Position numbers and translations under genes: made by a program
The notes under the pieces: model-generated
What the model saw: the letters and a program-made list of their open reading frames with translations, nothing else
Told to the model about the DNA's origin: nothing
Database searches by the model: none
DNA from: an uncultured Chloroflexia bacterium
GTDB lineage: Bacteria; Chloroflexota; Limnocylindria; Limnocylindrales; CSP1-4
Direction of reading: 5' to 3'
Assembly (NCBI GenBank): GCA_963748625.1
Contig: CAVVJT010000007.1
Span: 1,120,001-1,184,000, forward strand
Length of the DNA stretch: 64,000 bases
Shown: one piece after another, positions 1 to 64,000 of the stretch
Layout of the letters: the number at the start of each line of letters is the position of its first letter
How positions within the stretch are numbered: the stretch's first letter is position 1

Positions 1-939
1 AACGAGAACATCTTCGTGCGGATCCTGGACAACGTCCGCGAGAAGGACATCTTCCTCGTCCAGCCCACCAGCCGGCCGGTCAACCAGTCGATCATGGAGC
101 TCCTGATCATGATCGACGCCTTCAAGCGGGCGTCCGCCGGGCGGATCACGGCCGTGGTGCCGTACTACGCCTACGGCCGCTCGGACAAGAAGGACCAGCC
201 CCGCGTCCCGATCACCGCACGGCTCATCGCAGACATGATCACCGTGGCCGGCGCCGACCGGATGCTGACGATGGACCTCCACCAGGGCCAGATCCAGGGC
301 TTCTTCAACATCCCGGTGGACGAGCTGACGGCTGTGCACATGCTCAGCCGCTACTTCATCGAGAAGGGCCTCGGGGACGCGGTGGTCGTCACGGACCTCG
401 GCTTCGCCAAACGCGCCCGCGCCTTCGCGGAACTGCTCGACGCACCGCTCGCGATCGTGGAGAAGCGCCGCCATGGCAACCTTGACCGCGCCGAGGTCAT
501 CAACGTCATCGGTGAGGTGAAGGACCGCCGGGTCATCATCATCGACGACGAGATCGACACTGCCGGCACCCTGATCGAGATCTCCCGGGCGCTCGAGAAG
601 GCCGGTGCCCTCGACATCCACGCCTGCGCCACCCACGGTGTCCTGTCCGATCCGGCCATCGACCGCATCACGAGCTCCAACCTCGAGGAGGTCGTGGTCA
701 CGGACACCATCCCGCTGCCTGCCCACAAGCACATCCCGCGGATCAAGGTCCTGTCCGTCGCACCGCTCATCGGCGAGGCCATCAAGCGCATCCACCGCGG
801 CGAGTCCGTGGGCGCCCTCTTCTCATCGGAGGTCTCGTTCACGCAGGAGATGCTCCTCTGGGAGGACGGGCTGCAAGGCCCCTCGCGCGAGGCCGAGGAC
901 GACGTACCATCACCGCTGACCACGCCGGCGGGCGCCTAG
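1..939 (+). CDS. prs: Ribose-phosphate pyrophosphokinase (5' end outside the window)
   Basis: Frame open from base 1; motifs VPYYAYGRSDKK, MDLHQGQIQGFF, IIIDDEIDTAGTL, CATHGVLS. Confidence 0.95.
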   Translation, partial: NENIFVRILDNVREKDIFLVQPTSRPVNQSIMELLIMIDAFKRASAGRITAVVPYYAYGRSDKKDQPRVPITARLIADMITVAGADRMLTMDLHQGQIQGFFNIPVDELTAVHMLSRYFIEKGLGDAVVVTDLGFAKRARAFAELLDAPLAIVEKRRHGNLDRAEVINVIGEVKDRRVIIIDDEIDTAGTLIEISRALEKAGALDIHACATHGVLSDPAIDRITSSNLEEVVVTDTIPLPAHKHIPRIKVLSVAPLIGEAIKRIHRGESVGALFSSEVSFTQEMLLWEDGLQGPSREAEDDVPSPLTTPAGA

Positions 940-961
940 GGCCCGCCCAGAACGGAGATCC

Positions 962-1210
962 ATGACCCTGCAGCAGGCCCCGGGCGCCAAGCCGACCCAG
1001 GGCGACGCCGACACGGACTATCGCGACCAGCTGCGGAACCCGCGCTGGGGCAAGGCGCTCAAGGGCGGCCGCCTGCCCGAGATGGCCAACTCCGAGATGA
1101 ACCCCACCTCGACCGGCCGTGCGGTCGCCTTCTGGCTGGTGCTGGGGATCCTCACCTTCGTGATCATCGTGGCCGGCTACACGGTCAACCTGTGGAGCTT
1201 CGCCTCCTAG
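962..1210 (+). CDS. Small hypothetical membrane protein (82 aa, one C-terminal TM helix)
   Basis: GGAG RBS before ATG, host-like codon use, hydrophobic C-terminus. Confidence 0.7.
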   Translation: MTLQQAPGAKPTQGDADTDYRDQLRNPRWGKALKGGRLPEMANSEMNPTSTGRAVAFWLVLGILTFVIIVAGYTVNLWSFAS

Positions 1211-1247
1211 GGAACCGCGGCTGCCGCTCCGGCGTCCGGAGGGCACC

Positions 1248-1436
1248 ATGACCCGAGCGCTGATCTGCACCGGCGTCCTCGGCGGTGGCACCGCCGTCGT
1301 CTTCGCGCTCGCGCTCGCCGTCTCCGTCCTCTTCCCGCAGGGCTCCCTCGTGCCCATGGGCTGGAACGGGGGCTGGGGCAATCCCGTGCCGATGGTCATG
1401 GGCGGCAACGTCTGGACCAACGACGTCTTCATGTGA
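1248..1436 (+). CDS. Small hydrophobic protein, paralog A
   Basis: GGAGG RBS; GVLGGGTAVVFALALAVSVLFPQGSLV aligns with the next ORF. Confidence 0.6.
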   Translation: MTRALICTGVLGGGTAVVFALALAVSVLFPQGSLVPMGWNGGWGNPVPMVMGGNVWTNDVFM

Positions 1437-1478
1437 GCCCGCGGTCCCCGTTCCCGCACCCGTGGAGGCCGAGTCCTG

Positions 1479-1694
1479 ATGCGCGATGCGGCGGTGGTGG
1501 GCGGCGTGCTGGGGGCGGGCTGTGTGGTCGTCTTCGTCCTGGCCGCCCTCGCCTCGATGCTGTTCCCCAACGGGACGCTGGTCAGCCCCGGCTTCTGGGG
1601 TGGCGGCAAGATCATGGTCGACCAGGCGATGCCCGCGGTCGAGCCGGCGATCCTCGACGTGCCGGCCGACGGCGCGGAGGGCGCCGAGAAGTAG
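1479..1694 (+). CDS. Small hydrophobic protein, paralog B
   Basis: GGAGG RBS; GVLGAGCVVVFVLAALASMLFPNGTLV aligns with the previous ORF. Confidence 0.6.
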   Translation: MRDAAVVGGVLGAGCVVVFVLAALASMLFPNGTLVSPGFWGGGKIMVDQAMPAVEPAILDVPADGAEGAEK

Positions 1695-1749
1695 CGCCGG
1701 ACCCGCGTGCACGGGGTCCGAGGGCGCCTGACCCTATACTCACCCGGCC

Positions 1750-4893
<3,144 letters not shown>

Positions 4894-4919
4894 CCAGCCG
4901 CAGCGTCGGGCGGGATCTC

Positions 4920-5522
4920 ATGCGCATCGCAGTCATCGGCGGCCTGCTGGTCGTCCTCGCCGCTGGAGCGGCGACGCTGCGCATCTGGCACCAGGGCACC
5001 ACGGACGAGCAGCGCCCCGTGGATGCCATCGTGGTGCTCGGGGCGGCCCAGTACGACGGGCGTCCCTCGCCTGTCTTCGAGGCGCGCCTGGAGCACGCGG
5101 TACAGCTCTGGCACACCGGGATCGCCGATGCGTTCGTGGTGACAGGCGGCAAGCTCGCCGGCGATCGCACCACCGAGGCTGCCGTGGCTCGTGCCTACGC
5201 GATCGAGCACGGTGTGCCGGCCACGGCCATCTTCGGCGAGGACACGGCGCACAACACCCTGACCTCTCTCCGTGCGGTCAACGACCTCCTGGGGGAGCGC
5301 GGGATGACGTCTGCGGTCTTCGTGTCGGATCCGACGCACATGCTGCGCGTCCTGCGCATCGCGGACGACCTGGGCATCGACGCCTACGGATCGCCTACGA
5401 CCACGTCCCCCGTCTGGGATGACCCGATGCGCACGCTGGAAGCGACCATCCATGAGCTGGGCGCGCTCGCGGTGTACTTCGTGACGGGTGGCGCGCCGTC
5501 CGTGGAGCAGTCCGGCCGCTGA
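4920..5522 (+). CDS. YdcF/ElyC (DUF218) family protein
   Basis: N-terminal TM, DAIVVLGAAQY, VTGG, HNT, VSDPTHMLR motifs. Confidence 0.85.
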   Translation: MRIAVIGGLLVVLAAGAATLRIWHQGTTDEQRPVDAIVVLGAAQYDGRPSPVFEARLEHAVQLWHTGIADAFVVTGGKLAGDRTTEAAVARAYAIEHGVPATAIFGEDTAHNTLTSLRAVNDLLGERGMTSAVFVSDPTHMLRVLRIADDLGIDAYGSPTTTSPVWDDPMRTLEATIHELGALAVYFVTGGAPSVEQSGR

Positions 5523-5604
5523 CAGGCTCGGGGACCGCGCCCACCCCTGGGTCAGTGGTCCATCTCGCGTTGCGGAGCGGGTGGCGCCGCACTATCGTCG
5601 GACC

Positions 5605-6762
5605 GTGGTGGCAGCGGCGAAGGTGCGGGAGCTCCGGGGCGACGAGTTGGCGGACTGGGACGCCCACGCGGTTGATGCGCCGGGTGGCCACGTCTACCAG
5701 TCCCGGGCGTGGGCGGACCATCGCGCGGCCAACGGCTGGCGCCCGCGGTTCATGGCCATGGGGGATGCGCGCGCGCTCGTGCTCGTTCGACCCTGGCCGG
5801 GCCTGCCAGGTGGCTCCGGATACATCCCCAGGGGTCCGGTAGGACCGATCGTGCCGTGGTCGTATGCGGGGGCGCCGGCCGCCGACGGCGCCGGACGAGC
5901 GGTAGGCGAGGCGCTCGCCGCAGTCACGTCGCTGCTGGCGGCCGAGGGCCTCGACGTGCTCGCGGCGGATCCCGAGGTGGCTGAGGGCAACGAGGCCTAT
6001 GGGCGCATCCTCCTGAACAGTGGGTTCCGCGGTATCCCGGAGATCCAGCCGTCGCGTCACAGGCTGGCGCTGCGCCTGACCGGGGTTGACGAGGGCGCCG
6101 CCTTCGGTGGGGTCACCAAGGCGACCCGTCAGCGCATCCGGCAAGCGGAGCGCGAGGGCGTGGTCGTCGTGCGTCATGACACGACGCTCCAGGATCGGGA
6201 TGGCTTTGTCCGTCCCGCCTCGGGCTCGGGCAACGCGCTGGAACAGTTCCACGCACTGATGATCGCGACCGGGCAGCGCCGCGGGTTCGACTTCCCCGGC
6301 CCGGGCGAGTACCTGGCCTGGTGGCATCGGGCCCTGGAAGCGGGACACCTGGTGCATCTCGAGGCGCGCGATGGCGGGCCGGCCGGCGAGGTGCTCGGGG
6401 GGCTCACGTTGTACCGCCACGGCGCACGGCTCTCGACCCAGCATGCCGCCGATCGCGCGGACCGGCGACGCGATCGCCCGGGCACGATGCACCTGCTCCG
6501 ATGGCGCGCGATCCAACTCGCCATCGCCGAGGGCCGTGCCGAGATGGACCTCGGCGGCGTCGACATCGCGGGGGCCCGCCGGATCCCCACTCCGGGCGAG
6601 TCCACCTACGGACTGTACGAGCACAAGCGCTCGTTGGGGGCTGCGTGGGTCGCGCTGGCGGGTGCGCACGAGCGCGTCGAGCGACCCTGGCGGTACGCGG
6701 CAGGCCGGGCTGCGGCACGCGCGGTGCGGACGCTCGGACCGGTGAGACGCGGGAGCCGGTAG
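5605..6762 (+). CDS. FemAB/FemX-like peptidyltransferase (GNAT fold)
   Basis: HVYQSRAW, YIPRGPV, TRQRIRQAEREGV, DLGG, GLYEHKRSLG resemble FemABX motifs; GTG start lies 6 nt after TATCGT. Confidence 0.75.
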   Translation: MVAAAKVRELRGDELADWDAHAVDAPGGHVYQSRAWADHRAANGWRPRFMAMGDARALVLVRPWPGLPGGSGYIPRGPVGPIVPWSYAGAPAADGAGRAVGEALAAVTSLLAAEGLDVLAADPEVAEGNEAYGRILLNSGFRGIPEIQPSRHRLALRLTGVDEGAAFGGVTKATRQRIRQAEREGVVVVRHDTTLQDRDGFVRPASGSGNALEQFHALMIATGQRRGFDFPGPGEYLAWWHRALEAGHLVHLEARDGGPAGEVLGGLTLYRHGARLSTQHAADRADRRRDRPGTMHLLRWRAIQLAIAEGRAEMDLGGVDIAGARRIPTPGESTYGLYEHKRSLGAAWVALAGAHERVERPWRYAAGRAAARAVRTLGPVRRGSR

Positions 6763-6818
6763 CCGGGGCCTGCGCGCGACCCGCACGGAGCGACGCCTCC
6801 GCCGCGCATACTCGGCTC

Positions 6819-7760
6819 GTGATCGAGGTGCGGCCCCTCACGGTGGCGGACGTCGCACCGTGGGCACGTCTGCTCGCGGTCTGCTTCGATCGCTCGCCGA
6901 CCCAGATGGAGGCACTGCTCCGCTGGTTCCACGCCGGCTTCGAGCTCGTGACCATGGGGGCCTGGGACGGCGAGCGGCTCGTCGCCCAGTACAACGCCCG
7001 CCTGCTGCATCTCGAGGTCCCCGGGTTCGAGATGCCGCTGCCCGGCGCGATGGGGCTGAACATGGCCGTGGATGCCGAGTTCCGCGGCCGGGGACTCCTG
7101 GACAAGGTCGCGGCGCCGGTGCACGAGTCGCTCACCTCACGGGGATGCGTGGCGGGGGTGGGCTTCTCCAGTGCGGGCGGCCTCGCCGTCACCAAGGCGA
7201 GTCGGCACTACGGGTACGAGGTGTTGGGGCCGATGGTGTCGCTCGCGGTGCCCCTGGTTCGCCCGCGGTATCCGGAGCCGCTCACAGTCAGCACGTCCTG
7301 GCCAGCCGGACCCGTCAGCTTCGGCGCCGCCAACGACGGCTTCGTCCGTTACGCCACCACCCCCGAATCGTTGCGTCACCGCTACGCGGAGCACCCGTTC
7401 CGTCAGTACGCCTTTGCCACGCACGAACTCGACGGGGTCATCGATGGGCTCGTGGTGTTCCGCGAGACGCGTCTCCGGGGCGTCCCAGCGGTCTCGCTGC
7501 TCGCGGTGCACGGCGACGATCCGGCGATGCTCCTGGGCTCGTTCGCAGCCAGCCTCAGGGCGCGCCGCACCACCCTCGTGCACATGCTCCTTGCTCCGCG
7601 CTCGCCGCTCCGGCAGGCGCTCGCCGCGATGGGCCCGGTCATCGCACTGCCACGCAGCCGGAACCCGTACCACTTGATCACGCGCCGGCTGCAGCCGGAC
7701 GCCCCGCCGATCCTGTTCGACCTCGGACGGTGGGACTGCGCCGGCGGGGACATCCTGTGA
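6819..7760 (+). CDS. GNAT family N-acetyltransferase
   Basis: MAVDAEFRGRGL acetyl-CoA motif; C-terminal GDIL; GTG start 6 nt after CATACT. Confidence 0.75.
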   Translation: MIEVRPLTVADVAPWARLLAVCFDRSPTQMEALLRWFHAGFELVTMGAWDGERLVAQYNARLLHLEVPGFEMPLPGAMGLNMAVDAEFRGRGLLDKVAAPVHESLTSRGCVAGVGFSSAGGLAVTKASRHYGYEVLGPMVSLAVPLVRPRYPEPLTVSTSWPAGPVSFGAANDGFVRYATTPESLRHRYAEHPFRQYAFATHELDGVIDGLVVFRETRLRGVPAVSLLAVHGDDPAMLLGSFAASLRARRTTLVHMLLAPRSPLRQALAAMGPVIALPRSRNPYHLITRRLQPDAPPILFDLGRWDCAGGDIL

Positions 7761-8941
7761 CTGGAGCGCTCGACGGGGTCCGCGTGCTGGACCTCAGCCG
7801 CTTCATCGCAGGGCCGATCTGCGCCCAGATCCTCGGCGACATGGGCGCGGAGGTGATCAAGGTGGAGCGGCCCGGCGGCGAGGATGCCCGCTTCCAGGGC
7901 CCGTTCCTGGACGGCGAGAGCCTGTATCCGATGGCGTACAACCGCAACAAGTCGTCGGTGACGCTCGATACGCGGCACCGGGACGCGGCACGGATCCTCG
8001 AGCGGCTCGTTGCCTGGGCGGACGTCCTGGTCGAGAACTACCGGCCGGGGACGCTTGACGCGATGGGTTTCGGCTGGGTCCGGCTGCATGACGCGTACCC
8101 ACGGCTCGTGCTCACGTCGCTGTCGGGCTTCGGTCAGACCGGACCCCTCGCCGATCGCGCGCTGTTCGACCCGATCGCGCAGGCAGCATCGGGGCTCATG
8201 AGCCTGACCGGGGAGCCCGGCCGACCCCCGATGCTTGCGGGCACGTACATCGCAGACCACGTGGCCGGCCTCTACGGTGCGATCGGGACCCTGGTCGCGC
8301 TCCTTGCGCGGGCGTCCACAGGCGTCGGGCAGCGCGTGGACGTGGCCTCGCTCGACGCGCTCGTGTCCGTGCTTGGGACGCGGCCGATGGCGTATGCGAT
8401 GCTGGGCGAGCAGCCGGCGAGGATGGGCTCGCGAGACCCCTACTCCGCGCCCGCCAACGTCTTCAAGGCCGCCGACGGACACGTGTACCTCCACGCGGGC
8501 ACGGACTCGCTGTTTCCCAGGCTGTGCACGGCCATCGGCCGCGAGGCGCTGGCCGCCGACCCGCGCTTCGCAACGATCGCCGCTCGCCTCGCCAACGTCG
8601 ATGTGCTGGAGGCGGAGGTGGGCGCGTGGACCATTCTCCGCACGAAGCTCGAGATCGAGGAGATGCTCGCCGCAGCAGGCGTTCCCTGCTCAGGCGTCGC
8701 GGACATGGCCGACGTGATCACCTCACCGCAACTGCGCGCCCGGGACATGTTCGTGGAGATGGCCGGGACGCCCGTCGGCACCGCTGTCCTCACTGGGATC
8801 CCGATGAAGCTCGATGGCACGCCGGGGTCGATCCGCAGACCGCCACCGAGCGTCGGTGCCGATACGGACCGGGTGCTCACCGAGATCGTCGGGCTCGACG
8901 CAGCGGCCATCGGGGTGCTGCGAGCGTCCCGGACCATCTGA
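7757..8941 (+). CDS. CoA-transferase family III (CaiB/BaiF)
   Basis: LDGVRVLDLSRFIAGP, LGDMGAEVIKVERP, NRNKSSVTLD, ADVLVENYRPG; GTGA overlap with the upstream gene. Confidence 0.92.
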   Translation: MTGALDGVRVLDLSRFIAGPICAQILGDMGAEVIKVERPGGEDARFQGPFLDGESLYPMAYNRNKSSVTLDTRHRDAARILERLVAWADVLVENYRPGTLDAMGFGWVRLHDAYPRLVLTSLSGFGQTGPLADRALFDPIAQAASGLMSLTGEPGRPPMLAGTYIADHVAGLYGAIGTLVALLARASTGVGQRVDVASLDALVSVLGTRPMAYAMLGEQPARMGSRDPYSAPANVFKAADGHVYLHAGTDSLFPRLCTAIGREALAADPRFATIAARLANVDVLEAEVGAWTILRTKLEIEEMLAAAGVPCSGVADMADVITSPQLRARDMFVEMAGTPVGTAVLTGIPMKLDGTPGSIRRPPPSVGADTDRVLTEIVGLDAAAIGVLRASRTI

Positions 8942-9090
8942 CCGTCGCTTCGATCTCGTCGGCCGGCTGGTGCGACATCCCGCCGACCTGCCCCCACCTG
9001 CGGTGCGGCCCACTCGGCCCACTTTGGCCCGCGGGACGCCGAAGCCGCAAGATTCGCGCGAAATAGGGGGCCTAAGGCCTTCCTGCCCTC

Positions 9091-9119
9091 TTGGAATGCT
9101 GGGAATCGGCCCCTATACT
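9091..9119 (+). promoter_or_regulatory. Sigma70-type promoter for the Cys-rich ORF and prfB
   Basis: TTGGAA-17 nt-TATACT. Confidence 0.6.
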
Positions 9120-9240
9120 CGCCTTCAGTCTTTCGCTCCAGGGACCCGCGTCGCCGGTATACCACTCCAGCCCAGCGTCCGGCGCCGCAACGTCCCGCAC
9201 CGTCACACGTCCGACAGCGAAAGGCCAGGAGAGAGGGACT

Positions 9241-9465
9241 GTGAAGCAGGCTGAGGAAGCCCAGTTCGTGGATCTCATCGCTTGCGAACGTGACTGCCGC
9301 AATTGCAGCTACGCGTCCTCGTTGGACTGCGATGGCAACTGCGGTGTCTGCACCCACAACGCGTATTGTCCTTGCGTGAACCCCGTCGTCGCCCGGAGCA
9401 AGACCGCCCTTCGGCTGATCGAGCTCCGTCCGATCCTGCTCCAGGACCTCCAGGTGCGCTCCTAG
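9241..9465 (+). CDS. 74-aa cysteine-rich hypothetical protein (CX3CX2C-X7-CX3CX2C-X5-CPC)
   Basis: Purine-rich RBS AGGAGAGAGGG before GTG; eight patterned Cys; its TAG overlaps the prfB GTG. Confidence 0.65.
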   Translation: MKQAEEAQFVDLIACERDCRNCSYASSLDCDGNCGVCTHNAYCPCVNPVVARSKTALRLIELRPILLQDLQVRS

Positions 9466-10587
9466 TGGATGCCGCTTCCCTGAAGGACCTCGCCGAGCGG
9501 ATCCGGGCGACCTCGGGGCGTCTTTGACTTAGCCGCCAAGGAACAACGCGTCGCCGCTCTCGACGAGCGCGCGCTCGAGCCCGGTTTCTGGAACGACCAG
9601 CGCTCCGCGCAGAAGGTCGTCCGCGAGGCCCAGGGCCTCCGCGACGAGATCGAGCTCTGGACCGGGCTGCAGAAGCGGGTCGCCGACCTTGAGGAGCTGC
9701 TCATGCTGCTCGAGGACAGCCCGGACCCCGAGACCGAGGCCGAGGTCGCCCGCGAGGCTGATGCCCTGGCCGTGGACTTCGCACGCGAGCGCACGCTGCT
9801 GCTGTTCTCAGGTGACTACGACAGCAAGAACGCGGTGATCTCGATCAGTGCGGGTGCCGGCGGCACCGAGGCCACCGACTGGGCCGAGATGCTCGAACGC
9901 ATGTACCTGCGCTGGTGCGAGCGCCACCGCTTCAAGGCCGAGGTCATCGACTGGCAGCCGGGCGAGCAGGCGGGCATCAAGAGCGCCACGATCCAGGTCA
10001 CCGGGCGCTTCGCGTACGGCTGGCTGCGCGTGGAGCGCGGCGTCCACCGGCTGGTCCGCATCTCCCCGTACGACGCCCAGAACCGCCGCCAGACCACGTT
10101 CGCGCTGCTCGAGGTGATGCCCGAGGCGGACGACGACGTGGCGATCGAGCTCAACTGGGACGAGATCCGCGTGGACACGTTCCGCTCATCGGGCGCGGGC
10201 GGCCAGCATGTCCAGAAGACGGAGTCCGCGATCCGCCTGACGCACATCCCCACCGGCATCGTGGTCGCGTGCCAGAACGAGCGTTCCGCAACCCAGAACC
10301 GTGAGATCGCGATCCGGGTCCTCAAGTCCCGCCTCCTGGAGCTGGAGCTGGAGAAGCGCGAGGAGGAGCTGCGCAAGCTGCGCGGCGAGCATGTGACGGC
10401 CGGCTGGGGCAACCAGATCCGCTCCTACGTCCTGCACCCGTACCAGATGGTCAAGGACCTTCGCTCGGCCCACGAGACATCCAACACGGGCGCAGTCCTC
10501 GATGGCGACCTCGATCCCTTCATGCAGGCCGAGCTCGACCGTCTCGCGACCGGCCGGCCCGCCGCCGAGGTCGGCGACGACGACTGA
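9465..10587 (+). CDS. prfB: Peptide chain release factor 2 with programmed +1 frameshift
   Basis: Short 5' ORF ends GGGG CGT CTT TGA C (9522-9528); +1 frame continues DLAAKEQR..PGFWND; GVHRLVRISPY and SGAGGQHV motifs. Confidence 0.96.
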
Positions 10588-11623
10588 GCCGGCCGGGCCT
10601 GACGGCCCCATCCCGCCGTTCGGCGGCGGGCACGCGCGCAACCCCGTCCGCTACCGGCCCGGCACGCTGGACGACGTGAATGCATGCGCGCTTCTCTGGA
10701 AGGACGCGATCGAGGACTACCTGGTCCCGCTCGGGCAGCCGGCCCTCTCCGACGAGCTGGGGCCGCTGAAGCGGCTGCTGGCCCACACGATGGCAACGGA
10801 CCCTGACCGGTTCTGGGTGGCACTGGACACTGGCGGGGCGTTCGCCGGGTTCTCGTCCGCCACCGTCCGCGAGGGGCTGTGGTTCCTTGCGATGCTCTTC
10901 GTGCGGCCCGGTCTGCAGGGGCGTGGGGTGGGCGAGGCGCTGATGGACCGGGCGCAGGCGGGCCGGGACGTGGATCCGGGCGGGCCTGCGGTGCCATCGC
11001 CGGACCAGCCGTTCGACACGGGCTTCCACACCTGGGGCATGTGCACCGACGCCGCCCAGCCGCGCTCGAACGGGCTCTACGCCCGGCGCGGCATGCCGCC
11101 GCGCGTACCTGTCTGGCGCGTGGTCGGCGAGGTGCGCCGGTGGTCGGCGCTGCCAGCGCTGCCCTCGTCGCTGGAAGCCGTCCCGTTCGAGCACCTGGCA
11201 CTCGACGGGCCTGACGGCGAGCGGCGGCTGGAGGAGACGGTGGCCACCGTGGACCGCGAGTTGATCGGCGCGGCCCATCCGCCCGATCACTGGCACCTGC
11301 GCCAGGAAGGCCGCGCCGGGTTCCTGGTCCGGGAGCGCGCGGGCGGGCGGGCCCTGGGCTACGTGTACGGCTCGGGGGGCGGGCGCCTGGGTCCGCTGGC
11401 AGCGTTGGACCCGGAGCTCCAGCCGGCGCTCTGCGGCGTCGCGATCCGGGACACCCCGACGTTCGGGACCGTCGCGATGTGGGTTCCGGGCACCGCCGAC
11501 CGGGCGATGCGCGCCCTGCTCGCAGCCGGGCTTCGCCTGGAGGGGTTCCCGGGCCTCGTGTGCTGGTCACGCGCCGACCACCCCTTCGAGCGCTACGTGC
11601 CCATCTCGCTGGCCCTGGTGTAG
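10502..11623 (+). CDS. GNAT family N-acetyltransferase (true start uncertain, probably near 10580-10650)
   Basis: LFVRPGLQGRGVGEAL and NGLYARRG motifs. Confidence 0.75.
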   Translation: MATSIPSCRPSSTVSRPAGPPPRSATTTEPAGPDGPIPPFGGGHARNPVRYRPGTLDDVNACALLWKDAIEDYLVPLGQPALSDELGPLKRLLAHTMATDPDRFWVALDTGGAFAGFSSATVREGLWFLAMLFVRPGLQGRGVGEALMDRAQAGRDVDPGGPAVPSPDQPFDTGFHTWGMCTDAAQPRSNGLYARRGMPPRVPVWRVVGEVRRWSALPALPSSLEAVPFEHLALDGPDGERRLEETVATVDRELIGAAHPPDHWHLRQEGRAGFLVRERAGGRALGYVYGSGGGRLGPLAALDPELQPALCGVAIRDTPTFGTVAMWVPGTADRAMRALLAAGLRLEGFPGLVCWSRADHPFERYVPISLALV

Positions 11624-11717
11624 CAGCCACAGGCCCCGAACGATGGGCGGGAGCACGACCCACCCGCCCATCGGCGGGCGGGCACGATGCGGCACGCGAT
11701 GCTAGCCTCGGGGGAAC

Positions 11718-12512
11718 GTGGCGACCCCGAGCCAGCAGGCATCCCCCGCACCCGAACGGCAGGCGAGTCCCTCGCTGCTCCGGCGCCTCACGCGACGTGG
11801 CGCGGTGACGGGCAGGGACGCCTCGGTTGTGGTGCTGCACGACGTCACCAAGAGATACCCCAACGGCAAGGTCGCGCTCAAGGACGTGGACCTCGTGGTG
11901 CCCGAGGGCGACTTCGTGTTCCTGGTGGGCCCGTCGGGTGCCGGCAAGTCCACCCTGTTGAAGCTGCTGATCCGCGACGAGCTGGCCACGCGCGGAGACG
12001 TGGTCATCGACGGCTACGACCTCGCCCGGATCCGCCGCCGCCAGGTGCCCAAGATCCGACGCAAGATCGGCATCGTCTTCCAGGACTTCAAGCTGCTCCC
12101 GCGCAAGTCGGTCTACGAGAACGTCGCCTTCGCGCTGGAGGTCACGGGCACGCCGCGGCGCGAGATCCGGCCTGCCGTGGAACGCGTGCTCGCGCTCGTG
12201 GGCCTCACCGGCCAGGCCGACCAGATCCCCACCCAGCTGTCGGGCGGCGAGCAGCAGCGCACCGCGATCGCTCGAGCGCTCGTCCACGACCCCCGGATCA
12301 TCATCGCGGACGAGCCCACCGGCAACCTGGACCCGGTGATCAGCTGGGAGATCATCCAGCTGCTGCTGCGCATCAACGAGCTGGGCGTCACGATCCTCAT
12401 GGGGACCCACGACGCCGAGGTGGTCACAGCACTGCGCAAGCGCGTGGTGGCGCTCGAGGACGGCCGGGTCATCCGTGACGAGACCGGCGCCGCCTACCAC
12501 CGCGAGGACTAG
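11718..12512 (+). CDS. ftsE: Cell division ABC ATPase FtsE
   Basis: GPSGAGKST, IGIVFQDFKLL, LSGGEQQR, ADEPTGNLD; followed by ftsX. Confidence 0.93.
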   Translation: MATPSQQASPAPERQASPSLLRRLTRRGAVTGRDASVVVLHDVTKRYPNGKVALKDVDLVVPEGDFVFLVGPSGAGKSTLLKLLIRDELATRGDVVIDGYDLARIRRRQVPKIRRKIGIVFQDFKLLPRKSVYENVAFALEVTGTPRREIRPAVERVLALVGLTGQADQIPTQLSGGEQQRTAIARALVHDPRIIIADEPTGNLDPVISWEIIQLLLRINELGVTILMGTHDAEVVTALRKRVVALEDGRVIRDETGAAYHRED

Positions 12513-12515
12513 CCG

Positions 12516-13400
12516 ATGCTCGTGTTCGTCCTCTTCTCGTTCAAGCGGGCCTGGCAGGGGTTCTGGCGCAATGCGTTGATGAGCCTCGCGGCGACGCTCA
12601 CGATGGTGCTGATGCTGCTGCTGCTCGCGGGCTTCTTCATCCTCCAGAACGTGCTGCTGGCGTCGCTCGCGTTCGTGGAGCAGAAGGTGCAGGTGGTCGC
12701 CTACATCGAGAACACGGCCACGACGGACCAGGTGGACACGCTGATCGCCCGGGTCGACGGCATGCCCGAGACGGCATCGGTGGAGTTCGTGAGCCGCGAT
12801 CAGGCGCTCGAGTCGTTCCGCCAGGCGCAGGAGGCGCAGGGCCGCGAGGACCTGACCAAGTACCTCGAGTCGAACCCGCTCTACGCCTCGATCAACGTCA
12901 AGTTGACGGCGCCCACGGACCTCGACACCGTGGTGACCGCGCTCGACGACGACCCGATCGTGCGCAACGTGCTCAACATCGAGGCGCTCGTGAACCGGGT
13001 GGTCACAGTCACCACGTTCGTGCGCACGGCGGGGGCCGTGATGGTCCTGATCGTGGGTGTGATCGTGCTGTTCATCATCGTCAACACGATCCGCCTGGCG
13101 GTCGTCGCACGGGCGGAGGAGATCGAGATCATGCGCCTCGTGGGCGCGTCGGACGCGTTCATCCGCTGGCCGTTCGTGTTCGAGGGCGCCCTGGTGGGCC
13201 TGTCGGGCGCGTTGATCACGCTGGGCCTGCTGGCGCTGGCGGCCGACCCGCTCTCCCAGGCGATGGTCGGGTTCTTCAACGTGCTGCCGCTGCAGCTGGG
13301 CACGGTGAGTCGCGACGTGGCCGCGCTGGTGCTGGGGACGGGGCTGGGGCTGGGAGTGCTCGGGTCGTGGGTGTCCGTGCGGACCTACCTGATCCGCTGA
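12516..13400 (+). CDS. ftsX: Cell division permease FtsX
   Basis: IVNTIRLAVVARAEEIEIMRLVGASDAFIRWPFVFEG. Confidence 0.93.
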   Translation: MLVFVLFSFKRAWQGFWRNALMSLAATLTMVLMLLLLAGFFILQNVLLASLAFVEQKVQVVAYIENTATTDQVDTLIARVDGMPETASVEFVSRDQALESFRQAQEAQGREDLTKYLESNPLYASINVKLTAPTDLDTVVTALDDDPIVRNVLNIEALVNRVVTVTTFVRTAGAVMVLIVGVIVLFIIVNTIRLAVVARAEEIEIMRLVGASDAFIRWPFVFEGALVGLSGALITLGLLALAADPLSQAMVGFFNVLPLQLGTVSRDVAALVLGTGLGLGVLGSWVSVRTYLIR

Positions 13401-13725
13401 CAGACCGGGTGCAGCCGGGCGGGTGGCCGGGATCGCCGGCGGCCGGGGCGAGGCCGTACGGGACCGCGGGGCCGTGCGCCCTGAGCGCGCCAACCGGCGC
13501 GTGCCCTGTCGATTCTGTACGGCCAGCGCGCCTCTCGGGTCCGAGACCCCATGTTCCGGCACGGTGGGCGCGCAGGATTCGCACGACACCCGCGCGTTCG
13601 CACGGTGAGCGCGCACCAGGGGCCGGTGCAGGGCCGGGGGGCCGTGCACCACGAGCCTCGGGGCCGCCCGCCGCCATGTCCGAAAACCGCTAGCGCGCGT
13701 TCCCGCGGGCTGGCATCCTCGGGCT

Positions 13726-15391
13726 ATGACCACGACCGCCACCGCCGACGGGGTGCTCTTCGAACGCCGCTACCGGGCCGTCGCCAGCCGCGACCGCCGG
13801 TTCGACGGGTACTTCTACACGGCCGTCACCTCCACCCGCATCTACTGCCGGCCGAGCTGCCCCGCGACGACGCCGAGGGCGGACCGGGTGCGCTTCTATC
13901 CCACCGCGGCCGCCGCTCAGGGAGCGGGTTTCCGCGCCTGCAAGCGCTGCCTGCCGGGTGCTGCACCGGGCTCGCCCGAGTGGGACCTGCGTGGCGATGT
14001 CGCAGGGCGCGCGATGCACCTGATCGACGAGGGGCTGGTGGAGCGCGAGGGTGTTCCGGGCCTGGCCCACCGGCTGGGCTACGGGGAGCGGCAGTTGCGC
14101 CGGATCCTCCAAGCGGACCTGGGCGCACCGCCGCTGGCGCTTGCCCGCGCCCAGCGCGCCGGTGTCGCGCGCCTGCTGCTGGAGACAACCGATCTGTCCG
14201 TCACCGAGGTGGCGTTCGCGGCCGGGTTCGCGTCCCTGCGCCAGTTCAACGACACCATCCGCGCGATCCACGACGCCACGCCCACGGAGCTGCGCGAGCG
14301 GGGGCGCAGGCGGGGCACGCTGGCTGGTGGCATCGCGCACCCGGCCCAGGTGCGGACACCGGCCCGGTGCGAACAGCGGTCCGGGCGCGGACAGCGGCCG
14401 AGGCGCGGACGCCGTGCCGGGCAATCACGGCCCAGGTGCGGACACCGTGTCGGGCGATCACGGCCCCCGTCCGACACGCCTCACCCTCCGCCTCGCCCGG
14501 CGTGAGCCGTTCGACTTCGCATCGCTGCTCGCGTTCCTCGGTCCGCGCTCGATCCCCGGGGTGGAGGAGGTCGTGGACGGCGTCTACCGGCGCAGCCTCC
14601 GCCTGCCGCACGGCGCGGGCCTCGCCGAGGTGCGTGACGGGGACGGCGTCGTGCTCTGCACGCTGGCACTCGCCGATCCGCGCGACCTCGCGCCCGCCGT
14701 GGCCCGTGTCCGGCGCCTCCTGGATCTCGATGCCGACCCGGTCTCGGTGGCGGAGAGCCTGGGGACTGACCCGGTGCTCGGCGCGCTGGTCGCAGCGGCC
14801 CCCGGACGGCGGGCGCCCGGCGCGGTGGACGGCCTGGAGCTGGCGATTCGCGCCATCGCGGGCCAGCAGGTGTCGGTCGCTGCGGCGACGCGCATCGCGG
14901 GCCGGATCGCGGAACGGCTGGGCACGCCGATCCCGGGCGCGGCCGGCCGCGTCACGTCGATCCCGGGCGCGGCCGGTGGCGTCACGCACCTGTTTCCTGA
15001 CGCCGCCACGCTCGCCGAGGCGGACGATGCCGACCTGCCGGTCCCGGTGGCCCGCCGGCGCACGATCCGCACCCTGTCGGCGGCGATCGCCGGCGGGCGG
15101 CTGGACCTGGGGCTCGGGGCGGACCGGGAGGCGGCGCGCGCGGAGCTCCAGGCGATCAGCGGCATCGGACCGTGGACGGCGGGCTACATCAGCCTGCGGG
15201 CACTCGGTGATCCCGATGTGCTGCTCACCGGCGATCTCGGCGTGCGCAAGGCCGCCGTCCGCCTTGGCCTGCCCGATGACCCGGGCGCACTCGCCGCCCA
15301 CGGGGCACGTTGGGCGCCCTGGCGGTCCTACGCAACCCATCACCTCTGGGCATCACTGGCTGGCCCGTCCCTCGAGGAGTCCCGATCGTGA
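13726..15391 (+). CDS. alkA: AdaA-AlkA fusion (Ada Zn domain + AraC HTH + 3-methyladenine glycosylase II), frameshifted near 14340
   Basis: [15 protein letters not shown] and AraC HTH in ORF 13726..14505; [17 protein letters not shown] and WAPWRSYA in ORF 14051..15391. Confidence 0.85.
14340..14468 (+). repeat. Degenerate GPGAD(T/S)-encoding tandem repeats in the Ada-AlkA linker
   Basis: CGGCCCAGGTGCGGACACCG occurs twice, with related 18-mers in between. Confidence 0.6.
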
Positions 15392-15871
15392 CCGTCTATA
15401 CCCTGCACCCGAGCCCCATCGGCGACCTGCTGCTGGTGGGCGAGCCCGTCGGCGATGGGATCGCCCTGTCCGGCCTGTACATGGAGGGCCACAAGCGCGG
15501 TCCGTCGGTCTCCGAGGCCTGGGTCCGCGACAACGCTGCCTTCGCCGCCGTCGGTCGCCAGTTGGACGAGTACTTCGCCGGAGCCCGCCGCACGTTCGAC
15601 CTGGCGCTCGCCCCCCACGGGACGGCATTCCAGCTGGCGGTCTGGGAGCAGCTGCGGCTGATCCCGTGTGGAGCGACCACCACGTACGGCGAGCTCGCGC
15701 TGCGGGTCGGCCGCCCGGGGGCGGCGCGTGCGGTCGGGTGCAGCGGTGGGTCGCAACCCGATCTCGATCATCGTCCCGTGCCACCGCGTGGTCGGCTCTG
15801 ACGGCACCTTGACCGGCTTCGCGGGCGGTCTCGATCGCAAGCGCACGCTCCTCGCGATCGAGCAGGGCTGA
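15388..15871 (+). CDS. ogt: Methylated-DNA-[protein]-cysteine S-methyltransferase, frameshifted near 15745
   Basis: [24 protein letters not shown]; then [18 protein letters not shown] in another frame. Confidence 0.85.
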
Positions 15872-15958
15872 CGGCTGGGGTCTCGCGCACCCTGGGGTCT
15901 CGCGCACCCGAGAGGCCTCGCGCACCCGATCCGCGTCCCCGCGGTACGCTGGCGACCC

Positions 15959-17348
15959 ATGACCGACCTGCCGCCGACCACCGACGCGACCGTGCCGTCC
16001 TTCGACGAGGCGGTCGAGCCGGCCGTGGTCGATCCTAACCCGGTCGCGACGGATGTGGTCGAACCCACCGTGGTCGCCCAGCCGAAGTCCCGCAGTCGCG
16101 TCCCGGCGATCATCGCCGTGTCCCTGCTGGCCGTACTCGCGGGCACCGCGCTGTTCTTCTCCGGCTGGACGATGGGCCGCCACGCCGCGCTGACGCCCGG
16201 CACCCCCGTGGACGAGGCCGAGGCCTTCCAGCCGTTCTGGGACACGTGGCGAGCCGTCACGGAACGCTACGCCGGGCAGCGAGGTCGACCGGAAGAAGCT
16301 GATCGAGGGCTCGATCAAGGGGATGATCGGCGCGCTCGAAGACCCGTACTCCATGTACCTCACGTCCGACGAGTTCAAGGCGACGCTGCGCGACATCTCC
16401 GGCGAGTTCGAGGGGATCGGCGCCACCATCGGCACCGTGGACGCCACGGGAGCCAGCGCCGGCTGCACCGATCTTGGGCCGGACTGCCGCATGGTCATCG
16501 TCGCGCCGATCAAGGACTCGCCCGCCGACAAGGCCGGTCTCGAGCCCGGCGACATCGTGATTGCCATCGACGGCACCCCGGTTGCCGGCCAGACGCTCGA
16601 CGAGGCGCGCTCGAAGGTGCGCGGGCCGAAGGACACCGCGGTCGTGCTTGCGATCGAGCGCGACGGCGCCGCCCCAGTCGACATCGAGATCGTGCGGGCC
16701 GTGATCATCTCGCCCGAGGTGGAGAGCAGGGACCTCGCCGACGGGAAGGTCGGCTACATCCGCCTGTCGGGCTTCTCGGACCATGCGGCAGACGAGCTGG
16801 CGCGCGTCGCGGGCGAGGACGTCAAGGACGGTAAGGAGGCGCTGATCCTCGACCTGCGCGGCAACCCGGGAGGGTTCGTGACCGCCGCCCGCTCGATCGC
16901 CAGCCAGTTCCTGGCCGACGGCACGGTCTTCTGGGAGGAGGACGCCGACGGGAACCTCCAAGAGACGGTCGCGGAACCCGGCGGCAGCGCCACGGACACG
17001 GCCATTCCGCTGGTCGTGCTGGTCGACGGGGGGTCGGCGTCGGCGTCGGAGATCGTTGCGGGCGCGCTGCAGGACCGCGGCCGCGCGAAGCTGGTGGGCA
17101 CGAAGACCTTCGGAAAGGGCACGGTCCAGCAGTGGACCCAGCTCGAGGAGGACAGCGGCGGCTTCCGGCTCACCGTCGCCAAGTGGCTGACGCCCGACAA
17201 GACCTGGATCCACAAGGCGGGCATCACCCCCGACGTGATCGTGGACGAGGTGCCCGCGAAGCCGGGCGACGACCCGGTGCTCGAGAAGGCGCTCGACGTG
17301 CTGGGCTTCGGCGAGCCCGCCGGTTCGGCCCTGCGCGCCGCCGCCTGA
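15959..17348 (+). CDS. S41 family C-terminal processing protease with PDZ domain, frameshifted near 16278
   Basis: N-terminal TM; DPYS, GIGA, ILDLRGNPGG, SASASEIVAGAL, TFGKGTVQ, GITPD. Confidence 0.88.
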
Positions 17349-17375
17349 GCTTGAGCCAGCGCACAAACTGCGGGC

Positions 17376-17405
17376 TTGCCAACCTCGCACATCGTCGGGT
17401 AGGGT
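17376..17405 (+). promoter_or_regulatory. Sigma70-type promoter of a small transcript
   Basis: TTGCCA-18 nt-TAGGGT. Confidence 0.55.
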
Positions 17406-17433
17406 TCGCGCAGACGAAAGGAGGTGATGTGCA

Positions 17434-17484
17434 GTGATCGACAGTAGTAGTTGCTGCACCACCTCGGCGGAGATCGTCGCCTAG
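17434..17484 (+). CDS. Putative 16-aa peptide MIDSSSCCTTSAEIVA
   Basis: Preceded by AAAGGAGGTGAT (17417-17428); GGAGG is 9 nt before the GTG. Confidence 0.45.
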   Translation: MIDSSSCCTTSAEIVA

Positions 17485-17515
17485 AGACGATCCGGCCGGG
17501 TGGTCGGTAGCAATC

Positions 17516-17545
17516 GGACGCCGGTCCAGCGATGGGCCGGCGTTC
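17516..17545 (+). terminator. Terminator-like hairpin, 13-bp stem with GCGA tetraloop
   Basis: GGACGCCGGTCCA-GCGA-TGGGCCGGCGTTC; no long U tract. Confidence 0.5.
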
Positions 17546-17551
17546 GTGCGT

Positions 17552-17583
17552 CCGGGACCCGGGGTGCCCGGGACCCGGGGTGC
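17552..17583. repeat. 16-bp direct tandem duplication
   Basis: CCGGGACCCGGGGTGC x2. Confidence 0.8.
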
Positions 17584-17692
17584 CCGCGACCAGCGATGCG
17601 GGCCCGGAGTGCCTGCATCAGTGCCTCGGACCCGGAACCCGGACCTCCATGCGAAACTGACCCCCCACACGCTCACCCGAGGAGACGCCGCC

Positions 17693-18154
17693 ATGGGCGA
17701 GACCATCGCCCAGAACCGAAGAGCCCGCCACGACTACAGCATCGAGGACACCTTCGAGGCGGGTATCGTGCTGCGCGGCACCGAGATCAAGAGTGTCCGC
17801 GCCCACAAGGTGAGCCTGGCCGATGCGTACGCGCGGATCGAGCGCGACGAGGCCTGGATCATCGGCCTGCACATCGCTCCGTGGGAATCGACGGACCTCC
17901 GCTTCAACCACGAGCCCAAGCGCGCGCGGAAGCTGCTCCTCCACCGGCACGAGATCGACGAGCTGTTGGGCAAGACGAAGGCGAAGGGCCTCACGATCGT
18001 GCCCCTCGCGCTCTATATCAACGACCGCGGCAGGGCGAAGATGAACCTCGGGCTGGCCAAAGGCAAGCAGACGTGGGACCGCCGCCGCGAGATCGCCGAA
18101 CGGGACGCCAAGCGGGACATGGCACGCCAGGTCGCGGACGCCCGGCGGCGCTAG
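17693..18154 (+). CDS. smpB: SsrA-binding protein SmpB
   Basis: IAQNRRARHDY, FEAGIVLRGTEIKS, RKLLLHRHEI, LAKGKQTWDRR. Confidence 0.97.
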   Translation: MGETIAQNRRARHDYSIEDTFEAGIVLRGTEIKSVRAHKVSLADAYARIERDEAWIIGLHIAPWESTDLRFNHEPKRARKLLLHRHEIDELLGKTKAKGLTIVPLALYINDRGRAKMNLGLAKGKQTWDRRREIAERDAKRDMARQVADARRR

Positions 18155-18177
18155 GCAGCCGAGGAGGCCTTCACACG

Positions 18178-19230
18178 ATGCGGCTCGCGCGGATGATCCA
18201 GGCGGTCGATGTGCACGCGGGCGGCGAGCCCGGCCGGGTCGTGGTCGGCGGTGTCCTGGACGTTCCGGGAGCCACCATGTTCGAGAAGGCGCAGCACCTC
18301 GAGCACCACGCCGACACGCTCCGCAAGATGATGCTCAACGAGCCGCGCGGCTATCCGGCCCTCTGCGCCAACGTCATCCTCCCGCCGACCCACCCCGATG
18401 CCGACGCCGGCTACGTGATCATGGAGCACGTCGAATACCCGGGGATGTCCGGGTCGAACACGATCTGCGTCGCCACTGCGCTGCTCGAGACGGGCATGCT
18501 GCCGATGACCGAGCCCGTGACCGACATCACGCTCGAGGCGCCGGCCGGCCTCATCCGCATCCGGGCGACCTGCGAGAACGGCAAGGTCACCGGGGTCACG
18601 TTCCGCAACGTGCCGGCCTTCGCCACCCACCTCGATGCCGTCGTCGAGGTACCGAACCTGGGCACGGTCACGGTGGATGTCGCCTACGGGGGCATGTTCC
18701 ACGTCATCGCGGACGCGGAGGCCCTCGGCTTCCGCATCACGCCCGACGAGGGCGCCGACATCACCCGCATCACCGAGATGATCAAGGCCGCCGCCGCCGA
18801 GCAGCTCCCGGTCGTCCACCCGGACCAGCCCGGGTTCGCCGGCATCACCATCGGCCAGGTGAGCGGCCCGCCGCACGACCCGCGCAACTCGTGGCGCAAT
18901 GCCACCACGGTGTCCACCCGCGCCTTCGCATGGGACAACCCTTCGACCTGGACCGGCGTCCTGGACCGGTCCCCGTGCGGCACGGGCACCTGCGCCAAGA
19001 TGGCCGTCCTGCACGCGAAGGGCGAGCTCAAGGTCGGTGAGGACTTCCGCCACGAGAGCATCATCGGCTCGGTGTTCACGGGCCGCCTCCTCGAGGAGAC
19101 GCGCGTCGGCCAGTACGCCGCCGTCGTGCCCGAGATCACCGGAACGGGCTGGATCTATGCGCTCAGCTCGTACGTGGTGGACCCGACCGACCCGTTCCCC
19201 GAAGGCTTCACCGTCGGCGACATCTGGTAG
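18178..19230 (+). CDS. Proline racemase / hydroxyproline epimerase family protein (Ser/Cys dyad)
   Basis: DVHAGGEPGR, NEPRG, MSGSN in place of MCGH, DRSPCGTGT, DPFPEGF. Confidence 0.9.
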   Translation: MRLARMIQAVDVHAGGEPGRVVVGGVLDVPGATMFEKAQHLEHHADTLRKMMLNEPRGYPALCANVILPPTHPDADAGYVIMEHVEYPGMSGSNTICVATALLETGMLPMTEPVTDITLEAPAGLIRIRATCENGKVTGVTFRNVPAFATHLDAVVEVPNLGTVTVDVAYGGMFHVIADAEALGFRITPDEGADITRITEMIKAAAAEQLPVVHPDQPGFAGITIGQVSGPPHDPRNSWRNATTVSTRAFAWDNPSTWTGVLDRSPCGTGTCAKMAVLHAKGELKVGEDFRHESIIGSVFTGRLLEETRVGQYAAVVPEITGTGWIYALSSYVVDPTDPFPEGFTVGDIW

Positions 19231-19438
19231 CGACCTCCACAGTGGCGCGGCTCGCGACCGAGACCCCCGGATGGACGCGGAGTCCATGGATCCGCGGTTC
19301 GGGCTGCGCTCGGATAGCCGTCAGGCCCCGTGCCGGCCGATTCGTGGACGGCGCGTCCCGGAATCCGCCGCCAGGAGGCAACCGGCGGGTCGGCGCCGAG
19401 GGTTCATGGACGCAGCGCCCATGCGACGCGACGGAGCC

Positions 19439-19494
19439 CCTACCCGTCGAGGCCTACCCGTCGAGGCCTACCCGTCGAGGCCTACCCGTCGAGG
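19439..19494. repeat. 14-bp tandem repeat x4 containing the stop codon of the GNAT gene
   Basis: CCTACCCGTCGAGG x4, exact. Confidence 0.9.
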
Positions 19495-20132
19495 CCGATA
19501 AGCCTCCGCACCGGGCCGAGCCCATCGACCGAGATCGGCTCGCCGCGGACGAGACCGTCAGGCGTCAGCACCAGCTGCTGGTTCTCGGCGAGCTCGCCAC
19601 GCCGGACCATGCGAATACGCCCGTTGTCCACGTAGCCCACCTTCCGGCTCACCGCGAGCGAGGCCGGGTTGTCCAGGAACGCGCCAGAGTGCACGACCTC
19701 CGCGCCGAGGTGGTCGAACAGGAACGCGCAGATCGCCTGGCGCATCGCGGTCCCGATTCCGTGGCCCTGGTGCGCAGCTCCCAGCCACGAGCCGGTCTCC
19801 CCGGTCCGCGTGACCAGGTAGTCGCGCGTGAAGAACCCCTGTGTCCCAACGACGACGCCCTCCCAGCGCACGACGAAGTCCAGCGTCCAGCGCTCCCGGG
19901 AGAACGACGCGCGGTTTCCCCAGTGGTACTGCGCGAACCGCAGCGGCAGCTCGTCGGCGGGGGCGTCCGTCCAGGGCACCGCGAACGGCATCCGCTCCGG
20001 CGGGTGGATCCCGGCCAACGCGAGACCGACCAGCGCCGCGATGTCGTCATCCGCGATGCCGCGCAGCTCCAGCGGCCCCGCGGTGATCCGAAGCCCGAGC
20101 ACCGGGAACAGGTCGGTCGGCGACAAGCCCAT
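19482..20132 (-). CDS. RimJ/RimL-type GNAT acyltransferase (Rv0802c-like)
   Basis: LRITAGPLELR, PFAVPW, ETGSWLG, HQGHGIGTAMR, DNPASLAVSRKVGY. Confidence 0.85.
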   Translation of the reverse strand: MGLSPTDLFPVLGLRITAGPLELRGIADDDIAALVGLALAGIHPPERMPFAVPWTDAPADELPLRFAQYHWGNRASFSRERWTLDFVVRWEGVVVGTQGFFTRDYLVTRTGETGSWLGAAHQGHGIGTAMRQAICAFLFDHLGAEVVHSGAFLDNPASLAVSRKVGYVDNGRIRMVRRGELAENQQLVLTPDGLVRGEPISVDGLGPVRRLIGLDG

Positions 20133-20140
20133 GACGAGGC

Positions 20141-21859
20141 CTACCGCAGCAGGTACCGGCGGCTCAGCGGCACCTCGCTCACGGCCTCTGCCGCCAGCGC
20201 CCGCCCGCCCAGGGACACCGCGCCCGTCCGCAGGTCGATGTCCACCGGCGCCACCGCCCGGTTCGCGACCAGCGACGACCGCGTGACCCCGCGCATCCCT
20301 TCGGCCACCACCAGCTCCCGCCGCGTCCCAAGCCACCGCGCCAGCGCCTCGCGATCCACCCCCGACGCCACGAACATCACCGCCGACTTCGGCGCCGCCG
20401 TGGACACCCCGCCCCAGTCCGCCCGGTAGCGGGTCGGCTCCGACCGCTCGACGGTCGAGTTGCCCTCGCCCAGCGCGCCCCAGGCCGGGAACCCGCCCTT
20501 GAAGATCCACTCTGGCTTGACGCCGAAGAACGCGGGCGACCACAGCACGATGTCGGCGAGGCGCCCCACCGCGAGCGTTCCCACGTGCGCCGCCACACCG
20601 TGCGTGATCGCGGGCTCGATGGTGATCTTGGCCAGGTACTGCAGCACGCGCGCCGTGTCGTCGCGGTCGTCCGGGTCGCGCAGGCCGGGATCGTCCGGCA
20701 GGCCGGGGACGCCGTACGCCCGCTCGGACCTGCGCCATGCCTTCATGACATGGGCCAGCTGGAACGTGCGCCTGAACGTCTCGCCGATACGCCCCATCCC
20801 CTGCGAGTCCGAATTGACGATCTGGATGGCGCCCAGCTCGTGCAGGGGCCCCTCGGCCGCCATCCGCGCTTCCAGCACCCGCTCCCGGACCAGCGCGACG
20901 TCCTCGGGCACCGCGAACGAGAGCCCGTGGTTCAGCACGACCATTGGCACGTGCTCCACCGCGCAGTGCACCCCGAACGGCAGCGTGGGCGTCGTGGACG
21001 AGCACAGGATCGACGGCTCCCGGACCAGTCCCAGCAGGTCCGGCACGTGGCCGCCACCCGTCCCCTCCACGTGGTAGGCATGGACCGTCCGCCCGGCGAT
21101 CGCCGCGACCGTGTCCTCGAGCTCCGCCGACTCGTGCAGCCCGTCGGTGTGGAGGCTCACGGACACGTCGCGGGCGTCGGCGTAGCGCAGGACATGGTCG
21201 ATGATGTCCGGGTAGGCGCCATTGTCCTCGTGGATCTTGAAGCCGATCGCGCCGACCTCCACCATCGCGTCGAGGTGGGAGGATTCGGCGGCCCGGGCAC
21301 CCGCCTGCATGCCGATGTTGATCGGCCAGGCCTCGAGGCCGGCCAGGACTCGCTCCATCGCGAACGGCGGCTCCTCGAAGCCCGCCGTGATGAAGGTGGT
21401 GACGCCGCCCGCCAGCGCCGGGGCCAGGAGCTCCGGGTCGATGGTATGGACGTGCGAATCCACGGCGCCCGGTGTCGCGATCAGCCCGTACGCCATGTAC
21501 GACTTCGTGTGCGGACCCACGACCAGGTCGATGCCGTCGCTGATGGCCGGGCTGCCCGACCGCCCGATGCCCGCGATGCGGCCGTCCTTGATGCCGATGT
21601 CGGCCTTGACCACCCCGATGACGGGGTCGATGACGAGCGCACCGCACAGGAGGACATCCAGCTCGGACGGGCCCGACGCCTCGTCCCACTGGGCCTGGCG
21701 GGAGCGGAGGTTCTTGGCGTAGCCCCAGATGGGCTCGTCGCCGGGGGAGGATCGGTCTTCGGCCACGCGGACCCACAGGTCGGTGTCGCCCAGCCGGATG
21801 CGGTCTCCGGTGGTGGGGCCATAGCGGGCCCGGTACTCGGCGCCGGAGATGCGGGTCAT
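20141..21859 (-). CDS. ureC: Urease alpha subunit-like amidohydrolase (divergent)
   Basis: YGPTTGDRIRLGDTDL, DSHVH, FKIHED, HTD, HAYHVEG, SDSQGMGR, PAFFGVKP. Confidence 0.9.
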   Translation of the reverse strand: MTRISGAEYRARYGPTTGDRIRLGDTDLWVRVAEDRSSPGDEPIWGYAKNLRSRQAQWDEASGPSELDVLLCGALVIDPVIGVVKADIGIKDGRIAGIGRSGSPAISDGIDLVVGPHTKSYMAYGLIATPGAVDSHVHTIDPELLAPALAGGVTTFITAGFEEPPFAMERVLAGLEAWPINIGMQAGARAAESSHLDAMVEVGAIGFKIHEDNGAYPDIIDHVLRYADARDVSVSLHTDGLHESAELEDTVAAIAGRTVHAYHVEGTGGGHVPDLLGLVREPSILCSSTTPTLPFGVHCAVEHVPMVVLNHGLSFAVPEDVALVRERVLEARMAAEGPLHELGAIQIVNSDSQGMGRIGETFRRTFQLAHVMKAWRRSERAYGVPGLPDDPGLRDPDDRDDTARVLQYLAKITIEPAITHGVAAHVGTLAVGRLADIVLWSPAFFGVKPEWIFKGGFPAWGALGEGNSTVERSEPTRYRADWGGVSTAAPKSAVMFVASGVDREALARWLGTRRELVVAEGMRGVTRSSLVANRAVAPVDIDLRTGAVSLGGRALAAEAVSEVPLSRRYLLR

Positions 21860-22476
21860 GCGCCTGCCCCCGCGTCGGTGCCGGCGCCGATCGTCCCTGC
21901 GTAGCGCACCAGCCGCACCGTCTTGGTCTCGCCGGGATCCCAGCCGACGTACGCCCCCGACGGGATGTCCAACCGGAAGCCCCGGGCCGCATCCCGGTCG
22001 AACTCGAGCCGGTCGTTGGCCTGGTGGAACGGGTAGTGCGAGGAGATGCGGACAAGTCGCTGCGACCGCGACGTGACCTCCAGGACGAGGGTGTCACGGC
22101 CCACGTTGATCTCACGGTCGCCGTCGTCGCCCATCACGAGCGCGCCCGGCCCGAAGGGATCAGCCGGCTGGCCACGGTCGAGCGGGTCGAGGAGCACGAT
22201 GAACCGCGCACCGTCACCCATGAGGACCTCCAGGCGCACCTCCGAGAGGAGCGCACGCACGCCCGGCAGCACCTCGTGCGGCTCCACGGCAGAGCGCCCG
22301 ACCGCCTCCACCTGCTCGTACGTCGCGCCGGCGCGGGCGGCCTCGAGCATGGCGTCGCAGATGACGGCGACAGCTTCGGGATGGTTGAGCAGAAGCCCGG
22401 CTGTCCGATGGCGGCGGGCGAGCTCGGCGGCGGCGAACAGTTGGAGGCGCTCCTCCTCCCACGGGATCATGCGCAT
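21856..22476 (-). CDS. ureAB: Fused urease gamma/beta subunit-like protein
   Basis: Gamma part: EEERL..LARR..LNHPEAVA; beta part: SSHYPF, LEFDR, GFRLDIPSG, PGETKTVRLV. Confidence 0.88.
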   Translation of the reverse strand: MRMIPWEEERLQLFAAAELARRHRTAGLLLNHPEAVAVICDAMLEAARAGATYEQVEAVGRSAVEPHEVLPGVRALLSEVRLEVLMGDGARFIVLLDPLDRGQPADPFGPGALVMGDDGDREINVGRDTLVLEVTSRSQRLVRISSHYPFHQANDRLEFDRDAARGFRLDIPSGAYVGWDPGETKTVRLVRYAGTIGAGTDAGAGA

Positions 22477-22557
22477 TGCGGCATGGTAGCGAAGGGCCCG
22501 GGAACCGGGGGTGCGCCGCGACCGTCCGGGCGGTGCGTCCACCGCCGGGAGAACCAC

Positions 22558-23910
22558 ATGCGCCGCTCCATCGTTCTCATCCTGACCGCCGCGCTGGTGG
22601 CCGGCTGTTCCGGTGCCACGCCGACGATGGGGCCTGCCTCCCCGACGACGGGGCCGACCGCGCAGCCCACGGGCCCGGCGGAGCCGACCGCGCAGCCAAC
22701 CACCCCAGGCGACGACGGCATCGAGCTCGCCAAGGCCGACGTCGCGCGGTTGAGCACCACATCGGATGACGCCTCGGCCGCCGGCACCGCCGTCAACGCC
22801 TTCGGGCTCGACCTGTACAAGCGCATCGTCGCTGCCGACCCCGACGCAAACGCCGTCTTCTCGCCCGCCTCGATCGCGCTCGCGCTGGCGATGGCGCGCG
22901 CCGGGGCGAAGGGCGACACGGCCGCCGAGATGGACGCCGTCATGCACAACCTCGGCACCGATGCGAACGCCGCCTGGGTCGCCGCCCTGGACGCCTCGCT
23001 GAACACGAAGACCGCGACCTTCAAGGACGCCATGGGGGAGCCGGCCAAGGTGACCCTGCGGTCGGTCAACGCCCCCTTCGCCCAGCGCGACTACCCATTG
23101 GAGACCGTGTATCTCGAGGCGCTCGCGGAGCGCTTCGAGGCTGGGCTGCGCCAGGTGGACTTCGTCGGCGACCCGGAGGCCTCGCGTGGCGCGATCAACG
23201 CCTGGGTCAACGACCAGACCGAGGCCCGCATCCCGGAGCTCCTGGCCGAGGGGACCATCGACGAGGCCACGCGCCTCGTGCTCGTCAACGCGATCTACCT
23301 CAAGGCCCCGTGGAACGAGCCGTTCTTCGAGGAGGCCACCCGAGACGAGCCGTTCACCCGCCTCGACGGCTCGCAGGCGACCGTCCCGATGATGCACGGG
23401 GGCGGCTATCACCCCTACGCCGAGGGCGACGGCTGGCAGGCCGTCCAGCTGGGCTACGCCGGCGACGGCCTCGCGATGCTGGTGATCGTCCCCGAGGACC
23501 TAGTGGCGTTCGAGGCGACGCTCGACGGGGCGGCCCTGGACCGGATCGCTGCCTCGATGGACACCGTCGACGTGAGCGTCGGGCTGCCCAGGTTCAGCGT
23601 CGAGACGGCGCTGGACCTCGGTGACACCCTTGCTGCCCTGGGCATGCCCGCGGCCTTCGACCCCGGTTCCGCCGACTTCTCGGGTATGACGACGGCCGAC
23701 CGCCTGTACATCGGCAAGGTCGTCCACCAGGCGAACATCGACGTGGATGAGAAGGGGACCGAAGCCGCAGCTGCCACCGCGGTGGCGATGGCGGCCGGCG
23801 CCGCGCCAGGCGAGCCGAAGGTGCTCCTGGCCGACCAGCCGTTCCTGTACGCACTGCGCGACGTGGACAGCGGCGCGATCGTGTTCCTGGGCCGCGTCAC
23901 CCAGCCGTAG
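22558..23910 (+). CDS. Serpin family lipoprotein
   Basis: Lipobox LVAGC; FSPASI, INAWV..QT..RI, LVNAIYLKAPW; hinge DEKGTEAAAAT; DQPFLY and FLGRV. Confidence 0.93.
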   Translation: MRRSIVLILTAALVAGCSGATPTMGPASPTTGPTAQPTGPAEPTAQPTTPGDDGIELAKADVARLSTTSDDASAAGTAVNAFGLDLYKRIVAADPDANAVFSPASIALALAMARAGAKGDTAAEMDAVMHNLGTDANAAWVAALDASLNTKTATFKDAMGEPAKVTLRSVNAPFAQRDYPLETVYLEALAERFEAGLRQVDFVGDPEASRGAINAWVNDQTEARIPELLAEGTIDEATRLVLVNAIYLKAPWNEPFFEEATRDEPFTRLDGSQATVPMMHGGGYHPYAEGDGWQAVQLGYAGDGLAMLVIVPEDLVAFEATLDGAALDRIAASMDTVDVSVGLPRFSVETALDLGDTLAALGMPAAFDPGSADFSGMTTADRLYIGKVVHQANIDVDEKGTEAAAATAVAMAAGAAPGEPKVLLADQPFLYALRDVDSGAIVFLGRVTQP

Positions 23911-23937
23911 ACACCCCGACCGCGTTGCCGGAGCGCG

Positions 23938-24255
23938 TCAGCGACGGCGAAGGATCTCGCGGGCCAGCCTGCCCCACGCCAGCGCCGTCCACGCCACAAG
24001 CAACGCGACGACGAGGACCGCAGCCGGCACCGGCAACGACGACTGCGTCAGCCACAGCCCGATGCAGATCGGGAGGAACAGGATCCAGGCGGCCGCCGCT
24101 CCAACGAGCCCGAGGCCCCCGATCCACGCCCATGCCTGGTCGAACAGCGCGCCTTCGCCCGCGAGGCCGATGGCGGCCCCAACCCAGAGCACCGCGAACA
24201 CGCCCGACGCCCACGCACCGAGCACAAGCGAAGCCTTCCGCCCGCCATCACGCAT
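23938..24255 (-). CDS. Small membrane protein (about 3 TM helices)
   Basis: Hydrophobic 105-aa ORF starting 3 nt after the upstream ORF. Confidence 0.6.
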   Translation of the reverse strand: MRDGGRKASLVLGAWASGVFAVLWVGAAIGLAGEGALFDQAWAWIGGLGLVGAAAAWILFLPICIGLWLTQSSLPVPAAVLVVALLVAWTALAWGRLAREILRRR

Positions 24256-24258
24256 GGC

Positions 24259-24888
24259 TCAGGGCGCCTCGGGAAGGGGGATCGAGACAAGCACCCTCGT
24301 CCGGCTTTGCGCCATGACCTTGTTCGTGAGCACGAGCTCGATCTGCGAGAAGCCGATCGTCAGCCGGGCCAGGCGCCCATCGAGGATCGTGGCCTGGCGT
24401 GCGTCCACGGAGGGCACGCTGTGGCGCGCGAGCGTGACGTGCCAGCCGTCGCCCGTGAGGCCTCGTCCGGGCAGCGTCTCGCGCAGGTCCCAGGCATCGG
24501 CCAGCCGGATCCGGAGCGCCCGGAGCGCAGGTGCGGGGGTGACGCGGGCAACCGTCGCGCAGCGCGTGGCCATGACACCGCTCACGGTGGACGACCAGTC
24601 GCCTGCCTGCCGCACCGCTCGCCCGATGTCCGCCACCTCGTCCGCGATGTCCGCCCGCTGGACGGACGTGGCGGTCGCATCCAGCACGGTCGCATGGAGG
24701 GATGCCGTCGGGTAGAGGTGCAGGTCGGGACGCTTCATCGCGAGGTGGCCAAGCTGGTGCACGAGGCGCTGGGCGTCGGCCTCCCGGACCCGCAGGACCA
24801 CCGTGAGGATCGTCGCCGGGGCATCGGGGTCGACGTTGGGGCAGGGCGGAACGGTCCAGGACGGCATCGGCATCGCGCAACAGAGCAT
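24259..24888 (-). CDS. 2H phosphoesterase (LigT-like) family protein
   Basis: Two HxT motifs, SLHATV and GWHVTL, about 80 aa apart. Confidence 0.6.
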   Translation of the reverse strand: MLCCAMPMPSWTVPPCPNVDPDAPATILTVVLRVREADAQRLVHQLGHLAMKRPDLHLYPTASLHATVLDATATSVQRADIADEVADIGRAVRQAGDWSSTVSGVMATRCATVARVTPAPALRALRIRLADAWDLRETLPGRGLTGDGWHVTLARHSVPSVDARQATILDGRLARLTIGFSQIELVLTNKVMAQSRTRVLVSIPLPEAP

Positions 24889-25000
24889 GGCACGGCCGAT
24901 CCCTGCGCGCCCCCGAGGTTGGTCGGGCTGGCTGGCGACGTCAGCCGCGGAGGTCGTTCGACCGCCGGCGCCTTCTGGGCCGCCGGCGCCGCCCGCTACA

Positions 25001-25984
25001 TCAGGCTGGGTTCAGCCTCGTCACCGATGATCGGGCCAGCCGCTCTTCGAACCGCTTCGCAGCTGCGTCGAGCTTGTCCAGGTGGTCGGCCAGCCGCTGG
25101 CGGGCCTCTTCGGCGGCGGCATCGAGCCCGGTCAGCTCGAAGATGCCCCAGTGCTTCAACACCGGCATGAGCACCTCGTCGCGGTGGACCCGCAGGTCGT
25201 AGATGCCGGCCTTCGCGATGTCGGCCGCCTTGCGCATGAAGTTCTGGATCCCGGCGCCTGGCATCTCGAACCCGAGGACCTCGTCCACGATCGCCCGGAC
25301 CGCCGCGGACGGCTCGATCAGCAGGGCCGCCTTGAGGATGTCGCGGTAGAACACCATGTGCAGGTTCTCGTCGGCCGCGATCCGGACCATGATCTTGTCC
25401 GCCACCGGGTCATCCGAGTAGCGCCCGGTGTTGCGGTGCGAGATCCGGGTGGCAAGCTCCTGGAACGCCACGTACGCGAGGCCGTGGAGCGTGTCGGGGT
25501 TGTTCCGGTCGTAGCCCTGCTGGAGCTGCGCCATGCGGCCTCGCTCCAGGAGCGTCGGGTCGAAGTTCCGGGTGACCACGAGGTAGTCCCGCAGGACGAT
25601 CGCGTGCCGGCCCTCCTCGGCGGTCCAGCGGCCAACCCAGTTGAGCCATGCGCCATCGCCCTTGCCGAACATCCCGTGGATCAGGCGGTGATAGCTGGGC
25701 AGGTTGTCCTCGGTCAGGAGGCCGATCTCGAACGCCGTCTGCGCAACGCCGGTGAGCCGCGGCTGGTCCGGGGTCCAGGGCTCCTTGTCGAAGTCACGCC
25801 CCAGCCGGTAGGGGATGTACTCGTGGGGGAACCACTCCTGCGTCACCTTGAGGTGCCGGTCCAGGAGGCGGCCGGCCTCGGGCTCGAGCTCGGCGAGCAG
25901 GCGCCGATCGAGCGCTGGGACGTCGGACGGGTGGATGGGGTCGGCGGGGACCTGGAGCGCGTCGGGCGCGATCTCGTCGGGCAT
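25001..25984 (-). CDS. Acyl-ACP desaturase (ferritin-like diiron, DesA-like)
   Basis: WFPHEYIP, TEDNLPSYH, WTAEEGRH, YVAFQELAT, IAADENLH. Confidence 0.92.
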   Translation of the reverse strand: MPDEIAPDALQVPADPIHPSDVPALDRRLLAELEPEAGRLLDRHLKVTQEWFPHEYIPYRLGRDFDKEPWTPDQPRLTGVAQTAFEIGLLTEDNLPSYHRLIHGMFGKGDGAWLNWVGRWTAEEGRHAIVLRDYLVVTRNFDPTLLERGRMAQLQQGYDRNNPDTLHGLAYVAFQELATRISHRNTGRYSDDPVADKIMVRIAADENLHMVFYRDILKAALLIEPSAAVRAIVDEVLGFEMPGAGIQNFMRKAADIAKAGIYDLRVHRDEVLMPVLKHWGIFELTGLDAAAEEARQRLADHLDKLDAAAKRFEERLARSSVTRLNPA

Positions 25985-26369
25985 CGGAGTCACCAAGGTG
26001 GGGGGTGGGTGGGACTCGGGCCCCTCGCGCCCGGTTGGCGCAGCGTACGTGCGCCGCCCCCCGTGCCTCGTGAACTTCGGTGCAGGACTGCAGCGACCGG
26101 CCGCGTCCATCGGCATGACCGGTGCTCCGCCGTCTCCATGTCAACGGATCCCCGCATCAGGGCGCCGAACCGGCCTGTATGCGGGCCACTGTTGCAGCCC
26201 CGGCAACGGATCCCCGCAAACGGGCACCAGGGACCCGTGCTTGTGCCCTTTCGTTGGTTTCCACGCACGTCACCGCCCAGCTCGGCCCCGCGCTCGCGCC
26301 CAAGCCCCGCCCTGCACCCCATCGACCATGGTGCTAGCATTCGCGTCCCGAACAGCGGTTCGGTCCTGT

Positions 26370-26740
26370 GGGGATGCGTGGTTTCGACAGGGCTTGGCTG
26401 CTTGGAGACGCGAGCCGAGGTGCCGTCAGGCCTCGTTAAACAGGCGGCAAACAGAAGTAACTGCCAACAAGCAGCCTGCTCTCGCCCTCGCCGCTTAGGC
26501 GGTAAGGTGAGCATGGAAGCGGCCTCCCCTTCGCGGGCCGTGGAAGTGTCACTCAGCGAAGGTGCAACCCCGGTGAGGTCACGTAGCCGGGAGCCAAGCC
26601 CGATCTAGGGACACGGGAATGGACCGGACGGAAGCCTGCCGATGGGCGTCCGCCGGTTGACGAAAATCATCGGACACGCTCGTAGTGGATCCAGGCGAAG
26701 GGTTCTGGACGGGGAGTTCGACTCTCCCCCATCTCCACCA
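26370..26740 (+). ncRNA. ssrA: tmRNA; tag ORF 26463-26498 encodes ANKQPALALAA
   Basis: 5' GGGGATG pairs with 3' CATCTCC-ACCA with a G3:U pair; TTCGAC near the 5' end; T-arm GGGAGTTCGACTCTCCC; tag ends ALAA-stop. Confidence 0.96.
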
Positions 26741-27067
26741 ACCCGTCCTCCGGCACGTGATGACGGGCCTTCTGTGGGCCGCTCCGGCGAGGGGCCGCCT
26801 GCCGGGAATTCGACCCCAAACCTCCCTGGCTGCCGTGACATGGGGGCCGGGTACTGGGGCCCGTAACCCCGGCGCTGGCAACGCGCAACGGGTCCACAAT
26901 TGGTGACCATTGACGCTCAACGGCGGGCCGCACCCCCAGTAGGGTAGCGACACCGGTTGCGTCGGCACCGCCGACCTGTCCCCAGGCGGGCCTTCCTTCC
27001 GGTCGACCACCAACGGAGAGACCCCGCATGCCCAGCGCCATCCCCGTACCTAGCGTGAGCCGCACCC

Positions 27068-27799
27068 ATGCGTAACGTCGCCGTCGACCTCAGCTCGCTG
27101 CCGCCCGCCACCGAGCCGCACGAGACCAAGGGCACGAGCGTGCTGCGCCCGGTCGTCTTCGGGGCAAACGACGGGCTGGTGTCCAACCTCGCCCTCGTGA
27201 TGGGCGTGGCGGGCGCGAACCCGGAGCCCGGCGTGATCGTCCTCGCCGGCGTCGCGGGCCTGCTCGCCGGCGCCTTCAGCATGGGCGTGGGTGAGTACAT
27301 CTCGGTCCAGAGCCAGCGGGAGCTGCTCGACTACCAGATCGCCTTCCAGCACAAGCAGCTCCGCGAGGCGCCGGAGCAGGAGCGGGCGATCCTGGAGCGC
27401 ATCTACCGCGAGCGCGGCCTGTCCGAGGAGGAGGCCCGGCGCTTCGTGGAGGTTGTCTTCGAGGAGCCCGAGCAGGCCGTACGGCTGCTGATCTTCGAGG
27501 AGGTCGGCCTCGACTCCCGCTCCATCGGCTCCCCGATGGCCGCTGCCGTCGGATCGTTCATCGCGTTCACTGCCGGAGCCTTCATCCCACTCGTGCCGTA
27601 CCTGCTCGCCTCGGGCTCCGAGGCGTTCTACGCGAGCCTCGTGGCCAGCCTGCTCGCGCTCGCCCTCCTGGGCGCCGGCATTGCCAAGCTCACGCGGCGC
27701 CCGCTCTGGTACGGCGCCATCCGCCAGGTGCTGCTCGGCGGCATCGCGGCGGCCGTGACCTACGGCGTTGGCCTGCTCATCGGGGTGTCGGTGAGCTAG
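27068..27799 (+). CDS. VIT1/CCC1 family Fe/Mn transporter
   Basis: VFGANDGLVS, AGAFSMGVGEYISV, acidic cytosolic domain. Confidence 0.92.
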   Translation: MRNVAVDLSSLPPATEPHETKGTSVLRPVVFGANDGLVSNLALVMGVAGANPEPGVIVLAGVAGLLAGAFSMGVGEYISVQSQRELLDYQIAFQHKQLREAPEQERAILERIYRERGLSEEEARRFVEVVFEEPEQAVRLLIFEEVGLDSRSIGSPMAAAVGSFIAFTAGAFIPLVPYLLASGSEAFYASLVASLLALALLGAGIAKLTRRPLWYGAIRQVLLGGIAAAVTYGVGLLIGVSVS

Positions 27800-27944
27800 G
27801 CGCGGGAGGTCTCCGGAGCGCCGCTCCGGGCGAACCGGCTCCGTCAGTCCGACGATCGGCCCTTCCGGCCGACGGGCCGGGTCTGTACGGTGCGCTTGAC
27901 GCGACGGTGCCCGCCGTCGCTCGCCCGCGTTGTGGATGCCTGCC

Positions 27945-28850
27945 ATGGCCGGTCCTGTGATCGAGGCCGAGCGCCTCACCAAGCGGTACGGGGGCGATCG
28001 GGGTATCTCCGATCTCGACCTCATCGTCGAACCCGGGGAGGTGTTCGGCTACCTTGGCCCGAACGGAGCCGGCAAGACCACGACCATCCGGCTCCTGCTC
28101 GACCTCATCCGTCCGACGAGCGGGCGTGCCCGCGTCCTCGGCATGGACTGCCGCCGCGATTCGGTCGCGATCCGCCGCCGTGTCGGCTACCTGCCCGGCG
28201 ACCTGCGCCTGTACATGAGCCTCAGCGGACGTGAGCTCCTCACCTACTTCGCGGGACTGCGTGGAGGCGTCTCCGACGTGCGCGTCAGGGAGGTCGCCGA
28301 CCGGCTCGATTGCGACCTGAGCCGCGAGATCCGTACCCTGTCCAGCGGGAACCGCCAGAAGCTTGGCCTGATCCAGGCGTTCATGCACGACCCGGAGCTC
28401 CTGATCCTCGACGAGCCCACCAACGGCCTGGACCCCCTCGTCCAGCAGGTGTTCTACGAGATCGTGCGCGGGGCGCGCGACGCCGGGCGCACGGTCTTCC
28501 TGTCGTCCCACGTCCTGCCCGAGGTGCAGCGCGTGTGCGATCGCGTCGCGATCCTGCGATCAGGGAGGCTGGTCGCGGTCGAGCGGGTCGCGGACCTGCG
28601 GGCGCGCGCGGTCCGCACGATCGACATCGAGCTCCCGGCGCCGCCGCAGGATGACGCCTTCACGGGCCTGGACGGCGTGCGCGATGTCCGGATCGACGGG
28701 ACTCGCGTCCAGTGCATGGTGGTTGGTGATATGCACGCTGTAATCCGCCGTGCGGCCGATCTCGGTGCGCGCCTCCTGACGAGCGAGGAGCCATCGCTTG
28801 AAGGAGCCTTCCTCGCCTACTACGGGGAGGACGATCGCGATGCTGCGTAG
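27945..28850 (+). CDS. ABC-2 type transporter ATP-binding protein
   Basis: GPNGAGKTT, LSSGNRQK, LDEPTNGLDP, SSH. Confidence 0.92.
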   Translation: MAGPVIEAERLTKRYGGDRGISDLDLIVEPGEVFGYLGPNGAGKTTTIRLLLDLIRPTSGRARVLGMDCRRDSVAIRRRVGYLPGDLRLYMSLSGRELLTYFAGLRGGVSDVRVREVADRLDCDLSREIRTLSSGNRQKLGLIQAFMHDPELLILDEPTNGLDPLVQQVFYEIVRGARDAGRTVFLSSHVLPEVQRVCDRVAILRSGRLVAVERVADLRARAVRTIDIELPAPPQDDAFTGLDGVRDVRIDGTRVQCMVVGDMHAVIRRAADLGARLLTSEEPSLEGAFLAYYGEDDRDAA

Positions 28851-29640
28851 CGTGATCGGGAAGATGGTCCACGACCTGTGGCGCGTCACCCTGATCTGGA
28901 CCGTCGTCGCGGGGCTGCTCGCCGGGTTCTATCTCTCGCTGTACCCGTCCCTCGGGGCGGTGGAGGAGATGGCGCAGATGCTTGAGCGCATGCCCGCGGA
29001 GCTGCGGGCGATGTTCGCACCTGAGGGTGCGGACCTGAGCACTGCTGCGGGCTACCTGAACATCGAGCTCTTCACGTTCATGATCCCCCTCCTGGTGGCG
29101 GCGGTCACCCTGACGGCCGCCGGCGGTGCGACTGCGGGTGAAGAGGAGCGGGGGACCATGGACCTGCTGCTGGCCCATCCGATCCGGCGCTGGCGAATCG
29201 TGATCGAGAAGGCGCTGGGGATGGCCCTCCAGGCCGGCGTCCTGTGCTTGGGCATCTGGTTCTCACTCGCGCTCACGGCATCGCTCGTGGGCATCGACCT
29301 CGCGCTCGAGCGCGTCGCTGCAGCGCTCTTCAGCGCGTGGCTGCTCGGACTCGCGCTCGGTGGGGTGGCGCTCGTCGTGGGAGCAGTGACCGGCAATCGG
29401 ATGCTGTCGATCGCCATCGGACTCGGGGTGGCCCTGGTGGGCTTCTTCGTCAACGCGCTCGCACCGCTGTCCGACGTGCTCGAGCCGTGGCGGCCGCTCT
29501 CGCTGCACTACCTCTACCTGGGCAACGACCCGCTGACGCACGGGCTCGACCCGGTCCATGCGCTGGCGCTGGCCGTCCTCGCGCTGGCACTTGCAGCGCT
29601 GGCCGCCGTCGGATTCGAGCGCCGCGACCTTCGCGCCTGA
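28840..29640 (+). CDS. ABC-2 type transporter permease
   Basis: About 6 TM; AGEEERGTMDLLLAHP; C-terminal FERRDL. Confidence 0.88.
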   Translation: MLRSVIGKMVHDLWRVTLIWTVVAGLLAGFYLSLYPSLGAVEEMAQMLERMPAELRAMFAPEGADLSTAAGYLNIELFTFMIPLLVAAVTLTAAGGATAGEEERGTMDLLLAHPIRRWRIVIEKALGMALQAGVLCLGIWFSLALTASLVGIDLALERVAAALFSAWLLGLALGGVALVVGAVTGNRMLSIAIGLGVALVGFFVNALAPLSDVLEPWRPLSLHYLYLGNDPLTHGLDPVHALALAVLALALAALAAVGFERRDLRA

Positions 29641-29676
29641 GGCCGTCCCGCGCCGGTGGCGATCAGCGGAGGGCGG

Positions 29677-30342
29677 TCAACCTTCCGTGGCGTTGCCTGC
29701 TGAGGCAGCCCGTTCCCCGGCCACCTGCTCGAGCACCTGCAGCAGGGTGTCGGCCGGCTGCGCGCCCGACACGCCGTAGGTCCGGTCGAAGACGAAGAAC
29801 GGGACCCCGGTGATCCCCAGCTCGACGGCTTCACGCAGGTCGGTGCGGACGGCTGCGGTGAAGGCGTCACCGCTGAGCACGCCACGCGTGTCGTCCTCGG
29901 GCACGCCGATCTCGGCCATCACGCGCACCAGCGTGTCGGTGTCCTCCAGCAGCAGGCCTTCGACGAGCTGCGCGTGCAGCAGGCGCTCGTGCGCATCGGT
30001 GCCCAGTCCCCGCGACTTCGCGAGGTGGAGGACGCGGTGCGCGTCGAAGGTGTTGATCACCTTGTAGGTGTCGAAGTGGTAGTCGAGGCCCTCGACGGCA
30101 GCCAGCTCGACGACGCGATCGTTCATCGCCCGGACCTGCGTGACATCGGCGCCCATCTTGTGGGCCAGGTGCGTCTCGAGCGCCTCCGCCGAGCCCTTCG
30201 GCTGCTCGGGGTTGAGCTGGAAGCTCTTCCACTCCACTTCGACGTCAGCGGCGCCCGGGAAGCGCGCCAGGGCGGCCTCGAACCGGCGCTTGCCGATGTA
30301 GCACCAGGGGCAGACGACGTCCGACCAGATCTCGACCTTCAC
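29677..30342 (-). CDS. DsbA family oxidoreductase (FrnE-like)
   Basis: VEIWSDVVCPWCYIGKRR, NTFDAHR, GITGVPFF, SGAQP. Confidence 0.93.
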   Translation of the reverse strand: MKVEIWSDVVCPWCYIGKRRFEAALARFPGAADVEVEWKSFQLNPEQPKGSAEALETHLAHKMGADVTQVRAMNDRVVELAAVEGLDYHFDTYKVINTFDAHRVLHLAKSRGLGTDAHERLLHAQLVEGLLLEDTDTLVRVMAEIGVPEDDTRGVLSGDAFTAAVRTDLREAVELGITGVPFFVFDRTYGVSGAQPADTLLQVLEQVAGERAASAGNATEG

Positions 30343-30364
30343 GACGGGCTCCGATTCGCGCTAG

Positions 30365-30382
30365 TAGTTGCAGCGGCAACTA
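30365..30382. promoter_or_regulatory. Perfect inverted repeat, putative repressor operator
   Basis: TAGTTGC-AGCG-GCAACTA between divergent genes. Confidence 0.55.
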
Positions 30383-30428
30383 TACAGCTCGCCCGCCGGA
30401 TCGCTGCCGGCCGGGCTACCCTGCCCGT

Positions 30429-31037
30429 GTGACCCCGCTCGACGACCTCGCCACCACCCCCGGCTGGCGGTGCTCCCGGTGCGGCTCGCCACGCCCCGCA
30501 ACCGACGGGTTCTGCGGCGTGTGCGGCGCCCGGATGCCGCGCGACCTGGTCAAGGCCGCCCGTGTCGGCCCGGCTGCGGCCCCGGAGACAGCGGTCGGGG
30601 ATGCGGCGCGCCCCGCGTCGTCGATCCTCCGGCCTCTCGTGCTCGCCGGGATCCCCCTGGTGGGCGTGGCGCTGGCGATCCTCGTCGCCCGGCCCGCGGA
30701 CACGGGTCCGGCCGTGATCACCGCCAATCCGCTGACCTGGCGCTGCGACGAGGGCAGCCCAACCTGGTCCGGACCGATCCGCGCAGCCGGTGACACCATC
30801 ATCGTGGAGTGGCGGGCGGGCGGCCTCGACGGGTCCGCCGTCGTGTCCGAGCGGGTCGGGCGCTACCTGCTCGACGGCTACCGGGGGGTGGACGGGATCT
30901 ACGTGATCCCGGCCGCCGGCGTGGACGTCACGGCAACCGCCGCCTGCACGCTCACGCCCGGGGCCTACACGCTGGTCGTGGTGGACACCGCCATCGACGA
31001 GGTGGTCGCCGCGGGCCCCGTCACCATCGCGCCTTGA
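30429..31037 (+). CDS. Hypothetical protein: zinc ribbon + TM + extracellular domain
   Basis: CSRC..FCGVCG followed by a hydrophobic helix; GTG 6 nt after TACCCT. Confidence 0.7.
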   Translation: MTPLDDLATTPGWRCSRCGSPRPATDGFCGVCGARMPRDLVKAARVGPAAAPETAVGDAARPASSILRPLVLAGIPLVGVALAILVARPADTGPAVITANPLTWRCDEGSPTWSGPIRAAGDTIIVEWRAGGLDGSAVVSERVGRYLLDGYRGVDGIYVIPAAGVDVTATAACTLTPGAYTLVVVDTAIDEVVAAGPVTIAP

Positions 31038-31059
31038 GCGGGTCACCGGGACGCATCGC

Positions 31060-32004
31060 CTACCCGCTGGTCGGGATGATCACCAGGAACCGCCCGTCAC
31101 GGGACGGATACCGGCCCTCCGGGCGGCGCCACGGCAGGAAGTTGCGGCGCATCTCGCCTGCGTCCTGGTAGACGCCCGGGCCATCGGAGCGACCCCAGAT
31201 CGAGGAGACCCGCGGATACCACGGGTCCAGGATGTAGGCGCCCTTGACCACGGCGTTCTTGAAGACGAGCGGGTCCGCGGTGGCCTTGTAGCCGGACATG
31301 ACCCAGGCGTGGGCACCGCGCCACGCGAGGAGGATCGCCGGCCGGTCGGTCCGCGCGATGGCCTTCGCCGCGGCGAGCAGCGCGGCACTGCGCGACGGGT
31401 AGCTCCGCAGCTCGTAGTCCACGCCGCCCAGCCGGTTGAGCGTGGCGACCATGCCCTCCGGTCCCGCTCCGCCGTTGCGGCTGTCGGACCGCGAGGTGGC
31501 GGCCACCTGGAGCCGGTGGATGCGCGCCTGGCGATCGTACGTGGTGTCCGGTCGATCGCCGTTGGCATTGAGCACGATCTGGACGGCCGCGGCAGCGCAC
31601 CAGGTCTTCTCGGCCTCCGAGACGAACACCGCCTTGGGCTTTGCGACCACCTTCACCGTCACCGGCTTGGGCTTGGGCTTTGGGGTGGGCGTGGGGGATG
31701 GGCTTGCGGCCGGCGTGGGTGACGGTGATGGGATGACGATCGCACCCCCTGGAGCGATCGAGGGAGACGGCGCAGGCGTGGCCGTCGTCGGCGACGAGGC
31801 CGTCGCGGTGGGGCGCGCGAAGGCGACGCTGGTCACCTGCCCCACGGCATTCCAGGTCACGAGACCCGCGACGGCAGCGGCCACCAGGAACAGGACGATG
31901 CCCAGGTCCTTGAACATCGAGAGGTCCCGCGGGCCGCGCTGCTTGGGCGGGTCGTACACCAGGTCGGGTTCCTCGAAGCGGTGGCGCGGCTGCTGGCTGT
32001 CCAT
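31060..32004 (-). CDS. Membrane-anchored C39-like cysteine peptidase-domain protein with Pro/Thr linker
   Basis: TM, PT/PK linker, then WCAAAAVQ..GAHAWV..LDPW (Cys-His-Asp order). Confidence 0.6.
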   Translation of the reverse strand: MDSQQPRHRFEEPDLVYDPPKQRGPRDLSMFKDLGIVLFLVAAAVAGLVTWNAVGQVTSVAFARPTATASSPTTATPAPSPSIAPGGAIVIPSPSPTPAASPSPTPTPKPKPKPVTVKVVAKPKAVFVSEAEKTWCAAAAVQIVLNANGDRPDTTYDRQARIHRLQVAATSRSDSRNGGAGPEGMVATLNRLGGVDYELRSYPSRSAALLAAAKAIARTDRPAILLAWRGAHAWVMSGYKATADPLVFKNAVVKGAYILDPWYPRVSSIWGRSDGPGVYQDAGEMRRNFLPWRRPEGRYPSRDGRFLVIIPTSG

Positions 32005-32126
32005 CCCCCTCGGCCCTTCGTGGTAGTGCCTGTGATGGCGCGTGGCGCGCCGACACGATAGCCCAAACGGCTGCGCACCCAGACGCTCGGGCCGCCCGGG
32101 ATGTTGCGTCCGTCCATCGCTCTACC

Positions 32127-32158
32127 ACTTGCGCAACAACGCAAGTACGAGGTAGGCT
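32127..32158 (+). promoter_or_regulatory. Promoter with overlapping inverted-repeat operator
   Basis: ACTTGCG-CAACAA-CGCAAGT overlaps TTGCGC-18 nt-TAGGCT. Confidence 0.55.
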
Positions 32159-32221
32159 GCCTGCCATGACAACCAATCTCGACCTCGATCGCGCGCGACC
32201 CGACGCACAGGCGGTGCAGGC

Positions 32222-32740
32222 ATGAAGGCCTGTCTTGCAGCGATGGCCGATCGGCGGCTGCTTGCCTGGGCCGTCCTGCTGACCGTGGTGTCGGGTCTGG
32301 CGTTCGGGCTCGTGAGCGCCATCATCCCCAACCCGGTCTTCGGTCGTTCGGTCGCGCCGGAGCCCTTTGCCTACTGGGTCTGGCTGCTCTCGGCGCCGCT
32401 GATGGGCCTGGTGATGGCCACCTACATCGTTCCGGCAGGGTCCGCACCGACCACCGCGGCTATGCCCCTGGTCATCGCGCTTCCTACCGGTGACGTCGAC
32501 GCTGCCACCCTCGACCGACGGTCGACGCGCCTGGGCGGCATGGCGGGCTTCGCCGCCTTCCTCGCCATCGGGTGTCCGGTGTGCAACAAGGTCGCGCTGG
32601 TGCTGCTTGGCGCGTCGGGCGCGATGTCGATCTGGGCGCCGCTGCAGCCGATCATCGGCGCGGCATCACTGGGCCTGCTGATGGTGACGGCGGTCTGGCG
32701 GATGCGGCTGCGCGCGAACGGAGGCGCCTGCCCGGTCTGA
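32222..32740 (+). CDS. Membrane protein with intramembrane CPVC motif
   Basis: About 4 TM; IIPNPVFGR, FLAIGCPVCNK, C-terminal ACPV. Confidence 0.75.
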   Translation: MKACLAAMADRRLLAWAVLLTVVSGLAFGLVSAIIPNPVFGRSVAPEPFAYWVWLLSAPLMGLVMATYIVPAGSAPTTAAMPLVIALPTGDVDAATLDRRSTRLGGMAGFAAFLAIGCPVCNKVALVLLGASGAMSIWAPLQPIIGAASLGLLMVTAVWRMRLRANGGACPV

Positions 32741-32772
32741 CGCGGCGCGTGGGACGGGGCGGACGCGCGTGG

Positions 32773-35121
32773 TCAGGCCGCCCGGGCCACGATCTCGGCC
32801 GCCGCGGGGTGCTCGTCGCCGAGCGCCAGGTAGAGCTCCTCCTCCTGGGCCATGTGCAGGCGCAGGATGGCATCGAGGCCGTAGAGGACGCGCCGGAGGT
32901 CGGTCAGGTCCTCCACGCCGGGACCCTCCTCGGGGATCTCCTTGACCAGCCGGTCAACGAACCGGATCAGGTGGAAGATCTCGGTGTGGGTGCGGTGGAG
33001 TGCAGCGGTGACGTCGTCGTTGCCCACGACGTGGCTCAGGTACGGGTAGACCTCGCGGTCCTCCTGCTCCTCGTGCGGGATGAGGACCTCGAGCAGGAAG
33101 GTGCGCGTCTTCTCCAGCTCGACCTTCGCGTCCGCGGGCGGGATCGTGCCCAGCCGGTCGGCCAGCGGACGGATGCGCGCGATGGACGGGGCGAGGTCGC
33201 GGTGCTCCTCGCGCAGGCGCGCGGACAGCTCGGTCCAGCCGGGCACCTTCACCTGCTTCTCGAGACCGCCGCCCAGCGCCCGCAGCGCGTTGAGGATGAC
33301 GATGACGTCGATCACCTCCTGGATGATCGCGCCGTAGACGGGCGGCAGGACCCCCGTTGTCGCGACCAGCATCGCCACGATCGACAGGCCCATGCCGACG
33401 ATGACGCTCTGGAGCGCGATCGTCCGTGAACGCCGGGCGATGCGGATGGCCTCCGGCAGCCGGTCGAGGCGGTCCACGGTGATCACGATGTCCGCGGCCT
33501 CGGAGCTCGCGGTCGCGCCGCGGGCACCCATGGCCACGCCGACGTCGGCTGTCGCCAGGGCGGGGGCGTCGTTGATGCCGTCGCCAACCATGACCAGCGT
33601 GCCCTCGGCCTCGGCCTTCTCCTCGGCCACCGCATCGACCTTGTCCGCGGGCGTGCGCTCGGCCAGGACCGCATCCACGCCGATGGCGGCGGCCACCATG
33701 TCCGCCACGCCGTAGTGATCGCCGGTGACCATGACGATGCGCCGGATCCCTGCCCGGCGTAGCGCGCGGATCACGCGCGGCGTCTCGGGGCGGATCGGGT
33801 CGTCGAGGACCAGGGCGCCCACGAGCACGCCATCCGCTCCGACGTAGACGCCGGTCGCCCCCTCGAGATTGACCCGGCGCCGCACATCACGGGCCCACGG
33901 CGGCAGGCCGGCGCCGCCGGTTGCGAAGTCGACCGTGCCCACCAGCACCGCACGCCCGTCCACACGGCCGGTGATGCCCGCGCCCGGGACCTCCTCCGCA
34001 CCATCGGGGAGTGCCAGGGCCACGGAGCGCTCACGGGCACCGCTGACGATGGAGGCGGCGAGGACGTGCGGTGAGACCTGCTCCAGGGATGCGGCGAGGC
34101 GCAGGACCTCCTCGGCCGTGCTGTCGGGTGCCGCGACCACGTCGGCCAGGTGCGGGCGACCGGCGGTGAGCGTGCCGGTCTTGTCGAACAGGAGCACCCG
34201 GGCGCGGGCGATGGCCTCGAGCGCGCCCCCACCCTTGACGATGATCCCGCGCTTCGCCGAGCGGCTGATGCCCGCCACGATCGCGATCGGCGCAGCGAGG
34301 AGCAGGGGACACGGCGTCGCCACCACGAGCACGGACAGGGCGCGCACGGGATCCCCGGACACGATCCAGGCGAAGCCCGCGATGCCGAGCGCGAGCGGCA
34401 CGAAGAGAAGGGCATACCGGTCGGCGAGGCGGACGAACGGCGCCTTCGAGGACTGGGCCTCCTCGACCAGGCGCACGATGCCGGCATAGGTCGAGTGCTC
34501 CGCGGTGGCCGTCGCAACCAGGTCGAAGGGCGGGCCGGCGTTCACGGTGCCGGAGTTGACGGGGTCGCCGGCCTCGCGGGTCATCAGGCGTGACTCGCCG
34601 GTCAGGGCTGACTCGTCGAGGGTGGACGGGGTCCCCACCAGGGAGCCGTCCACGGGCACCACCTCGCCCGGCTTGACAAGGATCCGGTCGCCAACGGCCA
34701 CCTCGCCCACGGGCCGGTCCACGATGCCACCGTCCTCGTGGCGGTGCACGACCCGCGGCGCGCGCGAGATCAGGGCCGAGAGCTCGCGATGCGCGCGCCC
34801 CTCGGCGTACCGCTCGAGCCAGTCACCCGTGGCGAGCATCACCGCGATCACCGCTGCGGTGAGCGCCTCACCCAGGGCGAGCGCACCGCCGATCGCCAGC
34901 ACCGCGATCACGTCCACGCCGGCCTCCTTCTTGAGGAGGTCCGCGATGATGTTGCCCAGGAGCCACACGCCCACGATCGCCGCTGGGATCGTCCACACCC
35001 AGTACGCCAGCGCGTCCTGGCCGGCGGCCATGGCGATCAGGCCCAGCACGAGCCCAGCCAGGGTCAGCGGGAGGAGGACGCGCTCGGCGAGCGCATTGAG
35101 CGGGGCGAGGATGGTGCGCAT
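32773..35121 (-). CDS. Heavy-metal P1B-5-type ATPase with C-terminal hemerythrin domain
   Basis: TGES, TPCP, DKTGTLT, GDGINDAP, QEVID; His/Glu tail EH..HEEQE..H..HMAQEE. Confidence 0.92.
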   Translation of the reverse strand: MRTILAPLNALAERVLLPLTLAGLVLGLIAMAAGQDALAYWVWTIPAAIVGVWLLGNIIADLLKKEAGVDVIAVLAIGGALALGEALTAAVIAVMLATGDWLERYAEGRAHRELSALISRAPRVVHRHEDGGIVDRPVGEVAVGDRILVKPGEVVPVDGSLVGTPSTLDESALTGESRLMTREAGDPVNSGTVNAGPPFDLVATATAEHSTYAGIVRLVEEAQSSKAPFVRLADRYALLFVPLALGIAGFAWIVSGDPVRALSVLVVATPCPLLLAAPIAIVAGISRSAKRGIIVKGGGALEAIARARVLLFDKTGTLTAGRPHLADVVAAPDSTAEEVLRLAASLEQVSPHVLAASIVSGARERSVALALPDGAEEVPGAGITGRVDGRAVLVGTVDFATGGAGLPPWARDVRRRVNLEGATGVYVGADGVLVGALVLDDPIRPETPRVIRALRRAGIRRIVMVTGDHYGVADMVAAAIGVDAVLAERTPADKVDAVAEEKAEAEGTLVMVGDGINDAPALATADVGVAMGARGATASSEAADIVITVDRLDRLPEAIRIARRSRTIALQSVIVGMGLSIVAMLVATTGVLPPVYGAIIQEVIDVIVILNALRALGGGLEKQVKVPGWTELSARLREEHRDLAPSIARIRPLADRLGTIPPADAKVELEKTRTFLLEVLIPHEEQEDREVYPYLSHVVGNDDVTAALHRTHTEIFHLIRFVDRLVKEIPEEGPGVEDLTDLRRVLYGLDAILRLHMAQEEELYLALGDEHPAAAEIVARAA

Positions 35122-35239
35122 CCCCCGATGCTACGGGTGGTGGTGGCTCGTGCGCGCGGGTCCTCTGGACCGGTTGGCGAGGCGTTCGGGCCTCAGGTCT
35201 CGGGCATCTCGCACCCCAGCTCGGGGGCCGCCTCGGATC

Positions 35240-35923
35240 TCAGGCCGGGGGCGCCGCGCGCCGCCGGCGAGGTTCCGGTGCGCCGAGCAGGTCGTCCGCC
35301 CACGCCCCGACGTCGCTCCACACCCGGTCCACGCCTGCCTCGTGGAACCTGGCCGCCTCCATCGTCCCGCTCACGGCCGCGAACCGCGCCCCGGCTGCCA
35401 CCGCCATCTCCATGTCGACGAGCGTGTCGCCCACGTACACGGTGTCCCGCGCCGCGACGCCCAGCTCGTCCAGCGCCCGCAGAAGGCCTTCCGGATGCGG
35501 CTTGGAATGCTCGACCGTGTCCGCGAAGAACGCCGTCTCAAACACGTCGTGCATGTTCAGCCTTGAAAGGTTCGGCTCCACGACCCCACGCGTGGACGCG
35601 GTGACCAGCCCGATCCGGACGCCGTTGCGGCGCAGGCGGCGGAGCGCCCCGCGGGCCCATGGCATCGCCCGCGGCCGCATGCGCGACATCTCCAGCGCCC
35701 ATCGGCCCGCCATCTCGTCCCAGAGGTGCTCGGGGATGCCCAGGTCGCGGTAGCCCTTGCGCCAGTCCGGCGTGTACTGCTCACGAAACCACTCCGGGCT
35801 CATGGTGATGCCGTAGTGCGAGAGGGCGGCGACGTTGGCGCGGTAGATCATCGCCATCGTGTCGACCAGGGTGCCGTCCCAGTCGAAGACGGCGGCGGCG
35901 GGGAGGGATCGGTCGTGAGGCAC
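35240..35923 (-). CDS. HAD family hydrolase
   Basis: FDWDGTLVDT, KPHP, YVGD. Confidence 0.9.
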   Translation of the reverse strand: MPHDRSLPAAAVFDWDGTLVDTMAMIYRANVAALSHYGITMSPEWFREQYTPDWRKGYRDLGIPEHLWDEMAGRWALEMSRMRPRAMPWARGALRRLRRNGVRIGLVTASTRGVVEPNLSRLNMHDVFETAFFADTVEHSKPHPEGLLRALDELGVAARDTVYVGDTLVDMEMAVAAGARFAAVSGTMEAARFHEAGVDRVWSDVGAWADDLLGAPEPRRRRAAPPA

Positions 35924-35936
35924 GGGTGGATCGTAC

Positions 35937-36590
35937 CTAGCCCAGGATCCCGAAGCCGATCGCGAGCACACCGAACCCGCCGATCAACACCGCCGACACG
36001 ATGTTGAGGCCGCGCACGATGCGGGGCGTCAGCCGTGCCCGGAGGCCTGCGACCAGCCCCGTCAGCAGCGCCCACCACGCGATCGACCCGGTGAACACGC
36101 CAGCCACCACGGCGAGCGCGCCGCCCGCGCCGCCCGTCCCGGCCCCGATGCTCGCGAACAGGGCGGCGAACGAGAGGATCGTGGCTGGATTGGTGAGGGT
36201 GAGGGCGTACATCGATGCGAAGCCGCCCGCAGGGCTTCCGACCTTCGAGCCTGCCGGGCTGCCGGTGGCCGCGTCGATGCTGGACTCAGCTCCGGATCCG
36301 CCCCGAAGGGCGTCGCGCAGGGAGCGCACCGCGAGGAACACGAGGATCGCGCCGCCCGCGATGCCCAGCGGCCGGTCGATCCCAACGAGAAGCCCGATGA
36401 CCGCTGTGAGGCCGAAGGCCGCGATCGCGCCGTAGGTGGCGTCGGCCGCGGCGACGCCGGTCCCTGAGACAAAGCCGTAGAACCAGCCCCGGTCGATGGT
36501 CCGCCGGATGACGATGAGCCCGATGGGCCCCAGGGCGAACGCGATCGCGAAGCCGATGACGAGGCCGCGCAGGAAGAGCTCGGCGGTCAC
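35937..36590 (-). CDS. LysE family translocator
   Basis: LGPIG, GVAAADATYG, LTLTNPATILSF, GSIAWW. Confidence 0.9.
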   Translation of the reverse strand: MTAELFLRGLVIGFAIAFALGPIGLIVIRRTIDRGWFYGFVSGTGVAAADATYGAIAAFGLTAVIGLLVGIDRPLGIAGGAILVFLAVRSLRDALRGGSGAESSIDAATGSPAGSKVGSPAGGFASMYALTLTNPATILSFAALFASIGAGTGGAGGALAVVAGVFTGSIAWWALLTGLVAGLRARLTPRIVRGLNIVSAVLIGGFGVLAIGFGILG

Positions 36591-36626
36591 GACCGCATCA
36601 GGCGGTCCACGAGGCGTCCGGTCGCG

Positions 36627-38495
36627 TCAGGGGATGACGTACGGGGATCGCGGAGCGCTGGCCTTGCCGATCAGCACGACGCCGTCAACCGCCTTGTAGC
36701 GGGTGAAGTACGTCTTCTCGCGCAGGAGCTTGCCGCGCTCGTAGACCCGGATCGTGCGCCACACGTCGAGCCCGTTGACGGGGTACTCGACGCGCATGCT
36801 GGCACCGGGCTTGAGGCTGCTCGTGTAGTCGACCGTGTCGCCCGCCTGCGTCCGGTTGCGGATGGTGGGGGCACTGATCTGGACTGTTCGGCCGTTCGGC
36901 ACGCTATAGAGCTGGAAGGTCACGTAGCCGAGGCTTCCCTTCCGGGTGTTGATGCCGCGGATGAGGACCGGGTACTTCGTGTCGTTCGTCCAGGTCATGT
37001 CCTGGACCGACCCTCCCCCGGACTTGAACACGGTTGCGTCGAGGCCCACCGGGTAGCGGTCGATGTAGTAGTAGTGGTTGCGTCGTGCGCCCATCTTGTA
37101 GCCCGCCCGCAGCGCCGCGTTGAACAGCGTGGTGGAGCAGGAGCAGATGCCGCCGCCGATCGCGCCGAGCGGGTCGCTACGGCCGTTGATGATCGCGTTG
37201 CCGGCCTTGAACCCACGCTCATAGGAGACCTCGCCGACGGCGCCCCAGAAGCTGAACTTCTCACCCGGGGCGACGACATAGCCGTTGATGAGCTTGGCCG
37301 GGACCCAGATGTTGGCGCCGTAGCCGTTCTTGACGTAGATGTGGAACATGGTGGTCCACTTGCCACTCTTGAGCGCACGCATCTTGGGCGCCCAGGCCTC
37401 GGCCTGCTCGGTGGTGATCTTCGGGTCGGTCGCCTTGATCGCCAGGGCGAGCTCGGCCGTGCTGCTGATGCCCGACTGGCGCGCCATGAGCTCGTCCAGG
37501 ACGACCTGGCGCGTGCGCCCGACATCGAGCTTGCGGCCATCGCGCGCCTTGGAGGTCACGACGACGCGACTGCCCTGGAGCGTGAGGCCGGCGTCGGCGG
37601 CTGTCTGGTTGACCGCCTTCGCGATGGGCTTCATGAGCGGGTCGATGCCGTCCTCGTCCACCACCGGCACCACGCCGTCGCCCGTGGGCATGAACGTGAT
37701 GAGTCTCCGGATCTTCTCGCCGGGGATGGTGTAGGTCTTCTCACCGCGGGTGAGCACCAGGTCCGCGCTCATGCGGTCGGCGGTGGCGACCACCTCCTCG
37801 ACGTCCGCGGTCTCGATCGTCGGCGTTGTGGTCGCGAACGGGATGTCGAACTCGAGCTCAGCGGGGGCCTCGAGCCTGGCCACCTCGGCATCGATGGCCG
37901 CCAGCAGGGCGGCGGTGTCGACCACGCGTCCCTCGACCGACGGCGTCGTCTTGTAGCTCCCGTCCTTCTTGATCGCCAGGGTCGCGTTGACCGCCGGCCG
38001 TTCCACGGTCCTGGCCGCAGCCGCGACCGCGGCTTCGAGCGAGGTGGAGACGTAGGTGACGGCGGGACCGACGGAGACGCCGCGGATGACGGTCTGGGGG
38101 ACGCCGATCAGGTCGGCGACGGGGTGGCCCTTGCGCCCGGCGGCCAGGGCGGCGGCCAGCACCGCGTCCGTGTCGACGCGGCGGCCGATCTCTGCGTAAC
38201 CCACGACCAGGGGACCGTCGGGGCCGGTGAGCGTGATGGAGCCGGAGCCGAAACCGGCATAGGCCGCCTCGATCGCCTGCCTCGCCTGGTCCGGCGTGAG
38301 GCCGGAGAGATCCGTGTCGTCCACCTTCACGCCGGGAAGGATGCGGCCGTCGTACTGCTGCCCGTAGGCATACAGGCCGGCACTGCCGACACCGACCACG
38401 AGCACGATGCCCACCAGGAACGCGATGGCGAACTTGAGGGCGAGACGCGAGCCCCTGTGGGAGGACGAGGGCGAGGGGACGTTTTCGGTGGTCAT
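36627..38495 (-). CDS. VanW family protein (TM, peptidoglycan-binding-like repeats, VanW domain, G5-like tail)
   Basis: ING..VAPGEKFSF, GGGICSCSTTLFNAA, RRNH, YPVGLDATV. Confidence 0.85.
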   Translation of the reverse strand: MTTENVPSPSSSHRGSRLALKFAIAFLVGIVLVVGVGSAGLYAYGQQYDGRILPGVKVDDTDLSGLTPDQARQAIEAAYAGFGSGSITLTGPDGPLVVGYAEIGRRVDTDAVLAAALAAGRKGHPVADLIGVPQTVIRGVSVGPAVTYVSTSLEAAVAAAARTVERPAVNATLAIKKDGSYKTTPSVEGRVVDTAALLAAIDAEVARLEAPAELEFDIPFATTTPTIETADVEEVVATADRMSADLVLTRGEKTYTIPGEKIRRLITFMPTGDGVVPVVDEDGIDPLMKPIAKAVNQTAADAGLTLQGSRVVVTSKARDGRKLDVGRTRQVVLDELMARQSGISSTAELALAIKATDPKITTEQAEAWAPKMRALKSGKWTTMFHIYVKNGYGANIWVPAKLINGYVVAPGEKFSFWGAVGEVSYERGFKAGNAIINGRSDPLGAIGGGICSCSTTLFNAALRAGYKMGARRNHYYYIDRYPVGLDATVFKSGGGSVQDMTWTNDTKYPVLIRGINTRKGSLGYVTFQLYSVPNGRTVQISAPTIRNRTQAGDTVDYTSSLKPGASMRVEYPVNGLDVWRTIRVYERGKLLREKTYFTRYKAVDGVVLIGKASAPRSPYVIP

Positions 38496-38601
38496 TGTGA
38501 CGAAATCTCGGGTGCGACGGGCCGGGATCGTAACAGGACAGCCCGATCAGGGCCAGAGGGCCCCGGGGGGCCCTCTGCTGTGACGCCCGGCGGAGGGGAC
38601 G

Positions 38602-39633
38602 CTATTGGTTGCGGGGCAGCAGCACCACGCGCCGGTTCGGCTCCTCGCCGATGGACTGTGTGGCGACACCGGGGTTGTCGCGGAGGGCGAGGTGGATCCA
38701 GCGGCGCTCGAGGGCCGGCATCGGCTCGAGCTGGAGCATCTTGCCCGTCTCGACGACGCGGTCGCCCGCGCGGGTTGCGAGGTCCACGAGCTGGCGCTCG
38801 CGGCGGCCACGGTAGTCCTCGACGTCCACCAGGACCCGGGTCCACTGGCCGGTGTGGCGCGACAGCATCAGGTTCACGAGGTGCTGGAGCGCCGACAGCC
38901 GCTCGCCCTTGCGCCCGATGAGGGCACCGAGGGCCTCGCGGTCCGCGCCCTCGCCAACGACGTTGAGGCGGCTTGTCTCGCCCTCGCGGATCTCGACGAG
39001 CACACCCTCGAACCCGAGGTGGCCCATCAGGGTCTCAAGGATCTCCTTGCCCGCGGCGAGTGCCTCGGGTGTCGCCTCGGCGGCCTCGAGCTCGGCGCGC
39101 TCCATGGCGAGTGAGCCGCGAGCCGTCGCGACGGCGGCGACTTCGGCAGCGGAGAGTTCCGAGCCGCCGGGCGCCGGGCGGGCGCCGGGGCGGGCGCGGT
39201 CATCACGGCGCGGGGGCCGGTCATCGCCGCGCGGGGGGCGGTCATCACGGCGCGGGGGGCGGTCATCACGCGCGGGCCGGTCGCCGTAGCCCCCACGGTC
39301 GTCCCGGCGCGGGGGGCGGTCGCCGTAGCCACCCTGGCCGCGGTCACCGCCACGATCCCGGTCGCCGTACTCGCGTCGCGGCCGGTCCTCGCGCGGAGGC
39401 GGGGCGGGCAGTGGCTTCGACTCGGCGGCCTCACGCTTGGGTGCGGCACCGCCGAGGGCGCTGCGGGGTGCAGCCACGATCCGCGCGGGCTCGGCGCCCA
39501 TGCCCAGGACGCCGCGGCTGCCTGGGGTGAGGATCTCGAAATCGAGGTCGGCAAGGCCGACGGAGAAGCTGTCGCAGGCGACCTTGATGGCCTCTTCGAC
39601 GGACTTCCCGGTGAATTCCTGGTATTCGCTCAT
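38602..39633 (-). CDS. jag: Jag/EloR (KhpB) RNA-binding protein
   Basis: EFTGKSVEEAI, LIGRKGERLSALQ (KH), ERRWIH (R3H), SIGEEPNRRV. Confidence 0.93.
   Translation of the reverse strand: MSEYQEFTGKSVEEAIKVACDSFSVGLADLDFEILTPGSRGVLGMGAEPARIVAAPRSALGGAAPKREAAESKPLPAPPPREDRPRREYGDRDRGGDRGQGGYGDRPPRRDDRGGYGDRPARDDRPPRRDDRPPRGDDRPPRRDDRARPGARPAPGGSELSAAEVAAVATARGSLAMERAELEAAEATPEALAAGKEILETLMGHLGFEGVLVEIREGETSRLNVVGEGADREALGALIGRKGERLSALQHLVNLMLSRHTGQWTRVLVDVEDYRGRRERQLVDLATRAGDRVVETGKMLQLEPMPALERRWIHLALRDNPGVATQSIGEEPNRRVVLLPRNQ
39190..39330 (-). repeat. 18-bp RDDRPP-encoding repeats in the Jag linker
   Basis: GGGGGCGGTCATC-type units, 4-5 imperfect copies, in frame. Confidence 0.7.
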
Positions 39634-39634
39634 G

Positions 39635-40819
39635 TCAGCGGCGTCTCCCTCGTCGGGCGTTCTGCTTGCTTCGATTGGGTCTGATGGTCCCCTGGGCCGA
39701 GAGGTCCCGGTCGAGGGCTGCTGAGCGCTCCGCCGCGCTCTTGGCATCGCTGGAGTCCGTGAACTTGGGCTCCGGCATGGTGACGTGGTAGCGCGGCCGG
39801 TACTCCGCCGCGCGCCTGGGGTACCAGCCGAACAGCGGGAAGGTCCCGCCGAAGCCCACCACCAGGAACTGCTGGAAGACCTGGATCACGGACGAGAAGA
39901 TCCAGTAGAGGAAGAGGCCGGCCGGCAGCATGCCGCCGTAGATCAGCGAGATGAAGGGCAGGAAGTAGGCCATCTGCCGCTGCACCTTGACGTTGGGGTC
40001 ATCCGCGGTGCGGGGATCAAGCGGCGCGAGCGCCTGGCGCGAAGCGACCAGCTGCACGAGCGCCGACATGATCGCGAGGATGCTGATCCCGAACCCGAGG
40101 ATCGAGAGGCCCGTGGTCTGCGGCTCCGGGATGCTCCAGTTGATGCCGAAGGCCCACGGGTCGAGGCATGGGTTGATCACGTGTCCGGCGGCGTTGTAGA
40201 TGGGCGCCGCATCGCACGTGATGCCGAAGATCTCGGCGAAGTTGATGCCGAAGACCTGCAGCATCGGCGTGATGTCGTAGTTGCTCAGGCCCTGGCTGAT
40301 GACCGAGTACATCGGGATCAGGAGGCCCATCGTGAGCAGGGCGGGGAGGCAGCCGCCGGCCTGGTTGATGCCGCGCTGCTTGTAGAACTCCGACACCGCC
40401 TGCTGCGACTTGACCCGGTCGCCCTTGTACTTGGCCTGGATGGCCTTCACCTCGGGCAGGAGCAGCTGCGTCCTGCGCGTGGACACCAGCTGCTTGGTCG
40501 TGATGGGCGTGGTCAGCAGCTTGATGACGACGGTCAGCAGGATGATCGCGATCGCGATGTTCCCGGTCAACGTGTCGAAGCCCACCAGGACGATGAACAG
40601 CGTCTGGAAGACCGGCGTGAACAGCCACGCGATCGTGTCGATCGGGTTGGCGCCTGGGGTCGCCGGGGCCAGCGGCAGCTGCGGGGTGGGGGTGGGCGCC
40701 GGTGGCTGCGTGGCGCCGGGCGCGAGGGCCTGGCCGCAGGCCGAGACGACCAGCGCGATCACCAGCACGAACAGCAGGGGCGCCAGCCGGACCAGGGTTT
40801 CCTTGAGGCGGGTCGTCAC
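39635..40819 (-). CDS. yidC: Membrane protein insertase YidC
   Basis: AIILLTVVIKL, IQAKYK, GGCLP, PAGLFLYW; yidD-yidC-jag synteny. Confidence 0.93.
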   Translation of the reverse strand: MTTRLKETLVRLAPLLFVLVIALVVSACGQALAPGATQPPAPTPTPQLPLAPATPGANPIDTIAWLFTPVFQTLFIVLVGFDTLTGNIAIAIILLTVVIKLLTTPITTKQLVSTRRTQLLLPEVKAIQAKYKGDRVKSQQAVSEFYKQRGINQAGGCLPALLTMGLLIPMYSVISQGLSNYDITPMLQVFGINFAEIFGITCDAAPIYNAAGHVINPCLDPWAFGINWSIPEPQTTGLSILGFGISILAIMSALVQLVASRQALAPLDPRTADDPNVKVQRQMAYFLPFISLIYGGMLPAGLFLYWIFSSVIQVFQQFLVVGFGGTFPLFGWYPRRAAEYRPRYHVTMPEPKFTDSSDAKSAAERSAALDRDLSAQGTIRPNRSKQNARRGRRR

Positions 40820-40836
40820 GCGCGTCTTCTATCCAT

Positions 40837-41055
40837 TCACGGAACCGGGTCGTAGCCGCCCGGGTTCCAGGGGTGGCACCGGCCGATGCGCTTGGCTCCC
40901 ATCCAGCTGCCGCGCAACAGGCCGTATTTCTGGATCGCCTGCTCGGTGTAGCGGCTGCACGACGGCTCGAAGCGGCACGATGACGGGACGAACGCGAACA
41001 CGAGGCGGTAGAGGCGGATGAGCCTCACCCCGATCCAGACGCCGATCCCCTTCAC
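40837..41055 (-). CDS. yidD: Membrane protein insertion efficiency factor YidD
   Basis: [24 protein letters not shown]. Confidence 0.95.
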
Positions 41056-41387
41056 GTTTCGCTCGAGCCTCCGAGCACACCTCCCGAACGGAGGATCCGT
41101 CGGATTGCGCCAGCCAGTGCGTCCTGGTCGGCTTCGACAAGCGCCGGCCGGGCGATGATGAGGACGTCCCAGCCTGGCTGGAACGAGGGCGCCATCACCC
41201 TGAGCACCTCACGGATCCGGCGCCGGGCTCGGTTCCGGACCACGGCTCCTCCGAGCCGCTTGCCGGTCGCCAGCCCGAACCGGGTCTGGTCAAGGTCTGT
41301 CCGGACGAAACGTCCGACCAGCAGGGGGTGGCTTCTCGCGATGCCGCCCTCCGCCAGCCTGGCGAAATCGCCTGGGCGGGAGAGCAT
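41052..41387 (-). CDS. rnpA: Ribonuclease P protein component
   Basis: [25 protein letters not shown] (RNR motif); synteny. Confidence 0.92.
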
Positions 41388-41422
41388 GACGAGCCGCAGC
41401 GGGTTGTGACTGCGCTCGCCGG

Positions 41423-41560
41423 TCAGATGGTCAGCTTCTGCCGGCCCTTGATGCGGCGCGCTGCGAGAATGCGGCGACCGCCCGTGGTCTTCATACGGGC
41501 GCGAAACCCGTGTTCCTTCGCGCGGTGGCGCTTCTTGGGCTGAAACGTCGGCTTGCCCAT
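41423..41560 (-). CDS. rpmH: 50S ribosomal protein L34 (not in the ORF track)
   Basis: Manual translation: [45 protein letters not shown]. Confidence 0.96.
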
Positions 41561-41672
41561 CGGGACTGTCCGTGATCCTCTCCATCAGCCTTGGGACCCG
41601 GGAACTCCGACCCCTAGAGGCACGCAACGCGCCGGGCGCCCGAGAGCGCGACGGCGCGTGTTCGTCGGCCGG

Positions 41673-41702
41673 ATCATATGGCCGCCTTCACAGGGGTGTC
41701 AA
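41673..41702 (-). promoter_or_regulatory. rpmH promoter
   Basis: Minus-strand TTGACA-18 nt-TATGAT. Confidence 0.7.
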
Positions 41703-41820
41703 ACCTCGCGCGCGAGGGCACGTGCGCCGCCTGTCAGGCTGCGGCGCTCCAGCGCTGGGCGCCGCACCCGCCAGAGAGGCTTGGGCCACCCCGCGGGACG
41801 CTGTCCCTGGCTCCTTCGTA

Positions 41821-41837
41821 ATACCCCCTGGGGGTAT
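41821..41837. promoter_or_regulatory. Perfect palindrome resembling a CsoR/RcnR-family operator
   Basis: ATACCCCC-T-GGGGGTAT. Confidence 0.5.
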
Positions 41838-41849
41838 ATCGGATTCGCC

Positions 41850-41879
41850 TTGCAGGGCCGGTCAGCCGGGGTGTATTGT
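41850..41879 (+). promoter_or_regulatory. Probable dnaA promoter
   Basis: TTGCAG-18 nt-TATTGT. Confidence 0.5.
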
Positions 41880-42043
41880 TCGGCGGCCCTGAGGCGCCGG
41901 GACCGCCGGGAACCCCCGTCGGGGGACACGAAACGGCTCGGCAAGGCGTCGGCAACACGCCCGTCTCGCGGTTCCCCTGGAACCAGGTCCGCGGTCGGCC
42001 GTACCCATCGAGAACCCGATTAGATCAGGACCCGATCGAACGA

Positions 42044-43408
42044 ATGGACGCGAAGCAGGTCTGGCGCGCGGCCCTTGGGGAGCTGCAGGTTTCCCTATCG
42101 CCCGCCAACTATGAGACCTGGCTTCGTGACACCCATCTGGTCGAGGTGGATGACCAGCGGTTCAAGATCGCCGTTCCCAACGGGTTCGCCAAGGACTGGC
42201 TCGAGACCCGCTACCGCTCCCTGATCTCCCAGACGCTGGCCCGCGTCGTCGGCTACAGCGTCCAGGTCGAGTTCATCGTGGCGGCAGCCACGGATGCCCA
42301 GGAGCAGGCGGCGGCTGTCGCTGCCCAGCCCGTGCGCCTGGAGCCCACGCGGGTCGGCGCGCCCGAGGGCCCCGCCGCCGGCGCCACGTACCTCAATGCG
42401 CGGTACACCTTCTCCAACTTCATCGTCGGGTCGGCCAACCGCCTCGCGCACGCGGCGTCGCTATCGGTCGCCGAGCGGCCCGGCCACGCCTACAACCCGC
42501 TGTTCCTCTACGGCGGCGTGGGCCTCGGCAAGACCCACCTGATGCACGCCATCGGCAACGCGGTCGCGGCCAAGTTCCCGCGCAAGCGAGTGGTCTACGC
42601 GACGTCCGAGAAGTTCACCAACGAGTTCATCACCTCCATCCAGCAGGGCCGGATCGACGAGTTCCGGGCCCGATACCGCCGGATCGACATCCTGCTCATC
42701 GATGACATCCAGTTCATCGCGGACAAGGAGCGGACGCAGGAGGAGTTCTTCCACACGTTCAACGCGATCCACGAGGACGGCAAGCAGATCGTCCTCTCCT
42801 CGGACCGGCCGCCGAAGGCGATCCTCACCCTGGAGGAGCGGCTCCGGTCGCGCTTCGAGTGGGGCCTCATCGCAGACCTGACGGCGCCCGACCTCGAGAC
42901 CCGGATCGCGATCCTGCGCGCCAAGGCAGAGGACCAGGCGACCCCGATCGGGGCGGACGTGGTCGAGTTCATTGCCCGCAAGGTGGTCTCCAACATCCGG
43001 GAGCTCGAGGGCGCCCTCAACCGGATCATGGCCTACGCGAACATGAACGCGAGCCCGGTCACCATCGAGCTGGCCCAGGCGGTCCTCTCGAACGTCCTCT
43101 ACAACCCCAAGAAGCGGCAGGTCACCCCGGAACGCATCGCGCAGACGGTGTCCGAGTACTACGGCGTGGGCCTCGATGCCCTGCGCGGCCAGAAGCGCGA
43201 GAGGACGATCGTGATGCCGCGCCAGATCGCGATGTTCCTGATGCGCGAGGAGACGGACGTCTCGCTGCTCCGCATCGGCGCGGAGCTGGGCGGTCGGGAC
43301 CACTCGACGGTGCTGCACGCCTGCGACAAGATCAACCGGGAGATGCAGGTCAACGACGAGCTGCGCCGCGAGGTCGCCGCCGTCCGGGAGCTCATCTACA
43401 CCGAGTGA
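42044..43408 (+). CDS. dnaA: Chromosomal replication initiator DnaA
   Basis: YNPLFLYGGVGLGKTHL, LLIDDIQF, QEEFFHTFN, SNIRELEGAL, RDHSTVLHA. Confidence 0.98.
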   Translation: MDAKQVWRAALGELQVSLSPANYETWLRDTHLVEVDDQRFKIAVPNGFAKDWLETRYRSLISQTLARVVGYSVQVEFIVAAATDAQEQAAAVAAQPVRLEPTRVGAPEGPAAGATYLNARYTFSNFIVGSANRLAHAASLSVAERPGHAYNPLFLYGGVGLGKTHLMHAIGNAVAAKFPRKRVVYATSEKFTNEFITSIQQGRIDEFRARYRRIDILLIDDIQFIADKERTQEEFFHTFNAIHEDGKQIVLSSDRPPKAILTLEERLRSRFEWGLIADLTAPDLETRIAILRAKAEDQATPIGADVVEFIARKVVSNIRELEGALNRIMAYANMNASPVTIELAQAVLSNVLYNPKKRQVTPERIAQTVSEYYGVGLDALRGQKRERTIVMPRQIAMFLMREETDVSLLRIGAELGGRDHSTVLHACDKINREMQVNDELRREVAAVRELIYTE

Positions 43409-43779
43409 TGCTGCACCCGGCGGCAGTGCCGGGTCGCGCCCTCCGTGCTTCGTCATCCGGGTCTGGTATCCGGTTTGGCGTTCACCCGCGCCCCTTCTGC
43501 GCCTTGCAGATGCCGCCGGGCGATCCCGGGCCGTCCCGAGCCAGACGCCTCTCGCCGGGCCGTGCGGCACGCCATGAGCCACTTGGTGTGGCAGACAGTC
43601 CCCGGACTGGGAGGTGGCGCGCCGGCGGGTGAAGACTCGGCTGGGGGTCAAGGGAGCCAGGGGTGTGCGGCGGGTGTACAGACAACCCGGGGATGGCTGC
43701 ACGAGAGGAGTTGGACGGGTTCGCTGGTGACTCCCGGTGGGGTCAGGGCGGCCCAAGACGGCACGGCGGCCATGCGCTC

Positions 43780-44090
43780 CGGCACCGTGCCCGTGGAGAG
43801 ACCGCCGAATCCGGTGGACAAGCCGGGCCCGACCGTGGATGGATCGCGCCCGCCTCCGGGGGTGGAATCGTTGGCGGATGAGCCCTGGTTGAGCCTCATG
43901 GTGGACACTGCTCCCGGCACCCCCGATCCATCCACGCTTTCGTCCCCGGCCCATCCCCGGGTTGTCCCCGTTCGTCCACGGAGGGATGGCGGTCGCCCAC
44001 ACCGGTTTCCCGCACGATCAAGCGCGACGATCCACGCAATCCACGGCAATATGACGGTGATGACGGAATGAGAAGATAGGTACCTCCCAC
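43780..44090. other. Probable oriC: degenerate DnaA-box array and DnaA-trio-like tract
   Basis: dnaA-dnaN spacer with about 13 TCCAC/TCCCC-core 9-mers; tandem boxes at 44028-44045 followed by TATGACGGTGATGAC. Confidence 0.75.
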
Positions 44091-44194
44091 AGAGAACCAA
44101 CAGCGTGGGGCACCGCGCGATCGTCCGGGCCCGGGACCCGCACGACACCAGCCGTCCCGACGAACCGTCCACCCCAGATGGAGACCAACCCGAC

Positions 44195-45310
44195 GTGAAG
44201 CTCTCGGTCATGCAGGAGAACCTGGCGCGCGGCCTCTCGGTCGTCTCGCGAGCCGTCTCCAGTCGCAGCACCCTGCCCGTGCTGGCCAACGTCCTCCTTC
44301 GCACCGAGGATGCGGGCCTCAAGCTGACCGCGACCAACCTCGAGATCGGCATCACGTACTGGGTGCCCGGCAAGATCGAGGTCGACGGCGCCACCACGGT
44401 CCCCGCCCGGCTCCTCACCGACCTCGTCAGCAGCCTGCCCGCGTCCGAGAAGGTGGACCTCGAGCTCCAGGGCCCCGACACGCTGCACATCCGCGCCGGC
44501 CGTTTCGCGACCCACGTGAAGGGCATCGACGCCGAGGACTTCCCGACGATCCAGACCGCCGGCGAGCGGCCGACGACGCGCGTCAGCCAGAAGGTCCTCA
44601 AGAAGGCGCTCGCGGAGACGGTCTTCGCGGCCGCAAGCGACGAGGCCCGCCCGATCCTGACCGGCGTCCTCGCCAAGTTCGACGGCAGCCGCCTGACGCT
44701 GGCCGCGGCCGACAACTACCGGATCGCCGTGCGCACCATCGACATCATCGACCCGGTGGAGGCCGTGTCCGTGGTGATCCCGGCCCGAGCCCTCAGCGAG
44801 CTGAGCCGGATCATGTCGGACACCGACGATCCCGTGGAGCTCGTCCTCGCCCAGGCCCGCAACCAGGCCCTCTTCCACCTCGACGGCATCGACCTGGTCA
44901 GCCGCCTGATCGACGGCCAGTTCCCGAACTACCAGCAGGTCATCCCCGCCAGCCATGCGACGCGCGCGGAGTTCGATCGCGAGGAGCTCCTGCGGGCGGT
45001 GCGGCCGGCGGCGCTGATCGCCTCGTCATCCGCGAACATCGTCAAGATCCAGGTGGGTGGCGACGGGGCCGGCATCACGGTCACGGCGACGGCCGAGGTT
45101 GGCGACTACACCGGAGAGGTCGAAGCGACGGTGGAGGGGGACGCGACCACGATCGCGTTCAATGCCCGCTACCTCAACGACGTGCTGGGCAACGTGCCGG
45201 CGGACCGCTTCTCACTCGAGCTCAACGGGCCCCTCTCGCCGGGCGTCTTCCGGCCGGTGGGCGACGGGGACTACATCCACGTCGTGATGCCCGTCCGGAC
45301 GACCTCCTGA
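44195..45310 (+). CDS. dnaN: DNA polymerase III beta clamp
   Basis: TLPVLANV, ATNLEI, RPILTGV, SRLIDGQFPNY, AFNARYL, VVMPVR. Confidence 0.97.
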   Translation: MKLSVMQENLARGLSVVSRAVSSRSTLPVLANVLLRTEDAGLKLTATNLEIGITYWVPGKIEVDGATTVPARLLTDLVSSLPASEKVDLELQGPDTLHIRAGRFATHVKGIDAEDFPTIQTAGERPTTRVSQKVLKKALAETVFAAASDEARPILTGVLAKFDGSRLTLAAADNYRIAVRTIDIIDPVEAVSVVIPARALSELSRIMSDTDDPVELVLAQARNQALFHLDGIDLVSRLIDGQFPNYQQVIPASHATRAEFDREELLRAVRPAALIASSSANIVKIQVGGDGAGITVTATAEVGDYTGEVEATVEGDATTIAFNARYLNDVLGNVPADRFSLELNGPLSPGVFRPVGDGDYIHVVMPVRTTS

Positions 45311-46509
45311 CGAACCCGCTGCTCCTCCCTCTGGACGGGCCCGACACCCCGATCCTGCGAGGTCTCGCGGTCCGCGACCTCCGGGGCTACGCGGCGCTCG
45401 ACGCCGTCTTCGAGCAGGGCCCGCAGCTGGTCTGGGGCGCCAATGCGGCCGGCAAGACCAGCCTGCTCGAGGCGATCGTCCTGCTCGCGTGGGGCCGCAG
45501 TCACCGCACGAGCGCCGAGGGCGAGATCGTCCGGTGGGGCCAGGAGCTGGCGCGGGTCGAGGCGAGGGTCGGCCGGAGGGATGTGCTGCCGGACCAGCGC
45601 GACGCGATCGAGGTGGCGCTCGTGCGCACGGCCAGTGGCGGCGCCCGCAAGCGGATCCGCGTGAACGGCGTCCCGCGGCGGGCGGGCGCGCTCCACGGCG
45701 TCCTGCGGACGGTGATGTTCGCCCCCGAGGACATGCTGCTGGTCTCGGGGTCGCCCTCCCTGCGGCGGGAGGCCCTGGACCGTCTCGCGGGCGAGCGATC
45801 GGCGCACTACACCCGCGACCTGGGCACGTACGGGCGGGCGCTCCAGCAGCGCAACGGGCTCCTGCGGGCGATCCGCGAGGAGCAGGCGACGCGCGCGGAA
45901 CTCCGCTTCTGGGACCAGACGCTGCTGGAGGCCGGCACGGCCGTTCGTGAGGAGCGGATGCGCCTCCTGCGCGACCTCGCGGGGCCACTCGCCGCCGCAC
46001 ATGCGGAGATCGCACCCGACGAGGCCGCCGACGCCGCGCTGCACGTCGAGTACACGACCAATGCCCCGCAGCACCACGGCGAGTCCATCCGCGACGCGCT
46101 CGCCCGGCGCCTGGCCGAGACCGCCGACAAGGAGGTCTGGAACGGCACCACCCTGGTCGGCCCGCATCGCGACGACATCGTCTTCGAGATGGGGGGCCGG
46201 TCACTGGCGACGTTTGCGAGCCGAGGCCAGCAGCGCACGGCGATCCTCGCCTTCAAGCTCGCCGAGGTGGACCTCCTCACCGCCATGGATGGCCGGCCGC
46301 CGCTCCTCCTGCTCGACGATGTGTTCTCCGAGCTCGACCCGGAGCGACGGACCCACCTCGTGCGCCGGATCTCGGAGCTGCCGCAGGCCTTCGTGACCAC
46401 CACGACGCTCGAGGACATCGACCCGGCACTGCGCTCGGTGGGCACGGCCTGGGCCGTCACGACGAGCGACGACGGGTTGGCCTGTGTCACCCGCGACGAG
46501 CACCCATGA
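45307..46509 (+). CDS. recF: DNA repair protein RecF (apparent non-canonical start)
   Basis: Walker A GANAAGKTS upstream of the first ATG/GTG/TTG; VGPHRDD, ASRGQQR, LLLDDVFSELD. Confidence 0.93.
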   Translation: MTNPLLLPLDGPDTPILRGLAVRDLRGYAALDAVFEQGPQLVWGANAAGKTSLLEAIVLLAWGRSHRTSAEGEIVRWGQELARVEARVGRRDVLPDQRDAIEVALVRTASGGARKRIRVNGVPRRAGALHGVLRTVMFAPEDMLLVSGSPSLRREALDRLAGERSAHYTRDLGTYGRALQQRNGLLRAIREEQATRAELRFWDQTLLEAGTAVREERMRLLRDLAGPLAAAHAEIAPDEAADAALHVEYTTNAPQHHGESIRDALARRLAETADKEVWNGTTLVGPHRDDIVFEMGGRSLATFASRGQQRTAILAFKLAEVDLLTAMDGRPPLLLLDDVFSELDPERRTHLVRRISELPQAFVTTTTLEDIDPALRSVGTAWAVTTSDDGLACVTRDEHP

Positions 46510-46886
46510 CCGGCCGCGAACGCTCCCGCGATCCCGAGGCGCCCGGCCGCCGCCGCCGTCCCGACCGGATAGGCGATCTCCTGCCCGAGGCGGCACGGGC
46601 CCTGGGGCTGGAACGGGAGCTGCGGCTCGCCCGGGCCGTCACCACCTGGGATGCGTTGATCGCCGAGCGGGTCCCTCCTGCCGCAGGCGCCTGCCGGCTT
46701 GTCCGTCTCGACGACGACGCGATCGTGGTGGCTGCTGACGAGCCCATCGTCGCGTCCGAGCTGCGGATGCGCGCCACCGAGCTGCTTGAAGCCTTCGGGC
46801 GCGCACCGGGTGGTGCGCGCGTCCGGTTCCTGCGCCTCACGGGCGAGTCAGGGGTTGATCGCGGGCTGCAGCGGCCACCCGTATAA
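46506..46886 (+). CDS. DciA/DUF721 family protein
   Basis: ATGA overlap after recF; RIGDLL..W..ASELRM pattern. Confidence 0.75.
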   Translation: MTGRERSRDPEAPGRRRRPDRIGDLLPEAARALGLERELRLARAVTTWDALIAERVPPAAGACRLVRLDDDAIVVAADEPIVASELRMRATELLEAFGRAPGGARVRFLRLTGESGVDRGLQRPPV

Positions 46887-46974
46887 TCCACGTCCCGCTA
46901 CTCCGTCTCCCGGCGGGCATCGCGCGTCACGCCAGCACCTCGGCGCGCGTCGGTCACCGCATGAGGCATCCGTC

Positions 46975-49260
46975 TTGGCCGTCCGTCTCCAGCTGAAGCT
47001 CGGTGCTGTCACCGAGCAGGACCGGCTCCCCGACTCGCCTGACACGATCGTGGTCGTCGAGCCGTCCGTTGGTTCCGTGGGCCGCACGAAGGGCAACCTG
47101 TACCTGCTCGTCACCTCCAAGGTGACGACTGCGAAGGCGCGCGAGGCGACCCGGATGGTCGCGGACACCATCCGCAATGAGTACTACTACGATGAGTCGG
47201 CCGGCATCCGCCAGTGCCTGACCAAGGTGCTCGCCACCGCCAACAAGCGGGTCGCCCACCAGCGCGACAAGTTCAGCCTGGGCCACCAGAGCGACGGGGC
47301 GGGACCCATCGGGGTTGCGGTCGCGGTGGTGCGCGGGCGCGAGCTGTACGTCGCCACCGTCGGCCCGGCCGAGGCCTATCTCATCCGCCAGGCACGCCTG
47401 TCGACCCTTCCTGATCCGAACGGCGAACGGGGCATGCCGTCCGAGGGCCTCGAGCCTGAGGTCTGGCGCGGCGAGCTCAACGTGGGCGATTCGTTGTGCC
47501 TGGTCGCGCGCAACGTCGTGGGCCGGATCGGCACGGACGCCCTCAAGGACGCGCTGGTCACCCTCCACCCGCAGTCGGCGATCGAGCACATCCACGCCCG
47601 GTTCACCGCGGCCGGCGGCGCAGGGTCAGACGGCGCCTTCGCCTTCGAGGCAGCCGAGGTTGGGGCGACCTTCAAACAGAAGACCCTGGTGCCGGTCCGC
47701 CCCGCAGAGCCCCTGGCGGGCGCCCCCGACAAGTCCCCGATCCCCCTGGCAGACGGTGTCACGGCCGGCGCCGCCGCCGTCACGGCCACGGCCGGCAAGG
47801 CGAAGGCCAGCGCCGGAAGCTCGGTGGAGCGCGTGGTCGGGAAGATCCAGGACATGCTGCCCCGGCGCAGGTCGGCGTCACCCAAGGTCACCGCGGCCAC
47901 CAGCCGCATGGAGACCCAGCGCCGCGCCGCCGTGGCGTTGCTGGCGTTCATCGGCATCGCGGGCGCCCTCGTCCTGTCCATCTACGCCTTCGGTGGCCAG
48001 GGCACAACCCCCGGTGCGATCGAGTCGCTCAACGCGGCGGAGGTCGCCTTCACCGAGGCCGAGGAGGCCGCCGGCGGGGTGAGCGGCCCGGGGATCGACC
48101 TCATCGCGAACGACCCGAGCAGGGCGCTCGAGCTGCTCACCCTCGCCTACGCCAAGCTCGACGAGGCCCAGCAGGCCGGCTACCCGTCCGACCAGGTGGA
48201 CGAGCTCCGTGCGACCGTCCTCGAAGGCCTCGACCGCCTCTACGGCGTCGTCCCGGTGGCCACCGAGCCGCTGTTCACCTTCCCGGCCGAGAAGCCCGTC
48301 CAGCTGGCCGGCCTGGTCCGGGGCTCCGACGGCGCCCCGTATGTGCTCGACACCGCCAACAAGACGGTCTGGCGGATCGACCTCGCCAAGCGCACGGCTG
48401 CCCCCATTCTCGCGAGCGGTGACAAGGCGACGGGAGGCCGTGTGGCCGACCCCGCCTTCATCACCACCGGTGGCCCGGACGTCCTGGTCCTCGACAGCAA
48501 GAACCAGCTGTGGCGGTGGCGACCGGCGTTGAACAAGGGCCGGGGGTCCCTCATGAAGATCAACGTGGCGGACTCCGCGTCGTGGGGCAACGACATCAAG
48601 GCGATCGACACGTTCGTCGCCAACTTCGACGCCGCCTTCTACAAGCTCTACGTCGTGGACGCGTCCGAGCAGAACATCATGGTCCTCTCGCCCGCCAACG
48701 ATGGCTCCGGCTACCCGGTCAAGCCCACGGGCCGCCTGCCAACCAACCGCCCTGTGGACGGGATCACGGACCTCATGCTCGACGGCGACATCTACGTCGC
48801 TGAGGACGGGGAGGTGGCGCGCGTCATCCCGGCCAACTCCTGGGATGCCGAGCCGCCCGAGGACACCCAGGTCCGCCCCGACTCCTACTACACGCTCCTT
48901 GCCTCGCCCGACAAGCCGGGCAACGAGTCCAGCCGGCGCGACGGGCCCATCTACGCCTACGATCGCGTCAACGCCCGCGTCGTCGCGTTCTCCAAGGCGA
49001 CCGGCGACTACATGTCGCAGTACCACCTCGTCGGGGACGACCCGGGCTGGGACGACCTCCAGGGCATGGTCATCATGCCGGGCGCTGACGCCGAGGCCCC
49101 CGCGACGATGTGGTGGATCGACAGCACCGGGCTCCACAGCGCTGTGCTGATGGAGGCCGCCGGGCCCACGCCAACTGCCGCACCGTCGCCCAGCGCGACC
49201 GCTGAGCCCGCGGCCACCCCCAAACCCACCAAGAAGCCGAAGAAGACGCCCAAGCCGTGA
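46975..49260 (+). CDS. PP2C-like (probably inactive) domain + TM + extracellular beta-propeller-like protein
   Basis: AVAVVRGRELYVATVGPAEAYL and GDSLCLV resemble PP2C motifs; one TM; repeated YVLD/LVLD/LYVVD/IYVA/IYAYD strands. Confidence 0.65.
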   Translation: MAVRLQLKLGAVTEQDRLPDSPDTIVVVEPSVGSVGRTKGNLYLLVTSKVTTAKAREATRMVADTIRNEYYYDESAGIRQCLTKVLATANKRVAHQRDKFSLGHQSDGAGPIGVAVAVVRGRELYVATVGPAEAYLIRQARLSTLPDPNGERGMPSEGLEPEVWRGELNVGDSLCLVARNVVGRIGTDALKDALVTLHPQSAIEHIHARFTAAGGAGSDGAFAFEAAEVGATFKQKTLVPVRPAEPLAGAPDKSPIPLADGVTAGAAAVTATAGKAKASAGSSVERVVGKIQDMLPRRRSASPKVTAATSRMETQRRAAVALLAFIGIAGALVLSIYAFGGQGTTPGAIESLNAAEVAFTEAEEAAGGVSGPGIDLIANDPSRALELLTLAYAKLDEAQQAGYPSDQVDELRATVLEGLDRLYGVVPVATEPLFTFPAEKPVQLAGLVRGSDGAPYVLDTANKTVWRIDLAKRTAAPILASGDKATGGRVADPAFITTGGPDVLVLDSKNQLWRWRPALNKGRGSLMKINVADSASWGNDIKAIDTFVANFDAAFYKLYVVDASEQNIMVLSPANDGSGYPVKPTGRLPTNRPVDGITDLMLDGDIYVAEDGEVARVIPANSWDAEPPEDTQVRPDSYYTLLASPDKPGNESSRRDGPIYAYDRVNARVVAFSKATGDYMSQYHLVGDDPGWDDLQGMVIMPGADAEAPATMWWIDSTGLHSAVLMEAAGPTPTAAPSPSATAEPAATPKPTKKPKKTPKP

Positions 49261-49276
49261 CGGCGGCGGGGCGCCC

Positions 49277-49984
49277 GTGATCCCCCTCCGTGACGCCGTC
49301 CCTCCGCGACGCACCCCGTACGTCACGCTGGCGATCGTCGCCCTCTGCACGCTGGCGTTCGGTGCGGAGCTCGCCGTCGAGGCGACCGGCGGCGAAATCG
49401 CGCTCGAGGAGTTCCTCTACGCGTGGGGCTTCATCCCGGCCGACTTCTGGGCCGCGGTCGCGGCCGGTGACTGGCTCAGCCCGCCCGTGCTCCACATCGT
49501 CTCGTCGATGTTCCTCCACGGCGGCTGGCTCCACCTGCTGGGGAACATGCTCTACCTGTGGATCTTCGCGAACCGGCTCGAGGACGGGATCGGGCATGTC
49601 CCATTTGCGGTCCTTTACGCGGTGGGCGGCATCGTGGCCGCCGTCGGCCACGCGTTGGCCGATCCAGCGTCCGACATCCCCGCGATCGGGGCGTCGGGTG
49701 CGATCTCCGCGGTCCTGGGCGCATACCTCGTCCTGTATCCGCGGGCACGGATCCAGTCCCTCGTGTTCCTCGGGTTCTTCTACCAGCTCATCGCCGTGCC
49801 ATCGGTGCTGGTGCTGACCTTCTGGTTCGTGCTGCAGCTCATCGACGGGGTCGCCGCCCTCAACGCCACCGACGTGGCGACCGGCGGGGTCGCGGTCTGG
49901 GCCCACATCGGCGGGTTCGCCGCGGGAATGCTGATGGCGCTGCCCATCCGCATCCTCCGGCGGTTGGCGCGGAAGGTGGGATAA
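49277..49984 (+). CDS. Rhomboid family intramembrane serine protease
   Basis: MFLHGGWLHLLGNM, IGASGAIS, AHIGGF. Confidence 0.94.
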   Translation: MIPLRDAVPPRRTPYVTLAIVALCTLAFGAELAVEATGGEIALEEFLYAWGFIPADFWAAVAAGDWLSPPVLHIVSSMFLHGGWLHLLGNMLYLWIFANRLEDGIGHVPFAVLYAVGGIVAAVGHALADPASDIPAIGASGAISAVLGAYLVLYPRARIQSLVFLGFFYQLIAVPSVLVLTFWFVLQLIDGVAALNATDVATGGVAVWAHIGGFAAGMLMALPIRILRRLARKVG

Positions 49985-49991
49985 TCCAGGC

Positions 49992-50618
49992 ATGGCTGGC
50001 AACCGCGCGCACGACATCGAGATGGTGGTTGAGAGCGTCCGGGTCCACATGCGGACCGGGCGCCACGTGCTCCTGCTCAAGGAGGTCGGCCTCGGGCGGA
50101 TCCTGCCCGTCTGGATCGGGCAGTGGGAGGCCCAGGCGATCGCGATGAAGCTCCAGGGCATCGCGACCGAGCGGCCCCTCACACACGACCTGTTCCTGGC
50201 CACGCTGGCGGAGCTTGGGGTGCACCTCGACCGGGTCGTGATCACCACCCTCGCTGACGACACGTTCCACGCCACCCTGGTGCTCGAAGGTGGTGACGGC
50301 GCCCACGAGGTGGATGCCCGCCCGTCAGACGCGATCGCGCTGGCCGTCCGGGTGGAGTGCCCGATCTACGCTGCCTCAGGCGTCCTGGACCTTGCCGCGG
50401 CCCTGCCCGACCCCGACGATGACGCGGAGGGCGACGATGCGGGCGATGGGGACGACGAGGCGGCGGCGACCGCCCGGGGTGAGCGCGACGCACGCCGGGC
50501 ACGTCTTGCGGCGGGGTCGCTCGAGGCGACCGGCGAGCGCCTCGATCCCACGAAGCTGACCGTGTTCCGCGACTTCGTGAACTCGCTCGAGATCGAGGGC
50601 GACCAGCGCGGATCCTGA
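49992..50618 (+). CDS. Bifunctional nuclease (DUF151) family protein
   Basis: LPVWIGQWEA, RPLTHDL, DARPSDAIALAVR. Confidence 0.92.
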   Translation: MAGNRAHDIEMVVESVRVHMRTGRHVLLLKEVGLGRILPVWIGQWEAQAIAMKLQGIATERPLTHDLFLATLAELGVHLDRVVITTLADDTFHATLVLEGGDGAHEVDARPSDAIALAVRVECPIYAASGVLDLAAALPDPDDDAEGDDAGDGDDEAAATARGERDARRARLAAGSLEATGERLDPTKLTVFRDFVNSLEIEGDQRGS

Positions 50619-50640
50619 AGGCCTGCGCCCGGCCGGCGTT

Positions 50641-50820
50641 CCGGGGCCGGGTTCGCGCTCCGGGGCCCCGACGGGCCCTTGAACCCGCTGGGAGTCAGGG
50701 AGCGGTCCTCCGTGCACGGGACGTGCCGCGAACTCGACCTGGCTGCACACCTGCCGCTCGGAGCATTCCCCGGTGACTCCGGGTTGAGTCAACTGGCGAG
50801 TCAAACGACGAGGCACCGGG
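50641..50820 (+). ncRNA. ssrS: Probable 6S RNA
   Basis: About 180-nt intergenic element with pairing ends (CCGGGGCC/GGCACCGG) and 6S-like blocks CCTTGAACCC, GTCAGGGAGC, GCACACCTG in the expected order; recognised by eye only. Confidence 0.5.
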
Positions 50821-50886
50821 CGCCGCACGGCCGCCGCACGGCCGCCGGTCCTGGACGCAGCGCGGGACGCGTCCGCCCGGGACGCT

Positions 50887-51672
50887 CTACTCGCCCAGGA
50901 TCGGCCGGCCGCGGCGCATCGCCAGCTCGTGGTTCGCCCAGAGGCGCAGGCGCGTCATCCAGAAGTCCTTGACCGCCCGCCAGATGACCGACGGCTTGGC
51001 GCCCGTGGGCGAGCCCGCGGTCCGCGCGTAGTGCGGGACGCCGACCTCCGCGATCGTCCGCCCACGCTGCAGGGTCTTGATCAGGAGCTCGGCGGAGAAG
51101 AACGCGCCGCCGGATTCCACGCGCACACCCTCGAGCGCCTCGCGGCGGAACAGCTTGGCGGCACAGTCCACGTCGCGGACCTTGAGGCCGTAGAAGATCC
51201 GGTTCGCCAGCTTGTACGTGCGGGCGTACGCGATGCGGATGAAGGGGTCTGCGCGCTTGATCCGGTAGCCGACGACGACGTCGGGGTGGTCCGCCTCCGC
51301 CAGGCGGGCTGTGAGCCGGGCAAGGTCCGCGATCCTGAACTGCAGGTCGCCGTCGGTGAAGGCCAGCAGCTCGTAGCGCGAGGTCTCGAAGCCGGATCGC
51401 AGGGCGCCCCCGTAGCCTCGGTTCGGGTTGTGGTGGACGACCCGCACGATGTCAGGGTGCGCGGCCGCCAGGCGGTCCGCGATCTCGCCCGTGCGGTCCT
51501 TCGACCCGTCGTTCACCGCGATGATCTCGAACGTCTCCGCGATGGCGGGCAGCGCCTCGAGCGCCTCGGCCACGAGCGCCTCGATGTTGGCCTCCTCGTT
51601 GTGGGCCGGGAAGAAGTAGGACAGCCGGGCGACCCGGGCCGGGGCCGGAGCGTCGGCGGCGGGATCGGTCAT
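50887..51672 (-). CDS. GT2 glycosyltransferase, DPM1/Ppm1-like polyprenyl-phosphate glycosyltransferase
   Basis: PAHNEE, VNDGSKDRT, NRGYGGALRSG, TDGDLQ, RDVDCA. Confidence 0.85.
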   Translation of the reverse strand: MTDPAADAPAPARVARLSYFFPAHNEEANIEALVAEALEALPAIAETFEIIAVNDGSKDRTGEIADRLAAAHPDIVRVVHHNPNRGYGGALRSGFETSRYELLAFTDGDLQFRIADLARLTARLAEADHPDVVVGYRIKRADPFIRIAYARTYKLANRIFYGLKVRDVDCAAKLFRREALEGVRVESGGAFFSAELLIKTLQRGRTIAEVGVPHYARTAGSPTGAKPSVIWRAVKDFWMTRLRLWANHELAMRRGRPILGE

Positions 51673-51774
51673 CGGGTGGTCTCCAGGCGGCCCGTGGGGC
51701 GGGATGGCGTGAGCGCGTTGCGGACAGCTCCGATCGTATGGCGTCCCGCGACGACGTGTGTCGCCACCACCGCC

Positions 51775-53229
51775 CTACCAGCCAAGGATCTGGCCCCAGA
51801 TCACGCCCCAGGCATTGATGAGGATGCCCGCCACCACCAGGATCCACGCGAGGATGCGGGGCCGGCCGTCCACGCGCGCCGCCCCCAGTGCGACCATCGG
51901 CAGCAGGAAGGGGATGAAGTCCAGCGAGAAGCGATAGCCCCACTGGACCCAGCCCTGCGAGAAATGCGCGAGATTGAACAAGGCGATGATCAGGACCGCA
52001 CCCCCGCTGCCGACCGCGAGCCGCGCGAACCCCCGCTGCATGAACGCGAAGACCGCGAGCAGCAGGCCCGGCGCTGAGAGCAGGATGCTGGTCCCGATGT
52101 CGATCGGCATCGCCCACGGGCAGTCGATGTCGAACAGGGAGCGGGTCGCCCCGGGCGCCGTGCACAGGTAGACCGTGTCCCCGAAACCGAGCGTGTTCGG
52201 CTTGATGTCGGGCAGGATGACCGGCAGGGCGCCGAACATGATCGCGATGTTCTGGGGGATGTAGCGCAGGTCCTCCACGGACCAGTCCGGGTTGTAGCCC
52301 AGCGTCCCGTACCCGTTGGCCTCGAGCTGGTACTGGTACTCGTAGCCCGGGTGCATGACCGAGCCGGTGGTGGCGTACGTGTAGAGCAGCAGGGCGGCCA
52401 CCGGGACGAAGCCGCCCACGCCCGCTGAGACGAGGCGCCTGGTCCGCGAGCCGCCACCACCCACGAAGATGAAGAACGGCGCGGCGAAGATCAGCGGCAG
52501 GCGCGCGGTGACGCCCAGGCCCAGCAGGAAGCCGACCAGCACCTGCGAGCGGTCCAGGGGCCAGGCCCGGGCACGAAGGCGCTGCAGCCTCGAGTCGGGG
52601 ACACCGGCCGCTTCCATCCGTTCGGCATCGCGGTCGTCCTCGTCCCATGGATCCTCGTCGGCCGCGAGCGGATCGTGGCGCAGCGCGATGCCCACCGCCA
52701 GGAGCCCCAGGTTCACCGCCACCAGGTGGGCGAGGTACCAGGTGCTGCCCACGGCGCTGGCCCACCACCACACCGTGCCGGTGGCGAAGATGACCGTCGT
52801 CAGCGCCCGGACCGCTGTCCGGATGCGGAGCCCGCCCAGCATCCACCAGGTGGCCACCACGCCGAGGCCGCCCAGGGCGATCGCGACGGCCTCCTGGTCG
52901 GCGGTGAGGCCCCAGATCGCCACGAACGGCAGCAGCACGATCGCGGGCAGCGGAGGGAACGGAAGGAGGGCGCGGCCCGTCTGGTTGCCGTCGGCGTCGA
53001 GCACGGGGAAGACGTCGTTGAAGTAGCTGTTGCCGGGCTGGCCGTCGACGCCTTCGACGGGATACGGGATCCAGCCTCGTCCCTGCAGGAAGGCGTCGGC
53101 CTGCCACACGAAGTGGTTGTAGGAGTTCCAGTGCTCGGGGTTCGAGAGCCAGTAGGCGCCCAGCGCGGCGAGCGCGATAAGCACGCCGATCACCCACGCG
53201 CTGGCGCGCGCGCCGGGCGTGGCGTCCAC
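51775..53229 (-). CDS. Polytopic membrane protein, probable GT-C glycosyltransferase (start approximate)
   Basis: About 10 TM; HFVWQADAFLQGR, PFPPLPA, QWGYRFSLDF. Confidence 0.6.
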   Translation of the reverse strand: MDATPGARASAWVIGVLIALAALGAYWLSNPEHWNSYNHFVWQADAFLQGRGWIPYPVEGVDGQPGNSYFNDVFPVLDADGNQTGRALLPFPPLPAIVLLPFVAIWGLTADQEAVAIALGGLGVVATWWMLGGLRIRTAVRALTTVIFATGTVWWWASAVGSTWYLAHLVAVNLGLLAVGIALRHDPLAADEDPWDEDDRDAERMEAAGVPDSRLQRLRARAWPLDRSQVLVGFLLGLGVTARLPLIFAAPFFIFVGGGGSRTRRLVSAGVGGFVPVAALLLYTYATTGSVMHPGYEYQYQLEANGYGTLGYNPDWSVEDLRYIPQNIAIMFGALPVILPDIKPNTLGFGDTVYLCTAPGATRSLFDIDCPWAMPIDIGTSILLSAPGLLLAVFAFMQRGFARLAVGSGGAVLIIALFNLAHFSQGWVQWGYRFSLDFIPFLLPMVALGAARVDGRPRILAWILVVAGILINAWGVIWGQILGW

Positions 53230-53305
53230 GGAGGAGGTCGGGGCGGGTGAGGGGGACCCCTCGGCTATACTCGGCGGCACCTTCAACGCTGCGTAGGAGG
53301 CTCCC

Positions 53306-56300
53306 GTGACCGCTCTGGGTTCGGGTGTGCCCGACCGGGAGACGATTTCGGACGAAGCCCCCCGGCGAGGCCTCGGCCGTGACATCGTGGCCGTCCTCGC
53401 GATCGGCCTGCTGTTCCGGCTGATTCTGGCATATGGCATCCCGGGCCTGCGAGGCTCCGGGTTCGACACGGACTTGAACCTGTTCCGCTATTGGGCGGAC
53501 ACCCTGGCAACCCATGGTCCGTGGGGCTTCTACGCGAACGCATCGTACGCGGACTACACCCCGGGCTACCTCTACGCCTTGTGGCTCGTCGGGCTCGTCG
53601 GCCAGCTGTTCGGCGGCGTGGGCGACCTCATCAAGATCCCCGCGATCCTCACCGACATCGTGATGGGCTACCTCGTGTGGTCGATGGCGCTGGAGCTGGG
53701 CGTCACCCGCAAGCGCGCGGTGATCGCGGCGGCGATCGTCCTGTTCAATCCCGTGACCTGGTTCGACTCGGTCATCTGGGGCCAGGTGGACAGCTTCGGC
53801 ACGGTGTTCCTGCTGCTGGCGATCCGCGAGCTGTGGCGCGGCCGGAGCGAGCGGTCCGCCGTGTTCGCCGTGATGGCCGCGATCACCAAGCCGCAGCTGG
53901 CGATCCTGATCCCGATCGTGGCGCTGGTGGTGATCCGGCGCTCGCTGTGGCCGAAGGGCGCCTGGGGCGACGAGATCGCACCTCGGATCAGGGGCTTCGC
54001 GTGGGAGCGGAACCTCACCGGCTGGGTGCGCATCCTGACCACCGGCGTGGCCGGCTTCGTGACCGCTGTCCTGCTGGCCCTCCCGTTCGGCCTGACGGTC
54101 CTGGTCCCGACCACCACGGCCCCGTTCCTGGACTCCTCGCTGCTGCGGCTGATCCTGTCCACCGCCGGGGTCTACCCGTACCTCACGGTCAACGCCTACA
54201 ACATCTGGGCACTGTTTCCCGTGGACGGGGTGAGCATGGCCACGGGCGGTGGCTGGCTGTTCGACTCGGCGGCTCCTGATGCGACGGTCTGGGGCCAGAT
54301 CGGACCGCTGGCCGCCGCCACCGTGGGCGCCATCCTGCTGCTGGCGGTCGCGGGGCTGGTGGCCATCGCCGTGGCGCGCCGGCCCGACCGGCTCACGATC
54401 CTGGTTGGCACCTGCGTCATCGCCTTCGCGTTCTTCGCCGTCCCCACCAGGGTCCACGAGCGGTACCTGTTCCCCTTGTTCGGGATGGCCGGAATCCTCA
54501 TCGCCTTCTCCTGGCGCTGGCGGGTGGCGTACCTCGTGGCGTCGATCGCGACGTTCCTGAACATGTACGTGGTCCTGACCACGCTCTACGGCGACATGAA
54601 CCCCAACGTGTCGGACTGGCTGGGCATCGGGGAGTGGATCCGCTCGCCATTCGGCGTGACGGTGGTGGCCGTGCTCCACACGGCGGCGTTCCTGTGGGCG
54701 CTGGCACAGCTGCGGCCGAAGGCCCGTCGGACGCTCGCGGCCGAGCTGGCGACGGGCGGGATCGAGGAGCGGGTGCTCGACGCGGCAGAGGACGCGGCGC
54801 GCGCGCCGGTCCCGCATGCGCTGCCCGAGGGTGTGACGGTGACGGCGGGCTCGACCGTGGCGGGGGTGCCCGTGGCGGGCTCGCCCGTGGCGGCGGCTGC
54901 CCGTGGCAGGCGACCGCCGTGGCGGCAACCGCACCGGGCGCTCGCGCGGCAGGGCGGGCGGAGCCTCCGGCCCTCGTCCCGGCCTGGTACGACCGGCCCT
55001 CCTGGACGGTGCTCGGGCCGATCGCCTGGTTCCGCGCGCGCCTTGGTGAGACGCCGATCCGCCCGGACCGCTCGGCCGAGCTGGACCGGGAGCGGCACGG
55101 CCGGATCGACAGGCTCGACGTGTTCCTCGTCGTGCTCTTCGTGGTGGCCACGCTGCTCCTGCGCGGCTACCGCCTGGCCGAGCCCGCCCGGATGCATTTC
55201 GACGAGGTCTACCACGCCCGGACCGCCACCGAGTTCCTCCAGTTCTGGCGCTACGGGATCTCCCACAACATCTACGAGTGGACCCACCCGCACCTCGCGA
55301 AGTACGTGATGGCGGGCGGCATCGCCGCCTTCTCCGGTCACGACGTGGCGTCCTCGTCCAGCCTGGGGGTCAACGTCCGCGACGCGGTCGTGGAGCCTCG
55401 CCGCGACGATCCCACGGGGTCCGGCGCCCGCTCCGGCGACCGCGTCTGGGTGGCCACTGGATCCCAGCTGGTCGCCTACGACCTCGAGACCCGCGCGCTC
55501 GCCTGGCAGTTCGAGCTGCCGGGCGCCTCGGCGGTGGCGTTCGATGACGCCACACTGGAGCTCATGGTGGGCACCGACGGCGGGTCCGTCCTGACGCTGG
55601 ACACGACGCAGCTCGATGGGGCGACCGGTGACCCGGCCGTGCCGCCTGCGGAGCTGTTCCCTGTTGCCACGCTGGATGCCGCCGTCCACCGCCTGGCGCC
55701 CTTCGCCGACGGCGAGCATGCAGCGGCGCTGATCGCCGGCGACATGGTGGCGGTGGTGGACCTGGGCACGAGCGAGGTGACCGGGTCCACGGTGGTGGAG
55801 GGTGCCGCCGACCTGGTCCCGGTGAGCGGCATCGACGGGATCATCGTGCGCCCGTCCGAGGTCACGGATCCATCGACCGCCGCCGCCGAGCTCGTGGCCG
55901 CGTTGGGTGGCGTGATGGCGGACATTGAGGCGCAGCTCACCCGCACCGACGTCGAGATGCTGGTGCTGGACGCCGTGCTGTCCGACGACGGTCGTACCGC
56001 GCTCCAGGCCGCGATCGAGGAGGGCCGCCTGACCGGCGTGGAGATCGGGCCGGTGGGCACCGTGGCGGTCGCCGGGGCCGAGGGCATCACGATGGTGGCG
56101 GTCTCGGGCGGCATCACCGGCACCGTCGATCTCGACGGGCCGGCCAAGGGTCTCGCGCTGGTGGACGGCGTGGACGATGGGACCCAGCTGTATGCGACCA
56201 CCACCGCGGCCGACGGCACGCCGCAGGTCGCGGTCATCGCCGTGACCGGGGACTCGGCCGCCGACGGTCCCGTCACCACGAGCACGTTCGAACTGCCGGG

Positions 56301-58917
56301 CCCCGGGTCACGCGTGATCTTCGACGCGGCGGCCGAGATGGTCCACGTGCAGGGCGAGGCCCCCGAGGGCGACGGGCTGGTGGTCTACGTCGTGGAGCCG
56401 CACGGCAAGAGCGTCTTCGCCGATCACGACCTGCCCTTCACCCCGACGGCGGTGGCGCTCGACCACAACGCGCAGTTCCCCAGCTCCACGCGCGGTGCCC
56501 TGCTGGCCTTCTCGGCCGATGGCCAGGCCGCGAGCCTGGACATCGCGCAGTACGTGTTCGCCTGGCGCGTGCCCGGCGTCATCTTCGGGGCGCTCACCGC
56601 GGCGGTGATCTACCTGCTCACCCGGGTGCTCTTCCGGCGCCGCGACGTGGCCCTCCTCGCCGGGCTGTTCGTGCTCGTGGACGGGATGTTCTTCGTCCAG
56701 AGCCGCATCGCCATGAACGACGTCTACACGGGCTTCTTCATCCTGGCCGCGTACCTGGGCTTCGCCTGGCTCTACGTCACCCCAGAGCGGCCACGCTGGG
56801 CCTTCTGGGCCGTGCTGCCGGCGATCGGTGTGATGCTGGGCCTGGCGTTGGCCTCGAAGTGGGTGGCGGCATACGCGATCGGTGCGCTGGGGATCCTGTA
56901 CCTGATGCGGTCCGCGCTGGGCCGGCTGATCCTGATCGCCGGGATGGTGGCCGTCACCGCGGTCCTGGGCTGGATGGCGCTCGCCGTGCCCGAGGGGACC
57001 GACGGCGCCGGCAACCTGCCCTTCGTGCTGATCATGATCGGCCTGACCCTGGCCACGGTGGCGCTCACCGTCTACCGGCCGGTCGCCTGGTCCGACGACG
57101 AGGCGCGCTTCGCGTTCGTGGGACCCGCGGCCGTCGGCATCCTGGTCGCCCTGACCTCCATCGCGCTCGGCAAGGCCGACAGCTCGTTCGCGATCGGCCC
57201 ATTTGCGCTCACGCCACTGCTGCTGGGCTTCGGCCTGGTGGTGCTGGGGCTCGTGGCCTACGGGGCATTTGCGCTAGCCGCGCGGTTCGGCGTCGGTCCG
57301 TTCGCGCCGAACCACGACCGGCCCGGAGGGCCACCACCCGCCACCCCCGCGCCCGAGGGCTGGCTGCGCATGGGCTGGGGCCTGGGCTTTCCCGTGGTCT
57401 GGCTCGCAGCCTCGCTGCTGGTGCTGCCGATCGTCGTCTACGTGGCCCTCTACCTCCCGTGGGCGTTCATCGACAACCACCAGCTCGTCGAGGGCTGGCC
57501 CGTTGGCCACACCGGCCAGACGCTGGTCGAGCTGACCGGCGAGATGTACCGCTACCACAACAACCTCACCGCAGCGCACGCCGCCTCCTCGCCGTGGTGG
57601 GCGTGGCCGGCGAACCTCAAGCCGGTCTGGTTCTACCAGGGCAGCTTCGCGGGTGGCACGGCGGCCGCGATCTACGACGCGGGCAGCATCGTCCTGTGGT
57701 GGATGAGCATCCCTGCGATGGTCTTCGTGGCGTTCCAGGCGTACCGGCGCCGCAGCGTCGCGCTGGCGCTGATCGTGGTGGCGTTCCTGGCCCAGTGGGT
57801 GTCGTGGGCACGGATCGACCGGGCCGCGTTCCAGTACCACTACTACACGAGCCTGCCGTTCGTGATGATGGCCCTCGCCTACTTCGTGGCCGAGGTCTGG
57901 CACGGGGCATCACGCCGCACGTGGCTGCTGGCCCGGGTGGCCGCGGCAACGTCGCGTTGATGGGGCCGGTGATCATGTGGGTGCTGCGCTACCCGCTGTG
58001 CTCCATCGCCGGCGTGGAGTCGGTCAATGCGGGCTCCCAGGCCTGCAACGGGAACCCGGGCAACCTGGTGGTGACGCCGGCAACGGCCGGCCTCGTGGTG
58101 GTCATCGCGGTCACGCGTGATCGTGATGGTCAAGCTGCTCTACGACCTCGGGCGGCCGCGGGTGGGTGATCGTGCCCTGTCCGCGCGGGACCTGGCGCCG
58201 CTGCTGCTGACCGCGGCGATCGGCGTGGTGGCGCTGCTCATCTCGCGGGCGCTGCCGGATGAGGAGCCGCTGTTCTCCTTCAACGGCGTGATCCCGGAGG
58301 TCATCGCGCTGATCGCGGCCATCCCGCTTGGGCTGGTGGCCATCCAGGTCGCGACGGCACGCGATGCACGGCGGTTCGTGGCGGGCCTCGTGGCGACCGC
58401 GGTGATCTGGTTCGCGGTGCTCTACCCGAACATCTCGGCCCTGCCGCTGCCGTCCGCGGTGGTCAACGCCTACCAGGGCCTGCTGCCGACCTACCTGTAC
58501 GCCTTCCAGTTCAACGTGAACACGATCGACCGGAGCGGCGCGATCTCGTTCGCGGATCCGCGGTTCGCGATCCTGCTGGTCGTGCTGGTGGTGGCGGCCG
58601 CGGTGGTGGCCTACTCGGCGTGGGCGTGGCGCCAGGCGCTGGCCGAGCCGGTTGACGATGGCCCAGGCGAGGACGGGCCCGTAACAGGCGACGGCGCGGG
58701 CGGCGGTGCGGGCGGCGAGCGCGATGGCGGGCCCGTGGGCGAGGCCCGGAGCGGCGTAGGGCCGAGGGCGTCGCCCTCGCTGGCGTGGGTGCGGGTTGGC
58801 TCCAGGCTCAACGGCAGCGGCAGCGGCTGGCCGACGCGCGGCGACGGCGGCACCGGTGCGTGGAAGTGCGGCGGCAGCTGGCCAGCCGCCGCAAGCCTCC
58901 GGATGACGAAGCCGTAG
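53306..58917 (+). CDS. Giant GT-C fusion: mannosyltransferase-like domain + PMT (GT39)-like domain with large soluble insert; frameshifts near 54910, 57948 and 58115
   Basis: DYTPGYLY, WGQVDS, KPQ, TVNAYNIW, TRVHERY; then HFDEVYHARTA, YEWTHPHLAK, SRIAMND, ALASKW, HAASSPWWAWP, FQYHY. Confidence 0.75.
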
Positions 58918-60006
58918 TAGTCGTCCACCTTGGCGGTCACGCGCGGCCAGGAGAACTCCTCGGCGCGCACGATGCCGTTCTGCCGCATCCGCTCCGCCAT
59001 CGCCTTGTCGCGCAGCAGCGTGCCGATCGCCTCGGCGATCGCGTCGCTGTCCTTCGGCGGGACCAGCAGCGCCTCGCGGCCGCGCCGGACGACGCCCTTG
59101 TAGCCGTGGATGTCGGACGCCACGATCGGGCGCTCCGGCTGCCATCGCCTCGAGCAGCACGATGCCGAACGACTCGCGTCCCGTGGCGGGGGTCACGTAG
59201 ACGTCGCAGGTGCGGAAGAGCTGGTTGCGCTCGTCATCCGACACGCGGCCCAGGAAGTGCACGCCCTGGAGGCGGCGGGTGGCGACGTAGCGACGCGCCT
59301 CGCGCTCCTGGGGGCCGCCGCCCACGAGCAGGAGGCGCGACGTCCTCGCACGCCCGACTTGCGCAGGGTGCCGATACCCCTTGAGCAGGTCCAGCACGCC
59401 CTTGCGGGGCTCGAAGCGGCCGACGAACAGGATGTTCCGTGTTCCGTCCTGCCAGCGGGTCAACGGCACGGCGCGCTGGAACCGGGTGGGGTCCACGCCG
59501 TTGGGGATGACCTTGTAGTCACCGGGGAAGTAGCGGTCGATGAAATGGCGGGCCGCCGCGCTCACCGCGATGCGGCCGTGCAGGCGCTCCGCGTAGCGGC
59601 GCATCGCCCATTTGCCGAACTCGTACGCCGGTGACCAGCCGCCATACGCATGGAACGTGCCGATGTTGACCGACTGGCTCTCCTGGAGCACGACGAGCGA
59701 GAGGAACGGCACGAAGGGCTCGTGGAAGTGGAGGACGTCGAAGCGCTCCTCATCGAGGAGGGCACGGGCCTGGGAGATGTAGCGCGGCGACAGGGTGATC
59801 GTCCCGACCGAGCCGTTGGCCGGCATCGAGAAGCCCTTGCCGAGCCGGATGACGTCGCCCTCGGATGAGCGCTGGAGGCCGTGCGACGACGAGATGATCC
59901 GGACGTCGTGGCCGCGGAGGCGCAGGTTCTCGTAGAGGAACCGGACGTGCTGGGTCACCCCGCCGGGGAGCGGGTAGACGTACGGGGAGACCAGCCCGAT
60001 CTTCAC
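58611..60006 (-). CDS. pimA: GT4 phosphatidyl-myo-inositol mannosyltransferase (PimA-like); frameshifts near 59135 and 59345-59375; 3' end uncertain
   Basis: KIGLVSPY..PGGV, ANGSV, DVLHFHEP, RIAVS, GRFEPRKG, ESFGIVLLEAMAAG, ASDI; operon with ino1 and acyltransferases. Confidence 0.75.
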
Positions 60007-60865
60007 CCGGCCGACTCGTCGTGCAGGCGCTCGTCGTGCAGGCGGCGGGCCAGGTCGCGGTCGAACACGGCCGGGCGCTGCATGCCCCCGGGATAGCCGA
60101 GATCCCGGCCGGTGCTGTCGCGCCGGACGAACCCGGTCGCCGTGGCCCGCCAGCCCCGGGCGTACTTCGCCAACTGCCCGCCGTAGACCCCGAGCTGCTC
60201 GAACGACCCGTGGAAGCCGCCGTGGCTGGTCGTGGTGCCAGCGGTGATGGCGGCCCGCACATCGTCCGGGCGTGCGCCCCGGGAACGTCGTCCAGCACGC
60301 TGCCGATCGCAGCGAGCGCGTGCGCGTCGCTGTTGCCGACGGCGGGCAGGCCCACCTCATCGGCGAACCGGACAACCGCATCGTGGCGGTACTTGCCCAG
60401 CGCCGTGGGATTCCAGGTCTCGAGCGCGTCGGGGTGCACGGAAGGATTGTCGTCGTTCAGGAGGCGCCGGATCGCGCTTCCCTGCGCGCACATGGGGAAC
60501 GGCACGAGCGGGTGGGCGGGGATGGCGAGGCCACCCTGGTCGTGGATGGCCTCGATCGACCAGCGCAGGCTCTTCATGGACGGGACCGGCCGCTCCAGGA
60601 AGAGGGCGAGCAGGTGTCCGCCACGGGTGCTGACCTCCTCGCCCACGATCACCTGGACCCGCAGGCCCTGGTCCTGCGCCATCTGGCGGGCGGCCAGGCC
60701 GGAGTCCACCCGCTCGTGGTCGGCGATCGCGATCACGTCCAGGACACCCTCGGCCTCCACGTGGTCGAGCACGGCCTGGACCGGCGCCGTCCCGTCCGAA
60801 GCCCAGGTGTGGATGTGCAGGTCGGCGCGGCCCCGGCGGACGGTCGGGTCGAGGTGCTCGCTCAC
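60003..60865 (-). CDS. PHP domain metal-dependent phosphoesterase; frameshifts near 60270-60290
   Basis: DLHIHT..SDG, IADH, GEEVST..GHL, PAHP, GNSDAH. Confidence 0.82.
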
Positions 60866-61896
60866 TCGGCCTCCCGCCTGGAACCGGCCTCATCGCTGGG
60901 GCCGGCCTCGCCCGCGGAACCCACGACCAGGTCGGGCCAGATCGGGTGGAAGGCACCCCACCACTGCTCGGGCGCATCGGCGAGGATCGTCTCGAACTCC
61001 TCGGTGATCCTCCGCGTCAGCTCCATGACGCGCTCCCGGCGCGTCCCCTCGACCGGGGTGGGCACCAGCCAGAGCTTGCCGCCGTACCGGCCGTGCTTGA
61101 GGCGTCGCGCGCTGCCGACGTAGACCGGCGCACCCCCTTCGATGGCGAGCAGGGCGGGCGCCGGCGACATGGGGGCGTCGTGGCCGAAGAACGGCATCGG
61201 CATGCCCGTCCCCGTGAGATCACGATCGCCGACCATGCCGATCGACCGGCCCTCCTTGAGCGCACGGATCAGGGGACGGCGGGCGTCCTTGAGCGGGATG
61301 ACGTTCACGCCCACCCGACTGCGGCTCTCGACGAACCACCGCTGGAGCGCCGGGTCGGCGACGGTCTCCATGGGCGCCGTCACGTGGTGTCCGAGCTGCT
61401 GGGAGATGTACACGACCGGCATCTCGATGGCCCCGAAGTGCATTCCGATGATCACGATCGGCCGCCCGGACTGGAGCGCCTCGCGGACGTCGTCGGGCGT
61501 CTCCACGTCCATCCTCGCGAGGCTGGAGGCTGCGTCGTACGCGCCAGTTCGCGCCACCTCGAGGTAGTAGCGGGTCGCATGACGGAAGCAGGCCCTGACC
61601 AGCCGCTCGAGCGCCTCGGGGTCCGTGGCAGCGCGCCGGGCGCGGGCAGGTCCCCGCCCCTGGGCGGCGAGGCCCTCGCACACGCGCCGCAGGTTGGCAC
61701 GCGCCTGGGCAGCCTTGTCCGGCGCGATGCGGTACCAGAGCTCGCCGACGGACTCGGCCGCCGCCACCAGCGGCGCCTCCGGGAGTGCTGCGAGCACGCG
61801 GGCGCCGCCCAACAGGAGCATCGCGCGGAACGAGCGCCCGGGTGCGCGGCCCGCGAGCGGTGAACCCGTCCCGTCAGAGCCCGCCGCGACGCTCAC
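60862..61896 (-). CDS. Lipid acyltransferase, PatA/LpxL family (copy 2)
   Basis: RYYLE, MHFGAIE, VGDRDL, PFFG, PALLA, APEQW. Confidence 0.85.
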   Translation of the reverse strand: MSVAAGSDGTGSPLAGRAPGRSFRAMLLLGGARVLAALPEAPLVAAAESVGELWYRIAPDKAAQARANLRRVCEGLAAQGRGPARARRAATDPEALERLVRACFRHATRYYLEVARTGAYDAASSLARMDVETPDDVREALQSGRPIVIIGMHFGAIEMPVVYISQQLGHHVTAPMETVADPALQRWFVESRSRVGVNVIPLKDARRPLIRALKEGRSIGMVGDRDLTGTGMPMPFFGHDAPMSPAPALLAIEGGAPVYVGSARRLKHGRYGGKLWLVPTPVEGTRRERVMELTRRITEEFETILADAPEQWWGAFHPIWPDLVVGSAGEAGPSDEAGSRREAE

Positions 61897-62972
61897 GTCG
61901 ATGCGCCGCCCCCGCCCCCGGCGCCCTCGGACGCAGCAGCGGCCGGTCGCGCCGCGCCCCCGGCGCCCTCGGGCGCAGAAGCGGCAGACAGCGCTACGCC
62001 CTCCAGCATCGCCGCCGCGCGCCGCTCGAGCTCGGCTGCTTCGGCCGGATCGTCCGGCCAGATCGGCTTGAAGCTGTACCACTGCTCCGGCGCCGCCCGG
62101 ACCGCCATCTCCAGGAAGTCCGCGATGCGCTGCGTGGCACGCTGGAGCGTCGCCGGGTCGCTCGCGTCCACGCTGAACATGCCGTGGCTCACGACGTGGA
62201 ACTTGCCCTCGGGCGTGCGGCGGATCGCGAGCGGTGCGATCAGGGCCCCCGTCTTGGCGGCAAGCGTGGCCGGACCGGCCGGCAGGGTCGTCCAGGCGTC
62301 GAAGACCTTCACTGGAATCCCGTCGGGCCGGTAGCCCCAGTCAACCACGAGGGCCACGATCTCCTTCCTGCGCAGCACAGTGAACAGCTCGCGCAGGTTC
62401 CGCCAGGGGATGACGTGGACGCCGAAGGACTCGCGCTCCTCGCGCAGGATCTCGAAGATCTCCGGGTAGGCCGAGTCGTCCGCGACCACGTTGGCCGGTA
62501 CGCCGCGGTGCGCGATGGCGGCGGCCACGGCCTCGTTGTTGCCGATGTGCCCGGCGACCACGATCACCGGGCGCCCGCTGGATGCCCAAGTGTCCAGGAT
62601 CTCGTCCATACCAGTGCCGACGAGCGCTGCGGCCCGCTCCGACTCCGGTCGAGACGGCAGGCGCATGAGCTCCACGATGTAGGACGCGTACGCCTTGTAG
62701 GCGCGCAGGGCCAGCCGGTGCACGCGCGGGTGGTTCGGCGGCAGGTGCAGGACGTGCGCGAAGTTGGCGCTGGAGAAGCGCCGCTTCGCCGGCCAGGCGA
62801 GATACGAGAGCTGCGACACGCCCGCGATCGCCGCCCGCGAGATGGCGGGCGGCACGAACCGCAGGACGGCAGCCGTCGTGCGATAGCCGACGACCGCCGT
62901 CTTCTCGACGATCCGCGGAGGGGTGTCCTCGAGGCGCCGGTGGGGCGCCTCGAGCTTGCGCTTCTGGGTCAC
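61893..62972 (-). CDS. Lipid acyltransferase, PatA/LpxL family (copy 1)
   Basis: [32 protein letters not shown]. Confidence 0.85.
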
Positions 62973-64000
62973 TCGGTGGCGGTTGCCCGGCTCCCTGCTT
63001 CGGTGGCCAGCGCCTTGGCGTCCTTGCGGGACTCCTCGGTGCCGGTGAGCGTCTCGTTGTCCTCGCCCCGGATGAAGGCCTCGACCCGCTCGCGGGCCAC
63101 GTCGTCGTGGACCTGGAGCGGCGGACTCTTCATGAAGTAGGACGAGGGTGCCACGAGGGTACCCGACAGGCCGCGATCAAGCCCGATCTTGAGGCACCGG
63201 ATGGCGTCGATGATGACGCCCGCGCTGTTGGGGCTGTCCCAGACCTCGAGCTTGAGCTCGGCCTTGAGCGGCACGTCGCCGAAGGTGGTGCCCTCCATGA
63301 CGATGTGGCAGTACTTGCGGTCCTTGAGCCACGGCACGTAGTCCGACGGGCCGACATGGACGTTGTCCGGGTCCATGTCGTAGTCGAGCATGGAGGTGAC
63401 AGCGTTGGTCTTGGAGATCTTCTTGGACTCCAGGCGCTCGCGCTCGAGCATGTTCATGAAGTCCGTGTTGCCGCCGAAGTTGAGCTGGTACGTGCGGTCG
63501 AGGCGCACGCCGCGGTCCATGAACAGGCGGGTCATCACGCGGTGCGTGATGGTCGCGCCCACCTGGCTCTTGATGTCGTCACCGATGACCGGCAGGCCGG
63601 CGGCGGCGAAGCGGCGCTGCCAGTACGGCTCACGGCCGATGAACACGGGGATCGCGTTCACGAAGCCGACGCCCGCCTGGATCGCCTGCTCGGCGTACCA
63701 CTTGGTCGCCTCCTCGCTGCCGACCGGGCAGGTAGGAGACCATCACGTCCACCTTGCGGTCGCGCAGGATGCCGATCACGTCGGCCGTGGGGCCGGGCGC
63801 GGGCTCGATCACCTGGGACAGGTACTTGCCCAGACCGTCGTGGGTCATGCCGCGATCCACGGTCACGCCCATGTGGGGCACGTCCATGAACTTGATGGTG
63901 TTGTTCTGGCCGGCGTAGATGGCCTCGGACAGGTCACGGCCGACCTTGGTCTTGTCGACGTCGAAGGCCGCAACGAAGTCGATGTCCGAGATGTGGTACT
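62969..64000 (-). CDS. ino1: Myo-inositol-1-phosphate synthase (5' end outside the window; frameshift near 63725)
   Basis: [55 protein letters not shown]. Confidence 0.95.

Follow-up and report, generated by a model that had tools for sequence, protein, structure and literature searches.

In metastable hairpins of some type I toxin mRNAs and in leader-peptide switches such as those of erm genes, a strand in or near a small open reading frame (ORF) pairs with the Shine-Dalgarno (SD) sequence, and a third strand competes for this pairing. What is controlled in these cases is a toxin or a resistance gene located downstream, whereas the ORF of the element described here encodes a hydrophilic peptide and nothing constant lies downstream of it. 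To our knowledge, almost no small RNAs or micro-ORFs have been described from the Chloroflexota.

Another system of interest is rnTrpL from Sinorhizobium, which the accessible text of the two reports presents as an attenuator-derived dual-function RNA with the 14-residue leader peptide peTrpL (PMC7298713, PMC7968998). As far as it is described there, rnTrpL resembles our element in being a short terminated transcript with an ORF of about 14 codons and alternative hairpins that is active on its own. However, it is, by the same text, a by-product of an attenuator which controls trp genes via Trp codons, whereas the element lacks regulatory codons, an antiterminator and a downstream gene that is constant.

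Among the families listed in Rfam, CC2171 shows expression in both C. crescentus and M. extorquens, and the available part of the report gives its regulating condition as unknown (bioRxiv 10.1101/2022.01.24.477521). Homologues of Ms_IGR-5 carry ribosome footprints in M. abscessus and M. smegmatis (PMC4974804), and in Streptomyces this RNA forms an independent transcription unit (PMC8079986, PMC8780764), both statements being taken from the accessible portions of those papers.

The window, i.e. the whole stretch of 64,000 nucleotides that was analysed, and 16 related loci were scanned with the covariance models of Rfam 15, including permissive scans, and no family was found at its gathering score. 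This agrees with the initial annotation, which had assigned no known family and had suggested such a scan. The best match to the window was CC2171 (RF01867) with 19.8 bits against a gathering score of 75, and with 18.9–22.7 bits on relatives. Ms_IGR-5 (RF02471) reached 25.6 bits against 45 on the small-genome form only (L066) and gave no match at E ≤ 10 in the genome of the window; the other best match was Thr_leader with 41.6 bits against 55 on one locus (L182). Like the element, CC2171 opens with CGAAAGGAGGUGAU..CAGUG and ends in a GCGA-capped GC hairpin. Its inner domain of several hairpins, however, has no counterpart here, and it is the SD and the terminator that produce the match. The Ms_IGR-5 consensus shares, in the model alignment, a long SD whose 3' part pairs downstream, followed by a hairpin and a terminator. 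The element is set apart from both families by covariance-model scores and not by comparison with their seed sequences. No description of it was found in the literature searched. It belongs to a phylum-wide RNA family that is probably new and whose members, as ribosome-gated micro-ORF RNAs, would in kind stand near orphan attenuator-like or dual-function RNAs.

Parts of the element and their conservation

The element occupies window positions 17376-17553 on the forward strand, as do all features given below. In our best reading, held with belief and doubt in about equal measure, it is an autonomous small gene with a promoter and a terminator of its own, and its predicted RNA of about 140 nt would be a structured RNA and the mRNA of an ORF of 13–26 codons at once. 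The family of this probably ribosome-gated micro-ORF RNA is spread over the Chloroflexota; we infer its transcript ends and its translation from sequence. Inspection of the window located every feature listed in the initial annotation exactly where it had been placed, and the small self-contained transcript with a maximal SD that was proposed there is supported by conserved signals, which make it a plausible candidate.

The promoter (17376-17405) consists of the -35 box TTGCCA (17376-17381), a spacer of 18 nt and the -10 box TAGGGT (17400-17405), as had been annotated. In 30 same-genus loci, the promoter blocks CTTGC and GGTAnGGT are conserved with fixed spacing, and in other classes relatives have promoters close to the consensus (TTGACA/TAnnAT) that are equally far from the leader. 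A scan with a simple promoter consensus gave the element's own promoter no score. The transcript start is predicted at about 17411-17413, and the RNA would thus begin a few bases 5' of a 13-nt complement of the 16S rRNA.

This extended SD, GAAAGGAGGTGAT (17416-17428), is a perfect complement of the genome's own 16S 3' end; indeed, the 16S gene of the same assembly terminates in its exact complement. The anti-SD match of 12 nt reported initially, AAAGGAGGTGAT (17417-17428), is real and extends to 13 nt with the preceding G. In the 4.63-Mb assembly the 13-mer occurs twice, namely in the element and opposite the 16S 3' end. The duplex of the leader with the 16S tail has a predicted energy of -26.5 kcal/mol, compared to a mean of -11.0 kcal/mol at 4565 crude ORF starts, only 59 of which reach -20 kcal/mol or lower. 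Apart from a single A>G change, the extended SD is invariant in 30 of 30 same-genus copies; the invariance of the leader in the 80 loci of the pattern scan described below is partly imposed by the search pattern itself. The start codon lies 5 nt (17429-17433) behind the 16S complement. A mini-ORF GTG-CAG-TGA (17429-17437), which had been pointed out as an overlapping frame, is present and abuts the SD duplex directly; it owes its existence solely to the invariance of the leader, and it is lost in variants that start with ATG.

Homologs were found in 35 of 36 same-genus genomes, with 84–92% identity over window positions 17395-17555, and given this conservation the features exceed what is expected by chance. 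An alignment of 30 same-genus copies has a mean column identity of 91%, and the element is conserved far more than its flanks. In a second family, whose genomes measure about 1.1 Mb, 11 of 24 genomes gave a match, which was restricted to 26–38 bases of the leader. These copies, which were recovered by BLAST, are laid out alike but differ in the sequence of ORF and hairpin, have a leader that reads GGTGGT and encode MSNDSCTAASHEVNA; one of them has ATG for GTG and another TAA for TAG.

A scan with the leader pattern, using one genome per species, returned at least 119 stretches. The 80 loci that were fetched are nearly all titled Chloroflexota or Ca. Limnocylindria, and 75 of them contain a short ORF of the family type (two of them cut by contig ends), three a longer form of 24 codons, and two are chance matches. 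A covariance model (R1) was built from 105 distinct copies; at E ≤ 0.01 it found the element in all 15 genomes that were sampled from the window's class, the Limnocylindria, and in 46 of 151 genomes of the phylum, a tally which includes one weak match (genome G098) and overstates the true members, since three of the five lower-scoring matches that were inspected (L198, L199 and L201) are terminator-like hairpins only. Another of these five (L202) is a true member of the long form, and the remaining one (L200) is ambiguous. The genome of the window contains one copy. In all 13 inspected loci outside the class, a promoter, an extended SD, a start codon, an ORF of 14–24 codons, a hairpin and a terminator follow in the same order, and the stop codon is placed at or near the hairpin loop. 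All counts are drawn from related sequences and are therefore not independent. The conservation of structure and ORF in relatives, which the initial annotation had proposed to check, was thus found across the Chloroflexota, whereas the peptide is barely constrained and the linkage to smpB is confined to the window's class.

The micro-ORF (17434-17484) consists of GTG, 15 further codons and the stop codon TAG (17482-17484), and encodes MIDSSSCCTTSAEIVA. Its reality, which had been assumed from this one locus, is borne out by a reading frame that is conserved among the family members. In the 105 distinct members the ORF comprises 13–17 codons, starts with GTG (101) or ATG (4) and ends with TAG (68), TAA (28) or TGA (9); in 104 of them the stop codon occupies the same alignment column. 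All six indel patterns within the ORF are multiples of three (3, 6 or 9 nt), compared to 10 of 43 downstream of the stop codon. As the alignment program is blind to codons, these frame-keeping indels indicate selection for an open frame with a fixed end.

The product itself shows a different picture. Over all forms it comprises 13–26 residues, and variation is free at most positions. The pN/pS ratio is 0.37–1.0 at the unpaired N-terminal codons (0.37 at codons 2–5 in the 16-codon group), exceeds 1 in the paired middle and is about 0.8–1.4 at the last four codons, values which constitute weak evidence because only a few codons are involved and these overlap with RNA constraints. A pattern M-[I/S/N]-[D/E]-[S/Q/R] at the N-terminus and a core C/G-x-T/G-S recur across classes. 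However, the recurring residues (C-T-T-S, G-I-T-S or S-I-T) are encoded by helix-forming bases with invariant third positions, pointing to a constraint at the RNA level; indeed, the conserved Cys, Thr and Ser codons coincide precisely with the bases paired to the leader. Ser, Thr, Cys, Asp and Glu abound in the peptides, which are hydrophilic and devoid of hydrophobic or membrane-spanning stretches. As the alignments demonstrate, the ORF keeps its start, its frame and the place of its stop, whereas its amino-acid sequence appears to be hardly constrained. A mimicry of the tmRNA tag by the C-terminus of the peptide was also considered and rejected, as the tag ANKQPALALAA is unlike it.

Predicted folds of the transcript

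In the predicted closed state, a 16-bp helix with a 2-nt bulge brings the SD core and the start codon together with codons 6–11 of the ORF. The leader strand of this helix (17421-17438) is composed of the SD core GAGGUG (17421-17426), an AU bulge and GUGCAGUGAU (17429-17438), which includes the start codon (17434-17436). Its partner is an anti-SD strand inside the ORF, GUUGCUGCACCACCUC (codons 6–11, 17450-17465), which pairs either with the leader (closed state) or with a downstream 3' arm (open state). The 3' arm, GCCGGGUGGUCGGUAGCAAU (17495-17514), is itself SD-like, and its pairing with the anti-SD strand yields a long hairpin. This hairpin is crowned by an apical hairpin GATCGTC/GACGATC (17472-17492), the loop of which (17479-17485) holds the stop codon TAG (17482-17484). 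The long hairpin with TAG in its loop had already been recognized in the initial annotation and was recovered here at 17450-17514 with a loop of 7 nt; that annotation does not mention the competing helix in which SD and start codon are hidden. Since the ORF strand of the closed helix is at the same time the 5' arm of the long hairpin, the two folds are mutually exclusive.

Both are more stable than their shuffled controls: the segment 17412-17466 folds with -23.2 kcal/mol (z = -4.9) and the long hairpin with -42.1 kcal/mol (z = -5.8), and in either case none of 200 shuffles was as good. For the full transcript, the closed form has the minimum free energy (MFE; -77.2 kcal/mol), as it does in most relatives, and it is also the RNAalifold consensus of an alignment of 105 sequences. 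In the MFE folds of 106 members, at least four of the five GGAGG bases are paired in 87 and at least two bases of the start codon in 91. At least two of the three bases of the stop codon are placed in an apical loop in 100 of 106 members.

When the family sequences were compared with versions carrying shuffled tails, the best duplex between the leader and downstream sequence had -21.7 kcal/mol as against -15.9 kcal/mol (9 of 530 as good), and the 5' hairpin had -23.7 kcal/mol as against -14.7 kcal/mol (5 of 530 as good). The cost of forcing open the segment from the SD to the start codon was on average 8.5 kcal/mol (range 3.1–19.1 kcal/mol) and equal with shuffled tails; taken by itself, the energy of sequestration thus does not testify to selection. 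A much stronger lock together with an ordinary opening cost would nevertheless fit a built-in alternative partner, i.e. the 3' arm, although this is an argument and not a proof.

Comparison between classes points in the same direction as the folds, in that leader and anti-SD strand change together, e.g. GAGGUGAUGCCU with AGGCAUCACCUC. In this other class the third strand, GGGGUGAUGUCU, has changed along with them, and a strand analogous to the 3' arm is also present in other forms. On alignment A2, 95% of the cells of the closed helix are paired, compared to 28–70% when the partner columns are slid, and the shuffle control on the same alignment was flat and uninformative (247 of 500 shuffles as good). 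On alignment A3, none of the eight pairs of the closed helix changes on both sides; within the class the closed helix lacks compensatory covariation because the SD side never varies. The apical hairpin shows compensatory changes in two of its seven pairs within the genus. Its sequence and the loops vary freely, and every invariant block belongs to the SD, the start codon or one of the three pairing strands. A riboswitch was rejected for this reason, as it would require a conserved ligand-binding core independent of the expression platform.

The first five nucleotides of the SD (GAAAG, 17416-17420) are unpaired in the closed fold and could serve as a toehold.

Terminator, neighbouring genes and competing explanations

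The predicted terminator (17516-17553) is made up of a 13-bp GC hairpin with a GCGA cap (17516-17545), which is the hairpin of this description in the initial annotation, and the tail GTGCGTCC. The hairpin has -26.5 kcal/mol (z = -5.4), and 12 of its 13 pairs show changes on both sides on alignment A3. A hairpin followed by a GTGCGT tail recurs at several other places in the genome, among the 34 stable sites listed by a fold-based scan, which was used instead of a strict hairpin finder that had returned a single site only. Judged from these sites, the tail of the element is this genome's usual type of putative terminator, with GTGCGT and not a run of T. In other classes, terminators with a T run are found at the equivalent position.

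Metatranscriptome contigs from three runs of three studies cover positions 17424-17559, four of them with 0–2 differences. They demonstrate presence in RNA libraries only and carry no information on ends, strand or level, and a DNA origin is possible; positions 17300-17423 and 17579-17640 are without contig cover, which proves nothing. Contigs extend 41–75 letters beyond the terminator, and in a relative one contig joins the element to smpB, so that either read-through occurs or the libraries hold DNA.

The element lies between the gene for an S41 (CtpA-like) peptidase (16323-17348) and smpB (17693-18154), the latter beyond a poorly conserved spacer of 139 nt; neither gene is part of it. The initial annotation had considered an attenuator that senses Ser/Cys and tunes smpB. 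As a 5' leader of smpB in the window's class, the element would let translation of the micro-ORF set the passage beyond hairpin 17516-17545 into this gene. Such a leader would agree with the finding that smpB follows in the same orientation in 69 of 75 Limnocylindria loci (with four others truncated before this can be judged), in all 30 loci of the same genus and in 10 of 12 loci of the second family, that the spacer is only 32–78 nt long in one lineage, that none of 104 spacers between element and smpB contains a promoter matching the regular expression TTGNNN-N16-19-TANNNT, and that RNA-library contigs pass the hairpin, including the one reaching smpB. However, these spacers are unconserved and many have a -10-like TAnnnT just 5' of smpB, and hairpin and tail match the ordinary terminators of the genome. 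In two of the 75 Limnocylindria loci the arrangement is broken, with the element inverted between the two genes in one (L089) and smpB inverted, i.e. convergent, in the other (L090). Outside the class the neighbours are unrelated: the element is found after an Asp/Glu racemase gene, after SpoIIM and LysM genes, between aldo-keto reductase and MoeA genes or before a biotin ligase gene. No antiterminator is seen in any fold examined, as the hairpin of the terminator is present whether the fold is the MFE, SD-free or nominally SD-paired one. The ORF also contains no run of regulatory codons. The AGT-AGT-AGT run that had drawn attention initially is present, but it falls into the element's most variable section and lacks conservation, only the leader-pairing codons being conserved; 8 of the 30 copies from the same genus have Tyr for the second Cys, and some other classes lack Cys. 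With different neighbours and T-run terminators in these classes, neither an attenuator of smpB nor a sensing of Ser/Cys is supported, and we regard a leader function as quite unlikely. We conclude that the element is probably an autonomous unit and not a regulator of the neighbouring smpB, that their adjacency would reflect the synteny of the class, and that some read-through is possible.

Three further explanations leave the element autonomous and differ in what they take the product to be. If the peptide were the effector, the locus would be a tightly translation-controlled gene for a micropeptide of 13–26 residues (a regulatory peptide, a partner of an enzyme or the ribosome, or the precursor of a modified peptide), and the folds would only set its amount. 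The conserved frame, start and stop, the recurrence of the N-terminal pattern and the core across classes, the low pN/pS at codons 2–5 and the near-consensus promoters with their maximal SD, which suggest a wanted product, give this possibility some appeal; we nevertheless think it unlikely, since length and most positions vary freely, pN/pS is about 0.8–1.4 outside codons 2–5, and the residues that do recur are coded by bases pairing with the leader or the 3' arm, with invariant third positions. In addition, Cys is missing from some classes, and a survey of neighbours across classes found no recurrent peptide-modifying enzymes near the element. The constraint on the RNA could instead suggest a purely non-coding sRNA with an incidental ORF, which would act as a decoy by capturing 30S subunits at the anti-SD tail of their 16S rRNA or block the SDs of target mRNAs with its C-rich strand. 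The genome's only 13-nt complement of the 16S tail, nucleotide-level conservation that includes invariant third codon positions, and the weak resemblances to CC2171 and Ms_IGR-5, which Rfam files as sRNAs, would suit such a molecule. Frame-keeping in six of six indels, a start that is always GTG or ATG and three different stop codons at one column would however be needless in a non-coding RNA, and the C-rich strand is paired in both predicted states, which makes this improbable in our view. Finally, sequestration of SD and start by a strand inside the ORF is reminiscent of some type I toxin mRNAs, which are silenced in this way. The peptide, though, is short and hydrophilic without a membrane-spanning stretch, and the element is single-copy at a fixed position within each lineage; a toxin-like mRNA is thus extremely improbable.

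A putative mechanism and its implications

For the ribosome-gated micro-ORF RNA that we favour, the following course of events can be envisaged. The nascent RNA would fold into the closed form, since transcription reaches the anti-SD strand earlier than the 3' arm. A 30S subunit would then bind to the unpaired GAAAG toehold (17416-17420), and the 13-bp duplex between SD and 16S tail would zip up and displace the internal anti-SD strand, which could settle on the 3' arm in the open state. The start codon, 5 nt behind this duplex, would now be available to the ribosome, and one ribosome would read the 16 codons and terminate in the apical loop. As the anti-SD strand leaves the ribosome it may re-pair with the leader, making translation self-limiting. 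As the peptide is barely constrained, the selected output is taken to be the act of translation or the change of the RNA fold, and presumably not the peptide.

A more far-reaching version, to which we would give little weight, regards the ribosome as the 'ligand'. Opening of the RNA would require a free 30S subunit whose mature 16S 3' tail is intact and takes hold of the GAAAG toehold to push the anti-SD strand aside, each opening would correspond to one round of translation followed by re-closing, and the element would be a phylum-wide gauge of free, initiation-competent small subunits.

The family spans 1.1-Mb freshwater genomes as well as large Ktedonobacteria-like genomes. Its members combine the strongest possible ribosome-binding site with near-consensus promoters in several classes, yet the peptide is barely constrained and the start is, by prediction, hidden by the RNA's own fold. 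The element may thus provide a testable case of a gene that is selected for being translated and not for its product, and the proposed opening by the 16S tail would make it a natural three-strand switch. For annotation, the intergenic region that separates the gene of the S41 peptidase from smpB in the window's class would contain a gene, and the terminators of this genome would have to be recognized by a GTGCGT tail in place of a T run. In the Limnocylindria the element is located beside the ribosome-rescue genes smpB and ssrA.

Hairpin tails at the terminator

Several GC-rich, terminator-like hairpins in the genome of the window are followed by the tail GTGCGT in place of a T run. The predicted RNA element upstream of smpB carries its hairpin tail at 17546-17553, after the terminator hairpin, and further examples of GTGCGT-tailed hairpins lie elsewhere in the assembly (e.g. 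C10:932199 -, C7:961531 -, C10:170563 + and C4:612950 +). The GTGCGT tail is conserved and is also found 3' of hairpins in relatives (loci L198 and L199), and such a tailed hairpin may be the usual form of intrinsic terminator in this lineage.

The spacer and the start of smpB

In the window, the spacer that separates the element from smpB contains a direct tandem repeat, two copies of GGGACCCGGGGTGCCC at 17556-17595; this spacer shows no conservation in relatives. Closer to the gene, a short motif, CGTGCGACACTGG, recurs in many genomes of the same genus about 30-40 nt 5' of the smpB start, the version in the window being catgcgaaactgacc (about 17650-17665), and this motif may represent the -10 region of, or an operator for, smpB.

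In the 13-codon (..HATTEAVR) lineage, e.g. at loci L085, L095 and L102, only 32-78 nt separate the terminator of the element from the smpB start. A TAGNAT/TAGGGT box is located 9-20 nt 5' of the smpB ATG in this lineage and no SD is evident for smpB at such loci, where the gene may be leaderless or nearly so.

Local rearrangements were seen at the element in two Limnocylindria records: in L089 it sits in reverse orientation between the peptidase and smpB genes, and in L090 smpB is convergent with it. Either could stem from an assembly error.

tmRNA and other RNA matches

In the window, a tmRNA gene encoding the tag ANKQPALALAA is located at 26370-26740 (132 bits), 8.2 kb 3' of smpB; at L172, from another lineage, the tmRNA gene directly follows smpB. 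The window also contains a borderline match to the ASdes sRNA (25549-25615, 41.5 bits against a threshold of 40).

Among the related loci, a 5S-rRNA-like match slightly below threshold (L184:1731-1844, minus strand, 36 bits against 38) adjoins the element in one low-GC genus. At a contig end in another genus lies a match to the beginning of a group II intron domain (L182:1721-1757, plus strand, 29.2 bits against 32).

What the first reader, a model, noticed from the sequence alone, without database searches (positions are those of the whole stretch)
19482..22476. Urease paralog with remodelled substrate pocket, no accessory genes, in an operon with a GNAT
Seen: all six metal ligands are kept (DSHVH, the Lys of FKIHED, HTD, HAYH, SDSQ). 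The urea-contacting parts are changed (Klebsiella aerogenes numbering from memory). The GGGTGPAAGTHATT loop carrying Ala167 is replaced by the shorter TAGFEE. The flap MVCHH (Cys319-His320) reads VLNHG. SDSQAMG (Ala363) reads SDSQGMG, and HEDWG reads HEDNG. Gamma and beta are fused, no ureD/E/F/G or urea transporter is in the window, and a GNAT starts 8 nt downstream. Inference: an undescribed urease-fold amidohydrolase for a bulkier substituted urea, carbamate or amide, perhaps with the GNAT acylating the released amine.
Basis: partly seen in the sequence, partly recalled or inferred. Interest (0 to 1): 0.78.

Follow-up and report, generated by a model that had tools for sequence, protein, structure and literature searches.

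The report
Helper-less urease look-alike with rebuilt pocket
A soil Chloroflexota bacterium carries a two-gene urease look-alike that keeps the whole catalytic core, has a rebuilt substrate pocket and has none of the nickel-inserting helper genes, so it may split a substituted urea and not plain urea.

Summary
On the minus strand lie a fused gamma/beta urease gene (21856-22476), a urease-alpha homologue (20141-21859) and a GNAT (19482-20132). They are joined by an ATGA overlap and an 8-nt gap. All metal ligands and the catalytic His, Asp and Arg are kept. The loop that carries the urea-binding backbone carbonyl is 11 residues shorter, and the flap and the SDSQ motif are changed. The genome (98.3% complete) has no other urease, and no UreG or UreD. 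The protein belongs to a strongly supported clade of Limnocylindrales and Actinomycetota that is separate from canonical ureases. UreG passed its cut-off in 0 of 61 genomes of the genus and in 1 of 30 genomes of the clade. In relatives the gene pair shares operons with agmatine-deiminase-like genes, PotABCD-type polyamine transporters, a second amidohydrolase, or OTC plus carbamate kinase. That points to a ureido-amine substrate such as N-carbamoylputrescine. In Limnocylindrales none of these partners is present, so a helper-independent true urease remains a serious rival. The GNAT (an Rv0802c homologue) is a passenger of one lineage: it lies next to ureC in 1 of 80 fetched loci and in 2 of 24 genus genomes. 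I found no paper that characterises any member.

The parts
21856..22476 (-). ureAB-like gene: fused urease gamma and beta domains, 206 aa
   Evidence: Pfam Urease_gamma (86.6 bits, residues 1-98) and Urease_beta (87.1 bits, residues 110-195). NF009671 'bifunctional gamma/beta' scores 193.8 bits, below its 243 cut-off. The stop overlaps the ureC start (ATGA). A fused homologue lies upstream of ureC in 78 of 80 related loci; the other two are cut by contig ends.
20141..21859 (-). ureC-like gene: urease alpha homologue of 572 aa with an intact binuclear-metal and catalytic core, an 11-residue loop deletion (TAGF..EEP), the flap VLNHG and the motif SDSQGMG
   Evidence: Pfam Urease_alpha and Amidohydro_1. 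NF009686 subfamily 598.1 bits, above its 354 cut-off. TIGR01792 equivalog 517.6 bits, below its 680 cut-off. Full-length alignment to solved ureases, E 1e-117 to 2e-129. Residue census in 59 clade members. Clade support 100/100.
19482..20132 (-). GNAT N-acyltransferase, 216 aa, homologue of M. tuberculosis Rv0802c. Probably co-transcribed here, but not a conserved partner.
   Evidence: Pfam Acetyltransf_3. PDB 2VZY_A 'RV0802C', E 5.4e-47. It starts 8 nt after the ureC stop. It lies next to ureC in 1 of 80 loci and in 2 of 24 genus genomes, G012 and G021.
22477..22557 (.). 81-bp divergent intergenic region between ureAB and the serpin lipoprotein gene (ATG at 22558, + strand). Presumed promoter region of the operon.
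   Evidence: Read from the sequence. No sigma-70-like site or terminator was found in 19000-23000. No Rfam family reached its gathering score here.

Best explanation
ureAB-ureC encodes a catalytically competent member of a deep, uncharacterised branch of the urease family. I call this branch the 'TAGF-EEP' clade; it is found in Limnocylindrales and Actinomycetota.

Shown:
- The carbamylatable Lys, the four His and one Asp metal ligands, and the carbonyl-polarising His, the Asp, the Arg and the flap His are all conserved.
- The two elements that hold the amide nitrogens of urea in canonical ureases are rebuilt. These are the loop with the S. pasteurii Ala170 carbonyl, and Ala366.
- The flap Cys is lost.
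- The lineage lives in genomes without UreD, UreF or UreG.

Inferred:
- The enzyme assembles its binuclear centre without the GTPase-driven nickel delivery system, possibly with another metal.
- It uses the same bridging-hydroxide chemistry as urease to cut the terminal carbamoyl group from an N-monosubstituted urea (a ureido-amine). The products would be the amine, ammonia and CO2.
- The best candidate in the wider clade is N-carbamoylputrescine or a close analogue, made by an adjacent agmatine-deiminase-like enzyme or imported.
- In this genome, which has no deiminase, the substrate would have to be imported or made another way.
- The GNAT is a lineage-specific insertion and not part of the mechanism.
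For: Core residues kept, loop, flap and SDSQ changed. In 59 clade members all 59 keep the His, His, Lys, His, Asp, His, His, Gly and flap-His positions; Arg is kept in 58 of 59 and Asp in 58 of 59; Gly stands at the Ala366 position in 59 of 59.

Roles of Ala170 O, Ala366 O and C-beta, Gly280 O, His222 and His323 in binding the two urea nitrogens and the oxygen: PMC7433671, passages read.

Not canonical: below the equivalog cut-offs. The clade has 100/100 support and is separate from the 100/100 canonical clade. The AU test rejects the window protein plus the canonical ureases as one clade (p 2.7e-59), but I named that group after seeing a first tree.

No helpers:
- Own genome: no UreG, no UreD, and the best CobW-family hit scores 30.7 bits.
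- UreG over its cut-off in 0 of 61 genus genomes and in 1 of 30 clade genomes.

Maintained by selection: 20 of 24 genus genomes match. Fifteen of them are full length at 78-83% identity.

Operon partners in relatives:
- An agmatine-deiminase-like gene lies adjacent on the same strand in 5 of 15 non-Chloroflexota clade loci and in 13 of 15 Streptomyces-type loci.
- PotA, PotD and permease genes are present in 3 loci.
- Amidohydro_3 is present in 10 loci.
- OTC plus carbamate kinase are present in 1 locus.
- No urea transporter family was seen in these loci. UrtA passes its cut-off in 1 of 30 clade genomes.
Against: - The association evidence comes from relatives at 55-61% or 43-45% identity, not from this organism.
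- PAD_porph was found in 0 of 15 Chloroflexota clade genomes and not in the window's own genome.
- In Limnocylindrales the usual same-strand partner is an MFS transporter behind a c-di-AMP riboswitch. That says nothing specific about polyamines.
- Every side chain that touches urea is retained, so urea could still be a substrate.
- The deiminase neighbours score 302-339 bits, below the 381.8 cut-off for agmatine deiminase. Their own substrate is therefore uncertain.
- Nitrilase-family proteins of 243-264 bits against the AguB model exist in 4 of 5 Streptomyces-type genomes tested, so a replacement for AguB is not obviously needed there.
- I could make no structure model or pocket measurement.
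Confidence: 0.5

Rival explanations
1. It is a true urease (urea amidohydrolase) that matures without UreDEFG. It salvages nitrogen from urea made by the cell's own agmatinase or taken up from soil. The loop and flap changes would then reflect a different metal or self-assembly, not a different substrate.
For: - All ligands and all urea-contacting side chains are kept.
- It is the only urease-like gene in a 98.3%-complete genome.
- The genome has no urea carboxylase.
- The genome has an agmatinase that passes its equivalog cut-off (193.6 bits against 174.3), which is a source of urea.
- No deiminase is found in any of the 15 Chloroflexota clade genomes.
- Recalled precedents, not from a call: Bacillus subtilis urease works without accessory genes, and Helicobacter mustelae UreA2B2 is an iron urease that needs none. 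Its structure 3QGA is among the hits at 412 bits.
- A CbiM/NikM-type Co/Ni uptake component exists in the genome.
Against: - The loop that supplies the Ala170 carbonyl to the Ni(2)-bound urea nitrogen is deleted, and Ala366 is Gly throughout (PMC7433671 passages).
- UrtA is not found in the window's own genome and passes its cut-off in 1 of 30 clade genomes.
- None of the 81 loci inspected showed a urea transporter family among the genes I annotated.
- Agmatinase does not co-vary with the enzyme. It passes its cut-off in 38 of 41 genomes, including the sister family. None of the 16 sister-family genomes has the urease-like gene.
- Relatives sit in agmatine-deiminase or polyamine-transport operons.
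Confidence: 0.33
2. One reading: the urease-fold enzyme frees an amine, and the downstream GNAT then acylates it.
For: The 8-nt spacing suggests co-transcription in this genome. The same arrangement occurs in two genus relatives, G012 and G021. Eight contig lengths recur between the UreC and GNAT hit tables, which hints at the same arrangement on some metagenome contigs. That hint was not verified.
Against: - The GNAT is absent after ureC in 79 of 80 fetched loci and in 22 of 24 genus genomes.
- In most relatives the convergent proline-racemase-family gene follows ureC directly.
- The GNAT family is widespread at 64-87% identity in Actinobacteria with no urease link.
- The one other GNAT found after a ureC is an arsinothricin-resistance enzyme.
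Confidence: 0.05
3. It is a decaying or non-catalytic urease relic.
For: Some genus members carry only fragments or split copies: G003 with 87 aa, G010 with 75 aa, and G001 and G018 split. Clades of urease homologues that have lost their metal ligands do exist.
Against: The frame is intact. All catalytic positions are invariant or nearly so in 59 clade members across two phyla. Identity within the genus is 78-83%. The gene is translationally coupled to ureAB.
Confidence: 0.03

Closest known systems
Canonical nickel urease UreABC (H. pylori 1E9Z, K. aerogenes 1FWJ/2KAU, S. pasteurii 4UBP)
   Same: Same three domains (gamma, beta, alpha). Full-length alignment with E 1e-117 to 2e-129. Identical metal ligands, carbamylatable Lys, His/Asp of KIHED, flap His, Arg and Asp.
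   Different: - An 11-residue deletion of the loop that bears the Ala170 carbonyl.
- Ala366 replaced by Gly; flap Cys replaced by Asn; second flap His replaced by Gly.
- Below the equivalog cut-offs.
- No UreDEFG in the genome or the lineage.
- A separate clade in the tree.
Streptomyces 'second urease' ure(AB)C (S. coelicolor SCO5525-5526 type)
   Same: Two-gene layout with a fused gamma/beta gene and no adjacent accessory genes (PMC2492869, PMC5489568, PMC3293853, passages read). Gly at the Ala366 position and an altered flap. Untested biochemically as far as my searches show.
   Different: - Only 43-45% identical.
- A different clade (100/99 support).
- A 4-residue, not 11-residue, loop deletion.
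- Followed by an agmatine-deiminase-like gene and a TetR gene, with an NCS1 permease upstream, in 13 of 15 loci. Those genomes also carry canonical ureases with helper genes (PMC3293853 passage).
Helicobacter mustelae UreA2B2 (PDB 3QGA) and Bacillus subtilis UreABC: ureases that work without accessory proteins (properties recalled, not from a call)
   Same: Urease-family enzymes that mature without UreDEFG. 3QGA_C matches at 412 bits.
   Different: As far as I recall, both are true ureases with the canonical loop and pocket. The window protein has the rebuilt pocket and belongs to another clade.
N-carbamoylputrescine amidohydrolase AguB (nitrilase family), as a functional analogue
   Same: It would carry out the reaction proposed here, hydrolysis of a ureido-amine made by agmatine deiminase (pathway as described in PMC9397018, passage read).
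   Different: An unrelated fold and mechanism (Cys-Glu-Lys triad against a binuclear metal centre). No AguB equivalog passes its cut-off in 5 of 5 genomes tested, but 243-264-bit relatives exist in 4 of them.

Membership tests
Urease alpha subunit, equivalog level (TIGR01792 / NF009685; EC 3.5.1.5) | Score at or above the curated equivalog cut-off | tested here: not met
   TIGR01792 scores 517.6 bits against a 680 cut-off. NF009685 scores 518 against 907. Canonical representatives score 924-981 bits.
Urease alpha subunit, subfamily level (NF009686) | Score at or above the subfamily cut-off | tested here: met
   598.1 bits against a 354 cut-off.
Urease (EC 3.5.1.5) | Binuclear-centre ligands: two His of HxH, carbamylated Lys, two further His and one Asp | tested here: met
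   His136, His138, Lys208, His237, His263 and Asp351 align to the ligand columns. Whether the Lys is actually carbamylated cannot be tested here.
Urease (EC 3.5.1.5) | Catalytic and substrate-polarising residues (S. pasteurii His222, Asp224, His323, Arg339) | tested here: met
   His210, Asp212, His311 and Arg327 are kept. Roles are from PMC7433671 passages. The mapping of numbering to motifs is partly recalled.
Urease (EC 3.5.1.5) | Loop that supplies the Ala170 backbone carbonyl to the Ni(2)-bound urea nitrogen | tested here: not met
   11 residues are deleted: 17 against 28 residues in the aligned stretch. Whether another carbonyl substitutes cannot be told without a structure.
Urease (EC 3.5.1.5) | Ala366 (SDSQAMG) and the flap Cys-His pair | tested here: not met
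   The motifs read SDSQGMG and VLNHG. Ala is replaced by Gly and Cys by Asn; the catalytic His is kept.
Urease (EC 3.5.1.5) | Accessory proteins UreD, UreF and UreG (and UreE) for nickel insertion encoded in the genome | tested here: not met
   No UreG or UreD was found. The only UreF signal is a 33-bit partial hit on a 125-aa ORF about 130 kb away. UreE was not searched on its own.
Urease (EC 3.5.1.5) | Hydrolysis of urea; nickel content | not testable with these tools
   Needs the purified protein.
Helper-less ure(AB)C lineage ('TAGF-EEP' clade; my label, not a curated family) | Groups inside the clade; fused gamma/beta gene upstream; 10-11-residue loop deletion; Gly at the Ala366 position | tested here: met
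   Clade support is 100/100. The fusion is seen in 78 of 80 loci. The deletion class holds 59 of the 75 full-length sequences, and Gly is present in 59 of 59.
GNAT, Rv0802c-like | Sequence match to the solved Rv0802c and to the Acetyltransf_3 domain | tested here: met
   2VZY_A, E 5.4e-47, residues 9-213. Acetyltransf_3 scores 55.2 bits. The acyl donor and acceptor are not testable here.

The most novel reading that the evidence does not exclude
The TAGF-EEP ure(AB)C enzymes, and perhaps all 'short-loop' urease homologues, would be a large unrecognised family of urease-fold ureidohydrolases that need no nickel chaperone. They would act on N-carbamoyl-amines such as N-carbamoylputrescine or citrulline, and would complete guanidino-to-amine nitrogen release next to deiminases. 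In soil Limnocylindrales they would be expressed with a transporter controlled by a c-di-AMP riboswitch. 'ureC' hits from these abundant soil lineages would then not report ureolysis at all.
Probability: 0.4. Interest if true: 0.78.

Novelty: new variant of a known kind. Interest (0 to 1): 0.62.

Why it matters
- Urease is the textbook nickel enzyme, and ureC is widely used as a marker of ureolysis in soils and waters.
- This branch is abundant: the 120 best 90%-identity clusters listed are all at 77% identity or more to this one protein. It is conserved across two phyla and annotated everywhere as 'urease subunit alpha'. Yet it lacks the maturation system and two of the urea-holding elements.
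- If it cleaves substituted ureas, it adds a new reaction class to the urease fold. It would also supply a missing step in agmatine and guanidino-compound catabolism in Actinomycetota, and it would correct nitrogen-cycle inferences from metagenomes.
- If it is a true urease, it shows how the binuclear site can be built, possibly with another metal, without UreDEFG.
- Either answer can be tested directly with one expression construct.

Tried and rejected
- **Structure and pocket comparison.** One structure prediction on alignment A2 was not accepted because the tool was being made ready. The tool returns no coordinates, so it could not have given a pocket volume in any case.
- **AguB absence as a test of non-orthologous displacement.** 0 of 5 genomes pass the cut-off, but 4 of 5 have relatives of 243-264 bits. 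Inconclusive.
- **Co-variation with agmatinase.** Agmatinase passes its cut-off in 38 of 41 genomes whether or not the urease-like gene is present. No signal.
- **Nickel uptake.** No NiCoT. One CbiM/NikM-family gene. The metal is undecided.
- **UreF.** The 32-33-bit hit is a partial match on a 125-aa ORF that overlaps other ORFs, far from the operon. I treat it as probably spurious, but this is unproven.
- **Regulation.** The promoter and terminator scan of 19000-23000 found nothing. Rfam found nothing next to ureAB in the window.
- **A second GNAT after ureC (L041).** It is an ArsN1-type resistance enzyme, so it does not support the GNAT idea.
- **Solved structures.** Only canonical ureases are solved. 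There is no closer structure for either short-loop clade.
- **Literature.** Six searches found no biochemical study of ure(AB)C-type or Limnocylindrales enzymes. The library lacks most subscription journals, and supplements were closed, so a published assay could have been missed.
- **Gene calling.** My own GC3-based gene caller sometimes let an antisense ORF mask ureAB (cluster 'c10'). I therefore counted ureAB by tblastn.
Full report
**1. What is there**

The region holds three co-directional genes on the minus strand.
- A 206-aa fusion of the urease gamma and beta domains lies at 21856-22476.
- A 572-aa urease-alpha homologue lies at 20141-21859.
- A 216-aa GNAT lies at 19482-20132.

The ureAB stop and the ureC start overlap (ATGA). 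The GNAT ATG lies 8 nt after the ureC stop. Upstream, 81 bp separate ureAB from a divergent serpin lipoprotein gene. Downstream, a proline-racemase-family gene converges on the GNAT. G+C is about 70%. The names attached to the closest proteins and contigs place the organism in the Limnocylindrales (Chloroflexota).

**2. Check of the observation**

I used the HMMER alignment to H. pylori UreB (1E9Z_B, E 2.1e-129, residues 1-568 against 1-565) and the MAFFT alignments with library representatives.

The following are kept, in the window protein's numbering:
- the HxH pair, the Lys and His/Asp of KIHED, the HTD His, the HAYH His and the GGGH Gly;
- the flap His, the Arg, and the Asp of SDSQ;
- that is, His136, His138, Lys208, His210, Asp212, His237, His263, Gly269, His311, Arg327 and Asp351.

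The following are changed:
- The stretch after GVTT is 11 residues shorter (17 against 28 residues) and reads TAGF..EEP.
- The canonical HEDWG, MVCHH and SDSQAMG read HEDNG, VLNHG and SDSQGMG.

A review of the urease mechanism (PMC7433671, passages read) assigns roles to these elements.
- The backbone carbonyls of S. pasteurii Ala170 and Ala366 hold the Ni(2)-bound urea nitrogen.
- Gly280 and Ala366 hold the distal nitrogen.
- His222 holds the urea oxygen.
- Cys322 and His323 sit on the mobile flap.

So the parts that are conserved serve the carbonyl and the nucleophile. The parts that are rebuilt face the two nitrogens.

- The catalytic flap His is kept. A true urease (Yersinia, 6YL3) also lacks the second His.
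- The Asn of HEDNG occurs in only 5 of 59 clade members. Tyr occurs in 39 and Trp in 13.

I did not verify it residue by residue.

**3. No helpers, in the genome and in the lineage**

The window's genome is 4.63 Mb in 10 contigs, 98.3% complete and 7.7% contaminated.
- It has one urease-alpha-like gene.
- It has no UreG and no UreD.
- Its best CobW/HypB/UreG-family hit scores 30.7 bits.
- It has no UrtA and no urea carboxylase.
- A 32-33-bit partial UreF match falls on a 125-aa ORF about 130 kb away. I regard it as doubtful.
- None of the 59 window proteins scanned against Pfam hit an accessory or urea-transport family.

The pattern holds more widely.
- 20 of 24 genus genomes carry the gene. 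Fifteen copies are full length at 78-83% identity, three are split, and two are short remnants. None of the 16 genomes of the sister family carries it.
- UreG passes its cut-off in 0 of 61 genus genomes. One genome has a 48-bit hit.
- In 30 genomes that hold clade members (15 Chloroflexota, 13 of the Actinomycetota-type group, 2 outliers), UreG passes in 1 and UrtA passes in 1. It is the same genome both times.

These genomes are incomplete to varying degrees and are related to one another. The counts therefore describe a pattern and are not independent tests.

**4. Where it sits in the family**

The protein passes NCBIfam's subfamily model but not the equivalog models. Canonical representatives score 924-981 bits on TIGR01792. 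The window protein scores 517.6.

The search of 50%-identity representatives returned several full-length clusters at 38-57% identity. Their metal ligands are almost all intact (P0133 reads HQH), and their loops are shortened by 4 or 10-11 residues. It also returned clusters that have lost the ligands.

I built a maximum-likelihood tree of 35 sequences (LG+G4, 1000 ultrafast bootstraps; I left out the ligand-less clusters and most near-duplicates).
- The canonical ureases form a 100/100 clade.
- The window's 'TAGF-EEP' clade of 17 rows also has 100/100 support.
- Within it, the Chloroflexota rows (10 rows, 100/100) are nested among Actinomycetota-type rows.
- The Streptomyces-type ure(AB)C enzymes form a third clade (100/99).
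- The root is unknown.
- An AU test rejects the window protein plus the canonical ureases as one clade (p 2.7e-59). I named that group after seeing the quick tree.

Only canonical ureases have solved structures.

**5. The GNAT**

The GNAT is a homologue of M. tuberculosis Rv0802c (2VZY_A, E 5.4e-47). It has relatives at 64-87% identity in Limnocylindrales and in many Actinobacteria.

A homologue follows ureC in 1 of 11 genus loci and in 1 of 80 loci from public genomes. Both are the same contig. By coordinates it follows ureC in 2 of 24 genus genomes, G012 and G021. In most relatives the convergent proline-racemase-family gene follows ureC directly.

Eight contig lengths recur between the UreC and GNAT hit tables. 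This suggests that the arrangement exists on some metagenome contigs of the nearest subclade. I did not verify it.

The GNAT is therefore probably co-transcribed here, but it is a local insertion.

**6. What relatives sit next to**

I called genes in the window region and 80 public loci with a GC3-based caller of my own. I clustered the neighbours and named the clusters with Pfam and NCBIfam.

- **Agmatine-deiminase family.** A PAD_porph gene scoring 302-339 bits, below the 381.8 cut-off of TIGR03380, lies next to the pair on the same strand in 13 of 15 Streptomyces-type loci. Most of those loci also have a TetR gene and an NCS1 permease. The same family lies next to the pair in 5 of the 15 non-Chloroflexota TAGF-EEP loci (L055, L056, L057, L059, L062).
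- **Polyamine transporter.** Three further loci (L060, L063, L076) carry a PotA/PotD/permease set in line with the pair. PotA scores 389 bits against a 355.6 cut-off.
- **Second amidohydrolase.** Ten loci have an Amidohydro_3 protein of about 545 aa beside the pair.
- **OTC and carbamate kinase.** One Chloroflexota locus (L054) has ornithine carbamoyltransferase and carbamate kinase, both above their cut-offs, directly upstream.
- **MFS transporter.** In Limnocylindrales the commonest same-strand neighbour is an MFS transporter (16 loci). A c-di-AMP riboswitch precedes it in 15 of the 16. The sixteenth is cut by the contig end.

Against the main reading, PAD_porph occurs in 0 of 15 Chloroflexota clade genomes and in 6 of the 13 others. 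It is not found in the window's genome.

The S. coelicolor literature lists SCO5527 among the homologues of the Pseudomonas arginine-decarboxylase (agmatine) pathway. It lists SCO5525-5526 simply as urea genes (PMC3293853, passages read). The passages I read do not connect the two.

**7. Reading**

Shown:
- an intact catalytic core;
- rebuilt nitrogen-facing walls;
- a separate clade;
- loss of the maturation system across the lineage;
- purifying selection.

Inferred:
- The enzyme self-assembles its metal centre.
- It performs urease-type hydrolysis of a carbamoyl group attached to something larger than hydrogen.
- The best candidate is a ureido-amine such as N-carbamoylputrescine. The reasons are the two independent clades that sit beside agmatine-deiminase-like genes in different gene orders, and the polyamine-type importers.
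- The invariant second Glu of the new EEP motif would suit a cationic substituent. This is speculation without a structure.

I put this reading at about 0.5 for the clade. It is weaker for this genome, where no deiminase exists.

The main rival, at about 0.33, is a helper-independent true urease that recycles urea from the housekeeping agmatinase. Agmatinase is near-universal here and does not co-vary with the enzyme. That neither helps nor excludes the rival.

**8. Novelty and earlier notes**

The two-gene ure(AB)C layout is in print for Streptomyces (PMC2492869, PMC5489568; passages read). My six literature searches found four things missing from print:
- an assay of any member;
- any mention of the 11-residue deletion clade;
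- any mention of the deiminase linkage;
- any mention of the Limnocylindrales enzymes.

Subscription journals and supplements were out of reach.

Two earlier notes of this scan describe the same lineage in other genomes.
- One reports helper-less urease genes with OTC and carbamate kinase. I saw the same arrangement independently in L054.
- The other reports an actinobacterial look-alike beside a second hydrolase.

Both are AI notes. They agree with this report but are not independent evidence.

Noticed in passing
L031:5962-6090 (+), and the matching places in 14 other loci (L025, L027, L035, L037, L038, L039, L044, L045, L050, L053, L061, L072, L080, L081): In Limnocylindrales relatives a c-di-AMP riboswitch (RF00379, 57-76 bits) lies just upstream of an MFS transporter gene. 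In many of these loci the MFS gene is followed within 34-60 nt by ureAB-ureC. The window's own lineage has lost this unit; a serpin gene stands there instead.
   Followed up: partly
L054:3071-5094 (+): Ornithine carbamoyltransferase (TIGR00658, 405.8 bits) and carbamate kinase (TIGR00746, 372.1 bits) lie directly upstream of ureAB-ureC on the same strand in one Chloroflexota MAG. This links the enzyme to carbamate or citrulline metabolism.
   Followed up: partly
proteins P0144, P0180, P0189, P0198, P0205, P0226, P0258, P0263: Full-length urease-alpha homologues that have lost several metal ligands and the carbamylated Lys. These are possible pseudo-ureases. In the quick tree, the four included (P0144, P0180, P0189, P0226) group with the canonical clade.
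   Followed up: no
L110:5273-7653 and L111:5276-7662 (Streptomyces anulatus and Embleya plasmids): Another short-loop ure(AB)C pair sits in line with NRPS adenylation and condensation genes and a phosphotransferase gene. It looks as if it is part of a natural-product gene cluster.
   Followed up: no
window 22558-23910 (+): A serpin with a lipoprotein-like signal peptide lies divergent from ureAB. A homologue is seen at the same place in 5 of 11 genus loci.
   Followed up: no
window 26370-26740 (+) and 17564-18151 (+): tmRNA (132 bits) and SmpB lie on either side of the operon. This tmRNA ... ureAB-ureC ... SmpB order is conserved in many Limnocylindrales loci.
   Followed up: no
window 25549-25615 (+): An Rfam ASdes sRNA match (41.5 bits against a gathering score of 40) lies antisense to the fatty-acid desaturase gene at 25004-26110 (-). 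The mycobacterial ASdes RNA is, as I recall, also antisense to a desaturase gene. The score is borderline.
   Followed up: no
window 38605-46506: This looks like the chromosomal origin region: jag, yidC and rnpA on the minus strand, then dnaA, dnaN and a recF-like gene on the plus strand.
   Followed up: no
window 32776-35121 (-): A P-type ATPase carries a C-terminal hemerythrin domain.
   Followed up: no
G000:C7:1312798-1313037 (-), locus L005:1375-1752 (-): A 125-aa ORF gives a partial UreF Pfam match (33 bits, profile positions 55-132 of 151) about 130 kb from the operon. It is either a relic or chance.
   Followed up: partly
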